From: Lingula anatina | Taxonomy: Eukaryota; Animalia; Brachiopoda | Length of the DNA stretch: 64,000 bases | NCBI GenBank assembly: GCA_051362555.1 | Contig: CM120648.1 | Coordinates: 5,204,587 to 5,268,586 of the forward strand | Direction of reading: 5' to 3' | Part shown: piece after piece, positions 1 through 64,000 of the stretch | Layout: each line of letters opens with the position of its first letter | Numbering within the stretch: position 1 is the stretch's first letter | Notes under the pieces: model-generated | Databases searched by the model: none | What the model saw: the letters and a program-made list of their open reading frames with translations, nothing else | Told to the model about the DNA's origin: nothing | Translations under genes and position numbers: made by a program

Positions 1-417
1 AATCTCATCGAAGCTTGTGTGTTCCTGATATCATATGTAATCACCACACTGGCAGTAGTGTATATGTACTGGAGAATGTTTAAGTATGTGCGTCGCGGGC
101 CGCCTAATCTTGGAAGTAACAATGAAAACAATGGTGAACGCTCGAATTTGAAGGCCAGGAAAACTGTTGCCATTTTGGCAGTGGTCATGTTACTGTTTTG
201 GGCACCGGGCATTACACACATGTGTTTGAATATTGTAAACTGTTTTGCAGGATGTGAAAACGAGACATATTATTTAACATATCTGATTTCAGTGATTGGG
301 AACTTTCTGATTGTCTTAAATAGCGTCGTCAATCCCCTGATTTATGGCTTGAGACTGAACATTGTCAGGAAAGGCTATGCCAGGCTATTTGGTTGTGGCA
401 GATGCAATGACTGGTAA
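1..417 (+). CDS. Rhodopsin-like (class A) GPCR, C-terminal part (TM5-TM7), 5' truncated by window
   Basis: Open frame to TAA at 415-417 with hydrophobic TM5, KARKTVAILAVVMLLFWAP (TM6), LNSVVNPLIYGLR (NPxxY, TM7) and a Cys-containing tail; no intron in the visible part. Confidence 0.9.
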   Translation, partial: NLIEACVFLISYVITTLAVVYMYWRMFKYVRRGPPNLGSNNENNGERSNLKARKTVAILAVVMLLFWAPGITHMCLNIVNCFAGCENETYYLTYLISVIGNFLIVLNSVVNPLIYGLRLNIVRKGYARLFGCGRCNDW

Positions 418-2944
418 TTATATGACAAAGCGATCAAGCTCACTTACCTTAACTTCGTTGTCGATATGTGAAAACTTTTATTCTGACAAAAAACTATACA
501 ATTTCCAGAAAAGTTAACCAATCAGACAGGTTTTCCAATTAAAGCTGTATTTTAGTACTATGTTATTTTTCTCTAAGTGTGAGGAGAGTAAGTGGCATGG
601 TTTCCTTTATCAAATATAGTTCTTTAAAATTGCCGGTAGTCTTTTAATTGTTATTAAATGATCATGCCATGTAAACACGATAACACATGAATGCACAGTG
701 ACAAGTCGACGGTTGTACGCACATGCTACTTCATTTTATAGTATACCGATTGGGCAGGACAGAAATACTGTGAATATGTTACATCCGTAAACTTCTGCAG
801 TGATTGATGTGCTAAAATGCTGCGTATATGCATGCTGATCAAAGACGACAATGAACCATACTTTCCTAGGCTCTATACTGCATCATACTTTACACAGGAC
901 GGGAATACTGTGAATATGTGTATGGAACCGAAAACGGAACTTGTTTATAATGTTTTATAGTGTTTTGGTGGCTGTGTTTATACTTACAAACAAATAAATA
1001 AGCTGAACGATAAAATTAAATGTTTTTTCCAGTCACGAGAAGAATGAATGTAGTATTTGTTAATTGTCATTGAGTGTTCTACTTTATGTTAACGTTGAGC
1101 AGTTTTTATCTTTCAATAGGTAACAATAAATAGATAATTTTTATTATGTAGGTCTATGGTTTATCGTTTTTAACGCAAATTTACAAACTTACAATTGTAA
1201 ACAGCACCACGATTAACTTGAATATAGTGCTTGGCATTGGCTTTCGATACATGGAACCTTTGATGTACATTTCATTTTACAAAACATGTCATAATTGATT
1301 TAAGAATGTGGAGAGGGGAGCGACTATTGTGTAACACATTTTGTGATGAAGTAAAGATGTGATGAAGTGAAACGTTGTTGAGATAAGCTTTTTATCGATA
1401 TGCAACATGTTAGTATACCTTGGATGGTACCTCTTCCTCTCCGCACCGTTAAACGATAATGAAGTTTCATTTTGGCTACACTAAACATTTCCGAATAATT
1501 GGTACTTCTAGTAGCCATTTTATAGAATTTTAGAATGCAAAAGACGTGATTTCAGGTTGTGCATGTATGTTTTAGAATCTGAAGGTGGGGATTTTTATTT
1601 TCATGTTGTACTAGTACATACCCGTACATACATGTGTCACTCTAAACCGAATGTGGAGTGTGTTATTTAATTAAGAGGACATTGTTATCATCATTTTCTC
1701 GAAAATTTGTAGTTTAAAAGTTCAATTGCTTGAAAAATACAAAAAATGTCGAAACGTAAAACATTAATTCACGTGTATTAATAAAACGTATATTTCTATT
1801 GTCACACCTACCAGTGCATCTTCTTAAAGTTCTATCCGCGTGTAATAAAACTAAAAACAATACTGTTTGTGTTTTTTTGCTGTCTATAATTCATATGAAT
1901 GCATTTATCCTTCGTTGAGTATGATTTTTTTTACATTACAAACATATTGTGCACTTTTTAAAGCTTTTTTCTAATTCTACACATGGAACAAGTGTCTTAA
2001 GGCTACTGTCACCCTTCGCCCCAAACTCCTTATTTAATGCCTTAAATATATCCTTTTGAGTAATAAATAAATCTTCAGTATTCAGTAACTATACTAATTA
2101 ACAATTACGCATATGTAACCTTACGGTGACGTCATTATTGCGATTTTTGGGTAAAAACTGAAAAATCGGACTTCTCAAATTTCTCTTTTACCTGAGCACC
2201 CACGGTCACCGTTTCAACGTTAACGCCGGTTTAATGACACCATTTAGTTTTCCAAAACCCTTTCAGCGGTTTTTCTTAAAAGTCTTAGTTAAGATTTTAT
2301 CGTTGACAAAGCAAAAAATCCCTTTGTTTAATGAAAATCTGTAATTGGGGGCTCATAACTCCATAACAAAAATATTTTAACTAAAATGACGGCACGGGAT
2401 TGTAGCCGACACACTCCTGGTCAACTCTGATATTATCATGAAAAAATCTTGTTCATTTCATTGTTTAAAGTCAGCACAAAGATAGCTGCATTATTGAATA
2501 ATTAGATGCAAGAAAAAACTATTTTCGGTATCTGGATGAGGGTTTCAATATCGTAATAAGCTTCGGCTTCGTTGCCAAGGTGTTGTTGCTATGGGTGGGG
2601 GCGAAATAAATAAATATTGCTCTTACTACTAATCATGGGAAAGAGAAAAAAATAACGTGAAGGGGAATTAACTAATTGTTATTAATCGCAGTATTAGCCT
2701 CTTTTTCAATTATCTTAGTCATTTGTGATCATGTAACAAAGCAGTTTGGAGATCTTGTGTTGGGGTAACCTCTAGGGGGGTCACCTTGTGTTGGGGTCAC
2801 CTCAAACCTCTGGGGGAGATAATTAATCAACATTCCGACGTCAAAAGTTGACCTCATCTGGGAAGGTCAATGTTTATATGATAGTGACGAACACACCTTG
2901 TGCAGTAGGTACGTCATGATAAAGATGATTCCCTTGCCTTTCAG

Positions 2945-5928
2945 GAGTCGCGCTGTGGGTATGTCATGATCATTATGGTGGTGCTGTGGTTGACGGAAGC
3001 GCTCCCCCTAGCGGTGACGGCGTTATTCCCCATGTGTCTCTTTCCCGCTCTTGGGGTCATGAAGTCAAGTGAAGTTGTGCAGAATTATATCAAGGTTAGA
3101 CTATATGACTGCATTCTTTCCTGCAGTATTAAAACTTAAATGTAAAATAAAAGTAAAAGAAGACTTTCATGTTTCTAGAATAGTTTGGAAGGCGAATTCC
3201 CTCTAGAATCGTTTTTATAAGCATGTACATATTCAAAAAATAGGAAAACCGCATCACATGACTATTTTTTTTCTTATATCCAAACAACTCTTATGAAAAG
3301 AGCACCTTTTGATAAAATACATTTATGATATTGCATTACTGCTATTTCTGCACTGACAAAGGCATATACACGCAGTCGTTATACAGTATGACTTTTCTAA
3401 TGTGATAAATTTTCAAAAAAAAAAAAAAAAAAAAAATAAATAAAATAAAATAAAATAAAATAAAATAAAATAAAAGACTATACTGCCCTTTTCCAGGATG
3501 TCTCTATGTTGTTTATGGGAGGTATGGCAGTTGCCGTAGCTATTGAAAGATGGAACCTCCACAAGCGGTTTGCTCTTGGTATTCTGCTCTTAGTAGGAAC
3601 AAAGCCAAGATGGTAACTATTGCTACACTGTACAGTATCTGGGCTTTCTTTCTAAGGTTTTGTGCTGGTGGGAGTTAGGTGGGGAGTTTGGTGGGGAAAC
3701 CAGACATAGCAGAAAGATGTCTCCGTCTGCTTAGTTCAACTTAATGGTATTCACAAATAAATAAAGAGGACGAACAACTGCGAAAGCATTTGCCAAGAAT
3801 ATTTTCATTAACCACGAACCAATAATAAATCAGTCAATAAGTAGATAAACGACACAATTTTCAGTTTAAAGAACTTCAAGTTAAAAAGGGGAGGAGGGCA
3901 TTCTACAGACGATTCCAAATTTATGTATCTTTGCACAATTTTTTCTTCGTTTTAGGCTGATGCTTGGCTTTATGATACCAACCTGGTTTCTTTCCATGTG
4001 GATAAGTAATACAGCCACGGCCGCCATGATGTTGCCAATTGTACAGGCGGTTCTAAACCAACTGCGGGATCACAAGACAGAAGCATCTCCCCTCACCGAT
4101 ACTGAGACGGAATCTATTACTATGGCAAGTGGTGCGTCTTCTGGAACTTGCTGTTTTTTATGTTTTTTGTCAGTTTGCAATATCTAAACATGGTTTCCTT
4201 TCTTTAGATTATTTTCAAATTATGATATTTAAATCCTCAAAGAAGCAACCTAAATATTAGCATTTTTGAAAATTGTCATACGATTTGGAATTTCAAACTC
4301 AATTTGCACTCGTTCATAAACATATTGCTAACCGTTCTAACGGGTACAGGAGAATGTCTAAAAATGGCGAGCGGTAGTCAAGAATGCGCTTAACAGCAGC
4401 AATGTCGTATTCCGTGCATCATGTAAATTAAAACACAACTTAGCATAATCTAAAGACAAAATAACTATATTTCCGAAATGTCGAAGCTGAATTTGTCAGT
4501 GTTTTTTCCGTTTCACGGACTCGGCTCTCTTTCGTAATGCACTCTGCAGGTATTTAACTCTTTAGTTCCATCTTCAAGGGTCTGCCGTAGAAGACGATAC
4601 CAGTGTATCACCCCCGGAGTGCATAGCAGGGGACGAGGAAAGCAGTTTTACACTGACGTGAGTAGGGCGCCCTATTCGCATCGAAGGCTAACGAATGGTG
4701 CTCAGGCCTTCAGCCGCCAATTTACAGTGAGGGATCCTTTATTTGAACTTATGGACGTTTAATCTTTTTAAGTGACCCAATTGAAAAATAGCTTAGCACC
4801 TAGATTCAGAGCAGACATTTTTCGGTCACAAGGTCTTTTTCGACCCCCCTCTCCGATCCCCTTATTTACCACGTCCCCCAAAACAAAACACAGAGCAACA
4901 ACCAAATCAATGCAAGCAGCTGATTGACCGATAAAAATATTTCAAAACTTCTTTAAACATATTTGTGCTATTTAACATTTTAGAGAAGAAGACGCTATAT
5001 CGGAGAGGCCTTCTGTGTCGGGGAAAACGGATTCTCGCCTTTCCAAAGCTTTCTTGCTGGCCATTTGTTACTCTGCAAACTTTGGGGGGACGTCAGCAAT
5101 CACCGGAACAGCCGCCAACTTTGTTCTCAAATATGAAGCCGATAAGTAAGGAACAAGTGTTATACCAACTTTTTAAATCCATTTACTTGACTGAAAAATA
5201 CAGGTCCCACCAAAATACTTTTTTCTTAAGGAAACATTTCTGTCGTTGCTGCTCTCATGTTGTACCCAGTGTAGCTTAGCGCACTTTGTGATTGCATCAT
5301 CATCATCACCATTATTTATTAACGTGCCATGTGCATCCCAGATTCTTTCCGTACGTAACCGTTCTGGTCCCTTTGTCGCCCCACACACTGCAACTGTGAC
5401 TCAGGTAATTGCATATCAGTACTGTATCATGTCCAAGAGTTTAGAGAGTACATGTATGCTTAGAGAGTATAGTAGAGAGTTGAAACTTTACAACTGGACT
5501 GTAAATGCGTCTTAAGATATCTTATTAGAGAATAATATACCATTGGATGGCCTTTGTATATGAAATGGTTCCTTTTGTTTCCAACAGATTGTTTGGAGAG
5601 CACGGAGAGCAGTCTGGAGTCACTTTCACCTCCTGGATGGCGTTTGCAATGCCGATTGCGTTGATAAATATGACAATTGGGTGGCTGTGGCTACAGCTAC
5701 TTCACATTGGGTTCAGGTGAGAGGTGTACGGCTATAAGCTTTTTAATATGACGATTGTATAGTTTGTGGCATTACCGGTAAGCAGTTTCAAGAAAGGATT
5801 TCCTTTTTGGGAAAGCAATAACAAATCGTTGATTTAACTATACCATTTAGTACCTTTTAAAATACTGTTTTCTTTGTCGCGTCTTAATTGCCTTCTGAAA
5901 AAGCAAGAGAGTGCGCGCGCGCGCATAG

Positions 5929-5960
<32 letters not shown>

Positions 5961-8904
5961 ACGCACTATAAATATTGAGCGTGTGTTCTTTTATACGTGA
6001 ATGAAGAAGTGAACATACATTTTAGAGATTGCTGCAGCAAAAATGACGAACAGTCCGTTGCCGTTCGTAATGTTATCAGAGAAGAATACAGACAACTAGG
6101 AAAGATACAGTGAGTGAGCCTATATACAAATGGCGCTATATTCACGAAGTAAATGGAAAATGAATAATGAGAGAAACAAAATCTGGCTTATTGTTACTTT
6201 CATCACTAAAAAACAATGATAAAAAGTATTATTTAAAAAGGATGTTTTTGTTGTCATGAAAAGAACAATACTCTTACCCAGAAAGTCTATATATAAAAGA
6301 AATGATTTACTTATTTTTTCCATAGGTTTGCAGAGTTATCGGTTTGTGCCCATTTTGTTGCTATTGCCCTCTTGTGGTTGACACGTGACCCGGGGCAGGC
6401 CGGAGGCTGGGGAGTCATATTCCTGGACGGGTATGTAAGGAGGTCACGGCGCCACTTGCGGATCTAGGATTGGCTGGAGCGTCTGTGGGGAGGGGGGGAC
6501 ACATAATAAACATTGCTTAGTTTTAGTTCGGTAATTAAAAGAGGAAGTCAATTTAATATTATATTCATATGTAGGGTACAAGGATGTAAATGTTATTTTT
6601 GGGTTTTGCCTACTTTTACCCTGAACTCTGCTTTGTATTTTAAAACTGGGGCCATCCACAAGTTCTACTCGGTCTTTTCTAACCGCTACAAGACTGAATC
6701 GAAGATTCTGTCCAATTTTTTAATAACTTAGAGAGCCCTGGTAGAGGGTAGAGAAGAATTGACATTTCAAAAGCTAAGCTCCTCTATATCAGTTATATCT
6801 CAGTTATTATTTATTTATTATTTTTGGAGGGGGGTGTCGTTTATGAAGAGCCTCGTGCCTCCCCCTACCTTTAAGCAAAAACACGGTAACATGAATTGAA
6901 CTAACTTGTCTAACATTCTGCTCTTAAACCCTTCAAATTGTACATCAAACCACACAGAAACTTGCCAAGTCACGTTAAACATATGCATTCTTATTTAGAT
7001 ATGTGTCAGACGCCACTCCGGCCATCCTGGTCACCTTGTCGCTGTTTGTGTGGCCTGCCGCACTTCCTCATAAAATACCAGGTGAGCTCATCCTGAAACT
7101 CCATCAGACTTGTGGTATGTTGTAACTGGTAAAATCCGTCAATGTGATATTTAAGATTTTAATGGTTTGGCGGAGTGACTGGGATACAATTATCTCAATG
7201 CGGTAGAGACAGCTGTTTCAAATGTTTGCAGTTGTGCTGGTTTCATCTGGCGCATTCTTCTTCTTCAATATATAGAGGATGATTGAAACTAAAATTCAAA
7301 AAGGATGGTTGCAATATAAACAGTTTGTGAATATTACAAGATTTACTTTCAGTCTTGAGAGGACCTATATAATTATACAAGTAAGATAATCGTAATGAAT
7401 CATATAGCGAAGAAAAATACTTGAACTCTTGATTAGCATATTATTGGAAATGTAGTGTGAGAATCGTGGGTCAAGTCTTACATCCTTTTTTATGTCTTTT
7501 AGGCGAATTACCAAACCAGAAACGAATTAAAAGATACGTGGCTTTGCTAGACTGGGGAACCTTTAATGCCAAGATGCCGTGGAACATTGTGCTCCTACTT
7601 GGCGGGGGGTTTGCGCTGGCTGACGGCACTGTGGTAAGAATGACGTCATTTGACGTCACGCTGCGTCATGACGTCCAAATTGGTATTTTATTTTTGCTGG
7701 ATGTACGGTGTGATTCTTCTAAAAAAGGCTACATGTGTAAGATAATTTAATTTTTTCTTAATTGAAATCTGGTCTTCTTTACAGAATAGTATCACAGGTG
7801 TGAGAGAATTTTACACAGACAGCATATTATACACAGATATATTATGTACATCATAAAGTGCACGAAAATCTTCCGTTGTTTCAGAAATCTGGTCTGTCAG
7901 CGTCAATTGGACAGAGTCTAGAGCTTTTAAACCCGTTGCCTGATTGGCTGGTCGTCTTACTGGTGTGCCTTTTGGTGTCCTTTGCAACTGAGGTCACCAG
8001 TAACGTAGCAACCGTTACTATGCTCATGCCAATCCTAGCTGAGCTGGTAAGTTCTTTCTTAAATGGACCCGATATGCCGAGGGAATCTTGTAAAATGTTT
8101 TTTTTTCTCTGCAGCGGTAAATTACATCTTTTTAAAGGTGGTTGAGTATATAAAAAATGTTTTATTGCATTGTCATAGGGCACCATACTGATGTTCATTT
8201 GTTATAGTATAATTGTAAAAATAATTCTTTTTCAGTCGGTAACAATGGGAACTCATCCCTTGTATGTCATGTTCCCCGCCATTTTAGCAGCCTCGTTTGC
8301 ATTTATGTTACCCGTGGCTACTCCTGCCAACGCTTTGGTATTCTCGTATGGCCATCTTCGCATTTGGGACATGGTATGAAAAAATTAGTCGGACAATGTT
8401 TTTAGAAATTAAAACGACTATTTTGTCTGTTACTATCACGTTTTGACGGAACTGGTATTATCATTTGATGTTCCCCTTGGCGGGGAAAATACGTCACACA
8501 CGATATTAGAATTTTTGCTTCACGTACTGTTGTTTAAATTATTACTCAGTGACATTTAAAGTAAATATAAACTCTTTGTGGTAAACATGAATTGTCTAGT
8601 AATGTTTTGATTAACAGAAGGGGTATAAACCTGTCATTCAATAAGAAATAATCTGATTTTGTTTTACGAGGTGGTTCTTGTTTCAATCACATAATTTTGT
8701 ACTTGTCATCTTCAGGTGAAGAATGGGTTGTTTATGAACACTGTTTGCCTGGTGACATTAATGGTCTGTATCAACACGTGGGGATGGGTTCAACTGAACC
8801 TTGACAACGTCCCGTCTTGGGTCGGCAAAAGACCTGTGGTGAACATGACGGGTGCGCCATCTACAGTGCAAACATTCAACGCCACTGACGTATTATATTT
8901 ATGA
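2945..8904 (+). CDS. SLC13 family Na+-coupled di/tricarboxylate cotransporter (NaDC/NaCT/INDY-like), multi-exon; first coding exon not identified
   Basis: Exons with AG/GT boundaries and consistent phase: 2945-3094, 3497-3612, 3956-4131, ~4579-4657, 4984-5145, 5588-5716, 6026-6109, 6326-6430, 6999-7081, 7503-7633, 7885-8046, 8236-8373, 8716-8904. Motifs [80 protein letters not shown]. Confidence 0.93.
7641..7675. promoter_or_regulatory. Cluster of CRE/ATF-like sites in an SLC13 intron
   Basis: TGACGTCA at 7641-7648 and 7651-7658, TGCGTCA at 7662-7668, TGACGTC at 7669-7675. Confidence 0.3.
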
Positions 8905-11900
8905 CGATTCAGCGCCATTTAGGAAAACGGCGACTTTTTTTGAAGCAACAGCATGTTAAGAATCCGCACAGGCTGGATTTTCGGAACATACACACGCACA
9001 AACACTCGAACAAAAACATATTTGTTAAGAGAAATTATTCATTAAATTAGGAAATGCTCAATCAACTGAAAGAGTTTTCATACTTGATTAATTTACCTTG
9101 GGGTAAACGGTATATTTCTCCGACTAACCGACCCTTGACCTCTCTTTCCTCTGCAGCAATCTGAGTAAATGAACAACTCCTAAACCTTGGTAAACTGCGG
9201 GTTTTCAAGTAGGGTTTGTCACATTCCGCCATAATTATGAGCATTGACCATCAGGTTGCCTGAGATTCAAAACAGTGTCAAGATGGAATTTTCAGACAGT
9301 TAGCAATGAATTAAACTATTTTTGGTGATATTAATTCATGGCATTTATCTGTTATAAATGATAAAAAATTGGTTGTCCGTAGGTACTAGGAATTAAAAAA
9401 ATAAATGGTTTTAAATAAAAATGTGTGTTTAAAACCTTACGATTTATTTATTTATTGCATTTTGTATCATGCGCCACAGATCCAACAAAACTTATTGTGA
9501 CCAAATTTATTAGTCAAAGGTTGCGTAGGCACAATCGTTTTATTTGGTACCATTTACCCCTGGGTACTTTGAATGGCGGAAATATCTAGCACTATGTTTT
9601 GATCAACACTTAAGGCATTACATTTACCAGCTGAGGCCTACATACTGTATATATGTACGTGTACCAGTCCACAATGTGATATATTGAACGTAATGCTTTT
9701 TGCAGTTGTATCTGTTTACATTCACTCGACTATTCACCAGCAGGCTTGTCATACCACCATCAGTATTTCTATGTCTGGTTATAAAATATGTAACCACATT
9801 TTTTTCATAATGATCCGCAATAATGCACCGCGAAAGAATTTATCTTGCTGTTACATGAAGTTGTGAAATAAATTGGGAAAGAGGCGAATTGTGTCACATT
9901 TTGTAAAGTTCAAAGACATCGGGACTTACATGACACATTCAGCAGTTGATTATGATTATGTTCGAGACATTTTGTTCTGTCGCCATCGATTTCAACATTT
10001 TGACACCAATCTCAACAAAGATTGAGATAGAACATGATGGCAATAGAACATGGCGTCATCCCTTGCCTGTCTCCCAGACTTAGATATCTCCACCTATCAT
10101 AACTTTCTACCATATATAAAGCTATTGAGGCGTACAACTGCACATACACGTAGTTGTCTGTATTGATCACCAAACCGTGCAGTCACGAGATCTAACCTCT
10201 CAGTGCCATTCTAATCCCTCATGATCACTCTAGTCGCCCACCGACACTGTTATTGGCGAATTCGATAATTTGCAATGCCCAGCGGTGGAATCGGCCAGAA
10301 ACCAAACGGCCCCTGGTTTACAGTGAGCGTGTATGGCCCAACCGTCACACGCCGTTTGGGATTTAACGCATTTCTTAAGGAATATTGCACCATTAAGTGC
10401 TAGAACTTTTACAAAACACGTTTTATATCTTACTCTTGTAAAAGGAAAAAGGACATGTAACGTTGATATTTTCCAATATTAATATTTTGCAAATAAGAAT
10501 TAAATCGATCATTATAATAAAATTCTTATCCCCTGTATTTCTTACCTAATCGACATACACTAGCAATTCTACATACACACATCAAAATATCCATAGCATA
10601 CACACCCAAAAGCAACCAAGTACATGTAAAAGTAATCGAGCATGTCTCTCCTAAATTGAGAAATCCCTTCTAACCCCCCCCCCCCCCCCCCGTCTTCCTC
10701 TGTAAATATCTAGCCCTTCTTCATCGATCGTCATTTGCGTCATGCCCTCCCGACGCGTGGATACACAGAAGCACCGTGCCATTTGTTCCTTAAACAATCA
10801 AATATCTCCTCAAGTAGGTTATAAAGATTGTCAAAGAGACTGATGTCATTATTGTTATAAGCAAGTACAATATCCTCTGCTTGGGCTCTGTTATAATGAT
10901 ACTCGGTTGGGGCCTGCTGTTCTCAATATGTCTTGCTCTTTTTCATCAAGGGTTCCAATCATTCTATCTTTCAGATATTTTCCTTGGATTTAATACCATC
11001 GTGCCAATATCAGGAGAAAGACAAAGATTTGCTTTAATGGGTTTTATTCATATTCATACCCGTATAGACTTTAGTAAATAGGTTTACATGTTGATTACCT
11101 GTAGCATAAGTTATAAACAGTAGAAAAAGTAACATATTTGCCGAGGTACAGTATCAAACGACGTGACATTTTTAGACTTAAAGGTGCTTTTCCACCAGAA
11201 TACAAGGCAAGGTGAGTTCGCTTAGGGCTAAGTTTCTATGTAGTGCGCATTCTGCTAAATTTATCACAATATTAGTACAACAATTTTTTGGTCTGTAGGC
11301 GCGTTTTCAGAAGCCAGATTCAGTTCATTAGATATAACTATGCACGAGGTACATCTGCACCGCTTTGCCTGACTACATCCCCTGCCGATGGCTGATCGTG
11401 GAGGGGGGGGGGGGGGCATGTCCCTCCCCCTAGCTTTAGTAGGACTCTTTTTCCCTCCTCTCCCCAGATGATATTGTAACGAACAAAACGAGTCAAAATA
11501 TCATGGAATTATCCATTCCAGTGCCCTAAATATTATGGCAATTTAACATCCTCTGCGGTTTTATCATTTGCCTCCACATTTTGTTATCCTAGCACCTGCT
11601 TTCCTCTGGAAAATTTCGAAACTGCACTTGTCAGCTCACCTAAACCCCTAAAATAAAACCTAGGGAGATAAATTGAATTTTAAGCCTAGCTACGCGGTGT
11701 TCTGTACGAGAAAGTCCGCCACGATACAGAGGCCGGTTAACGTACCCATTGGTTTGTACAGGATTTTTACCCTCTTGCGTCACACTAACCCAAACCTGTG
11801 TGAATCTAATGGAGGGCGGACTCTGTGTTACATGGGCCCCCAGTTTCTGAAAACCGGTTGCAGAGCTCGTAGCTTTCTGTATGCGCCGGGTTTAAGTTCC

Positions 11901-12279
11901 ATGGCGTGCGTGAGCGTACTGTTCACACACACCTTACAGCTGCTGGGCGCGTGGACCGTGACGTTTTTCTTAACAAATTACAAATTAAAGTCTCTCTGAC
12001 AACACTCTCATAAGAAAAGATTGATCACAACGCTCGAGTGTCTGAGCGATTTCAATCAAAGTCAAGTCCAGCGCTATTACAGTTCTCGTTAAACGTTATC
12101 GTACTTAAAGTGGCGCGGCACTGGCTAGGTTGCAGTCGAGTGTTTGCCATTACAGCGTTAGTGTGTGTGTGTGTGCGCGCGAGTGTTACAAGTCACGAGT
12201 TCCGTTTAAATAACACGGTGGGCAAGCGAGCTTGGTTGAAAAGCCAGTATTTAGAGACGAGGTGCCAATGAGACTACTC

Positions 12280-12348
12280 AAATATATAGCTTGAAAATTT
12301 CATCCAAGATAATCTACGATAATAGCTGTTAAAAAAAGAAAGGTAAGT
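12280..12348 (+). other. Probable non-coding 5' exon end of tyrosine decarboxylase
   Basis: Consensus donor AAG|GTAAGT at 12340-12348; acceptor tttag ending 13122, 22 nt before the ATG at 13145. The exon start is a guess. Confidence 0.4.
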
Positions 12349-13144
12349 TTAAATGTTGTGTTATTCTTGTCAGGCAGGATGGGTTTTTTGGTAGATTACA
12401 AAGAAATTTTATTTTTTTCATAACATACCATAATTTGCAAGAGTCCAATAGTGCCTCCTGTTAGAAAAAGTTGCCTTCACAAATTCAATAATTTTAACCA
12501 AATATTACATTTGGAATAAAATCGAATGGAAATAAAATAAAATTTACAGGGTAAATGTATGAAAACGGTGATTAGACAATACGGGTAAGCCAAAAACAGT
12601 CTGCCAAACACGTCAAATTTCAACCTAGCCCGTCACAAAAATGAGCGCTACTTTCTGGGCCATGAGGGCGGATAAAGTGAAAAATCCTACTGGTCGATGC
12701 CAGCCTTTTCAGCGTATTTTGATCACTTCAGGGGTTAACAAGAGAAGCGAAGGTTTATATCAACCAGGAAACTGGTGACTAGGCTTAATCGCGCCGTACA
12801 GTGGGTATTTCAAGGGGTTGCGTTCTACTTTTGCATTTTTGCTGTTCCTAAATTATTAAGTCTTATGTAGGATTCAGCACAAAGTTGAGTTGGCTTCTAG
12901 GTCTTATACAGGGTGGCCCATAAAAAAACGACCTATTTCCTTTCCTTTTCAATTAAAAATGGGTCGTTTTTTATTTTATTTATTTATTTTTTTTTTTGGG
13001 GGGGGGCGTGTATTCAGCATAATTTTGCAACGGCTAGAAGACGTCTAGTAGAGAGTCACACTTGCGCTATTTATTTTATGTCACAGTAATAAATCACCTT
13101 ATTTAATTCATGTCTTATTTAGGCGAACGAGAGAAACGAGGACA

Positions 13145-16100
13145 ATGGAAGCGAATGAGTTTAGAAAACATGGGAAAGAAATGGTAGATTACATTGCAGA
13201 CTACCTAGAGAAAGTTCACATGCGCAGAGTAACACCGGAAGTCCACCCCGGGTACATGCGTGATCTGGTACCTTCTAAGGCACCTGAAAAGGGTGAAGAA
13301 TGGACCGACATTATGGCTGATGTTAACAATGTCGTTATGCCAGGGGTGGGTCACTTTTTCTTCCTTAACCATTTATATAACGAAAAGGGTCCATTTAACT
13401 TCAGTGTTTCATATTATCCATATTGTCTGTCAGTGAATTAAGGCCTCCGCTCCAAAGCTACTGGTTAAAAACAACTGAAATTTACGAGGCTTTGCTGTTT
13501 GTTTGCATCAATTCCCATAAATGTAAAGCCCGTATATAAACCTTTAGACCCCATAAATGCATTTATTATTTTTTTTCATTTTAGATTACTCATTGGCAGC
13601 ACCCAAACTTCCACGCTTACTTCCCAGCCGGGAATTCGTTTCCATCGATTTTAGCAGATATGTTGTCTGACGCTATCGGCTGTGTTGGGTTTTCTTGGGT
13701 AAGTTGTTGTACAAACATATAATAGCACGATTCCAGAGTATAAAAACAAGATCACTGAGATATTTTCGGCAATCAGTTGAAACTTTTAATAGTCAGCGAT
13801 TTCATTTGTTTGTAAGAAAATAGGTGGCAAAAATCCGATTTACTCAAAATTAGGATCGGTTGCGCTCCTTAACCGACACATATCTAATTTGTCTGCCTTA
13901 TAAAGAGAAACTAATAAGACAATGTTTACGAACTCCTGTGGAATAGTTATAACGACATAGGGCCTACTCTAGGATCCAATATGTCGGATCTTACATGTAG
14001 GCCTTGCTTTAGTTTGGGCGTTGTTGTCTACAACTATTTCGTATTTTACACAATGTGTAAAGAAATTGTCTGCATGTCTCAGTCTCCAGACGAGACCTTC
14101 ACACAAAAATGTACCATCCAATTAATTAAGTATTTATTTTTTTGACAACCCCTGCATCATTTTCTCATTTTTTTTTGCAAAAATATGAGGCAGACAGTTG
14201 TGACGCGAACATAAGCATTGTCACGTGATGTGACGTGACTCGATTCCCATAAAACTAAATACGAGAAGTTATACAAAACAAGGCATGGGAACACGAGATC
14301 ATTGAACAAGGTCTATAAAAGCGAGGGTATAAAAAATTCATTCAAACAGAAACTCAGAATTGATTTTATTTGTTCAGACGTACTGTGGGTAGTCAGTGCT
14401 TGAAAAGGATGACATTCGGGCAACCGATATTGGACGCAAAGGAAAAAAAACGCTCAAAATTCAAATTAAAAGGAATATTATCAATCAGCACTTTGTACAA
14501 TGAATCTAAACGTTGATTAACATGGGGAGCATATACAAATGCACTGGTCAGGAAAAAGGTATTATCAACAGAAAAATAATTATAATAAGATGAACAATAC
14601 TGTAAATAAGAATGATTCGAAATGAGATCGGTGTAATAAAAATAAATAAAAAATGAAATGAAAAGAGATAAAATAATATACAACCTGAATGACTATAATG
14701 ATAAAGTGGTAATAAAATAAATAGAAGGATTTTAAAAAATAGAAAAAAGAAGAATGTAAGTAGATTATATAAGAACTGTGCTTGGTTAAACTAAATAGCT
14801 AAATGAATCAAATTTTGCGTGTTCCCGGGTCAAGCTATTCAAGCAGTTAAACCAAACATTTAACATACATGTATAAGAAAGTTCTCACATAGTTAACACT
14901 TTCAACATTTATTGTATTTGAATTAAACTTATAATTATACTGCTAATAAAGGACGAATTTTCTCCTTTATGAGACCTATAATTTTGGCAACACTGACCGG
15001 AACATAAAAAATATCTTACTAAGGGGCCATTCAGAATAGGGGACTAACTAGTCCGAGGGTCAAATATGGCCGACCCACTTGAATATTTCCCCACGGGATA
15101 TCTATTCAGTGACTATCAGCGGATTAGACGGCAAGCTTCGTAGTGGGTCGCCATATTTGACCCTCGGACTAGTTAGTCCCCTATTCTGAATGGAGCCTTA
15201 GATAGGCCGCACTTGGAATTCAACGGTTCGTTCGTATTTGAGTGTACGGACCCGACTATTACTCAGATCTATTGCAATTATACTCTGGTTTAATCACCAA
15301 TTATTTGGAGTTAAGTCAGTAGTGTTCTCTCGATATAGAAGGGACCTCCTTTTCCTAGAACATTGAGTGGTTGTGTAGTACCTTTTTAATAGTCAGCTAT
15401 AATTAATTGCTTCCCTTTTGCCAAGTAATTACTTGTTCCTCCGGTGTAGGCGGGTAGTAAATGCGTATTACTAACGGCATTCGAGTGAGGAATTGATACT
15501 ACCCGTGGTAATCTGATGTCGAGATCCTTAATAAGTCTAGGAATCACGGCATTTATCAGATTTCAGCGTAACTCCGATCGACAAATTGTTCCCGATGTTT
15601 TGATGTCTTTATTTTGGGATCAAAGGAAGGATTAGCAACATAGCAGACTGTGATTATTGCTCTTTCCTCTACAAACAATGATCGAATTGGTTTTTATCAG
15701 AAATTGGGGAAATCATTGGGTTCTTTGCTTGCGTTCAATCGATCAGACAAGGCATTGACTTAGGCCGCCATCTTTGTACTCATGTGCGACCCAGTGGGCG
15801 CTTATCGAGACACTTAAAAGCTTTGTGTTTTTAATCTTCCATCGATTACATGTAATTTGGCGTGGCCGTGGCTTTGTGAGCTGTCAAACATGTAATCCAA
15901 TAACACTGGGCGTCTCGTAGCGTCTCGACTTAGGCGGATTAATAGCAATAATGACCACCCAATCACTTGGTAATTTGACCAAATTTCGGTCTTAGATTTT
16001 CTAAATTTGGAAACATGTTTCGCATTACTGCCTTCTTTAGATGCATGCTATTACGAAGAATTAATTTATATTTTCCATTTTCCATTAGTTATTGTAACCA

Positions 16101-19100
16101 TCTATTGACATACATGTACTTAGTATAAGGAAATATTTAGGAATGGTTGGGCATGAAACTCCTATCTACATGGCCTAAGTCACTTTGTCCGTTGCCTGGT
16201 ATGATGCTAAAAGACTGGGACGGTCCGTTTGGAAGGAAAATATAATTTTTTTTTGAAGAATGTGTTCATTTGTATGACTGAAACATGTCCTTATTGTTTT
16301 GGGATCCTCTAGGTGTCTTTATCTCATCTAGACTTGCTGACAACTGAAAACTGTCGGCAAATTCAATCCGCGGTGGCAAGTTACGTGAGGATTCCACAAA
16401 ATAAAAGTAAAAAAATCTAAAATGTTTATTGTTTCGACTGTTTTCAGATCCAATGAAAATATTTTTCAGACACAAGTTGCTTTTTTTATGTTGTTTCAGG
16501 CAGCCAGCCCCGCCTGTACCGAACTTGAAACAATAGTTCTGGATTGGCTTGGTAGGTGAAAGAGCACGATGAATTAAATAATATGATTTACATGTATATA
16601 GAAATCCTATATTCCCATGTAAATTCCTGACAGGGAACTCGAAATGCTGATTTTAATTTCAGTGCAATTATTTAACCCAAAGTCAAGAAGCATTCATTTA
16701 ATCTTGACCAGAGTTTTACTTTTGATTTTATTTTCCCTCAAAAGGAAATATTTATAAGATGAACAACTGGCTGGTTGTAATACCTGATATCTTTTAAGCG
16801 GACAGTCTTAAGCATTTATGCACAGCATCGAAGTCTGGTGTGACGAACCCAAATATTAATGTTATCAGTCTCTCGTCAAAATCAAACGCTTATAGACATC
16901 AGTATTTAAAATGCTTTTTATACAATTGTGTCTTTTCTAGTTTAATGCTTAATTCGGTGTAATTATTTAGTATGATTTTTTGTTTGAAACAGGCACATAG
17001 CATTTTAAAATACGCAAGGGTAGGTTTACTCTTTTTTCTATAATCAGCAAGTACGAATTATTTTATGAGATGGTTGTTTTAACAATTTAGCAATTTTAAA
17101 ATATTGCCCTTTTCCCGACACAGTTAACATGTTTGCTCGCTCTCCATTTTCTAGGTAAAATGATTGGATTGCCGAGTGTTTTTCTTCACGAAAACGGAGT
17201 CGGCGGAGGCGTCATACAGGTACAGAGATGACCCCAAATAATAATAAAAAAATAAATTGAAAAAAGTTTTTTTGATAAGAATAAGTCGCCTGGGGGTAGT
17301 GTTTACAGAAAAAGTGGCAAATTCTTAGCGAGAAATGATAATTTACTTTTGAAAATGACATAGACATTATATATATAGATTATATGCAATGGCATATATT
17401 ATATTACACATCATTATATAACATATCTGTACATTGAATGACCAGGGTTCGGCCAGTGAGTGTATCTTGGTCACCCTCCTGGCCGCCCGTCACAACGCCA
17501 TCAAGCAGATGCAGGACGTCCATCCATTTGTGGAGGACGGTATGCTGCAAGCTAAGTTAGTGGCCTATTGTTCTACCCTGGTGAGTAATTAAAAGGCGTT
17601 GTCTAGAAGTTTGCATCTGTCGATCGAAATAATGAGAAACTGTTTAAACGTGGTCATTTCTTATATTAATCCATGCGTAAAAGAGATATTTTATAAATGT
17701 GCATAACAATGATTTTTTTTCACAAATTTTGATTCGGAAAGTGGTCAGTTAAAAAATGAAACTTTTTTCAGGCTCATTCTTGTGTCGAGAAGGCTGGAAT
17801 GATTGGCTGCGTAAAGATGCGCCACCTACCAACTGACGAGAATTTTTCACTGCGGGGTCAAACTCTGGTCAAGGCCATTGAGGAGGACCGGAAGCTGGGG
17901 CTGATTCCATTTTACGTGAGTGATACATGGCATCCCAAAGCTAAGGCAATTGTAATATACTTGTTTAGAAATGCTCTGAAAGTGGATATTATACTATACG
18001 CGAAAAGAGTACAAGATGTATCGGGGTATGTACAAAAACGGTAGTAAAAAGAAAGAAAAGAAACAAAAAGAGAGAAATACTTGTATGCGTATCATGATTA
18101 TTGTTATTTAAACCAAGGAGTTATAACAGTTATAACTCCTTGTTTAAACTAATACATGATGTACTCGCTGCTCCGGTGGTTGTCTTTGCCAACAATGAGG
18201 TTTAAAGGGATATATTTGTGTACAACAAAGCTTCAAAGCGTCCATGCATACTGCAATATCTATATTTAAATGTAACTTTAAATCTTAAAAAGCAGTTGGT
18301 TTTTATCAATGGTCTTTTATCGACGATTTTTAAATGTGATTTTAAAATGAAAAAAAATTAAGTTTATTTCACTATGGCCTTTTCTCGGTGATTTTAAAAT
18401 GTTATTCGGTGATATTAGTTTAGTCTGTTCCTCGATGTACTGTACTGGATGATTTTTTAATTTGATTTTACAGCTAATTCTAGTCATTATTTTCTCTATG
18501 GACAGGTCTGCGCCACCCTCGGAACAACGGCCGTTTGTTCATTTGACAACATTAAGGAGCTCGGGGCAGCGTGTGAGCGGGAGGGGGTGTGGCTGCACAT
18601 AGATGCCGCTTACGCTGGAAGTGCCTTGATTTGTCCCGAATTCCAGCATCTTATCAAAGGAATTGAGGTACGTGGGGTTATGTCATGGCATAAAAAGGTT
18701 TTAAAATTATTATTCAATAAACGATTTTGCTTCCAAACTTATATAAAATTGTTTTGTTTGGCTCTTATCCATCGCGAAAGCTAAACTGTGTACATTTATT
18801 TCAGCACGCTCACTCTTTCAACTTCAACCCCAACAAGTGGCTTCTGGTAAACTTCGATTGCTCGACTATGTGGTGAGTGCGCATGCGCGTATCTAATCTT
18901 TCCCCGTGAAAAGTGGATTGAAATGAGCAGATGTTGTAATTATATTGATTGTGATAAGAAAGCAATGTTAAGCTTTAATAAATGGGATCTCTTAAATCGC
19001 GTTTCATTTGGAGGTAGTGTCAAAAACAGAATAAAAAACTCTGTTTCACATATTTAGTAAAGATACATGTACAGAAATTTAAACAGTATTAAGTTGCATC

Positions 19101-22075
19101 TTATGCACAATTTCCAAACCGCTGGTACATGTATCGACCCCCCTCTTCATTTTTGTGTTTAATAGCGCGTTCATTGTCAGCATTTTTCTATTGTTTTAGG
19201 TACATGTATTGTACAAAGGACATAGAGATTTTTATGGAATGCGCCATTAGGGGCTATCTTCCGAACTGCGTCCGATCAAATCCCCGTAATCATCGGTTTA
19301 ATATTTTTCTGCCACTTTTTCCCCTTGTTCCTGTCATTTTTCAAGGATCTCTACAATCTTTACTATAAAAATAATAAAGAATCTTATTATTACTTTACTT
19401 GATGAACATTATATACCTTGACAGAGATGCACGTACCAGTAGAATTTAGCATAAGCGTATATTGAACACGATGACATCTCATTACCATAGGGTACGTAAC
19501 AGAGACGCCCTGACGAACGCCCTGACTGTGGACCCAGTCTATCTGCGACACCATCACTCAGGTATGCTATCAAAATCTAAACACCCGAATAATGATTTAG
19601 TTTGAATACGTGTTAAACGCTAAAATGAATTATTTGGAAATATTGTTATTTTCATTATATTCCTTGCCTAATCATTTCATTGAATTTTCAACTTAATGTG
19701 TCTTTAATGTTTTTTAAAAGTACACTCTTTGTTCATTTAAGATTACATTTAACATGCTCATTTGTAGCATATCAATATCAGGCTTCCCCTTTGTATTTTC
19801 AATAACCGTTCCCCTTACTATACGTTAAAGCACAAACGTTCTTCGCTGCAATATTCCATGCCCGTTTATTCAACACACATCATCTCTATTGCCATGGAAT
19901 TCAATTATGATAAAAGGGGTTCTTATTATCACATCAAACAGCACTTGGCTTTAGCGAGAGTTTGTTATTTACCAAGCAGTAAGGATAAAAAGAACTTCTG
20001 CCTAGGATTTAATTAAAAATGATTCAAAATGCGTGGTCGTGGCGCTGGTCATTTCCACTACTTTCTTTGTTTTTTTTCGATAAAGTTTTACTTAATCTAG
20101 GACGTGGAAGTGTGCTTTCTTACATGAATCTGTAGGGAAGATAATTTCAGATGTAAATAACTAAATTTGTGTGGCATAACTTGCCGCCAGACTTCCTCAT
20201 TACTTTGCCATCTGGTTGTCCGATATTAGCGCAAGGCAGACTTATTTTCGTTCTAAATTACTCCTTGTATAGACGTTATTCATGTGTCGTAATATCGTTT
20301 ATTTTGCTCTCACCATCCGCTTCCACTCTAAAAGGCACGCCAAGTAAACGCAAATATCCTCAATACACGGCACATGAAAGTTATTTTATACGCATTTGGC
20401 CTTTAATGTTTTGTGCACATGAAATGTTCATATCCATCGATCAGCTTTCATTTTCCCGACAGTAATCGCTTTTCAAGACAGTTTTGTTGGTATTTTTTTC
20501 ACGCATACAAAGGACAGGCAATAGACTTCAGGGTAAGTACCACATAGATAATTCTTTTAATAAGCAAATGAATGCACTGGATCACAGTAATCCATTGATA
20601 CGGCTGCAGTGAAGGAAAGTTTTAGCATGTGCTCAAGTGTCTTGTACATGTATCCTCCATGTAGATCCATATGCATGTAGATTTTTTTCTTTTCTTTTTA
20701 TTTCATTTCAGCACTGGGGTATCCCTCTAAGCCGTCGTTTCCGGGCACTGAAACTGTGGTTTGTCATAAGGACATATGGGGTGGATGGTCTACAGAAGTA
20801 CATACGAGAGGTAGTACATACACTAAAGCGTATGTACGAGTAGCTATTGCTATGAATAGAGAAATGGTCAAGTGTTAAAATATGAATACGTTATTCGCGC
20901 ATCAACGTGAAAATTATTATTAACTACTCCATGAAATCCTCTCCCCGCGCGTCATATCAAAGTTGCCATTTGAGAAAAAAACAATTGAGAAAATTTGTTA
21001 TTCACTCATTAATGTCATCATTTTGTATAGTACTGGTTATTGTGACCATTATTAAAATAACGTTCTTAGTACACAGGATGATGCAACGCATAAGTTTCTT
21101 TAAAGAAAAATAATCTGTTTCTTAGGTTTTTATCCAAAGCTAATAACAGCGACAAATGCTAGGTGTTGATGGTGTTGTTTACAGGATAATTTTGAAGATC
21201 AGTTTATTTACAATGTAATTAATCGACTTTCTCTTTCTATAGCATGTTCAGCTGGCCAAGCATTTTGAGGGCTTGGTGCGCGCCGACTCCAGATTTGAAA
21301 TCCTTGGCCAGGTGACCATGGGGTTGGTCTGTTTCCGACTTAAGGTGAGTGAACCCTCAGGGCACCTGTGCTTGTAAACGTTAACTTCTGTGTAGAAAAA
21401 AATTACCATTTAGTGCACTGTTAAGTTCAACTGGTTCATATTAGGGTTTTAAGGTTGGTGAAGCTGCAAACGTTTAATTAAAAACATCAATGTACTTTAT
21501 CTGTGACATAAAGTTTGAGATATGGCAAAGGTAGTCAGAGATAATGATTTTGGCTTTCTTCTAATTTTCATTTGAAGGGTCCAAACAAAATGACCCAGAA
21601 TTTGTTGCGTAACATCAACCATTCCGGAAAGCTGCACATGGTTCCCGCTAAGATTCATGAGAAGTACGTCATCAGATTTGCAGTCTGCGCACAGCACGCT
21701 ATTGATGACGACATTGAACATGCGTGGCACGTCATCACAGATTTCGCCAACGACATCCTTGAAAACTGCGACAGCAACAAGGGGCAGGAAGAGACAGAAA
21801 ATGAGGAAAATGAAAGCGATGATAACGGCGATTTGATTGGAAGCAGTTCGGAAGATGATGAGGTGTTTTACGAGCACCCTGTCCCTCTGGTCTACCCGGA
21901 CAAGAGCGACCTGACGGCACAAGTGAGGCGCAACCTTCTGCTGAAGATGGTCTCCGACCCGAAGTGTTACAACGTCAGCGTTCGGGCCGCGTTGAGCATT
22001 GCAGAAAGACGTCACAAAAGTGATTCGGCTGCGAAGCATGGGGCGGGAGCGAGGTTTAAGCTTCGCCTTCCCTGA
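13145..22075 (+). CDS. tdc: Tyrosine decarboxylase (PLP-dependent group II aromatic amino-acid decarboxylase)
   Basis: 13 in-phase coding exons: 13145-13345, 13585-13698, 16500-16551, 17155-17219, 17446-17580, 17772-17915, 18506-18667, 18805-18872, 19491-19561, 20513-20532, 20712-20810, 21243-21344, 21578-22075. Motifs [37 protein letters not shown]-lysine NPNKW (DDC has NPHKW, HDC NPSKW), [11 protein letters not shown] and C-terminal [10 protein letters not shown] typical of invertebrate TDC (C. elegans TDC-1/Drosophila Tdc2 type). Confidence 0.93.
15020..15200. mobile_element. MITE with long terminal inverted repeats in a tdc intron
   Basis: ctaaggggccattcagaataggggactaactagtccgagggtcaaatatggccgacccact ... 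agtgggtcgccatatttgaccctcggactagttagtcccctattctgaatggagccttag: about 57-bp near-perfect inverted repeat around a ~60-bp spacer, no ORF. Confidence 0.85.
18107..18149. repeat. Short near-perfect palindrome/hairpin
   Basis: tttaaaccaaggagttataac-a-gttataactccttgtttaaa. Confidence 0.7.
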
Positions 22076-23331
22076 GAGTCAAGTCGACTGCCTGCCAGAC
22101 GAGGAATACATGTGGCTATCATTACCGTCGAAGATAATTTACTTATCGAAAAGTTAAATGTTTTATCAAAAATACAGGACAGCGTTTTCGTTTTGCTTAT
22201 GAATATTGTTAGAAATTTACGACTTCTATATGAATACAACAGCCGTGGATACGTAATTGCTCATCCTGGAAATCCCACGGAAAGCTGTTATATCTGCACG
22301 ACAGTGTGGAATTAACTTGTAATTTATGGTGCATGCTTCACCCACAAAACAAGGGTTAGAAAACAGCAGTCAAAGTATATAAGTGTATGTGTAGGTTGAG
22401 ATGGAGTTAGACAGCTCAATTGGAAGATATATATATTATATCAGAATACTTCTCCACATTTTAACCGGTGAAGGGAAAAATATAGAGATCAGTGCTTTGT
22501 GAGATTCTTCGTGCTCGTACTAGGGCAGTTTACTGATTGATACAGATATAATAAAGGTGTTGACAAAACGACTGCGTCTCGATAATTTTGCAGAAGAAAT
22601 GTAGTTCTCAGTGGAAAGAGAGAAAAGAAAAAAAAGATTTTCTAAAAATAACCCTTTATTAAATGTGGTAACAGACGCGCGTTCACCAAGTTGGCTCTAG
22701 TAGTAAACGGCTACTTATATACATCACAGTAACACAAAAAGAGTGCACACCAAAAGCGTGTATGTTCTTCCTGTCTATTACTAAGTGTTAAATTTGCAAT
22801 ACCATACCTGTGTAAATACGTGTTAAACGCACGTACATGTAATTTTAAGCTTGAGGATAATCCCCTGAAGCTACTAGTGCGTCTAGTCTCAAAACTGGAT
22901 TTTGTCGGATAGTCGTATACGTTTTTGGCTTTGAAGCGTCTTTGCAATTAATCCAGCAAGACGCGTATCAAAGTCAGTGATCACTCTATAATAAATGTCG
23001 GTGTAATTTAAATATGCTGACCGTGCTTTTCTTTCGGCCAAGGTGTTGACACTTAATTGTGAGCAGTTATTGTGGCAACTGTTACTGTCAAAAACGAGGA
23101 CAAATATGGGCCCCTAACATCCACGATCACATATGGAAAATAATATTGTCACAATGGCTAACTGATTTGCATTATACAACTGTATTTATATACACGCAAG
23201 TACATTTGCAGATGCATCAATACGCTAGTGCATGCTCGACATAATCAAATACTCAACAAGCTCAACTACATGCAGTATATGCAGGAAGCTCAGGTGAGCA
23301 TACTTTCACACATCATTTTGCCTGTCAGTCA

Positions 23332-25405
23332 TCAGTGAAGCAGGATCTTTTCCACTCCCATCATGGGGATTTCAAATGCTAAACTGAACACGAAGGCACC
23401 CAAGAAGGATAAACACATATATCCACTGAACAAGAAGGCCTGGAAAAATAAAATAAATGGTACATAGAATAATAAATAAATCGAAAATTGGAATGAAATT
23501 GAAACAGAATTAAGTAACACAAAATGATATGAAATAAAACTGAATATAATCAGTCTTAAGCAATTAGTCACATGCAAATGACTGTGACTCTACACATGCT
23601 CTCTCTCTCTCTCTCTCTCTCTGTGTGTTACACGTTTACTCACCATATTAAAATCGGATATGTCGACTTCAGACGGACGGTTTTGTAGGTAGACTAGTAT
23701 AAGTGCCGGGTGGATGAGATAGACCGCGTATACGAGTCTCCCAAGGGGTACCCAGAACGACCAGGACAATATGGAATTGATAAAACCTGTAAAATATACA
23801 CAAAAATAGAATAAATATATGAGAATCCGTATTTGCAAAATCGACAATTCAAATCACTGAAGTAAATATACATGTATATAAACATGCAATGAATTTACAG
23901 TATACGCTTAAATAATTAAGAATACGCGATTATAAAAATACATTTTTGAATATTGGAACAAAAATGATGTCTCAAATTTCAGTATTCATCAAACTAAACA
24001 ATTGCAAAAATACATTTTCGATTTCTCAGTTATGGATTTACGCTTACGATTTTACATTCATTGTTATTTTTTGAATCTTAAAAAGGTATTTTTTTCACTT
24101 TTTAATATTAAAAAACCAGAAGTATAAGTTGTAAAATTACAGATTTAAGGAAAAAAAGAGATTCATATCACCATTATGGCAGTAATACTGTGACACCTAC
24201 AATCCAGACCAAAAGCGCAGTCATCATCCTTCTAAACACAACTGTTACTGTAGCTTTACGAATTAAGACCATAAATAAATGTAAAAAATGTCTCACCGCC
24301 GTGGCCAGTGGCACAGGCAATGATAATCCACCCGAGAGCGAACCCCCACATTGGTTTGCTGATTATTTCGTACATGATGGAGCCCTCTTTGGACCAAGGA
24401 CCATTTTTGACGTCGTCGTATTTCACGAAGACCAGCAGCGTGCAGCAGGCTATGGACACTATCCAACCCAGAGCAACGAAATACTGAAAAGAAGTATTTA
24501 AGACACGAGTTCGATGCAGGTTTTTCGTGTTCATAGGAAACTTAAGCATGATTTCACACCGTTGACTAGATATACCTAAAAGATGATTCCCAAAGGATGA
24601 TTCAAATAATTTTTGCTTCGTTTTAATAACTATAAACTATGCAAAATGTTTTTGACATTTCAAGACCCTTATTAAAACTGTGAAATGATGCAAATATATT
24701 AAAAATGGATCAGTTACTTTTGATTCATTTATTTTTTTAATAATCAAGGCATGGCTCATCATGGCAACGATTTCCCCACAATGCACTAACATACTAAAAA
24801 ATAAAAAATAAAATAAAGTGTCCGTCACCCCTGGTACATCTAAAGCAGTATGGCTATCATCCATGCTTCGAGAAAACGCGACATTTTCGTCCTCGATTCG
24901 TGTTGTTGAGATGCACAGAAACAGGACCCGATAAGGCTGGGTGCTCCAATGGCACCACAACGACTCTACACATATATTCCAATCTCCTCATTGCTAATTG
25001 CGTTCGGGCAACGTCGCGTGATTCCGGAAAGGTCCGAAGTGGGGAATCAGTCAGTGTTCATTTCATAACCATCTGTACTATTTCAATATGATCTCCGTCC
25101 GTAAGTCCTTTATTCGTGGGTTACTTCCTTGAAATTCGAGTCAGTAATGTCTTACCTTATTCATCTTTATCTTGCACTGAGTCTTATTAAGCAGGAATCC
25201 CACCAGCAATCCAATCAGGTAGGGTGCGATGCGACACCAGGGAATAATGTAGTAGTGATAGTAGAAATCGTCTCTAAAAGAGAAGAAAAAAATGTGAAGT
25301 AGGTCCTACAACGGAGCGTAATACCGTGTGTTTAAACTAAGAGATTTGTCACGTACATGTACTAATTCTCAGGAGATACAACGAGAAGCAGGGCTACTGT
25401 CAAAA

Positions 25406-25452
<47 letters not shown>

Positions 25453-28400
25453 AATAATAATCCAGTAAAAAAAGATATTATTTTAAGATGTGTTTTGGTA
25501 TCAAACATAACAATTGAACGTGTAATACGAAAAGCATACATTCTGTACATACCCAAGAAAGAATGAATGCGCTTTTAGCCCAGCCAGCGTGAAGTAACTC
25601 CCTATAATATTGGCAATCAGTCCCAAAAGCAGTATCACAAGCCCGACAACAGGTTTCCTACGTGATCAAATCAAAGACATATCATTAGCCCAAACAGGTG
25701 TTTCATAGCCATTGATTTAATAAATCATATTACATTGGATACACATTGTAATTTTAAGCGCTATAGAAATGAATTACTTTGAATTTTTAAGGGACATAAA
25801 AAAGAAATCTTTGTAAACACGTCATGTTATTTTCAAATCGCATATATAGAGCGCATTCCCAGAGATTTAGATCGATCCAACTTGATCGACCTAACTCCCT
25901 GGGGGTTCACGCTAAATTGCTGTCAGCCGACAGTGCACGGAAGTTAATTACCCCCTTACAGCTTTAAGTAGGCGGGACAGACATTTAAGCCAGCTAAGCT
26001 GACAGTAATCTAGTGAGACTCCCCCCGGGGATAGATCGATCTCAAATCTGTGGAAATGGGGCCTATACATGCATGCATGTGTATGTATACAGCTGTACCT
26101 ACCAGTATAAGGGTAACATGAAAAGTGGCGCCACGATATAAAACTGGATATCGTTGTCTATGTACCAGCACCAAGACATACACTGAAAAGAATGGATTTA
26201 TTTACTAGTAAAATATTAACTTGTACTTTTTCTTTACTTCTTCTAACTGCTAAAATCCTTCAATGGTCTAAATGCTTGTCTGACTAGACCCTACTGGTCT
26301 TCGTGCAAATTTTGAACTGAATTATATAATTAGGAATGGTATTAATCATCTAGTCTAAGAACAAAAACGGCTACGGCGAATGACTGTTGAATAGGTGAAA
26401 TTGATTTTTTTTAGTTAAATTTTATATGGCGCGAAAATCGCATATAGGATACCTTCAATTCCCGTTTGAGTGACAGAAATGAAAAGAGTGTTAATTCCTC
26501 TTATATAATTGAAACCAATTTTTTTAAATAATGATGCATGTAACTAACTTCCTAAATGAAATAAGTGAACATACCGCTTCCTTGGCAAAGACAAAGTTGT
26601 TAATATACAGTATATTTGTCCACCAATTGTTTCGACACTGTTCGGCATCGTACCCCGTTTCCCGCCACAGAGGGCCACGCCCCATGTAGTCCTTCAGGGT
26701 CACGTATATAAACAGTAACATGAAGTAGATGGGCGACAGTCTGAAAATATAAATAACATGTGTGCTAGAGACCAGAGGGCGTACAGCGTAGTATACTCGA
26801 AAGGTTGTAACTCGCGTTTAAGTGTACATTTTCGAGTAAAAATGAAAGCTGGTTTTCTAGCTTGTAAATTACAAACTTTTGGAAATCTGGTCAAAGAGAG
26901 ATTCGCTTACAGATAGGCAGTATCTTGCAGAAAGAACGTTGAAGTAAAGCAAAAGAGAATGATATTTATCAAATTTACATGTAAGGGAAAAGTAGACTTT
27001 CTCATTTAGTCATAAGATATGTAAAATGTGCATTACTTATATTATATTATATTATATTATATTATATTATATTATATTATATATGTACTTACCTCAAATA
27101 TCGGTGGATGTAATAGAGTACCATAGTTTTGCAGCGGACACCGCGCTGTCTTGTTAACTGCTTAAGAAAGAGGTAAGCCACAAGAACACCACTGCAAAAT
27201 AAATAAATAAATAAATAAATAAATACACAAAACATTTTATTATTTTATTGATTGCAATCCTAATGCCTTTAAAAGTAATGTTTAATGGTAATAAAGTTTC
27301 TTAAAATATCTATGTAGTTTTAAACTCTATTTCAATATTACCTTTTTGGACGCAATGAACAATGCATGCTTTAAAAGCAGGTTAAAATAATATCTAAAGC
27401 AGGTAAATGCACACAAAAAATGGCAGAAGAACGGTGTTAATAAGGTCAGAAGTTATCCATCTATGTGGAGAGACAACAAGATTACATTAGTGCCAGACAT
27501 GCAGACAAATAACACACAGATACGCTTGCATATCATAAAGTAACCATGCTACGGCTCACCTCAATAAGAAAAATGAATCCACAGAGAAAAAGGCGTTGGT
27601 GACGGCTATGAAGGAGAACCTCGTTGATTCATCCCATGCAAAAAGTGGATTTGCTGAAAGAGAAAAACAACAGACCAGTAGCGTCAAAATGCTGCCATTT
27701 CAAGGGCGTACATTGATTTCCTCCAACCAGTCGCTTAATTACATACTTTATGTTGAGATGTAAAGTTAAAAAAAGAACATATTCTATATCCCCAAACAAG
27801 AAACGGTGTGTATAAATTAACATGCAGATCGGTTGATCGTTATTTGGAATACACTTGTTTACCTAAATGTTCATCAATAAACTATGACGACAGTGTATGT
27901 CCCTGTCGTTTTATTCTTAAATTTACAGTCGATTTTTCATTTGCAGAACTAAAAAAAGTTACAGTAGCAGTTCCTTCTAACAGCAGCTAATGCAGGGTTT
28001 TCCTTATCCGACATTTCAGTGTCTCACAAGACACCATCATGTGGAATTTATTGTATCCTCTACCCAAGAAGAGCAGTGAATTATTGGAATGGTGATAAAT
28101 ACCATTCTGACTTCGACAGTTGTTTGAAGAAACTAGTAACTTTGAATGCAATTAAAATCGTCTGACCAATACCTGCAAACACGCCGATGGTGGACACCAT
28201 ATACGAGTACGAGTGTCCCAGTACCACCCAGCCTATACTTAGAACTCGTATCCCGTTTAGACAGGTGATTGCACCGCGCCCCTGGTGCGTATCCAGGAGA
28301 CGTGGGAGAGAAGAGTACAGAGAGAAAGAAGTGAGGAGGCGGATTGCCAGTGGCGCTGAAAGTAAAGCAAAAGAAAGCGGTGCTTAAACATATCATTTTA

Positions 28401-31400
28401 CGGGAGAAACTGTCTTTCGTGTGGATTGTACTTAGAAGTTATTGTAGAATTAAATAGATTGACAAATTTGTAATAATTAAGGTATTGTAAAATATCCGCT
28501 TCACCTTTCGGGTCCTTCGAAGTCTTTTGCTGGGCAGACTCCGCAGCTTTGGTTTTTCCGGCGGTGCCATTGGTCTGCATGCTGTGCTTGGTAACATCAC
28601 CGTTAGCTAAACATAGTTAAAAATTAATATAAATATAATCATATAATCAAGGATCTATTTTCGACAGAAAGGTATGTTAAACGGTTTCGCGAATTAAGCA
28701 TAAAAGTACATGTATGGTTTGTTAATAATATCCTACATGTAAGTTTCAGTGTAAAACTGCGACGTTTAAAAAATTTACCTTGTAAATGTAAAGTCACTGA
28801 CAACAATTGTAATTGAAATTGAAAATAGGCCTATTCATTTAAAGAACTACATTAATTTATGACAAATTGAGATAAACTGAATTTCTACTTTTTTACCTTC
28901 CCCGTGTTTCTGTACACCGTTATCAACCACTGTCATTTCTATGTGATTTTCCTCAGAGACGAACGCCTTGTTGTCGTTCCCCACGAGCTCACGCCGCTTG
29001 TTTACCTCGCTTTCATTTGCCTTCTTTGCGTACGCTGTGGTCAATGTTTTATCGATACCGAGACCCTCGAGTAATGTCCCTACCAGTATGACCAGTCCAA
29101 ACACTGACAGGACAGCTCTTTTAGAATAAAATTAATAAAAAGATAAATTATTAGAAAAAAGAAAAATACCTATAGATACAAGTTAACGTATTAAGGAATG
29201 TACCCACAGGTGTATCTGCATTCTTGGTTCGAAAAAAAGAACAATTTTTGAATTAAAGAATTGATAAATGATCACAAGGAAAGACACTGATAAATTGGCA
29301 TGCAATAACTTAATATCTAATGTCATAACTAATGTGACTGGATGTTTTAGCATACTTTTTCCGAAAAAGTAGAACAACTTTAACAATAATATTGCTTTTA
29401 CACTAACACTGCTTTTTCTCCATATTTTCAAGTTCAATAATGTGTCATTCCAAAAAAAAAAAAAAAAAAAGAAGACATTTGAGTCACGTCAGCGACGCTC
29501 GCCTATTCTGTAAAATTGTAATATTTTTAACTTGTCCCATTATTTTTACTGTTTAATACATGTACTTCAGTGCAGTACCATCCACAATAGAAAGAAATCA
29601 CCAGTAAGCAAACCTTGATTTAAAACAGTTATGCAATTATTGCACAAAATATTTTCGTCACTGGCGCGACTGGGTGACTCGCTTTTTTTGGAATGGCCCA
29701 CACAGGTATATTGTATACTGTACATAATGGCGAGTAAGGCGGGGACAGTAGCGACATCTACAGTAAATATCATTATTCTATGATTACTTACATGCAGACT
29801 TGTGCCCTGGTGTCCGTGCTGAGGTCCGGCCTCTTGTCCTGGTCACATACCACCGTGGTCCCAGCCGCGAGATCCTGGGCATTCGTCAGGTTCATCAGTA
29901 CTGAAAAAGAGATACACACAAGAATAAAGTATTAATTATAAAATGAAAGGAAAAAACAACGACCATACGAAAAAAGTATGGAAGTCAGGATATAATAGTA
30001 ATGCCATTTATCCTTTTTATTATTCATTCAATTGTCATATACTGTATATACGAGGACTGGCAGATAATGCGGTCGTGGTATACCCTTGTCACAATAATAA
30101 AACAGCATTCTATTCTATTCTAATATCAGTAGTGGATAAGTAAATGCACCTTTCACAATTTGGTTCACATCCTGAGACGAGCACGAGGCGGGAAGACACA
30201 TCCCCAGAGCTAACTTAACTGTGTCCGCCACGTCACCAACCTGAAACAGGTAACGGACGCTTTATCAACCTATAAATGAACACTGGGATCTATACCCCAA
30301 TGATTTCATAAGAAGAATCAACGCGATAAAGTTCGTAGAAGAAAAAGCGGGTATTGGACCACAATCGTCTTATATTACTATTACCGATAAGTGTTGTCGG
30401 TCCCCTCGAGCTCACGCCGCTTGTTTACCTCGCTTTCATTTGCCTTCTTTGCGTACACTGTGGTCAATGTTTTATCGATACCGAGACCCTCGAGTAATGT
30501 CCCTACCAGTATGACCAGCCCAAACACCGACAGGACAGCTTTATTTTTAAATTTATTAAAACAATAATAATAATAATGAAAAGCAAAAAGAGAAACATTC
30601 ATGTGTACTCATACCTTTTCTTGGCCATCATCAATAGCACCAGCAAACAGAGCAGGCGGTACGGGCATGGACAGCTTGCAGTAGTCGCCATGGAACGAGT
30701 GGTTTCCACCTCCAGTTGGTATGCTGATTTTGGAATTTCTTTGAAAAAAATAGAAGTAAGATGGAAATCTACATTAAGAATGTCTTTAACATCAAATGTC
30801 TAGGGCATTAGAATTGATTTTAATGCATATCCCTGATCAGTTTTTAAATTTTATAGTTTATAGTTTTCTTTTATTTCTGGTGAGGTGGCCCTCAATTACA
30901 AAACCCGATTTATTTTGATACGAACACTCTACCCACTGTCTTTATCTTTATCCCCATTTGGAGCGTCTCGCGTGTTCTTCCGTCTTACTGATAACGAGAA
31001 GATGGACTGAATCACCCTAACAGATAAATCAATCAGTAAAATACGTACGCTATTTTGGCCTCGACTCTCAGACACTGTTCGTATTGCCCAAGCCACTGTG
31101 TGTCACCAAACAGTAAACCAGTGTTGGGTTTCCCGAAGGCGTCCAGCACTGCAAGGCAAAATATTTTACATGTAATATTCTTATTAGAACAGATTTATAG
31201 TTTTAATTGGCTAACATTTTGGGGATGATTGTTAGGGATGGTGATTTATTAAAGCATGCTTTTTAAGCCTCACTCACAAAATGAGGCAAAGGGTGCTCTA
31301 TGACGGGAAAAAACTCAGTGTGCTAGTAAATAAATAAATAAACAAACCGCGCGCGACTTCCACTCTCCCAAGTACTGGCAACATACCAGGCAAGATACAC

Positions 31401-33195
31401 AATATGTATGTAATCTTCTTGACATACTTGAGGTAGCATCAGCAAATAATTGTCAATAATGATAATCATGCGGTGTATTTACCCACAAATGATAAGTGAT
31501 ATCACGGGAATATGGGTGAAATCTGAACAGTAAGCCTTTATCAAAGAGACTACATGTGCACAGCAGTACAACGTTTATTTATCAAACATATCATTGACTG
31601 ACGTTGGTTTCATTGTCAGTTTCTTATACACGTGTCGTATTTTTATATATGCATGTGACAGTTGACGGGTATTTACGCGTGCGCGCGTATATATGTATGT
31701 GTGTGGTAAATGCGTGTGAAGGGGGGGGGATGTAACGCAGGCGAACTCTCACTGCAGGTGTTGGAAACACGAGCAAGTGACACCTGTCGTGTTGATTTTT
31801 GAGGTGTGCCAAAAGATAACGTAAACCTCTGATTAACAACAGTATAAGTAAACCTACATTCCAACAAACGCAAAACGTATTTAAATATTGGCATAAAAAT
31901 GGCTTCGCCATTAGGCGTCTACGAAGATCTCACAGAATCAGCTGCACCCTATGAAATGTTTGTTTTTTCCTCTACGATTATACATGTTCATCAGACAAGC
32001 TGTAATTCGACAGGTTTGTTACTAATATTAAACGCAAATAAAACTTATCACCATTAAATACATCTTAAGTATTATCCTCTACGATTAACTTATTGCCATG
32101 ATAATCATCGCGCCGCGCATACCCGGTATGTTAACCGGTTAAGCACTTGTCACCCTGAAGCTCCCAGCACTGGCAGTGACTCTCCCTTCGCACAATACAC
32201 GCCGGGAGTCGCCGCCCGCAAACCATTTGATCCTAAGGGTGTGGTCGCAGTTGCGGCGCTACAATCTTCACGGGTTCGAAGTCCATTCAATTAAACATTT
32301 AGGTAAGTGAGTTATCGGGGAAGGAGGTCCGTTCCTATCGAATTATTTGCCCAAAACAAACAAGTAACTGATAATTTGTCACGTTCGTAATGTCAGTTAT
32401 TATTAAGTCACCATGAGTCGGTTGCTGGGCCAGGTATAATGGGGTTTTCAGAATGGTTTTATTTGGAGAAAAAAACCGCATGTGGACATGGTGCTGCTAT
32501 GGTGCTTTGAAGTGTTTTGGCATATTTTACACCAAATACAGCCATCTAAAATGACCATACAGCTTTCCTGACACAGAATATAACTAGTTATTTTTCATAT
32601 TTTCTTCGAGAAGTTACTTACTCTGCAGTGCCCAACCTTCTGTCTTTACCAGTCCTTGCAACATGTAGCTAATGTCTATGGCGCAGTACCCCGATATAGG
32701 CTGCAGGACAGCGTTCAGGGCGCTAGGCAGGGCCACTTGTACCAGCGAGTCCCAGTCCACGTTCTGCAGTACCGCCAACGGGTTGCCTCCGCCGGTACCA
32801 GCGCCCGAGGTCAACGACTGAACTAAATCCGCAACCGCTGTCCCCTGGGAGGCTAGTAACGGGATGATTTGTTCTCCAACTTTGGAGACATCGGGGACGG
32901 CGTTGTTAAGAGCTGTGGTGATTTGGTCCGTGTTGTTCAGCTGGGAAACCACAGCCTTGATGATGGCGTCCTTGTAGTTTTGGGCGAAAGCCGGCAATGG
33001 CTGAGGAAGCTGAGAAGTCAGATCGGTCAAGACTTTTCCCAGGTACTCCGGCGAGAGAAGATTCTTCACGACATCTGAATCGAGATATCCTTTCAGAAGA
33101 TCTCCTAGTCCCCGCCCTTGTGCTGAAACGCTGTTGGGGAGCGATGAAAATACCACGACTAAGCTCAGGCAGAAGACGAAATGTTTCGTCTTCAT
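23332..33195 (-). CDS. NRF-6 / OACYL-like protein 1 (signal peptide + NRF domain + acyltransferase-3 multipass domain)
   Basis: 17 exons: 32622-33195, 31049-31148, 30615-30738, 30150-30240, 29792-29900, 28897-29117, 28505-28606, 28173-28355, 27560-27653, 27093-27191, ~26574-26740, 26103-26182, ~25553-25637, ~25156-25273, ~24297-24484, ~23644-23786, 23332-23439. Motifs MLDAFGKP..WLGQYEQC, GMCLPASCS, CLNGIRVLSIGWVVLGH, FSVDSFFLLSG, HRYLRLSP, NWWTNILYINN, PWCRIAPY, PLGRLVYAVYLIH, FEIP. Confidence 0.93.
25849..26064. mobile_element. Degenerate MITE-like inverted repeat in an NRF-6 gene 1 intron
   Basis: cattcccagagatttagatcgatc ... gatcgatctcaaatctgtggaaatg, plus inner arms ttgctgtcagc / gctgacagtaa. 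Confidence 0.55.
30408..30540 (-). pseudogene. Intronic partial copy of NRF-6 gene 1 exon 6 (pseudo-exon)
   Basis: Near-identical to ~28985-29117 (AVLSVFGLVILVGTLLEGLGIDKTLTTxYAKKANESEVNKRREL) but sits between exons 3 and 4 and lacks the AG acceptor (aaataa|AGCTGTC versus ctaaaag|AGCTGTC). Confidence 0.8.
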
Positions 33196-33416
33196 TTTTT
33201 AATGTGAAAAAAGATTTTCAAATAATCACTTGTTGAAAAACTCGGATCCCCCTTCTTAGTGTGCTATTGCCTCCTGTGGTCTGACAGATGGTTTAAATGC
33301 TGATTCAGTGCCAAGGCATTATTTGTTATCTATGTAGAGACTAGTTTGCGGATGCCGCGGCTGAGGTACACGTAACTCCGAGCAGCCGTCAGCTGATGCT
33401 ACACGGCAGTGGCGCA

Positions 33417-34550
33417 CCTGGTGGCGGATAGTAAAACTAATACACACACACACACACACACACACACACGTAGATTCATAAACACCGGAATTACATTGAG
33501 CGGGTATTTTTGTTTCACTCTTTAATTTTACTCGTTAAAAGGGTTCTTTGAAAGATGTAATGTGCACTGGAGTCGCTATAGGTGTCCGTGTGGCCAGTAA
33601 ACGAGAACCGCTGTTGGTGCTGCCCCCTACTGGCGCAGCTGTCACACTACCCCTGTATATAGTGTCTTTGCTTTTTTTATCGAACTGAATCATGAACATT
33701 CAAATAACTGAGCTTTGTGTTAGAGGGTTTATCTTCGTAGTCCCCCCTATCACACCTAATACCAGAAGGTTCTTACCCCGCACTAAAACATGCATTTAAC
33801 TTATTTTTACTTAGGTATTGAGCATGCTTTGCCAACCATATATGGACTTCTTCATGTGGATGTAAAGAACCGATTTTTATTATTATATATCATTAATAAA
33901 ACTCACATGTACAATGGCTTTAAATTCAGTAACAATATCAAATTTGCAAGTGCTAATGCTACTACACAATATTTAAATGCCAAAAAGAATTTGCATAAAA
34001 TCTTACATCTGACAAAAGACAAAAACACTTGTAGGTGCATCTTTTTTACTGTAGATAATGGCAAAAAGGGAATCATAAATGTCACATATTCACTTTAATG
34101 CACTTTAATATAATGTCCTATAGATGACGACCGTGTGTGTGTTACATGTGTATCACACGGAATGAATAACTCAGAAATATTTCGACCTGGATAAGCATTC
34201 TATCAAAGTAGATTTAATGCAGCCAGAGAATGACGATCAGGTTGAAAAAAATACATAACACCCTCACACTTTGCGACCTTGAATACATACGATGGTGGTT
34301 AAACAGTCACAAAGAGCGTAGCAAGTACCTAATAGTCCAGGTCGCTGCAACTTCGAAAGATGCCTCAAAAGTTCGAAAGTAACAATAATTTGCCCAACAA
34401 TGACAAAAACATCACAGCGTAGGTCAACCCTGAAAGTCGTGTCCCCTGTGACGTCCCGCCACCAGGTGTCGCAGGTGTCGTGTAGCGGCAGACGACAGTG
34501 TTGTCATACAGCAGGGAGCTTGTCCAGATGAACTTGGACTGACCCCAAGA
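33417..34550. repeat. Segmental duplication copy 1 (paired with ~36403-37980)
   Basis: cctggtggcggatagtaaaactaat... at 33417 recurs at 36403; 33667-34330 is nearly identical to 37078-37760; copy 2 carries about 470 bp of extra sequence at ~36600-37075. Confidence 0.9.
33619..33636 (-). promoter_or_regulatory. CTCF-like motif
   Basis: Reverse strand reads GCGCCAGTAGGGGGCAGC, matching the CTCF core consensus CCASYAGRKGGCRS; the duplicated copy near 36564-36581 has one core substitution. Confidence 0.4.
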
Positions 34551-36294
34551 AATGGTCCGAGGGTTGATGCCCTCCCCTTCCCGTGGCGCTCGCCCCCACC
34601 CTACCTCTTGGTCCGTGAACTCGGTGGCGGAGACCCAGGTATCGTCCGTAGTGAAATTTTTGGTCCACCTGCAGAGTGAACGGGACAATTATACATGTTC
34701 TTCATATCAATTCTACTAGAAATCAATACACTGAATTGCACAATTACAAATTACATGTATATCAACAAAGAAATATTAATTTATATCACGGAACTACGAA
34801 ATAGTATAAATAGAGAAGGGTTGTAGAAAGGAAACGAGATGAATGAGAAAAAATAAAATAAAGAAGTAAGAAAAAGGGTTACTAGGAAGAAGGGACGAAA
34901 GAACGACTTTTCAGTTTTCAAGTAATCGCATCAATAGTGAATATATCTATATATGTATTCTAACATTAAGTATATAAACAAGATTTGAATTCAGAAAAGC
35001 ACCGACAGAATTGTTTTTCAGATATCCTATTAATCACATTATCAGACAGTAAATATTTTGAAGATATCAACAGCATCAAATAACCCTAAGAAAAGTTCCT
35101 TTAGTCCAGCTTTACGTTCACCGAGGCAGTATACCGATACATTGTGTAATAAGTGAGAGGAGGATAGGAGTATCGTACCAGTTGTCTGGCATGGTGAAGT
35201 GCTCGCCACGGCAAATGGTCCAAGGTTTCGGCCCCGAGGTACAGTTCAGGTCTATTGGACCCCTGAAGAACGTCTTACATTTCCACGCTGAGCTGGTCAC
35301 CGTGCCTTAAGATAAAATATATTGTTTAAAACTCTTAGATTAAGTTTATACGAGTACAAATTACTGCGATAACTGTACATGTATGTCAATCTAGTACGAC
35401 ATGTAGCATTTTAACTGTGGGTGCCTGTTAGAATTATAGACAGCATATACAGGTCCCACAGCGGAGGGTACACAATGCAACAGTTAATATCTATTTACTC
35501 CTGTTTATACAAGAGATCCCACATTTCATATCTAAACTTATCTCACTCTTTACTGGCCTAGTTCACTTCTGTATACTACATCTCGGGTCAGGCGAAGATA
35601 GCAGTTTCTCTCCAGTGTGACGAGATTCCGTACACACAGTTGTACATTATACTCTTGTATTCAAAAAAGCTGAAGTTGCTATATGTATATATGTAAAAAA
35701 CAATATCATTCTCGCCGCGGTAGGGAGGGGCATTGAGTAGGCCTAGACCTATTTACGGCTGATACACGCGGTAACATGAAGTAACAACGGAGAATGCTTC
35801 GATATTATATAAGGTTTAATATTAGTGTAGACCCCAACAAACAGATAAATAAATAAATAAACAAATAGATAAACAAATAAATAAATAGATAAGTAAATCC
35901 ACAGGAATTATTGTCTTTGTGGCCTAAGCCGCCCTAACACCCTCTGTTCCAGATTCCAAAACTCGAGACCACGCTCACCGTCATCAAGGACCATCCTTAG
36001 CCCGCCGTCTCCAACTTGGGTGTCATTGTACTCCAGAGTTGTCAGGTTGTCCGCGTTGTCCGCTGCCCAAATGGCGAACACGTTCTCTCCGCCATCCCCC
36101 ACGTCGAAGCTGACGGCGGTGGCGGTCTGGGGTTTAAACAGTGTGTCGTCTGCTATGAATCCCCCGTTTACGTACAGTTTAAAATAGTTGTCGACATATA
36201 CGTGACCAGAAACGGTTTTAGTTTCTGAGAAATTCACTCCCACTATTGCCAAATAAATAAATAGAATTTGGGCCTCTGTTCTCAGAACAGGCAT
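34365..36294 (-). CDS. Uncharacterised secreted, probably GPI-anchored acidic protein, array copy A
   Basis: Exons 35979-36294 (ATG MPVLRT.., hydrophobic signal peptide), 35179-35305 (127 nt), 34365-34668; phases 1 and 2 join in frame. VSGHVYVDNYFKLYVNG..WAADNAD..LEY..VGDGG..GTVTSSAWKCK..SWGQSKFIWTSSLLYDNTVVCRY, followed by a T/P/G spacer and hydrophobic tail. Confidence 0.88.
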
Positions 36295-36370
36295 GATTTC
36301 TGTCGTCTTCCTGTCATGCACGGTGTTTTACTCTGATTTGATTCACTGGCTAGGCATTAAAAATTATCTA

Positions 36371-36389
36371 ATTTGCATGAGTGACGTCA
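36371..36389. promoter_or_regulatory. Octamer + CRE module upstream of copy A
   Basis: ATTTGCATgagTGACGTCA about 80 bp upstream of the ATG; conserved upstream of copies B and C. Confidence 0.5.
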
Positions 36390-37797
36390 GCTCACGGGAC
36401 AGCCTGGTGGCGGATAGTAAAACTAATCTATATTCATTAACACCGGAATTACATTATTGTTTCACTTTTTAATTTTACTCATTAAAATGTTTTTTTGAAA
36501 GATGTAGTGTTTATTGGCGTCGCTAGGTGTCCGTGTCGCCAGTAATCGAGAACTGCTGTTGGTGCTGCCCCCTACTAGCGCCGCTGTCACACCGCCCCCG
36601 TTAGTGTGTTCCCAACTCGTGCGTTTGATGGAACGTACCTTATGGTTCTAGTTTGACTGATATTTTGTGTGTACAACGAGAAATCTGAGTTTGGTATTTG
36701 ACATCACGGCGGTGGCAATGTTTCTTTTCCTAAGTACTTTGAAGGTTTTCCGACAACCCTAATAATAATAATAATAATAATAATATGCCCTAGATTTGCC
36801 TGCGTTTTGTTTTGTATTGTATTGTTTTAAAATTTTGTCTTTGAATTCTTTTCTTGGAAGGAGGGGTCTGCAGATGCTAAGCCGACCTCCCCCACCCCCA
36901 TTTTGGTATTTTAGAGGGCGAACGGTGCCATTTGGTACGGTTTAGAACTATGATTCGGCTTGTCAAAATTATAATTTCAAGAGGAGACGAGAAAACGAAG
37001 GGTGGGGGTGGGGGGTCAGGACCCCCCTGACTCCCTCTTAATTCGCCACTGGGTTGAAGGTATCCCTGATGCCCAGTTTTGCTTTTTTATCGAACTGAAT
37101 CATAAACATTCAAATAACTGAGCTTTGTGTTAGAGGGTTTATCTTCGTAGTCCCCCCTATCACACCTAATACCAGAAGGTTCTTACCCCGCACTAAAACA
37201 TGCATTTAAAGTATTTTACTTAGGTATTCAGCATGCTTTGCCAACCATATATGGACTTCTTCATGTAGATGTAAAGAACCGATTTTTATTATTATATATC
37301 ATTAATAAAACTCACATGTACAATGGCTTAAAATTCAGTAACAATATCAAATATCCAAGTGCTAAAGCTACTACAGAATATTTAAATGTCAAAAAGAATT
37401 TCAATAAAACCTTATATCTGAAAAGACAAAAACACTTGTAGGTGCATCTTTTTTTACTGTAGATAATGGCAAAAAGGGAATCATAAATGTCACATATTCA
37501 CTTTAATGCACTTTAATATAATGTCCTATAGATGACGACCGTGTGTGTGTTACATGTGTATCACACGGAATGAATAACTCAGCAATATTTCGACCTGGAA
37601 AAGCATTCTATCAGAGTTGATTTAATGCAGTTAGAGAATTCCGGTCAGGTTGAAGTATATATTTAAAAAAAAAAAAAAAAAAAATTACATCCTCACACTT
37701 TGCGCCTTTGAAAACATACAATGGTGATTAAATGGTTCAACCGTCACAAAGAGCGTAGTACCTAATTGTTCAGGTCATTGCCACCTCAAACGCTGTC

Positions 37798-38758
37798 CTA
37801 AAACTCGGAGTTAAAATAATTGCTCAACAATGAGAAAAACATCACAGCGTAGGTCAACCCTGAAAGTCGTGTCCCAAGTGACGTCCCGCCACCAGGTGTC
37901 GCAGGTGTCGTGTATCGGCAGACGACAGTGTTGTCATACAGCAGGGAGCTTGTCCAGATGAACTTGGACTGACCCCAAGAGATGGTCTGAGGGTTTCTCC
38001 CTTCCCCTTCCTGGGGCGGAACCCCCCAACCCACCACGTCGTCCGTGAACTCAGTGGCGGAGACCCAGGTATCGTCGGTGGTGAAATTTTTGGTCCACCT
38101 GCGGAGTGAAACGGAAATATGTACGGTTCAGTAGAATGAATTCGAATAAATTATTACCTAAAGCACCTGAAGTTACACATGGATAACGTGGTTATATGGA
38201 ACACAGTCTCTAAACTAAAAATTGTTGAATAAGGAAAAAAAAAGGACGTGGAAAAAGAACAGTGACTGAATGATGGGAACGAAAAAACTTCAGATATCAA
38301 AACAATCTGACTGACAGTTTATCATACTCCGAAGATTTATTGCCTATCATTTAAGAAATCATCAGGAAGATTGGCTAAATACAGTTAAATGTTCAACTGA
38401 AAGGGTAGGGAAGAAGTAACGAGTCCATTGCCAGTTATCTGGCTGGGTGAAGTACTCTGATACTGTTCAAATAACCCCAAGAAAATTCCCCATAGGTCAG
38501 TTTTATTAACGTTCACCAAGGCAGTGTACCAAATATGAGGAGGAGATTAAATATTGTACCAATTATCTGGCATGGTGAAGTGCTCGCCACGGCAAGTGGT
38601 CCAAGGTTTCGGCCCCGAGGTACAGTTCAGGTCTATTGGACCCCTGAAGAACGTCTTGCATTTCCACGCTGAGCTGGTAACCGTGCCTTAACATAAAATA
38701 TATTGTTTAAACTCTCGGATTAAGTTTATACGAGTAATAATAATAATAATAATAATAA

Positions 38759-38789
<31 letters not shown>

Positions 38790-40049
38790 AATGTCCATTT
38801 AATACGAACAAATTTCAAGGTGGTGCATCAGGGGAATTAGACTGGACTACAGCTGACGCCAGACAATACGACTGACCTACCCTCTACCAGGGCGACTGAT
38901 AGATTTTTACGGATATTCACAGATATGTCTCTAGCTAGATGGATTGTCATTTTCAACTGACTTACGTTTAAGTCGGTCCTCTCTGCTTTCAAATTCCACC
39001 GGGCTTACAAAAAAGAAGCCATGTCATTGGACAATGCGACCTCTGCGGTTACGTCACTTCAAAAACTGGATGGTAGAGAGGGCCGACTTAAACGTCAAGG
39101 TGGGAATTTGGATTTACGGTTTGATTGTGCGTATGCCATGCACGGAATTTACAAACGAGTGACGGGATGCTGTAGCTTGCAGTATTTGCAGTAAGCGTGC
39201 CAAGTTTTAGGCCGCTCCGATGCCTGTCAGTATTTTATTTCGATTATTATGTTTAAAATTGTGGAATCTTGTTTCACAAGCTTACTCTATTTTATTGTCT
39301 CTATGGAGGTATATGGGGACTTTACGACATTCGGCTTGAAGGCTTAAACCACTTGTTATAGTTTACTTTTGCATTGTATTGGATTAATGTGGCAGTTCAA
39401 GGTTGTCCTAGGTGGTTTTCAAGTTTATGCACCCGGTTTTAATATCATTTAGCGATTTTACGACAATCGTTTACTATCCAATCAAGGTGACAGCCGAGCG
39501 TGGACTGACCTAGCATTTTGTACGTAAAATAAGAAAAAATGCTATGACATGGAGGTATGGTAATTAAGGCCAAGCTAACCCCTACCCTTTGCACAGCTGT
39601 ACCCTTTCGCAAGCCAAACAAAAAACAAACAAATAAATTAATATACAGTAAGTACAAAGTTGCGCGACCCTCCCGTTCAGTCGCGCTTCAAACCTCGACT
39701 CTGTACCACATTAACTGGCCTCCGGCACGCACTCACCGTCATCAAGGACGACCCGTATCCCGCCGTCCCCGACTTGAGTATTATTGTGCTCCAGAGCAGT
39801 TAGGTTGTCAGCGTAATCCGCCGCCCAGATGGCGAACACGTTCCCTCCGCCATCATCCACGTCGAAGCTTACTGCAATGGCGACGTGCGGCTTCATAAGC
39901 GTGTCTTCTGCGATGAATTCTCCATTCACGTAAAAGCGAAAATAGTTGTCGACGTATACGTGTCCAGAGACGGTTTTAGCCTCTGAGGTAGACAGCCCCA
40001 CATGTATTAGGATAATACTAAATAGAACCACTTTCGTAAATAGGCGCAT
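37798..40049 (-). CDS. Uncharacterised secreted, probably GPI-anchored acidic protein, array copy B
   Basis: Exons 39737-40049 (MRLFTKVVLFSIILIHVGLSTSEA signal peptide), 38560-38686 (127 nt), 37798-38098; same intron positions and phases as copy A. Confidence 0.88.
38735..38790. repeat. Compound microsatellite (TAA)n(GAA)n
   Basis: Seen directly; located where copy B intron 1 stops resembling copies A and C. Confidence 0.9.
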
Positions 40050-40130
40050 TCTTCCCGTCTCCACACGCTCGTTTATTTCACTATATGTCAAGTCAAAGTC
40101 TAGGCACAAGAAAAGCCCACTTGGATGCTC

Positions 40131-40149
40131 ATTTGCATGAGAGACGTAA
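40131..40149. promoter_or_regulatory. Octamer + degenerate CRE upstream of copy B
   Basis: ATTTGCATgagaGACGTaa about 80 bp upstream of the ATG in an otherwise diverged flank. Confidence 0.45.
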
Positions 40150-40209
40150 TCTCGTCACAGCCAACCATATTTTGTATAAAATATAACAATGTAAATATTT
40201 AATACATTT

Positions 40210-40376
40210 CAGGCACCTGGCAAGAGGGGGGTTCAAGGGTTCGAAAGAAACCCCCTTTTTGTTGGAGAAAGGTCCAATCTAGGTAAATTTTATCCAGGTA
40301 AACGTGGGTTTCACGAAATAAAGGCCTACATTTTCCGAAAAAGAATCCCCTTTTTCAATTGCTGGCTACGGGCCTG
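40210..40376. mobile_element. Short MITE-like element
   Basis: Imperfect terminal inverted repeats caggcacctggcaag / ctggctacgggcctg with internal gggggttc..gaaaccccc hairpin repeats. Confidence 0.45.
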
Positions 40377-41303
40377 CATCTTGTATTGGAATATCCATTT
40401 CAAAATAACTATAATTTAGGTGTTGTTCCGCCCCATTTAATGCGTGGTAGCTGCAATTTTGATGTAAATGATAGATGACACTGACCACTTGATTCCACAC
40501 TGCATGCATATATATACATATACTACCAGTACTACAGTAGCAGACAAAAGGGGAACATACAGTTGACACAATAGTGTCCTTTGTATGCTCTCCGCGTTTA
40601 TGACAGCGTTTTAACAAATGGATTTTGAAAATCTAAGGCATTTACTCCAGTTTTTTTCTCTTATATGAAAATTATAATATATTTGAAGTTATCAACTTAA
40701 AGCACATGTATTATTCAGTTTTCTTAAAATAAGACGTACCGGTATATGTGAGCTCCACATTTATTTACCAAACTAAGTGAAGGCTAAGTTTTTTCTAGGT
40801 TTTCGTAGATTTTCTCCCTTAATGACGTAGGTAATCGTTTTGATATACAAGACAATTCTGCGTAATTTCTTTATTCCTGCCTTTTATTTTCTGGTTAGAC
40901 AAGTACATGTACATGTATATATGAGGCTGACATTGTGCTAGACTTATTTACTTGGTTTTTGTCGTTGGTCCGAACCACATTTTTATAAAGATGCTTATTC
41001 GTGACAACAATAAACAAATATTATGAGTAGAAAGTAACTGCAGCCGTTCACGCCACCGACTCATGTTTGGTCCACTGCCTGCTGTCCAGTCTGTTACACA
41101 AGCGCAAACCAATACACAATGGAGTACAGGTATACTAGCTCCCATAAAGTATGCGCACATGCACATAGGGACACACGCAAATGAGCCATCTCAAAAACGT
41201 GCGCAAGTGAAAACGGACACACAACAGCTGTGAAATGAATCCCTCAGTCGTCTTGGTATAGTGTCTGTGCACAGTAGATGAAATCTGTACTAGAAGTCAA
41301 AAT

Positions 41304-42769
41304 TTAAAATAATTTGCTCAACAATGACAAAAACATCACAGCGTAGGTCAACCCTGAAAGTCGTGTCCTTTGTGACGTCCCGTCCCCAGTTGTCGCAGGT
41401 GTCGTGTATCGACAAATGACAGTGTTGTCATACAGCAGGGAGCTTGTCCAGATGAACTTGGACTGACCCCAAGATATAGTCCGAGGGTTGATGCCCTCCC
41501 CTTCCTGTGGTGCTCGCCCCCACCCTACCTCTTGGTCCGTGAACTCGGTGGCGGAGACCCAGGTATCGTCCGCAGTGAAATTTTTGGTCCACCTGCGGAG
41601 TGAAGGGGAGAATTATACTTCACATCAACTCTGCTAGAAATTAATACACTGAATTGCACAATTAAAAATTACATGTACATCAACAAATAAAGATTAATTT
41701 ATAACACAGAGGAACTACAAAATAGTATAAAATAAAGAAGGGTTGTAGAAAAGAAACAAGATGAACGAGAAAAACAGAATAAGGAAGAAAGAAAAAGGGT
41801 AACTAGGAAGAAGGATTTTTCAGTTTTCAAGTAATCGTATCCATAGTGAATATACCTGGGCATAAGACAGTTTCATATATATTGCTTCTAACATTAAGCA
41901 TATGAAAAACATTTGGACTCAGACAAGCATCGACAGAGTTGTTTTTCAGTTATCCTGTTAATCAAATTGTCAGCTAGTAAATATTTTAAAGATATGTAAC
42001 ACCATTCGGATACTTTCCAAATACCCCTAAAATGTCCCTATAGTCCAGCTTAACGTTCACCGAGGCAGTATACCGATACCTTGTGTAATAAGTGAGAGGA
42101 GGATAGGAGTATCGTACCAGTTTTCTGGCATGGTGAAGTGCTCGCCACGGCAAGTGGTCCAAGGTTTCGGGCCCGAGGCACAGTTCAGGTCTATTGGACC
42201 CCTGAAGAACGTCTTACATTTCCACGCTGAGCTGGTAACCGTGCCTTAACATAAAATATATTGTTGAAAACTCTTGGATTAAGTTTATACGAGTACAAAT
42301 TATTACGATTACTGTAGGGGAGACCGGGGCTAGTTGGACCCCGGGGTAAGTTGGCCCCCCGTCAAGTCTCTTTAATAAAGTTACTTTAAGATGCTAAATT
42401 ATTTCATTTGGACTCACTGCCGACGCTTTCTTAGCACTATTGGATACGGTCACTTTACAAAATGATGTAATCTCACTCTTTACGGGACTACATTTAGTTC
42501 ACCTCTGCATACTATATCTTAGGTCAGGCGATGATGCCAATTTCTCTCTAGCGTAACGAGATTCAGTATATACAGTTGTACAGTACATTGAACTCTTGCA
42601 TTCAACGAGGCTGGAGTTGATATATGTATATGTAAAAAACATTATCACATTCCTCGCGTTAGGTAGGGGCATGAAGTAGACCTATCTACGGCTGACACAT
42701 GTCAAATAGGTAACAACGGAGAATGCTTCGATATAAAGTTCAATTTTTAAAAGTCTAGAGCCCATCGAA

Positions 42770-42812
<43 letters not shown>

Positions 42813-43194
42813 GAATAACTGTCGTTGTGACCTAAGCCGCCCTTCCCCCTCTGTTCCAAAACTCGGGACCACGCTCACCGTCATCAAGGATCATTCTTAG
42901 CCCGCCGTCTCCCACTTGGGTGTCATTGTACTCCAGAGTTGTCAGGTTATCCGCGTTGTCCGCTGCCCAAATGGCGAACACGTTCTCTCCGCCATCCTCC
43001 ACCTCGAAGTTGACGGCGGTGGCGGTATGGGGAATAAACAGAGTGTCGTCTGCTATGAATCCCCCGTTTACGTACAGTTTAAAATAGTTGTCGACGTATA
43101 CGTGACCAGAAACGGTTTTAGTTTCTGAGAAATTCACTCCCACTAGTGCCAAATAAATTAATAGAATTGCAGTCACTGTTCTCAGAACAGGCAT
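41304..43194 (-). CDS. Uncharacterised secreted, probably GPI-anchored acidic protein, array copy C
   Basis: Exons 42879-43194, 42118-42244 (127 nt), 41304-41592 (stop TAA 41304-41306); same structure as A and B. The last two exons are absent from the ORF track. Confidence 0.88.
42313..42465. mobile_element. DNA transposon end fragment in copy C intron 1
   Basis: tgtaggggagaccggggctagttggaccccggggtaagttggccccc (TIR-like with subterminal repeats) begins exactly where C departs from the paralogous intron of copy A. Confidence 0.45.
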
Positions 43195-43271
43195 GATTTG
43201 TGTCGTCTTCCTGTCGTGCACGGTGATTTACTCTGATTTGACTCATTGCCTAGGCAGTAAAAATTATCTAA

Positions 43272-43289
43272 TTTGCATGAGTGACGTCA
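43272..43289. promoter_or_regulatory. Octamer + CRE module upstream of copy C
   Basis: ATTTGCATgagTGACGTCA, identical to copy A. Confidence 0.5.
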
Positions 43290-44535
43290 GCTCACCACAG
43301 AGCCTCGTTCTCGGAAATAGCCTCGATGAGGCGCAAAGATTTCCTGGGGGCAACCATATAAGTATTTAGTCTGTAATTATCTGATTTATTCTACATTTGA
43401 ATTTTTATTTGAATAGCTGGCGGCTATTACTCGTCTGGTCCTCTGATGAAATTCGGTCCCCGAGCTCTACATGTAGGCCTAATCTGGCGCCTACAGGCGC
43501 TGTCGTTCACCATTTGATATCACAAGGGCCTCTAGTACATGTATTCCAAAGATATCTACATCTTTTGGAGTATACACTATAGTGAAGCATACACAATTCC
43601 AAATCCCAAACAGTTTTCTGGGCTGGCTCTGTACTGGCCCCAAATTTTGAAAACTTAAAAAATTTAAACACAACTAAAAATGCAGATGTACTAGTACGCT
43701 GTACACTGAATATTAATTTATATAGAAGTGCATTTTATTTACTGGAATTCACTTTCCCTATAATATTTTCTATTAAAATCGCTATTGAAGACTATCCTTA
43801 ATTGCAAATGTACAATGTGTAATTTTTACTAAGTAACAGTAGATGTATGATTTTGCAAACTGTGGAATTTGCTACTGTTTTCTTTGTTCCAATGTTTAAC
43901 AAAACACATCCATATTACCGGTCCTTTTGCTAAATACATGTCTTGTTTATATATATTTATATTTAAAAATATTGGGTATGCTTAAGCGGTTTCTGGCTTT
44001 CGATATATAAAATCGAACACATGAACTGAATTTTAATACCATCTACGGCACTTGGAAAACACAAGGTCCCAAGTATAAGAAAGTTTCTTCCAAATTATAT
44101 GTTCCTCTCAACAATAATTAGTACATAAGTATATAAGCAATTGAATCTCAATATTACTGCCATCACCTCTCTTCCACCCTTCAAATATTCAAATATTCCT
44201 TTTATGTAATATATACCTTTGTTTTATAACAGTAAGCCAATGTATATTGTATATTAATATGATTTTGCACCTTGGAGTGTATAAATGAGTCTGTCTTGAT
44301 AGGTAAATGCTATACAAATCATTACTTATTAATAATTAAAACAGTTTAGGCCCAGCTTATCATGACACTTAGAACTCAGGCAGTTGCCATGCAGAGCCGT
44401 CTGGTGGTAATTTTCTAGAATTGTGTGTTAAGGGTACTTTACAGACCAGGTATAGGCGATATGTTATAGACAATTTCAAGAATTAAGTAACGCATATTCT
44501 GTTCAGATTGTTGAATTGTTCTCGAGCCATCGTGG

Positions 44536-46100
44536 TTATTTCTTTAACAATATCTTCTCCACACCGAGCATGGGAACCTCGAAAAGGAGAGAGGCGACCA
44601 GACCGGCCACATAGGATAGGACCAGGAAGGCAGTAAAAAAGATCGTCTGAAATGGTAAAAATAGATACTTTCAAGGTTTGCCATCATGATGAAATTAACT
44701 AGACTTTTGTTCCGTTTTATAAACAAGTACTGCATTATAGTTACAGGTACATGTATGTCACATTTTACACTGTATGGAATATCTATAGAAAATGAATTAA
44801 TGTGAAGCTATACCCAGATGCAGGAGGATTTAACACCAAATTCCGTACAACGCCTGCACCATGAGCCTTTTTTGTCTCCTTTCCAATGTTCGCTTCACTG
44901 CTTACATCTTCGGTTATTTCCGTCAATCTTCGGACTCACCTGACTGAAGTCGGACACAGTGATGTTGGTGGTCCGGCCGCCCCACACGTAGACGACCTGG
45001 ATGTAACTATGGACGAGGTAGACTGCATACGTCAGACGACCCAATGGTACCCATGGTGACCAGGACAAGATGGTGTTGATGAAACCTTGAAAATTCAAGC
45101 GGTAGTTTTACTTCTAAAATTGTCTAAATGTTTAAATCGACATGATATCACGCACGTGCAAGCGCGCACGCACGCGCACGCACACAAACACAAAGATAGA
45201 TAGACATAGGGCCAGATAGCCAATAAGACAGGGACACAGACAGGGGCATGTAAAACAGACAGATAGAGAAAGATGACTGGTCAACCGACTGCCAGACAGC
45301 GAGGCAGACAAGTACATGTACTAGTACCCTACCTCCGTATCCCGTGGCACAGGCCACTATGATCCACCCCAGGGCCGCTGCCCACAAGGGCTTGGTGACC
45401 ACGGTGTAAGCAATATTGGGTTCCAGCTCCCAGTAACCGTTCTTCACTTCATCATATTTCACATACACTATTACGGTGACTAGACTTAGAGACAGGAACC
45501 AACCCAGGGCAACAACGGCCTGAAAACAGTTTAAAAATAATATTATCTAAAAAAAATACTGATTAAGATAGTAAATATAATGTTTAGGTTAAGAACCAGA
45601 AAGTACTTTTAAATTTTGCACGTCATGACGCATATTCTGTACAATGGCGTCAAAATGACGTCAGAAGTCTAGTAGGCTACGAGCTGTCCCACCAGGCACG
45701 TGCAAACGCGATACCTTATTGCTCTTACCTTATGCATTTTCAGCTTTAGGTCAGTTTTGTACAGTATATATCCCACCACGAGCCCCACTAGGTACGGACC
45801 CACGCGGCACCAGGGAAGCATGTAGTAGTCAGTTAAAAACTTCCTCCTGGAATTCGAGAATTAGTTAAGCCTCATACAGCATTCAATAAAGCAACATATC
45901 AGACCTGGAGATTATTTATTTATTGATTCCCTGGCGAGAGTTTATTTACTCAAAATGAAAATAGAAAAGATGCATGAACAGGTTGATGGTGAAGTAAATT
46001 TATTTTGAAGCAGTTGCATTTAAAGCTACAATTTTACTAAAAACAGAGCTTATGCCACACTTTTTTTACCAAATAGGTTAATAGATACTGACATTACAAA

Positions 46101-46135
<35 letters not shown>

Positions 46136-49100
46136 AATTGAATACATAAAATCAGTTAATTAATAAAAAATAGAAAATAAATTTAAAGATTAGAAAAGCA
46201 CGCCTCTTAGCGCAGACTATCTCCAAGGAGACTCCATTTTCCTCTTCACATAATTACTTATTAACCAAAAATTAGATAAAGATGAGATTATACACTATCA
46301 ACTGATTGAAATGCGAAAGAGCACATTGAGCGTCAGCGGGAGGTGTTCAAGACATAAATCACGATAGGATGGCAGCGTATTATTTTTCGCATTTTCCCCA
46401 CAAAAATATGTTTTTATTTCATACTAGGCCACCTATTACTAGCGATTGCCCCCCTCTCCTTCTTGAGTACCGTGGGTCAGACTGCACACAAACACGCGCG
46501 CACACGCACGCACACGCACGCATATATTACTTACTCACTGAAATCCCCGCCTTTATACAAAGCATCTAACGCATACCCGCCGGCCAGTCCATTTGCTACC
46601 AACCCAACGACAACAAAAATAACACCAACTACTGGTTTCCTAGAAATAAAGAAATGTATTTTTACATTCTATCGATCTATCTACGCTTTGATATTGTGGC
46701 AACATTTTTCAATTACACTGTAGCAGTATATCGTATGTCATTGAAACTATAACCAAATAGGGAGTAAGGAAAAAAATAATCAGAAACTGCAAGGTTATAC
46801 GTCTGTGAAAGTAAAATAAAAGGTGAATTTAATCAAATGTGAAGACCTGTTCCAGAAAAACGCAGAATAAAGATATGGACTTTTTTTGTTCCATTTCCAT
46901 TGCTATTCAATGTCCTTTGACATACATAATACTGAGAACATAATTACATGTACAAGATAGGCCTACATATAATCAGCACACTACTTAAAATTAGGTCACA
47001 TAAATTGTAAAATCACTCCTTATTTGAATTCTTATACTCATGGTGGATTTACCTATAATTCATTAAGAAAAGCGTTATATGAACCGGTCTCTACTCACCA
47101 GAACAGTGGCAATATAAACAGCGGCGCAATCACGTAGAACTGGAAGTCGTTGGCCACATACCAACTAATGGGGAAACACTGCATAGAAATATTAACTTTA
47201 TGTATAGTATTTAATATTTAGTATAAATTTATAGTTTTATTGCTGCATACATGTATCTTGTATAGCATCCTTAGCAACTGGCGACGAATATAGACCCTAC
47301 ATAGGCCTATAAAACTAGAAAAGCACTCCGAGAGCGCAGACCTTATTATTGATTGATTATTGATCCGGATCACCACCAAAAACTAACCCTCTATTCCTTG
47401 GCCCACTTCTGACAGTTTCTGAAAACTTCATTAAAATCGGTCCATAACTTTTTGAGTTATGTTGATGACAAACAAACAAACAGACAAACAGGGGTGAAAA
47501 CATAACCTCCTTTGCGGAGGTAATAACATCAGGATATGTCACAGGATATATCATCACGAAGATGATGAACCGATCTTCCTTATATTGTGACGCTGTACAT
47601 ACACGTATAAAATACAAACGCTGTAGACTTAACAAAAGTGCATCCAATTAGGACACATTTTTTATTCAGGCGGTAGGTGAAATCCCGACTGTTTTTGAAC
47701 ACTGAAAAATGATCCCAACCGTCTATGGTCTAAATTTGTGTCATGATTGGTTGATTTAATTTTTTTAATGTTTCATTGATCTCCACACAAAACAACTGAA
47801 AATTGATTAGTTGGACTACATGCAGACACACGGGTCGCGGCGGACAAGGTTGTACAACGAAACATACAAATCAAAGAAACGGATTTAATTCTTACCATGT
47901 TCTCGGGACGAACAATGTTATTGACGTATAAGATATTGGTCCACCAGTTTTCACTACAAGCCGGGTCTTTGAAGGGGTACGTGAGTGGCCATAGAGGACC
48001 ACTTCCCATGTACGGCATCAGGGCAACAGAGGAAAACAACAGCATGAAATACAGCGGGGAAAGCCTAAAAGATTACAAAAATTACACGTTATTTTTGTTT
48101 ATACGTTAAAGAGATTTTGGAAACATTGGCATTTTAGTTACTGTTATTTTTCATTGTCGTAAATTAAAAAAATGTAAATCACTTATAAATAGTGAGCTAA
48201 TACCTTGTGTATCGATGCACATAATACATCACCATGGACTTCACGTGAGGGCCCTTTTCTCTGCGTAACTGCCGCAGGAATAAGTAGGCTACCAACACAC
48301 CGCTAAAATAAACCACATAGCATCGGTTTATTAGACGGATAATAATTAACAGGAGTCAACTGCCAAGAGAAGGGTTCTAAGGTAGACTATCCGCGTTTGA
48401 AAAAAAAGTTCCAAAGTCATATATATAACATGTACCCTACAAATAAAAGCGAGACTAATATACAGTGCATGAGCTTGTATTATAAACACGTTAAAGGAAA
48501 AAAATGAACATAACTTCATAAACGTATATATATTCAAAGGGGATTGAGCATTGATTCAAAGCAACGGTTTCAATTAGGAAAAGACACTAGTGCTCCATAC
48601 CTGAGAAGAAAGAACGTATCCACGGAGTAAACGGCATTAGTGATTGCTTGGAACGAGAAATCCTCGGTTTTCTTCATAGCACCAAGAAGATTACCTGCAA
48701 AACGGACATAGTAGGGTGTATTAACTTTTCTACAAAGCTTAAATAAATTGTACTCCAAAGAGTCATGAAAAATATGTATACAAGGATAGGCCATGTGACT
48801 CATTTTAAAGTTTTCAGAGAATAGGCCTAAGCAACGATCGACGTATTGTACAATAGGAGCTACAATCGAATCTTCCGTACACCAATAGGTGAGGTATAAA
48901 AACAACTCTTGCTCCCTTTTCACATAGAAATATTTACAGCAGTTGGGTATTGGAAAAAAAAGCCTGTACGCCCTCTATCTATTATCTTCCTACCAGTAGA
49001 TACAGGTATATCCCTATAAATATAGAGTGACGCTCAAGCAAAGCAAATTAAGAAATGGATGAGGATGGGCGATCAATTGTACCCTAGCTTTCTTTAACAA

Positions 49101-50959
49101 CTGGATTCCAGGTGAAAACTCTTCCTAGGTTCACTAGTGAGAGTATAATACTTACTCATGTTCCCCCTGAGCGTGGAATACGTGTGTCCCAGAACAATCC
49201 AGGCCATGCTCATTACCCGGATGCCGTTGATACACGTAATGGCGGCGCTTCCTTGGTGGGTACTTAGCAACCGGGGCAGAGTCGTGTACAGAGAGAAGGC
49301 AGTGAGGAGACGTATAGCGGTTGGCGCTGAAGGAAAATGTTGATATTTAAAATATTTTGAGGCAATTTGTTAGCCTACCAGCATAAACCAGTATACAGGT
49401 GAGGTCACATTAGAGCGTCTGCCACCTTCGTTCTGTCATATACGCATTTTGATCATCATCGTTTTGCTCAAATAACCATGCAGTGGGAAAAGCAAATACT
49501 CGTTTCCCTTTTTGTTTCTTGTCTTAATGATCCATAAAATTTTGGAATAAATATATAAGGTGTTTAACACTGAGTTTGAGGACCAAAATCTCTCTTGAGT
49601 TCTGGAAACTAGGATGAATTTAGGACCCATTATGGAAATAAAGAAGAAAAGAAACGAATAATTAATGTACCTTCTGCCTTTTTCGGGTTTTCTAAAGAGA
49701 TCGGGGCATTGTCGGTGTTGGCCGCTATATTATTCAGTTTCAATGTCTCTTTCTCTTTGCTCTCCGTTGCCATCATTTTGTCCAGTCCAAAACCTTCCAA
49801 CAGAGTCCCCGTGAGCACGGCCATGCCAAACACCATAAGTAGACAGCTGCACAACGAAACAAAGGTATACAGAATATAAGGGAGATAAGAAAATAGGGAT
49901 AGAATATTTTTAAAAATGAGATACGTTGGGGTCTTGCGCAATGTGGGCGTACCCAGCAGAGTATAATTAAAGGCTGTGGCGCACACTACAAACGCAGCAC
50001 GGACTAGGTAATTCCTATCACTATTCTAACACATATCCATCCAGATGTTCAAAAAATGTAAGACAATATTTTTATTTATTTATTAAAAACAGAATAGAAA
50101 ATGTCCGTGTTTAAATTCTGTCTACTTAATGTCGGTGCTGCACCGAACTCGCTAGTGGGACAATATTTCTGACTACTCGCTCTTCCAAACCCCGCAGTAT
50201 CTCGTTTGATGTTAAGCTACATGTAAGTCACGAGACTTAATGTGGCCTATCTCAGACGCTTCTCACGAAACGCTTGACAGTACAGGTACTAATACATACA
50301 TGCAAGCTATGGCTGTAGGATCACTAGACAGGTGTTGGACTTTATCTTTCTCACACACTGCGCGTGTCTTCAGCTGCGACATTATTTCTGTAAGGAAAGG
50401 ACGTTTACAGAGGTGTTGACAGGCGCAGGCAAAAGGCTTGGCAAAATTGAAAACTTTAGTCTTAAAGTTTCGGCTAACTTGCATACAAAGGTTTGTTTTT
50501 GCAACTGACCCGTGTTCTTAGTAACAATACAGTACGACCCCAGTACAATACCGCTAAGACGCACGTTTTAACATGGCCGTCAAGTCGCCGGAAGTGCACG
50601 TGCTTGGAAGACACGTCCCGAGGGAAATCTCCATTGACCCGCCAGTGGCACCAGTCATCTGGAATAGATGGTCATCTGTTACATCTGGAATATATACTGT
50701 AGGTGGATATCTTTTATAATACATCAATGGATTACACGAAGCAAAAGCATTATTTGGCGGGGATTCTAGCTCGGCAATGATTCCAGTTAGACAGTGATCC
50801 CATTTGGGCAATAATTTGAGTTAAATAATGATTCAAGTTGGGCAATATTAATTTAGGGTTTATTTATTGGTATGGATGTCATAAAGGGAACGCTTTAGAG
50901 CTTAATGTCAAGTCAGTTATTCACGGTAAATGCTATACAGCCATACATTGCCCTCCAAA

Positions 50960-51006
<47 letters not shown>

Positions 51007-51431
51007 ATACCGCAACAGAGAATGCAAAGCAGACTATCCATCCCAGTACTGTAGAAATTGTCAACACATAAACATTTTAAAAATCTCTTCCCCCGTAGCA
51101 GTCCGCCAGTGCGTGTGTGTGTGCGTACGTGCATTTGTGTGTGTGTGCACGCTCTTGTTTGATATGAACATGATAAAGACACCTTGGTATATTGTTCAAC
51201 GTGATAAGAACGGGACAACTTACCCCAGCTATGTTTGCAGGCAGGACAGAAGCTGGCACGGTAATATAGGCTCTACAGTATTCACCGTTGAAGCTATGGT
51301 CACCCCGAGCCAACCCGGCCAAGGGTGCATCTCTGCAATCAAAAATGATTAAAAATTGTTGATCAATCAGACATAGTATCCAAAACTTATCAGTGGAATT
51401 TCGTCCTGTTGTTTCGTGCAAGCAATCAATT

Positions 51432-51464
<33 letters not shown>

Positions 51465-52961
51465 CATTGGCACCATCGGTCTACGTGGATCGACCCAATT
51501 CTGTGGGGACTCTGGCTGATTGCAATCAGCTTAAATCAATGACACTCCTCCAACGTGCGATTGCAGCCAGCAAGAGTCCCTGCACAGTTGGGCTGATCCA
51601 CCTACACCGATGGTGCCTATGGGAGTGGACCCTTAAACCTTATTGTATATCAAAACAAGCGCACTCACTTGATGTGTGCTTTCACTCGCATACATTCATA
51701 GTACTGGCCTAACCAATGTGCATCTCCGTACATGACACCCGCTGGCAGCTTGGCAAATGAATCGAACACTGAAAAGACCACGTCACGCCACAATTGACTG
51801 ATTGGTTATTTATTGATTATCGATCACGGGGTTGATTCTATGATTTTATAACTGCAGGTGTTTTAATGTGTATTGGTTGATATCAGAGTATTTCCACTAA
51901 TTTCCACAATGTTAAAAAAGGGCTTAGGTTACTGTACACGTACTGAAGGTCTTCAACAAATGTGCTGAATGACCAATTCAATATTGGCTTTCTCAAGACA
52001 TCTTAATCCAGTTCCTTAAAAGAAACTGTATTGTGTGGCGCACACACCTACAATGCTCTTTAGATCATTGTAAAACAAGGGACGCAACGAATCATGACTC
52101 TAGGGATAAAATGTATTCAGCTGCCCATCTTAACAAATCAAGTTCACATTCGGACATATTATAAACCAGATAATTATGTTTATAAATACACTTACTTTGC
52201 AGTGCCCATTGCTGTCCAGTTGCAAGACCACTGACCACGAAGCTCATATCTCTCAGGCACTGGCCAGACACGTTTTTGAAGCCGGTGACAGAAGAGAGCG
52301 CACTGGGTAAAATCATCTGTATTACAGTTGCCATGTCCATTCCCTGCACTATACCAGCCAAGGCACTATTGTTGTTTAACAGAGATGAGAATTGTGCTGG
52401 TAAATTCATGTTTCCCTGATTACCACTTTGCAAAAATTGTTGCAAAATCGGCACTGCGTTTTTTACAATGAAGTCTTTGTTGGTAATTATGAGGCTCTTC
52501 AGTGGTTCGTCTACTCCGGAAGATGCAAAATCCAGGAGCCATCTAATGTTATCTGGACTCAAAGCCTGTTGGAGGTACCCCAGTAAGCCATCTGGTGCCG
52601 GAGTGCTCGTTAGTTCAGTAGCCTTGGTGGTCTGGTTTTGCGATGCGACGATCGTAGCGTTTTCGGTTTGAGCCGGAAGAGATGGGCTGACTGTATAGAC
52701 ATTTGAAACAGTCGCGGTGGCGCCATGTTGGCCCGAGACAGACAATGTGGTCGCTTCAGTTGATTGAATTGATGCATTAGCGCCGGTTTGCCCAGTCAAC
52801 CCGATGGTAACGATATTTGCCGTGGTTCCTGTCCCATTTGTGGCCGCACCAGAGACTCCATTTTGAGTGGAGGTGGGCGAGATGGTTCCATTTTGTGATG
52901 CAACACCGGCACATATCACACACAAAAGGAAAACTACTGCATAATAGGATGAATGCTTCAT
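44536..52961 (-). CDS. NRF-6 / OACYL-like protein 2 (with Ser/Thr-rich N-terminal stalk)
   Basis: Exons 52196-52961, 51669-51768, 51224-51332, 50565-50658, 50300-50387, 49671-49846, 49156-49326, ~48601-48694, ~48204-48302, ~47896-48065, ~47098-47178, ~46537-46638, ~45729-45846, ~45332-45519, ~44940-45085, 44536-44646. Motifs MFDSFAK..WLGQYYEC, GTCLPSTCT, CINGIRVMSMAWIVLGH, YSVDTFFLLSG, WYVANDFQFY, PWCRVGPY, FEVP. Confidence 0.92.
47314..47525. mobile_element. Non-autonomous Helitron/Helentron-like (HINE-type) element
   Basis: Starts actagaaaagcactccgagagcgcagacc, contains an (ACAA/ACAG)n tract and ends in the hairpin cataacctcctttgcggaggtaa; this architecture is typical of short rolling-circle derivatives in aquatic animals. 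Confidence 0.65.
51461..51626. mobile_element. Foldback/MITE-like imperfect inverted repeat
   Basis: ccattggcaccatcggtctacgtggatc..gggactctggctgattgcaatc pairs with gattgcagccagcaagagtccc..gatccacctacaccgatggtgcctatgg; adjacent to a (TA)n run. Confidence 0.75.
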
Positions 52962-55714
52962 TCTCGTTTCAGTTTCCTGTCTATGTATTCTACAATGTCC
53001 CTTTTCGTGAAAACAACCCTAGAGTGGGAAAGAGAAGGCTTAATTCTACAAAGTGACTCTGCAGACCCACTGTTTTTGAGAACAGCCGATGTTTCGCAAC
53101 ACGGTGAAGTCAGCTTTAAGTTTGGAAGAAATGATTGTTGACCTTTTAAGGAGTTTATCTTTTGTAAACACGGGCAACTTAATACATCACTGACGTTTGA
53201 ATAGATACAATGGACTGCATTCCAGTCGGTGGGTCGAGCAACGCCACTAGATGTTATTGCTGGGATGGATGTTTGATTTTTTTCATTACTGTTTTTCTTC
53301 TGGGAATCTTGAATTTGTCTTTGATAGGATAATTATCCTCGCGTTGTATCGAGGCGCTTTTGTTTTGTCTATAACGTGCAGTATACAAATTAGGTTACCT
53401 ATCCATTCTGAACTTTGCAAAATAGGTACAAACCTTTATCAGATAAACTTTGTCATGACACTATAGAACGCACCACACCGGTCTATGCAATTTAAGAATT
53501 TGAAGGTATTCAATTTCTCCACTGACAAATAAGTCTAGCTGCAACCTGCATTTTTTTTAATATGTGATTTATGCGCTTTAACAGAGTTTGATTTACGTTG
53601 TTTGATAGAAAGTGCAAAAGTAGTTAAATAAAAACGTGTATAATGACAACAGGAATGACATGTTCACCCCAAGATATCAAACCAGAGTAAACATAAGGGT
53701 ATATACTATGATAGACTTATAGAATCTTATAATAAAAGCTCCATTCCCCTGGATGTACACTATTTATTTCATGTGTTTGCAAAACATATTGGTTAAAAAG
53801 TAACGAAAAAAATGTTGCCTTTTAAAATAGGAAGGCTGGTGGCATTTGTGTTCATCGTGTTTATATTTTATGTTACATTTCAAAAACAATATTTTAAGAC
53901 ACAAGAAAGATCTGTGCAACAGATTCAAAAATGCTGGTTTGTCAACAACGTGACCTCTCTGCCGGTGGTTAAGCTTTTAGCTCGAAGAGTGAGTCGGACG
54001 TAAAAAGGTAAATAGACACGGTTGCCACTAGTACATAACAGCTTAAGGTACATCATTATCGAACACCTATTTCAACACTGGTATCAAATGTAAACAGGTA
54101 AAGTTAATCTACATTGGTTGATTAATTGTGCCAACTTATTAAGCCCTGGTTACACTGATGTTTCGCTCCTGGTTCGCGGTTTGCAGAATTCATTTCAACT
54201 TAAGAATTTTCTATAAACAGGCAAACGCCAAGAGGTTTCATTTATAATTAAATCAGTTTTAATTCGCTGTTATTGAAATTCAGCTGGGCCATTTATAATG
54301 CAGGTGCGTAGGTACTACGACTTATTTAGGCTTGAGAATCAAGATAAAGACAACTCTAGAAAATATTGTTGGAATGAAGTAAACGATATGGGATCCCGAT
54401 TTTTTAAAGGGAGCAAATATGGGGAAACTGCCTGTCCGACGCTCGAAATACCAGAGAACCTGCAAGATTTTTGATACTGTAAGCCCAATGGACTGTCAAG
54501 GGTACACGTACTAGAATATGTGAAAATACAATACATAAATGTATTAATAAGTAACATGTTCACACAGACTTATTATAATGGAAATAAAATGCCAAGTTTG
54601 GACCTGCATTAACTTGGGACCTGAAGAATTTCTTTAGTGCGGGTCCTCAGGATTTTCACTATCTCCAAATTTTTCTTCACGTCTGAGGGGGTCGCGGGGT
54701 TAATATGTGATTTAGTTCATTAGCAAAACCTCATAAGGCATGGCTTTTTAATCAATTTCATTTCGAAGATATATATATATATCTTGTAAATAAGTCGTTC
54801 ATGATAATTCCATCCAATAACTGACAGTTAATAGAAAGTATCAGGCGCAGCAGCTCGAGTTGATATTATTGTTACAAATGGGAACACGAGCAAGAGTTAC
54901 ATGCGCGCGTCTGTGAGTTTTTATCAGAATTAAAAGACAACAATCGGATCCTGTACACACATTAATTTCTTATATTTGTTTTCTTATAAATGGTATGGGC
55001 GTCCTCCAATCACAATACGTGTTTTCAGGGACTATTGAAACTTAAAGCTGAGATATATGAAATGATAACGACAAGTCATACAGAGTATACTCAACGAAAA
55101 ATCATTTAACTCTCTTGCTGGGATTGTACATCTTGTGTGACAAATCTCAATGAAATTAAAGGTAACATTTGTATTTATGGTATTTATGTCTCTGAGGTAC
55201 GTGTGTACTGTAGTTGTAAATCAATTTCTGTTCAGAACACTTCAAAACTGTTAATGCCTTCCATATATGTATAGGAAGAGGGGATTAAATGGTGCACATT
55301 TGGCCAAAAGTCATATGCATACTGATACTCTATTGGACCATTCTTTCTAATTAGATACTATATATATGAACCAACTTCCTTTATAAATAGTTTCCTTTAA
55401 TACAATAGGTTAAGCAATCTGTATCAAAACTTTATGACCACATTGAAACAGTGAAGTTCGTCTTTTGTTTTTGATTCACTGATACAGGCACGCTATTTGA
55501 TGTCTTACAAATAAGACATAACGTCTACCAGTTAATTAAACTGTCCTTAAAACGTTTAAACGTTGTACGCGCACCTTGCCTAATATACCGTATCGAAAAA
55601 GATTCTCCCTTTTATAATAGAATGTAATGCACATGCACTTTCCATCTTCTGTGGTCCCAAATATCACAGCAGACCCAATAGATGTCGCTTGTGTTCTATT
55701 TCTGTATCTTGGCG

Positions 55715-56198
55715 TTACTTTTTCAGCAGAATTTTCTCCAGCCCCAATATCGGTACCTCGAAGGCCAGGGACACCACCAGCGCCGCCACGTATGACAGGA
55801 CAAGGTACGCAGTGAATAGGACGCTCTGAAACGGGAGTAGCCAATGAAGAATCAGCTTCGACACATGACACGGCGAAAAAATGCGATAAAATGTGACAAA
55901 ATGCGAGAAATGAGGGAAAAATGCCAAGAATCGGAAATAGCTCCTCGAAACGATTTTATTATCTGGACACAATAAACAAACCTACTGCAGATGGATGATA
56001 GCAGAATTGGGATAATCGAGATACGCTAATTGTAAAACGCAACTTACCATTGTAAAGTCCGATACCGTTAGTTCACTTATGAGACTAGTCTGGTATGCCC
56101 ACATTATAGTGGGGTGAACAAGGTACACGGCGTACGTCATCCGGCTCAGAGGGACCCAGGCCGACCAAGACAGGAATGAGTTGATGAAACCTGAATTA

Positions 56199-56237
<39 letters not shown>

Positions 56238-59200
56238 CTTATATAATTATTATATATAATTACTTATATATTACTTGAACCGGAGCCTCAGTTTCCCAAC
56301 AACGGAATCCCAGCAACAGAGCAAAGATAGAACGTTATTAGGACGTTACCAGAACGTTGTGGAATAAAGTTTTAATAACGTATTGTGTTTGCTGGGATAT
56401 CTTTCGATAAAAGTTACCCTACCTCCATATCCCGTGGCACATGCTATGATGATCCAGCCGACGGCCACGGCCCACAGTGGCTTGCTGACCACCTCGTAGG
56501 CGATGGTTTCTGTTTTGCCCCACTGTCCGTTTTCGGTCTCGTCATGTCTGATGAAGATAATCAGCGTCACCAAGGCTAGAGATACTATCCACAACACACC
56601 AGCAAGAACCTAAAAGATTCAAGGTGAAATGGGTGACTCAAAGACTTGATTTTGGCCTCAAAACATATGTGTTTCAGTTTGGTCATGAAGAAAAAATAAA
56701 TTAATTATCAGGCCTTTAAGCATGACATGCCACATTCCACCAACATTTCCACAACCTATACGACGCAAACATGCTCTTAATTATCACGCGAGATTACTAA
56801 CATAGCTGAAGAGACCCAAAGCCATATGAATACATTACTGGTACCTTGTTGAACTTGATCTTGCGGTCTGTCTTGTACAGTATAAAACCCACAACGAGGC
56901 CGACCAAGTATGGGCCAATACGGCACCAGGGGAGAATGTAGAAGTCTGTCAGGAAATTTGGACTGAAGAGAGAACAATCAATCGCTCAGTGTCACTCTGG
57001 AAATCACATCGATTATGTTGACTACTATACAATTGTTGACTTAAGTTGACTTAAGATTACATCTTGGCTGGGTTCAACCCGAAGGCGAAGGTTTATACTA
57101 TCCCAGCTGAAGACTGAACCCACTGAAGCTAACAAGTGACCGAAACACGAATTCTGTAACTTGATCAGTAATTTAAAAGATAACTGAATAAAATTAAGAC
57201 ACTTTGAGAACTTATCGATGACGTATCTAACTTATGCAGATCCAAGATGGCGTGAAGAGTCAACTAATAGGTGAGTATCAAATTTTGTGACCATGAAACA
57301 AAAGGTACATGTAACTGTTATGAAATCAAGATCAATTTTCATCATTGGTAGTTCTTGTCGAGCTTAATTCATGCGGTGGTACTTAGTACTTTTCATTGCA
57401 TTATACTGTACTGGGACTATCTGGATTATTCACCAACCATAATGGTTTTTATTTTGAGATGTTAAATTGTAAGATAAGATATATTTACTTCGACATGATG
57501 CGAGGGTTCTCAATGCCAAGTAACGTGAAGGTTGCCCCAACTGCGTACGCGCCCATTGCCAGAATAATGAGCAAAATGCCGACTATAGGTTTCCTGAAAA
57601 AAGTAAACAATACAATACAATACAATACAATACAATACAATGATCAATTAGAATTCAAATTTATGGCACAAAGAACACACACACATATCTCATTTTTTAT
57701 TACAATACGATCAAAATTATATCAATAAAAATATATGAAAATATAAAAAAGAACAACAGAACAAAGTATGTAATGAAGCAATAATGAAACATGATATGGT
57801 CGTACAATTAGCTTGCATTGCTTTGCTCCAGGAATTTGAACAGTAGGAATAATGTATAAAACCGAATCCAACTCGTAGTTCTAAAATGCACAACATGGCC
57901 AAATTTAAGATTAACCATCATGTGCTTACCAATAAAGAGGCAACAAAAACAGCGGCGCCAAAATGTAAAACTGGAAATCGTTAGCAATATACCAGCTCAG
58001 GCCGAAACACTGAAATTAAAAATAGAAGATTAATCTGATTGGTGGAGACTTACGGAATATATTTATGGGACTTCGTATAATTCCGATTGACAAGTAGCTG
58101 CTTTTGTATTGAGACGATGAGAAATATAAGTACGAAAGTGAAGATAATTGATTGATGGAACAAATCTATGAAATATGCGAAATTACCTTGACCATACTTT
58201 TACCTGACAAAAAATACGGTACGGAAAAACGCACTCAAAATTTTATAATGCAGTGAGCTGACTCGGGTGAAGTGAGAGAAAAAGATAGATAGGTAGATCC
58301 AAGGTGTTCTCATATTATAACAATCAAACAGTAGCAATTAAGCTAATGTCATCAGTGGAAAAGTTTTTTATCATACCTCGTGGCCCTTTTCTATGTCCAG
58401 TGTGACAATGATAACAGACCCAGAGATGGAAGCCCGGGGTCCCATATGATAAGTAAAGGTAAGGGTTAGTCCTTAGTATATGGGACGATCGAATGTCACC
58501 TGTACAAAGTAACGAAAGGAACAGACTACATTTCCTACCAGACTACCGTTTCTGTCACACCGAACCAAAACAAACGTATTTACCAGCTCCTTGTTCTTCA
58601 CCACATTGTTGACATAGATCAGGTTTGTCCACCAGTTCCATTCACAGAACTGCTGGTCATAGATGCTACGCGCCGACATCGGTCCCCTGCCCATGTAGTT
58701 CTGTAAAGCCACGTAGATGAACAGTACCATGAAGTACAGCGGAGACAATCTGAAGGATAATTTGGTATATATTAATGTGTATTAAATGAAATCAAAATAT
58801 TTCATTGGCTGTGTTTATGTAAAATGATACCAATGCGTTCTTTCTGATGGTATCTTGTGAAACAATGAAAAATTGAAATGGTAAAAATAAACCTTTATCA
58901 ACTACCTGTACATTTATGGAATCTTTAGCTGACCGGAGTTCTAGAACTGTACTTTAGAATGCATGTTGGAATATGCTTTAAATGTTAAAAAATGCTTTAT
59001 ATCACTTTCAGAATTATAGTAGTATCATAGCTGTAGAATACAACTAACATACAACTTTTTACTTGCAAAACGAATACCAACAGTATCTAAATTCTTGAAC
59101 ATAAATAATATAGTAGTGTGAGTTACGTGTCATTTTCACCCATGTCGTGAATAAATTATAAAACCGTGTGTAATTTAAACTAAAAATATATACAGGGACT

Positions 59201-61564
59201 TCAACTCAAACTAAAAAAAAAACCCTGTATAATTATGCGCCGTAAGGTTTTACTGGAATCGGTAGGCCATTCAGGACTTAACTCACCGAATATATCTGTG
59301 TACGTAATACATGACCATAGTTCTGGTCTTTACACCATTCTCCCTGTGGAGTTGTCTCAGGAACAAATACGCCACCAGTACGCCGCTGGAACAAAACGTA
59401 CAAGAAAGTCACATACCATTATTATCATTACGCACTAGAACTAAAGTGTATGCGCAAAAAAATTCTTTACTCCTTTTTTCAAGACAAACACAAGATTATT
59501 GATTTTGCCGTCCAATAGATAATGAGTATTTTTAGATGAAACAAATTAAGAGTGATATACAATATAAACTCTTCCAGCAATCCAAAGTAGTGACATCTCT
59601 ACAGAGTCGACTTTATCCTAGCCATAGCCGGCTAAAATATGGCTATACATGCGTTTGTCTGAACGTTTCTACTTCAGTTTAAAGCTGATATATATAACCG
59701 AACTAATAAACCTCTTGCAAAGGTTGTTGCAGATATTTGGCAAGTTTACCTTAACAAGAAGAACGTATCCACCGAGAAATAAGCGTTGCTGACGGCCGTG
59801 AAGGAGAAGCGTTTCATTTCCAGGAACGCAAACATTATATTATCTAGAATAAAATAGACATCTAATTAACATGATATCATTCTTCAAGTATGAGAAGAGC
59901 GTGGTCGCCCTTTATTTGGTCTTGTTGGCACCAATTGGCACATGAAGATACTTACCGGTATTTGAATGATTCAACTGAATTTGCAGAACAAAACACCTTT
60001 TGTGTTATAGAAAGAAGCCAAAACGTACCAGTAAAACCAGCAGCGAAGCCGTATGTGTGGCCCAGCACAACCCATCCGATACTCATAACCCGGATACCAT
60101 TGAGACATGTAATGGCGGCACTTCCTTGGTGAGTGCTCAGTAGTCTGGGGAGAGTGGTGTACAGAGAAAAGGCAGCAAACAGGCGGACAAGAGCGGGGGC
60201 TGAACAAAAGAAGGGAATATTTCAGGATTAGGAATTGCTCATGACCATACTTCTGCTCACACATTAAATAAAATTGCTCACTATTTAAAAGGTATCATCT
60301 TACCTGCCATGTAAATGTTGCAGTATATCAAAGTGTTACAATAATCCTTTTTACCGAGGAATTCCTCCCCTCGCATAAGAAGATACCAATATTCTCTGAA
60401 TCAAATTGTTTGAAATATTGTTGGTTTCTACTTGGCGCGGTTAATTTGAAATTTAACTACCAGCACGACCCAATATTGTTAACTACTTCGATAATTAATA
60501 CATGTATGTGACATTCCTCAAATTTGCTGTTTTATTTCCTTCGTTTACATTGCAATTAAGTCATATTCGACCATATTCTCTCTTATAACCTTTAGAATTG
60601 CTACATTTACATGTAGCTTTGAGTCTTATAAAGAAATTTTTCATCAGAAAACTTTCTTAAAATTTATGTAAATATTGCCGTAACGTGTTGGCATGGGCAG
60701 GGGGGAATTCACATTTTATTTTCTAATTATGTTCTGTAATATTTTATTTTTCAACGTTTAACTTGGGTTCCTTACGCTCTGGTTTCTTCTCTTGTTTATG
60801 GTCGTCTGACGTGGACTTCGTTTGCTTTTGTTCTGCCTTCTTAAACGTCCAATTCGGCGGCATCACCACACCAAATGATTTCTCGTCCAGCACAGGCTTG
60901 TGTCCGTTTGCTGCAATATTAGATGACAGAGTCATAAATACATGCATGGAATTGTAAAATGTCTTCGCCAAGACTCGACACCCATTTAAGGTATCGTCGT
61001 CATACGTAAAATATGTAATATATAATTGGCCCAAATTCCTGCATGTCTCTATAGGGCAGAGAGAATACTTGTAGAGGTCTATAGAACCCTGAATGATTCC
61101 TAGGCAGCTCTGTATATATTCTTCGGTGTCCTTTGGGCAATTTTATCGTAAGGGATATAACAATAGGTCTATATATGAAAGCAACGTACCGATTCCATTG
61201 CTTCCATTCATTTCGACACCCTTTTCCTTCATGGAATCAAGAGTAGTGGTTGGTTTTTCATCGTCGGGTTGGTACTTCACGTAGTGGTTCAAATACGTAT
61301 CCATTGGCTGAACATCGGGTTCATAGGTAGGGTTAGTGACGCCTTCCAGGGCTTTGACCTCTTCTGTGACCTTGACCTCGTGCGGGGCCGCCGGTGTAAA
61401 TGTCTTGTCCAACCCGAATCCCTCCATTAGAGTTCCAAATACAATCAGTACAGCGAAAACAGTAAGAAGAGCACTGTAAAAGAATTGTAATTCAAATATA
61501 TATGGTTCTTGAGCCGTTTGCAACAACAACAATAACAACAAAAACAACAACAACAACAACAACG

Positions 61565-61596
<32 letters not shown>

Positions 61597-62320
61597 TAAT
61601 AATACAGAAAGACATATTGCAGGCAAAAAATCACAATTTAAATTAGCATACATAGTTTTAAATCATAAACATATATCATAAACAGTTGCCATAAAAAAAA
61701 ACAGTCTGCCTAAATTATAAACAAAAGCTCTGCGTTTTTATTAAAAAAAAAACAACAACAACAACGTACATGCATGCTATGGCCTTGGGATCCTCACTCA
61801 GGACTAGTTCCTTGTCTTTCTCACAGACGGCGTATGTGCTATTTCCTAGGACTAGAATAAAGGCGTGAGAACTGTTCTATATGGAAACTATGGACTGATG
61901 CATGGTAACGTTATTCTGTTCATTTGCATGAACATTTTTGTTAGTATTAATTATTATATTTTTGTAATACTCTTCTTATTTATAAAATATTGTAGCTTGG
62001 TTTTTCTCAGTTACCTCTTATTCAATCATACGCAGCTTGTAGATTTCTATTTAAGTTTGTCCACGGCTATAATGCCTTATTGTTTTCAAAAACAGAAATG
62101 ACTTGCGCCTGAGTTTTGGAAGCTGTTGAGTCACACATTACGTCACTCTAGCATGCCGTGCATAATTATTACAACTTGTAAACGTTGTGCAATATCATGT
62201 TTAACTTTTTCTCATATAATAACCGCACACATACACTGTATTTGGGCACGAAAACGTGGTCATAGTAAATATTTTATTCAAGATTTTTGCAAACACGCAA
62301 TACACCTAATTAGGGACCCC

Positions 62321-62402
<82 letters not shown>

Positions 62403-63301
62403 TATAAGAGAGTTCATTCAGTTCCTTAGATTATATCACTTACTCTGACTCATGATGGTCACGTCCTTAGAAGTACACGTGTTCGGCAGACACACACCCC
62501 ATTCTAAGTTAACGCCTGCTCCTAATCCTCCCACGTTCTAAAATATTAAAATATAAAAATGTATAAAATGGTTTTAGATGTATACATAAAACATATATTA
62601 AAAAAAACAGCTTGAATTACAAGGGCAGATTCCTAGTGGAAAATAAAAGATCGTGAAAATTTTGATCAATAAAATGTAGATCATTATACAATGTAACTCG
62701 GTATCTTTTCCATATTATTTGATGATTTGTTTGATTTGTTCGTTTTTTTTCCGATAAGCGCCATTTCGGGAACCAGCAAAGTTACTACAGTAGGTACTAC
62801 AATTGGTACTGGTATACTGGCTTTTAAATACTTTATAATATTCTTTACATTTTTATACTTATATAATTGAATTACCCCAGCAGGGATCATTTCGGCTGGC
62901 AGCGGTATGTGGATTTTACAGTATTCGCCATTTATCTGGCGATCGGCGGTTAGCGAGATTCCAATGGAAGCATCCCTGGGGAAGAAGACGTACATATTTT
63001 CTAGCTGACAATTACTTTTGGAATTGTGTAATAAATAAACTGTTCTCTACAATTCACTTTCTCGGCTCATTTGAAAAATTGAAATCACTCTAACAAACAA
63101 AGAAGCAGTAATACTCACACTCATAATTCGTACTTTGCGACTTTTCAAGAAAGGGGAAAAAGTGTTCGTTTTCAAACAATTTGTAAAAACATTGGTCTTA
63201 CTTAATTTCTCCTTTCACTCTCATACATTGTTCAAATTGTCCGTGCCACTTGGTGTTCCCGTACATGAGCCCAGCTTCCGGTTTACCTATAGCGTCCAGC
63301 A
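55715..63301 (-). CDS. NRF-6 / OACYL-like protein 3, 5' exon outside window
   Basis: Exons approx. 63202-63301 (LDAIGKPEAGLMYGNTKWHGQFEQC), 62875-62974, 62443-62537 (GVCLPNTCT), 61770-61851, 61190-61473, 60776-60910, 60029-60199 (CLNGIRVMSIGWVVLGH), 59750-59843, 59287-59385, 58584-58749, 57930-58009 (WYIANDFQFY), ~57490-57593, 56845-56962, 56423-56609, 56048-56190, 55715-55825 (FEVP..LLKK*). Confidence 0.9.
62322..62402. repeat. Compound microsatellite (TC)n(CA)n
   Basis: Seen directly. Others: (AAAAT)n 3430-3475, (CA)n 5930-5962 and 33442-33469, (AAAT)n 25403-25455, 42768-42811 and 50957-51008, (ATATT)n 27037-27082, (TA)n 56200-56232. Confidence 0.9.
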
Positions 63302-63330
63302 CTGAAGGATAAATAAATAAATAAATAAAT

Positions 63331-63363
<33 letters not shown>

Positions 63364-63623
63364 ATCACTGCTACCGAACTGATACATGTAACGCAAACAT
63401 TTTAAATAAACCTGAGTTGCAAGTCCTGTCGATTTCCCCCCTGAAGTCCCTGAATTACACCGGTGGGTGCCTGAATTTGCTAAGGTGGGGTGGGGGAGGG
63501 GAAAAAGAAGGAGGGGTGGCAAAGTTAAAAAAGACTGCTTCGGTTCTTCCGGCAAATACATAACAGCAGACTACAGCGCCCTTACTACATGTATAATATT
63601 TCGTTTTGCTTGTTGTATTCTTT

Positions 63624-63658
<35 letters not shown>

Positions 63659-64000
63659 TTTTTGTCTGAGGGAGATATCTTGGTACGTCTGAAGCTAATG
63701 GTGGTATGTTCTAAAACGCGTAATAACGTATTTTGAAAGTACATGTTAGTGTTGGTGTTTGTAGTCTCACCCTTGCAGCAAATCGTAACAGACGTGACAA
63801 ACATCACATCCTTCAATACCAATAGCAATCTTAATGACTATGGTAAAACATTAAAATTGATTGAAAACGTGAACTCATGGTCATAATTGATGGAGGGATT
63901 TTTAAGCATATCATCTACATCCCGTTTCCCAGCACATTAAAAACCTATTTTGTTGTAACTGAATAATAAGGTTGCTGGGTACATGTATTACTAAATCCTA

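Follow-up and report, generated by a model that had tools for sequence, protein, structure and literature searches.

A tandem gene array for predicted CBM67-like surface lectins in the brachiopod Lingula anatina

Described CBM67-like proteins and the predicted fold

CBM67-like domains more distant than those described here occur in invertebrate proteins. In a review from 2024, tandem-repeat CBM67-like lectins are tabulated for archaea, bacteria, oomycetes and fungi, and animals are not listed in the available part of that source (PMC11186620); the single-domain genes of Lingula anatina presented here would be an animal case of a CBM67-like lectin. The CBM67-like fungal lectins POL and Shictin (6T0Q, 6KBJ) are free-standing, secreted eukaryotic versions of the fold, and the Ca2+/sugar site of the POL type is characterized by a conserved adjacent Asp pair together with a Pro/Val 54 residues later, according to the accessible sections of PMC11512411. 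MSP130 is bacteria-like, GPI-type, tandemly expanded and patchily distributed, as are the Lingula genes with their predicted GPI signal, and has common intron positions that argue for one old origin in the accessible part of PMC11878542.

The AlphaFold2 model of the Lingula protein (mean pLDDT 81.7) comprises a single domain of ~190 residues and terminal helices. When the model was compared with 48,161 chains by VIA-align, the CBM67 region of the S. avermitilis rhamnosidase ranked first (3w5n 167-299, Z 10.6, rmsd 2.8, 119 aligned), followed by the mushroom lectin POL (6kbj, Z 10.3) and four more GH78 rhamnosidases (Z 9.8-5.9), with Z under 5 from rank 9. The top five Foldseek rows were all POL, with weak E-values of 0.01-0.04 and a TM of about 0.3. 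Thus, the predicted model matches the beta-jelly-roll fold of SaCBM67. A first-pass annotation of this DNA had guessed a Ca- or carbohydrate-binding jelly-roll and proposed structure prediction and a Foldseek search; the model agrees with that guess, as it predicts a jelly-roll of the Ca2+/carbohydrate-binding kind. Pfam and NCBIfam name no family for the Lingula protein (P0001), which stays below the profile threshold of PF08531; this profile is touched by 1/114 family members (E 0.0078). A PDB sequence search with the single Lingula protein returned chance matches only.

D35-N36, D50, D79, E88, D96 and N204 are identical in 114/114 rows of our alignment A7. The D35-N36 pair is aligned with ADN (residues 178-180 of 3w5m) in a profile comparison of weak, non-significant score, and an adjacent acidic/amide pair is likewise found at the Ca site of POL as described in the available part of PMC11512411. 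Where 113/113 other A7 rows have an Asn after the FxPH loop, the Lingula copies carry Thr or Val; the same position varies between N, Q and E in eukaryote-type relatives.

The Lingula protein resembles CBM67 (Bac_rhamnosid_N) in its predicted jelly-roll fold, in an ADN/VDN motif at the aligned place and in being an extracellular module. However, the identity is 21%, below the Pfam threshold, the Lingula protein stands alone with a signal peptide and a predicted GPI tail and without the GH78 catalytic barrel, and its domain is longer, with extra invariant acids and Cys-bearing loops. POL consists of two tandem domains, whereas the Lingula proteins have one domain and a membrane tail and are much nearer to the bacterial members of their own family (30-40% identity) than to POL (16-23%). 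MSP130 has an unrelated fold, a seven-bladed barrel, is widespread in named bilaterians and, unlike the Lingula genes, has no intron position in common with non-animal eukaryotes, as far as the available text of PMC11878542 describes it.

Gene structure, copies and transcription

The array lies in a window of 64 kb, i.e. the whole stretch of DNA analysed. Splicing to open frames yields three intact paralogues of 243-248 aa, all on the minus strand and with the same three-exon layout (Table 1). The introns have GT-AG ends and phases 1 and 2 in all three genes, which confirms the identical structure reported by the first-pass annotation. Every copy contains four Cys, as had been noted, and nine Trp, and carries a hydrophobic stretch near its N-terminus (15-residue Kyte-Doolittle maximum 2.0-2.5) as well as the hydrophobic C-tail described earlier (1.6-2.1). 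By hydropathy and by eye, a GPI-type pattern is present, comprising an N-terminal signal, an omega region of small residues, a spacer and a terminal hydrophobic stretch without cytosolic tail. The term "Asp-rich", applied to the domain before, is an overstatement because Asp makes up only ~7% of residues. Some of the motifs listed for it differ among the copies: copy B has YVDNYFRFYVNG and LEH, and copy C has DNTVICR.

Table 1. Features of the gene array and their positions in the window
Feature	Position	Strand	Remarks
Gene C CDS	43194-42879 / 42244-42118 / 41592-41304	-	243 aa
Gene B CDS	40049-39737 / 38686-38560 / 38098-37798	-	246 aa
Gene A CDS	36294-35979 / 35305-35179 / 34668-34365	-	248 aa
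Gene C exon 1	42879..43194	-	signal peptide and first half of domain (D35-N36, D79, GDGG); RNA depth and junction
Gene C intron 1	42245..42878	-	634 nt, GT-AG, phase 1 in Gly of DDG; position common to L085 and L086
Gene C exon 2	42118..42244	-	127 nt; three of the four Cys
Gene C intron 2	41593..42117	-	525 nt, GT-AG, phase 2; L085 continuous here
Gene C exon 3, coding part	41304..41592	-	GWG insertion, domain end, predicted GPI signal, stop
Gene C 3' untranslated region	40874..41303	-	extent by read coverage; end approximate
Gene B exon 1	39737..40049	-	spliced frame
Gene B exon 2	38560..38686	-	spliced frame
Gene B exon 3, coding part	37798..38098	-	spliced frame
Gene A exon 1	35979..36294	-	informative sites: 55 C-like, 6 B-like
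Gene A exon 2	35179..35305	-	spliced frame
Gene A exon 3, coding part	34365..34668	-	first half C-like, second half more B-like
Gene A exon 3 and ~700 nt of 3' flank	33667..34683	.	89% identical to 37078-38114 (gene B exon 3 and flank)

Since the pairwise identity among copies A, B and C is 80-91%, they are not collapsed alleles. With a dN/dS of 0.17-0.26 among them (187 domain codons), the copies are under purifying selection. The likeness between the 3' regions of genes A and B would be a trace of tandem duplication, by which the three-gene array may have formed, and copy A could be a mosaic of C and B that arose by unequal crossing-over or by gene conversion.

In RNA reads from raw runs (n=4), both introns of gene C are spliced out at the ends predicted for them. 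Reads that skip the 525-nt intron occurred in 3/4 runs (1, 3 and 2 reads), and reads that skip the 634-nt intron in 1/4 runs (4 reads); in three apparently stranded runs the minus strand was read at gene C. At 93% likeness, read depth over the A and B exons was zero in 4/4 runs, with 6-25% of each run read. The RNA-seq junction check suggested beforehand supports both introns of gene C, splicing being seen for this copy only; the array is integrated in the host genome, and copy C is transcribed and spliced. For bacterial contamination or an assembly artefact nothing speaks except the similarity to bacterial proteins, and this explanation, refuted by the spliced reads that lack the spliceosomal introns, deserves practically no credence. 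Also against it are the intron-rich flanking genes of SLC13 type, pyridoxal-decarboxylase and NRF-6 type, and the orthologue annotated in Lingula, which lies on a contig of 497 kb. The earlier case against contamination, built on introns and flanking animal genes, thus holds, the genes being real and part of an animal genome. Their GC3 of 0.59-0.63 lies inside the span of six neighbouring exons (0.45-0.63).

Bacterial and eukaryote-type relatives

Homologues had been expected in Alphaproteobacteria and Planctomycetes. They are indeed present in Planctomycetota and Alphaproteobacteria, and also in other bacteria, with 29-40% identity to the Lingula protein (best 40%, E 1e-34, L005). True relatives make up 561/601 pattern matches in the genome collection, and the family is found in a small share of bacteria. 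In bacteria, 10/30 sampled loci have the domain next to a YHYH protein or fused to one, and 5/30 have it next to sulfatases; a tyrosinase-domain fusion was found in 5/12 relatives scanned, and the partners across relatives comprise YHYH, PBP, sulfatase, tyrosinase and secretion tails. The "PEBP family protein" and hypothetical proteins of YHYH-YbhB/YbcL clusters (WP_254249130.1, QIE43310.1) belong to the same sequence family, with 29-40% identity and common invariant residues, but unlike the Lingula genes have neither the GWG insertion nor the hydrophobic tail. The "PEBP" label was rejected as a functional clue: because PF01161 (PBP) is matched in 0/114 domain rows, whereas its matches sit in neighbours or fusions of the bacterial domain, the name is carried over from those. 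Among the matches listed in the YHYH/YbhB literature, none describes the domain family by title or abstract start, and YHYH is unmentioned in the accessible part of PMC8793217.

The closest relatives of the Lingula genes form a eukaryote-type clade of about 39 clusters at 50% identity, which is marked by the GWG insertion. This insertion was found in none of the bacterial-type sequences checked, i.e. in 0/84 genome and plasmid domains, 0/118 Planctomycete-type proteins (six apparent motifs were false pattern matches on inspection) and 0/10 further genome loci. Among the 39 insertion-pattern matches, P0212 and P0233 look false, and the pattern missed a few true members, e.g. P0140, P0141 and P0147. 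The named insertion-clade records come from the foraminiferan Bolivina argentea and from a transcriptome of the green alga Pyramimonas, and a taxon label is carried by 2/10 eukaryote-type clusters looked up. Since most of these clusters are unlabelled and the open frames of cluster P0151 are full-length, on contigs of 0.37-1.8 Mb, some could be bacterial. A signal peptide and a hydrophobic tail are present in 10/39 insertion-bearing cluster representatives; the closest plankton proteins, P0002 and P0003, have no C-terminal tail. P0137 is the sequence nearest to Lingula, at an identity of only 45%. Among named animals, the single match is Lingula anatina XP_013404102.1, and none was found in others, an absence that vertical descent explains only with many losses. 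No relatives were found in viral contigs and the phage collection.

In two other eukaryotic contigs, L085 and L086, a phase-1 GT donor lies at the very Gly where Lingula has intron 1, the L086 contig covering the donor side only. The rough chance of coincidence is 3e-5 for uniform placement and 4e-3 if G|G sites only are considered. A second L085 intron was dropped as a frameshift or collapsed stretch; the contig runs on without a break where Lingula has intron 2.

In the unrooted trees, the eukaryote-type rows are found on one side of a branch with a support of 96/93 (71 rows), 99/96 (35 rows) and 96/91 after removal of the insertion columns. When 23 diverse rows were set against 21 bacterial-type rows, the branch had a support of 97/88 and the Lingula pair had no supported sister; in a quick 75-row tree the insertion group needs 2 changes. 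In none of the careful trees, which the first-pass annotation had proposed to build, are the Lingula genes nested in a bacterial clade; they stand with the eukaryote-type rows. When the grouping "Lingula plus Planctomycete-type alone" was put to the AU test, p was 0.010 with all columns and 0.076 without the insertion columns. Donor tests gave p 0.107 (eukaryotes with Alphaproteobacteria) and p 0.354 (eukaryotes with the long-form group). Planctomycete-type, alphaproteobacterial and other sisters are indistinguishable, and no donor can be named.

Origin and putative function

Taken together, we regard it as reasonably probable that the array consists of three intact brachiopod genes that were duplicated recently and belong to an unnamed CBM67-like subfamily of eukaryotes, which is likely old, and that each encodes a predicted GPI-anchored, Ca2+-dependent surface lectin. 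Because the nearest relatives belong to other eukaryotes and have one intron in common with Lingula, the family is likely an old one of eukaryotes rather than a recent acquisition from bacteria. A single ancient exchange between bacteria and eukaryotes, in either direction, would have been followed by mostly vertical descent with many losses. The original proposal had been that a bacterial gene entered the brachiopod lineage and acquired its two introns and the GPI signal there. Such a lineage-specific transfer, for which the gene should be absent from other eukaryotes, is not supported, given the eukaryote-type clade with its foraminiferan and algal records, the intron 1 position in L085 and L086 and the occurrence of signal and tail in other representatives. 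The bacterial homologues, the absence of intron 2 from L085 and the tailless plankton proteins would fit a gene passed directly to the brachiopod lineage by a marine Planctomycete or alphaproteobacterium. Such a transfer is nevertheless very improbable, since other eukaryotes would have had to gain the identical insertion and an intron at the identical site on their own; moreover, the eukaryote-type rows group together in every careful tree, and the AU test speaks against it over all columns (p 0.010), though less so without the insertion (p 0.076).

An intron-bearing copy may instead have been taken from a protist, as food or symbiont, out of a family old in protists, and then have been expanded. 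We consider this rather unlikely, although Lingula is the only named animal match, those relatives that have a name belong to a foraminiferan and a green alga, and a shared intron would travel along in a transfer at the DNA level. The Lingula pair has no supported sister and only a distant nearest sequence, no viral carrier was found in the collections searched, and some unlabelled relatives may be animals. If true, such a transfer would be dated by the shared intron, and the animal would have gained a CBM67-type glycan sensor from an undescribed family of Ca2+-dependent surface lectins that dates from early eukaryotes and includes foraminifera, green algae and other plankton.

For brachiopod members of an old eukaryotic lectin family, as we prefer to see them, sugar binding and the GPI anchor are predicted. 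The signal peptide would lead the protein into the secretory pathway, where the hydrophobic tail would be exchanged for a GPI anchor. Ca2+ would be held by D35-N36, aided by D79 and the GDGG loop, and would form a bridge to the hydroxyl groups of a sugar, as it does in CBM67 and POL. In this way, the protein might bind glycans of microbes, algae or mucus at the surface of an epithelium. Six invariant acidic residues, among them the extra acids D50, E88 and D105, together with the YHYH, sulfatase and tyrosinase partners, could also point to a metal-binding or catalytic module for a partner enzyme, or the protein could be a Ca2+-handling surface protein of shell formation like MSP130, which is GPI-anchored, Ca-binding, probably transferred and present in Lingula according to the accessible part of PMC11878542. 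These functions appear doubtful to us, as the best structural matches are non-catalytic sugar-binding domains and changing partners are the pattern of an accessory binding module.

No papers were found for LOC106169244. By title or abstract start, nothing on this family was found among the matches listed for horizontal transfer in Lingula or brachiopods, and nothing describing it for CBM67 in invertebrates and Lingula rhamnose lectins; supplements of the Lingula genome and shell-proteome papers could list the gene. Our results provide a predicted fold and a testable function for an unnamed family without a Pfam model, which spans few bacteria and a wide, patchy range of eukaryotes. They also call for caution in transfer screens: a search of named databases finds nothing but Lingula and bacteria and would yield a high alien index, and it is because of unnamed plankton sequences and a shared intron that the lineage-specific transfer reading is overturned.

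Structure, surroundings and expression of the gene array

The three intron-bearing tandem paralogues described in the first-pass annotation are real. Upon splicing, genes A, B and C give open reading frames, and their introns are located at identical codons, in phases 1 and 2, in all three copies. Each protein contains four Cys residues, hydrophobic segments at both ends and 4-5 N-glycosylation sequons, with an Asp content of about 7%. Pairwise identity among the copies is 80-91%, and dN/dS over 187 domain codons amounts to 0.17-0.26. At informative sites of exon 1, gene A is C-like in 55 cases and B-like in 6; the second half of its exon 3 shifts toward B, and about 1 kb of exon 3 and 3' flank is common to A and B at 89% identity. 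Thus, gene A is a mosaic.

Coordinates of the array and its neighbours (window positions)
Feature	Position	Strand	Remark
Gene C	43194-41304	minus	243 residues when spliced at GT-AG boundaries
Gene B	40049-37798	minus	246 residues when spliced at GT-AG boundaries
Gene A	36294-34365	minus	248 residues when spliced at GT-AG boundaries
SLC13-type transporter and pyridoxal-dependent amino-acid decarboxylase gene	2900-8200 and 13050-22080	plus	upstream; ordinary animal genes
NRF-6/O-acyltransferase-like genes, several, in tandem	23300-33200, 45100-53000, 55700-63100	minus	array lies within this cluster

All these neighbouring gene types are intron-rich. The NRF-6-like cluster was assigned from repeated exon translations and one weak PF20146 match; the long single N-terminal exons of two of its genes (32614-33198 and 52092-53018) gave no significant Pfam match. 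One NRF-6-like gene carries an exon-sized segment in duplicate (28969-29117 and 30392-30540, 97% identity), possibly a duplicated or alternative exon.

Expression was assessed at a depth below 6, with 6-26% of each RNA run read. On the whole array at 93% likeness, exon coverage was obtained for C alone, in one of four runs, and exons of A and B had no coverage in the four runs. On C alone at 85% likeness, some exon reads were present in all four. The 525-nt intron of C was skipped in three of the four runs and the 634-nt intron in one, so that the proposed junction check confirmed splicing of both. Reads from two runs (X6 and X8) show mismatches to A, B and C at many sites and thus derive from other alleles or copies. 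When exon 1 was used as query, the sole match among longer protein sequences was Lingula anatina XP_013404102.1 (P0001), which shares 98% identity with A across 179 columns of the alignment and thereby points to L. anatina or a close relative as host. This A-like protein is the only Lingula copy in the protein database, and copy number may therefore vary. Five reads of run X4 depart from gene C at 41309, close to its stop codon, and run into unlike sequence, which could belong either to a different allele or to a fourth copy missing from the array. Many partly matching RNA reads from other genome sites are attracted by repeats inserted into intron 1 of B (38765-39817), between A and B (36659-37009) and into intron 1 of C (42315-42472).

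Bacterial and eukaryote-type relatives

Plasmid records yielded five matches at 29-33% identity, and the top genome-collection match was a Planctomycetaceae contig (40%, E 1e-34). A pattern scan of this collection returned 601 matches, 561 of them relatives, with about 720 stretches estimated in total. Beyond the centre genomes, matches were found in 9 of 300 sampled Planctomycetota (the phylum of locus L006) and 4 of 400 Pseudomonadota (that of locus L060); among bacteria, this family, which is predicted to resemble the Ca2+-dependent sugar-binding module CBM67, is rare. A YHYH domain was fused to the domain or among the nearest ORFs at 10 of 30 sampled bacterial loci and a sulfatase was nearby at five, in a survey that excluded three large neighbours. 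At L003, L004, L006, L011, L041, L058, L075 and L084 the domain recurs in clusters or fusions, often secreted, with YHYH, YbhB/YbcL, Lcl_C and sulfatases; this grouping is an uncharacterised extracellular system. The annotation "PEBP family protein" is carried over from neighbours, as PF01161 matches none of the 114 domain rows.

In a word-based search, the top non-Lingula matches were P0002 and P0003 (43-44%), both from contigs of about 1 kb. They have in common with Lingula a GWG-x-P insertion close to the domain end, which was present in 0/84, 0/118 and 0/10 sequences of three bacterial-type sets. The full profile search gave 580 clusters at E <=0.001. Among the 148 new clusters listed, 39 carry the insertion pattern (about two falsely, with a few true ones missed), 10 of them with both hydrophobic ends. 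For two of ten eukaryote-type clusters looked up, taxon labels were available, Bolivina argentea (Foraminifera) and Pyramimonas (Chlorophyta); such transcriptome labels may stem from prey or contaminants. A third cluster is annotated simply as "hypothetical protein".

Two metagenome contigs, L085 and L086, harbour relatives with introns. The GT-AG intron of L085 (672 nt) consists mostly of a 27-bp minisatellite (322-935, 22.8 copies) whose unit is made up of the end of the exon and the splice donor; minisatellite-type introns of this sort are known from copepods. L086 contains an intron of 798 nt in full and, in addition, the donor of another, the acceptor of which lies beyond the contig edge. 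Both contigs have a GT donor directly after base one of the xDG Gly codon, which is precisely where Lingula intron 1 lies; the rough chance probability is 3e-5 under uniform placement or 4e-3 with G|G sites only. Lingula intron 2 has no counterpart in L085.

Origin of the Lingula genes

Eukaryote-type rows form one side of a branch with support of 96/93 in a 71-row tree, 99/96 with 35 rows excluding L086, 96/91 once the insertion columns were taken out, and 97/88 with 44 rows, of which 23 are diverse insertion-type sequences. A quick 75-row tree, with weak deep nodes, requires two changes for the insertion group. The AU test rejected a tree in which Lingula joins only the Planctomycete-type group (p 0.010), but no longer did so when the insertion columns were removed (p 0.076). 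The claim that a bacterial gene was imported privately into the brachiopod lineage, later acquiring introns and a GPI signal, is therefore not supported, since the eukaryote-type rows group together and the intron 1 site is shared. The nearest precedent for arguing from shared introns is MSP130 (PMC11878542).

The Planctomycete-type group, at 86/60 in the 35-row tree, is one candidate for the bacterial sister of the eukaryote-type rows; the alternatives, Alphaproteobacteria (p 0.107) and the long-form group (p 0.354), were not rejected. All trees are unrooted and thus do not orient the old exchange; their rows are subsets of the available sequences, selected for diversity. No supported sister of Lingula within the eukaryote-type group was found in the 44-row tree. 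Vertical descent with losses is somewhat more likely than transfer from a protist to the brachiopod.

Predicted fold and function

A structure model based on the 114-row alignment (mean pLDDT 81.7) comprises a beta domain flanked by two terminal helices. In Foldseek the first five ranks were all entries of the Pleurotus ostreatus lectin POL, with weak E-values; VIA-align ranked the CBM67 of the S. avermitilis rhamnosidase SaRha78A (Z 10.6) before POL (10.3), four more rhamnosidases and all else. The Atlas agrees with this: structural neighbours of P0001 were clusters of hypothetical bacterial proteins (TM about 0.7), and P0002 gave, as a lead only, a fungal lectin cluster (nearest named family PF08531, 0.87). 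D35-N36, invariant in the 114-row alignment, aligns to Asp179-Asn180 of 3w5m at a non-significant score. D79 and the GDGG loop may stand in for the other CBM67 ligands, Asn228 and Pro233. In the loop following FxPH, the Lingula copies no longer have the Asn that is conserved in each of the remaining 113 rows, a sequence change that may alter specificity. Extra invariant acidic residues may form another metal-binding site or have a catalytic function.

CBM67 is described as binding rhamnose in a calcium-dependent manner (PMC4690510), and the Ca-sugar site of the POL type as two neighbouring Asp residues with a Pro/Val further along the chain (PMC11512411). We infer that the Lingula proteins would be GPI-tethered Ca2+-dependent lectins, predicted to work like CBM67 and POL, yet not formal members: they fall below the Pfam threshold for CBM67 and lack its GH78 partner, and they possess one domain in contrast to the tandem POL-type lectins. 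The table of tandem CBM67-like lectins in a review (PMC11186620) includes no animals. A literature search, covering mainly open-access papers and not the supplements to the Lingula genome, found no publication on the Lingula gene and, among the papers listed, none describing the family, which is without a name. Tyrosinase fusions, with the CBM67-like domain in front, were detected in five of 12 scanned relatives (P0152, P0177, P0203, P0208 and P0264); these five are of eukaryote type and fall on two or more branches of the 75-row tree.
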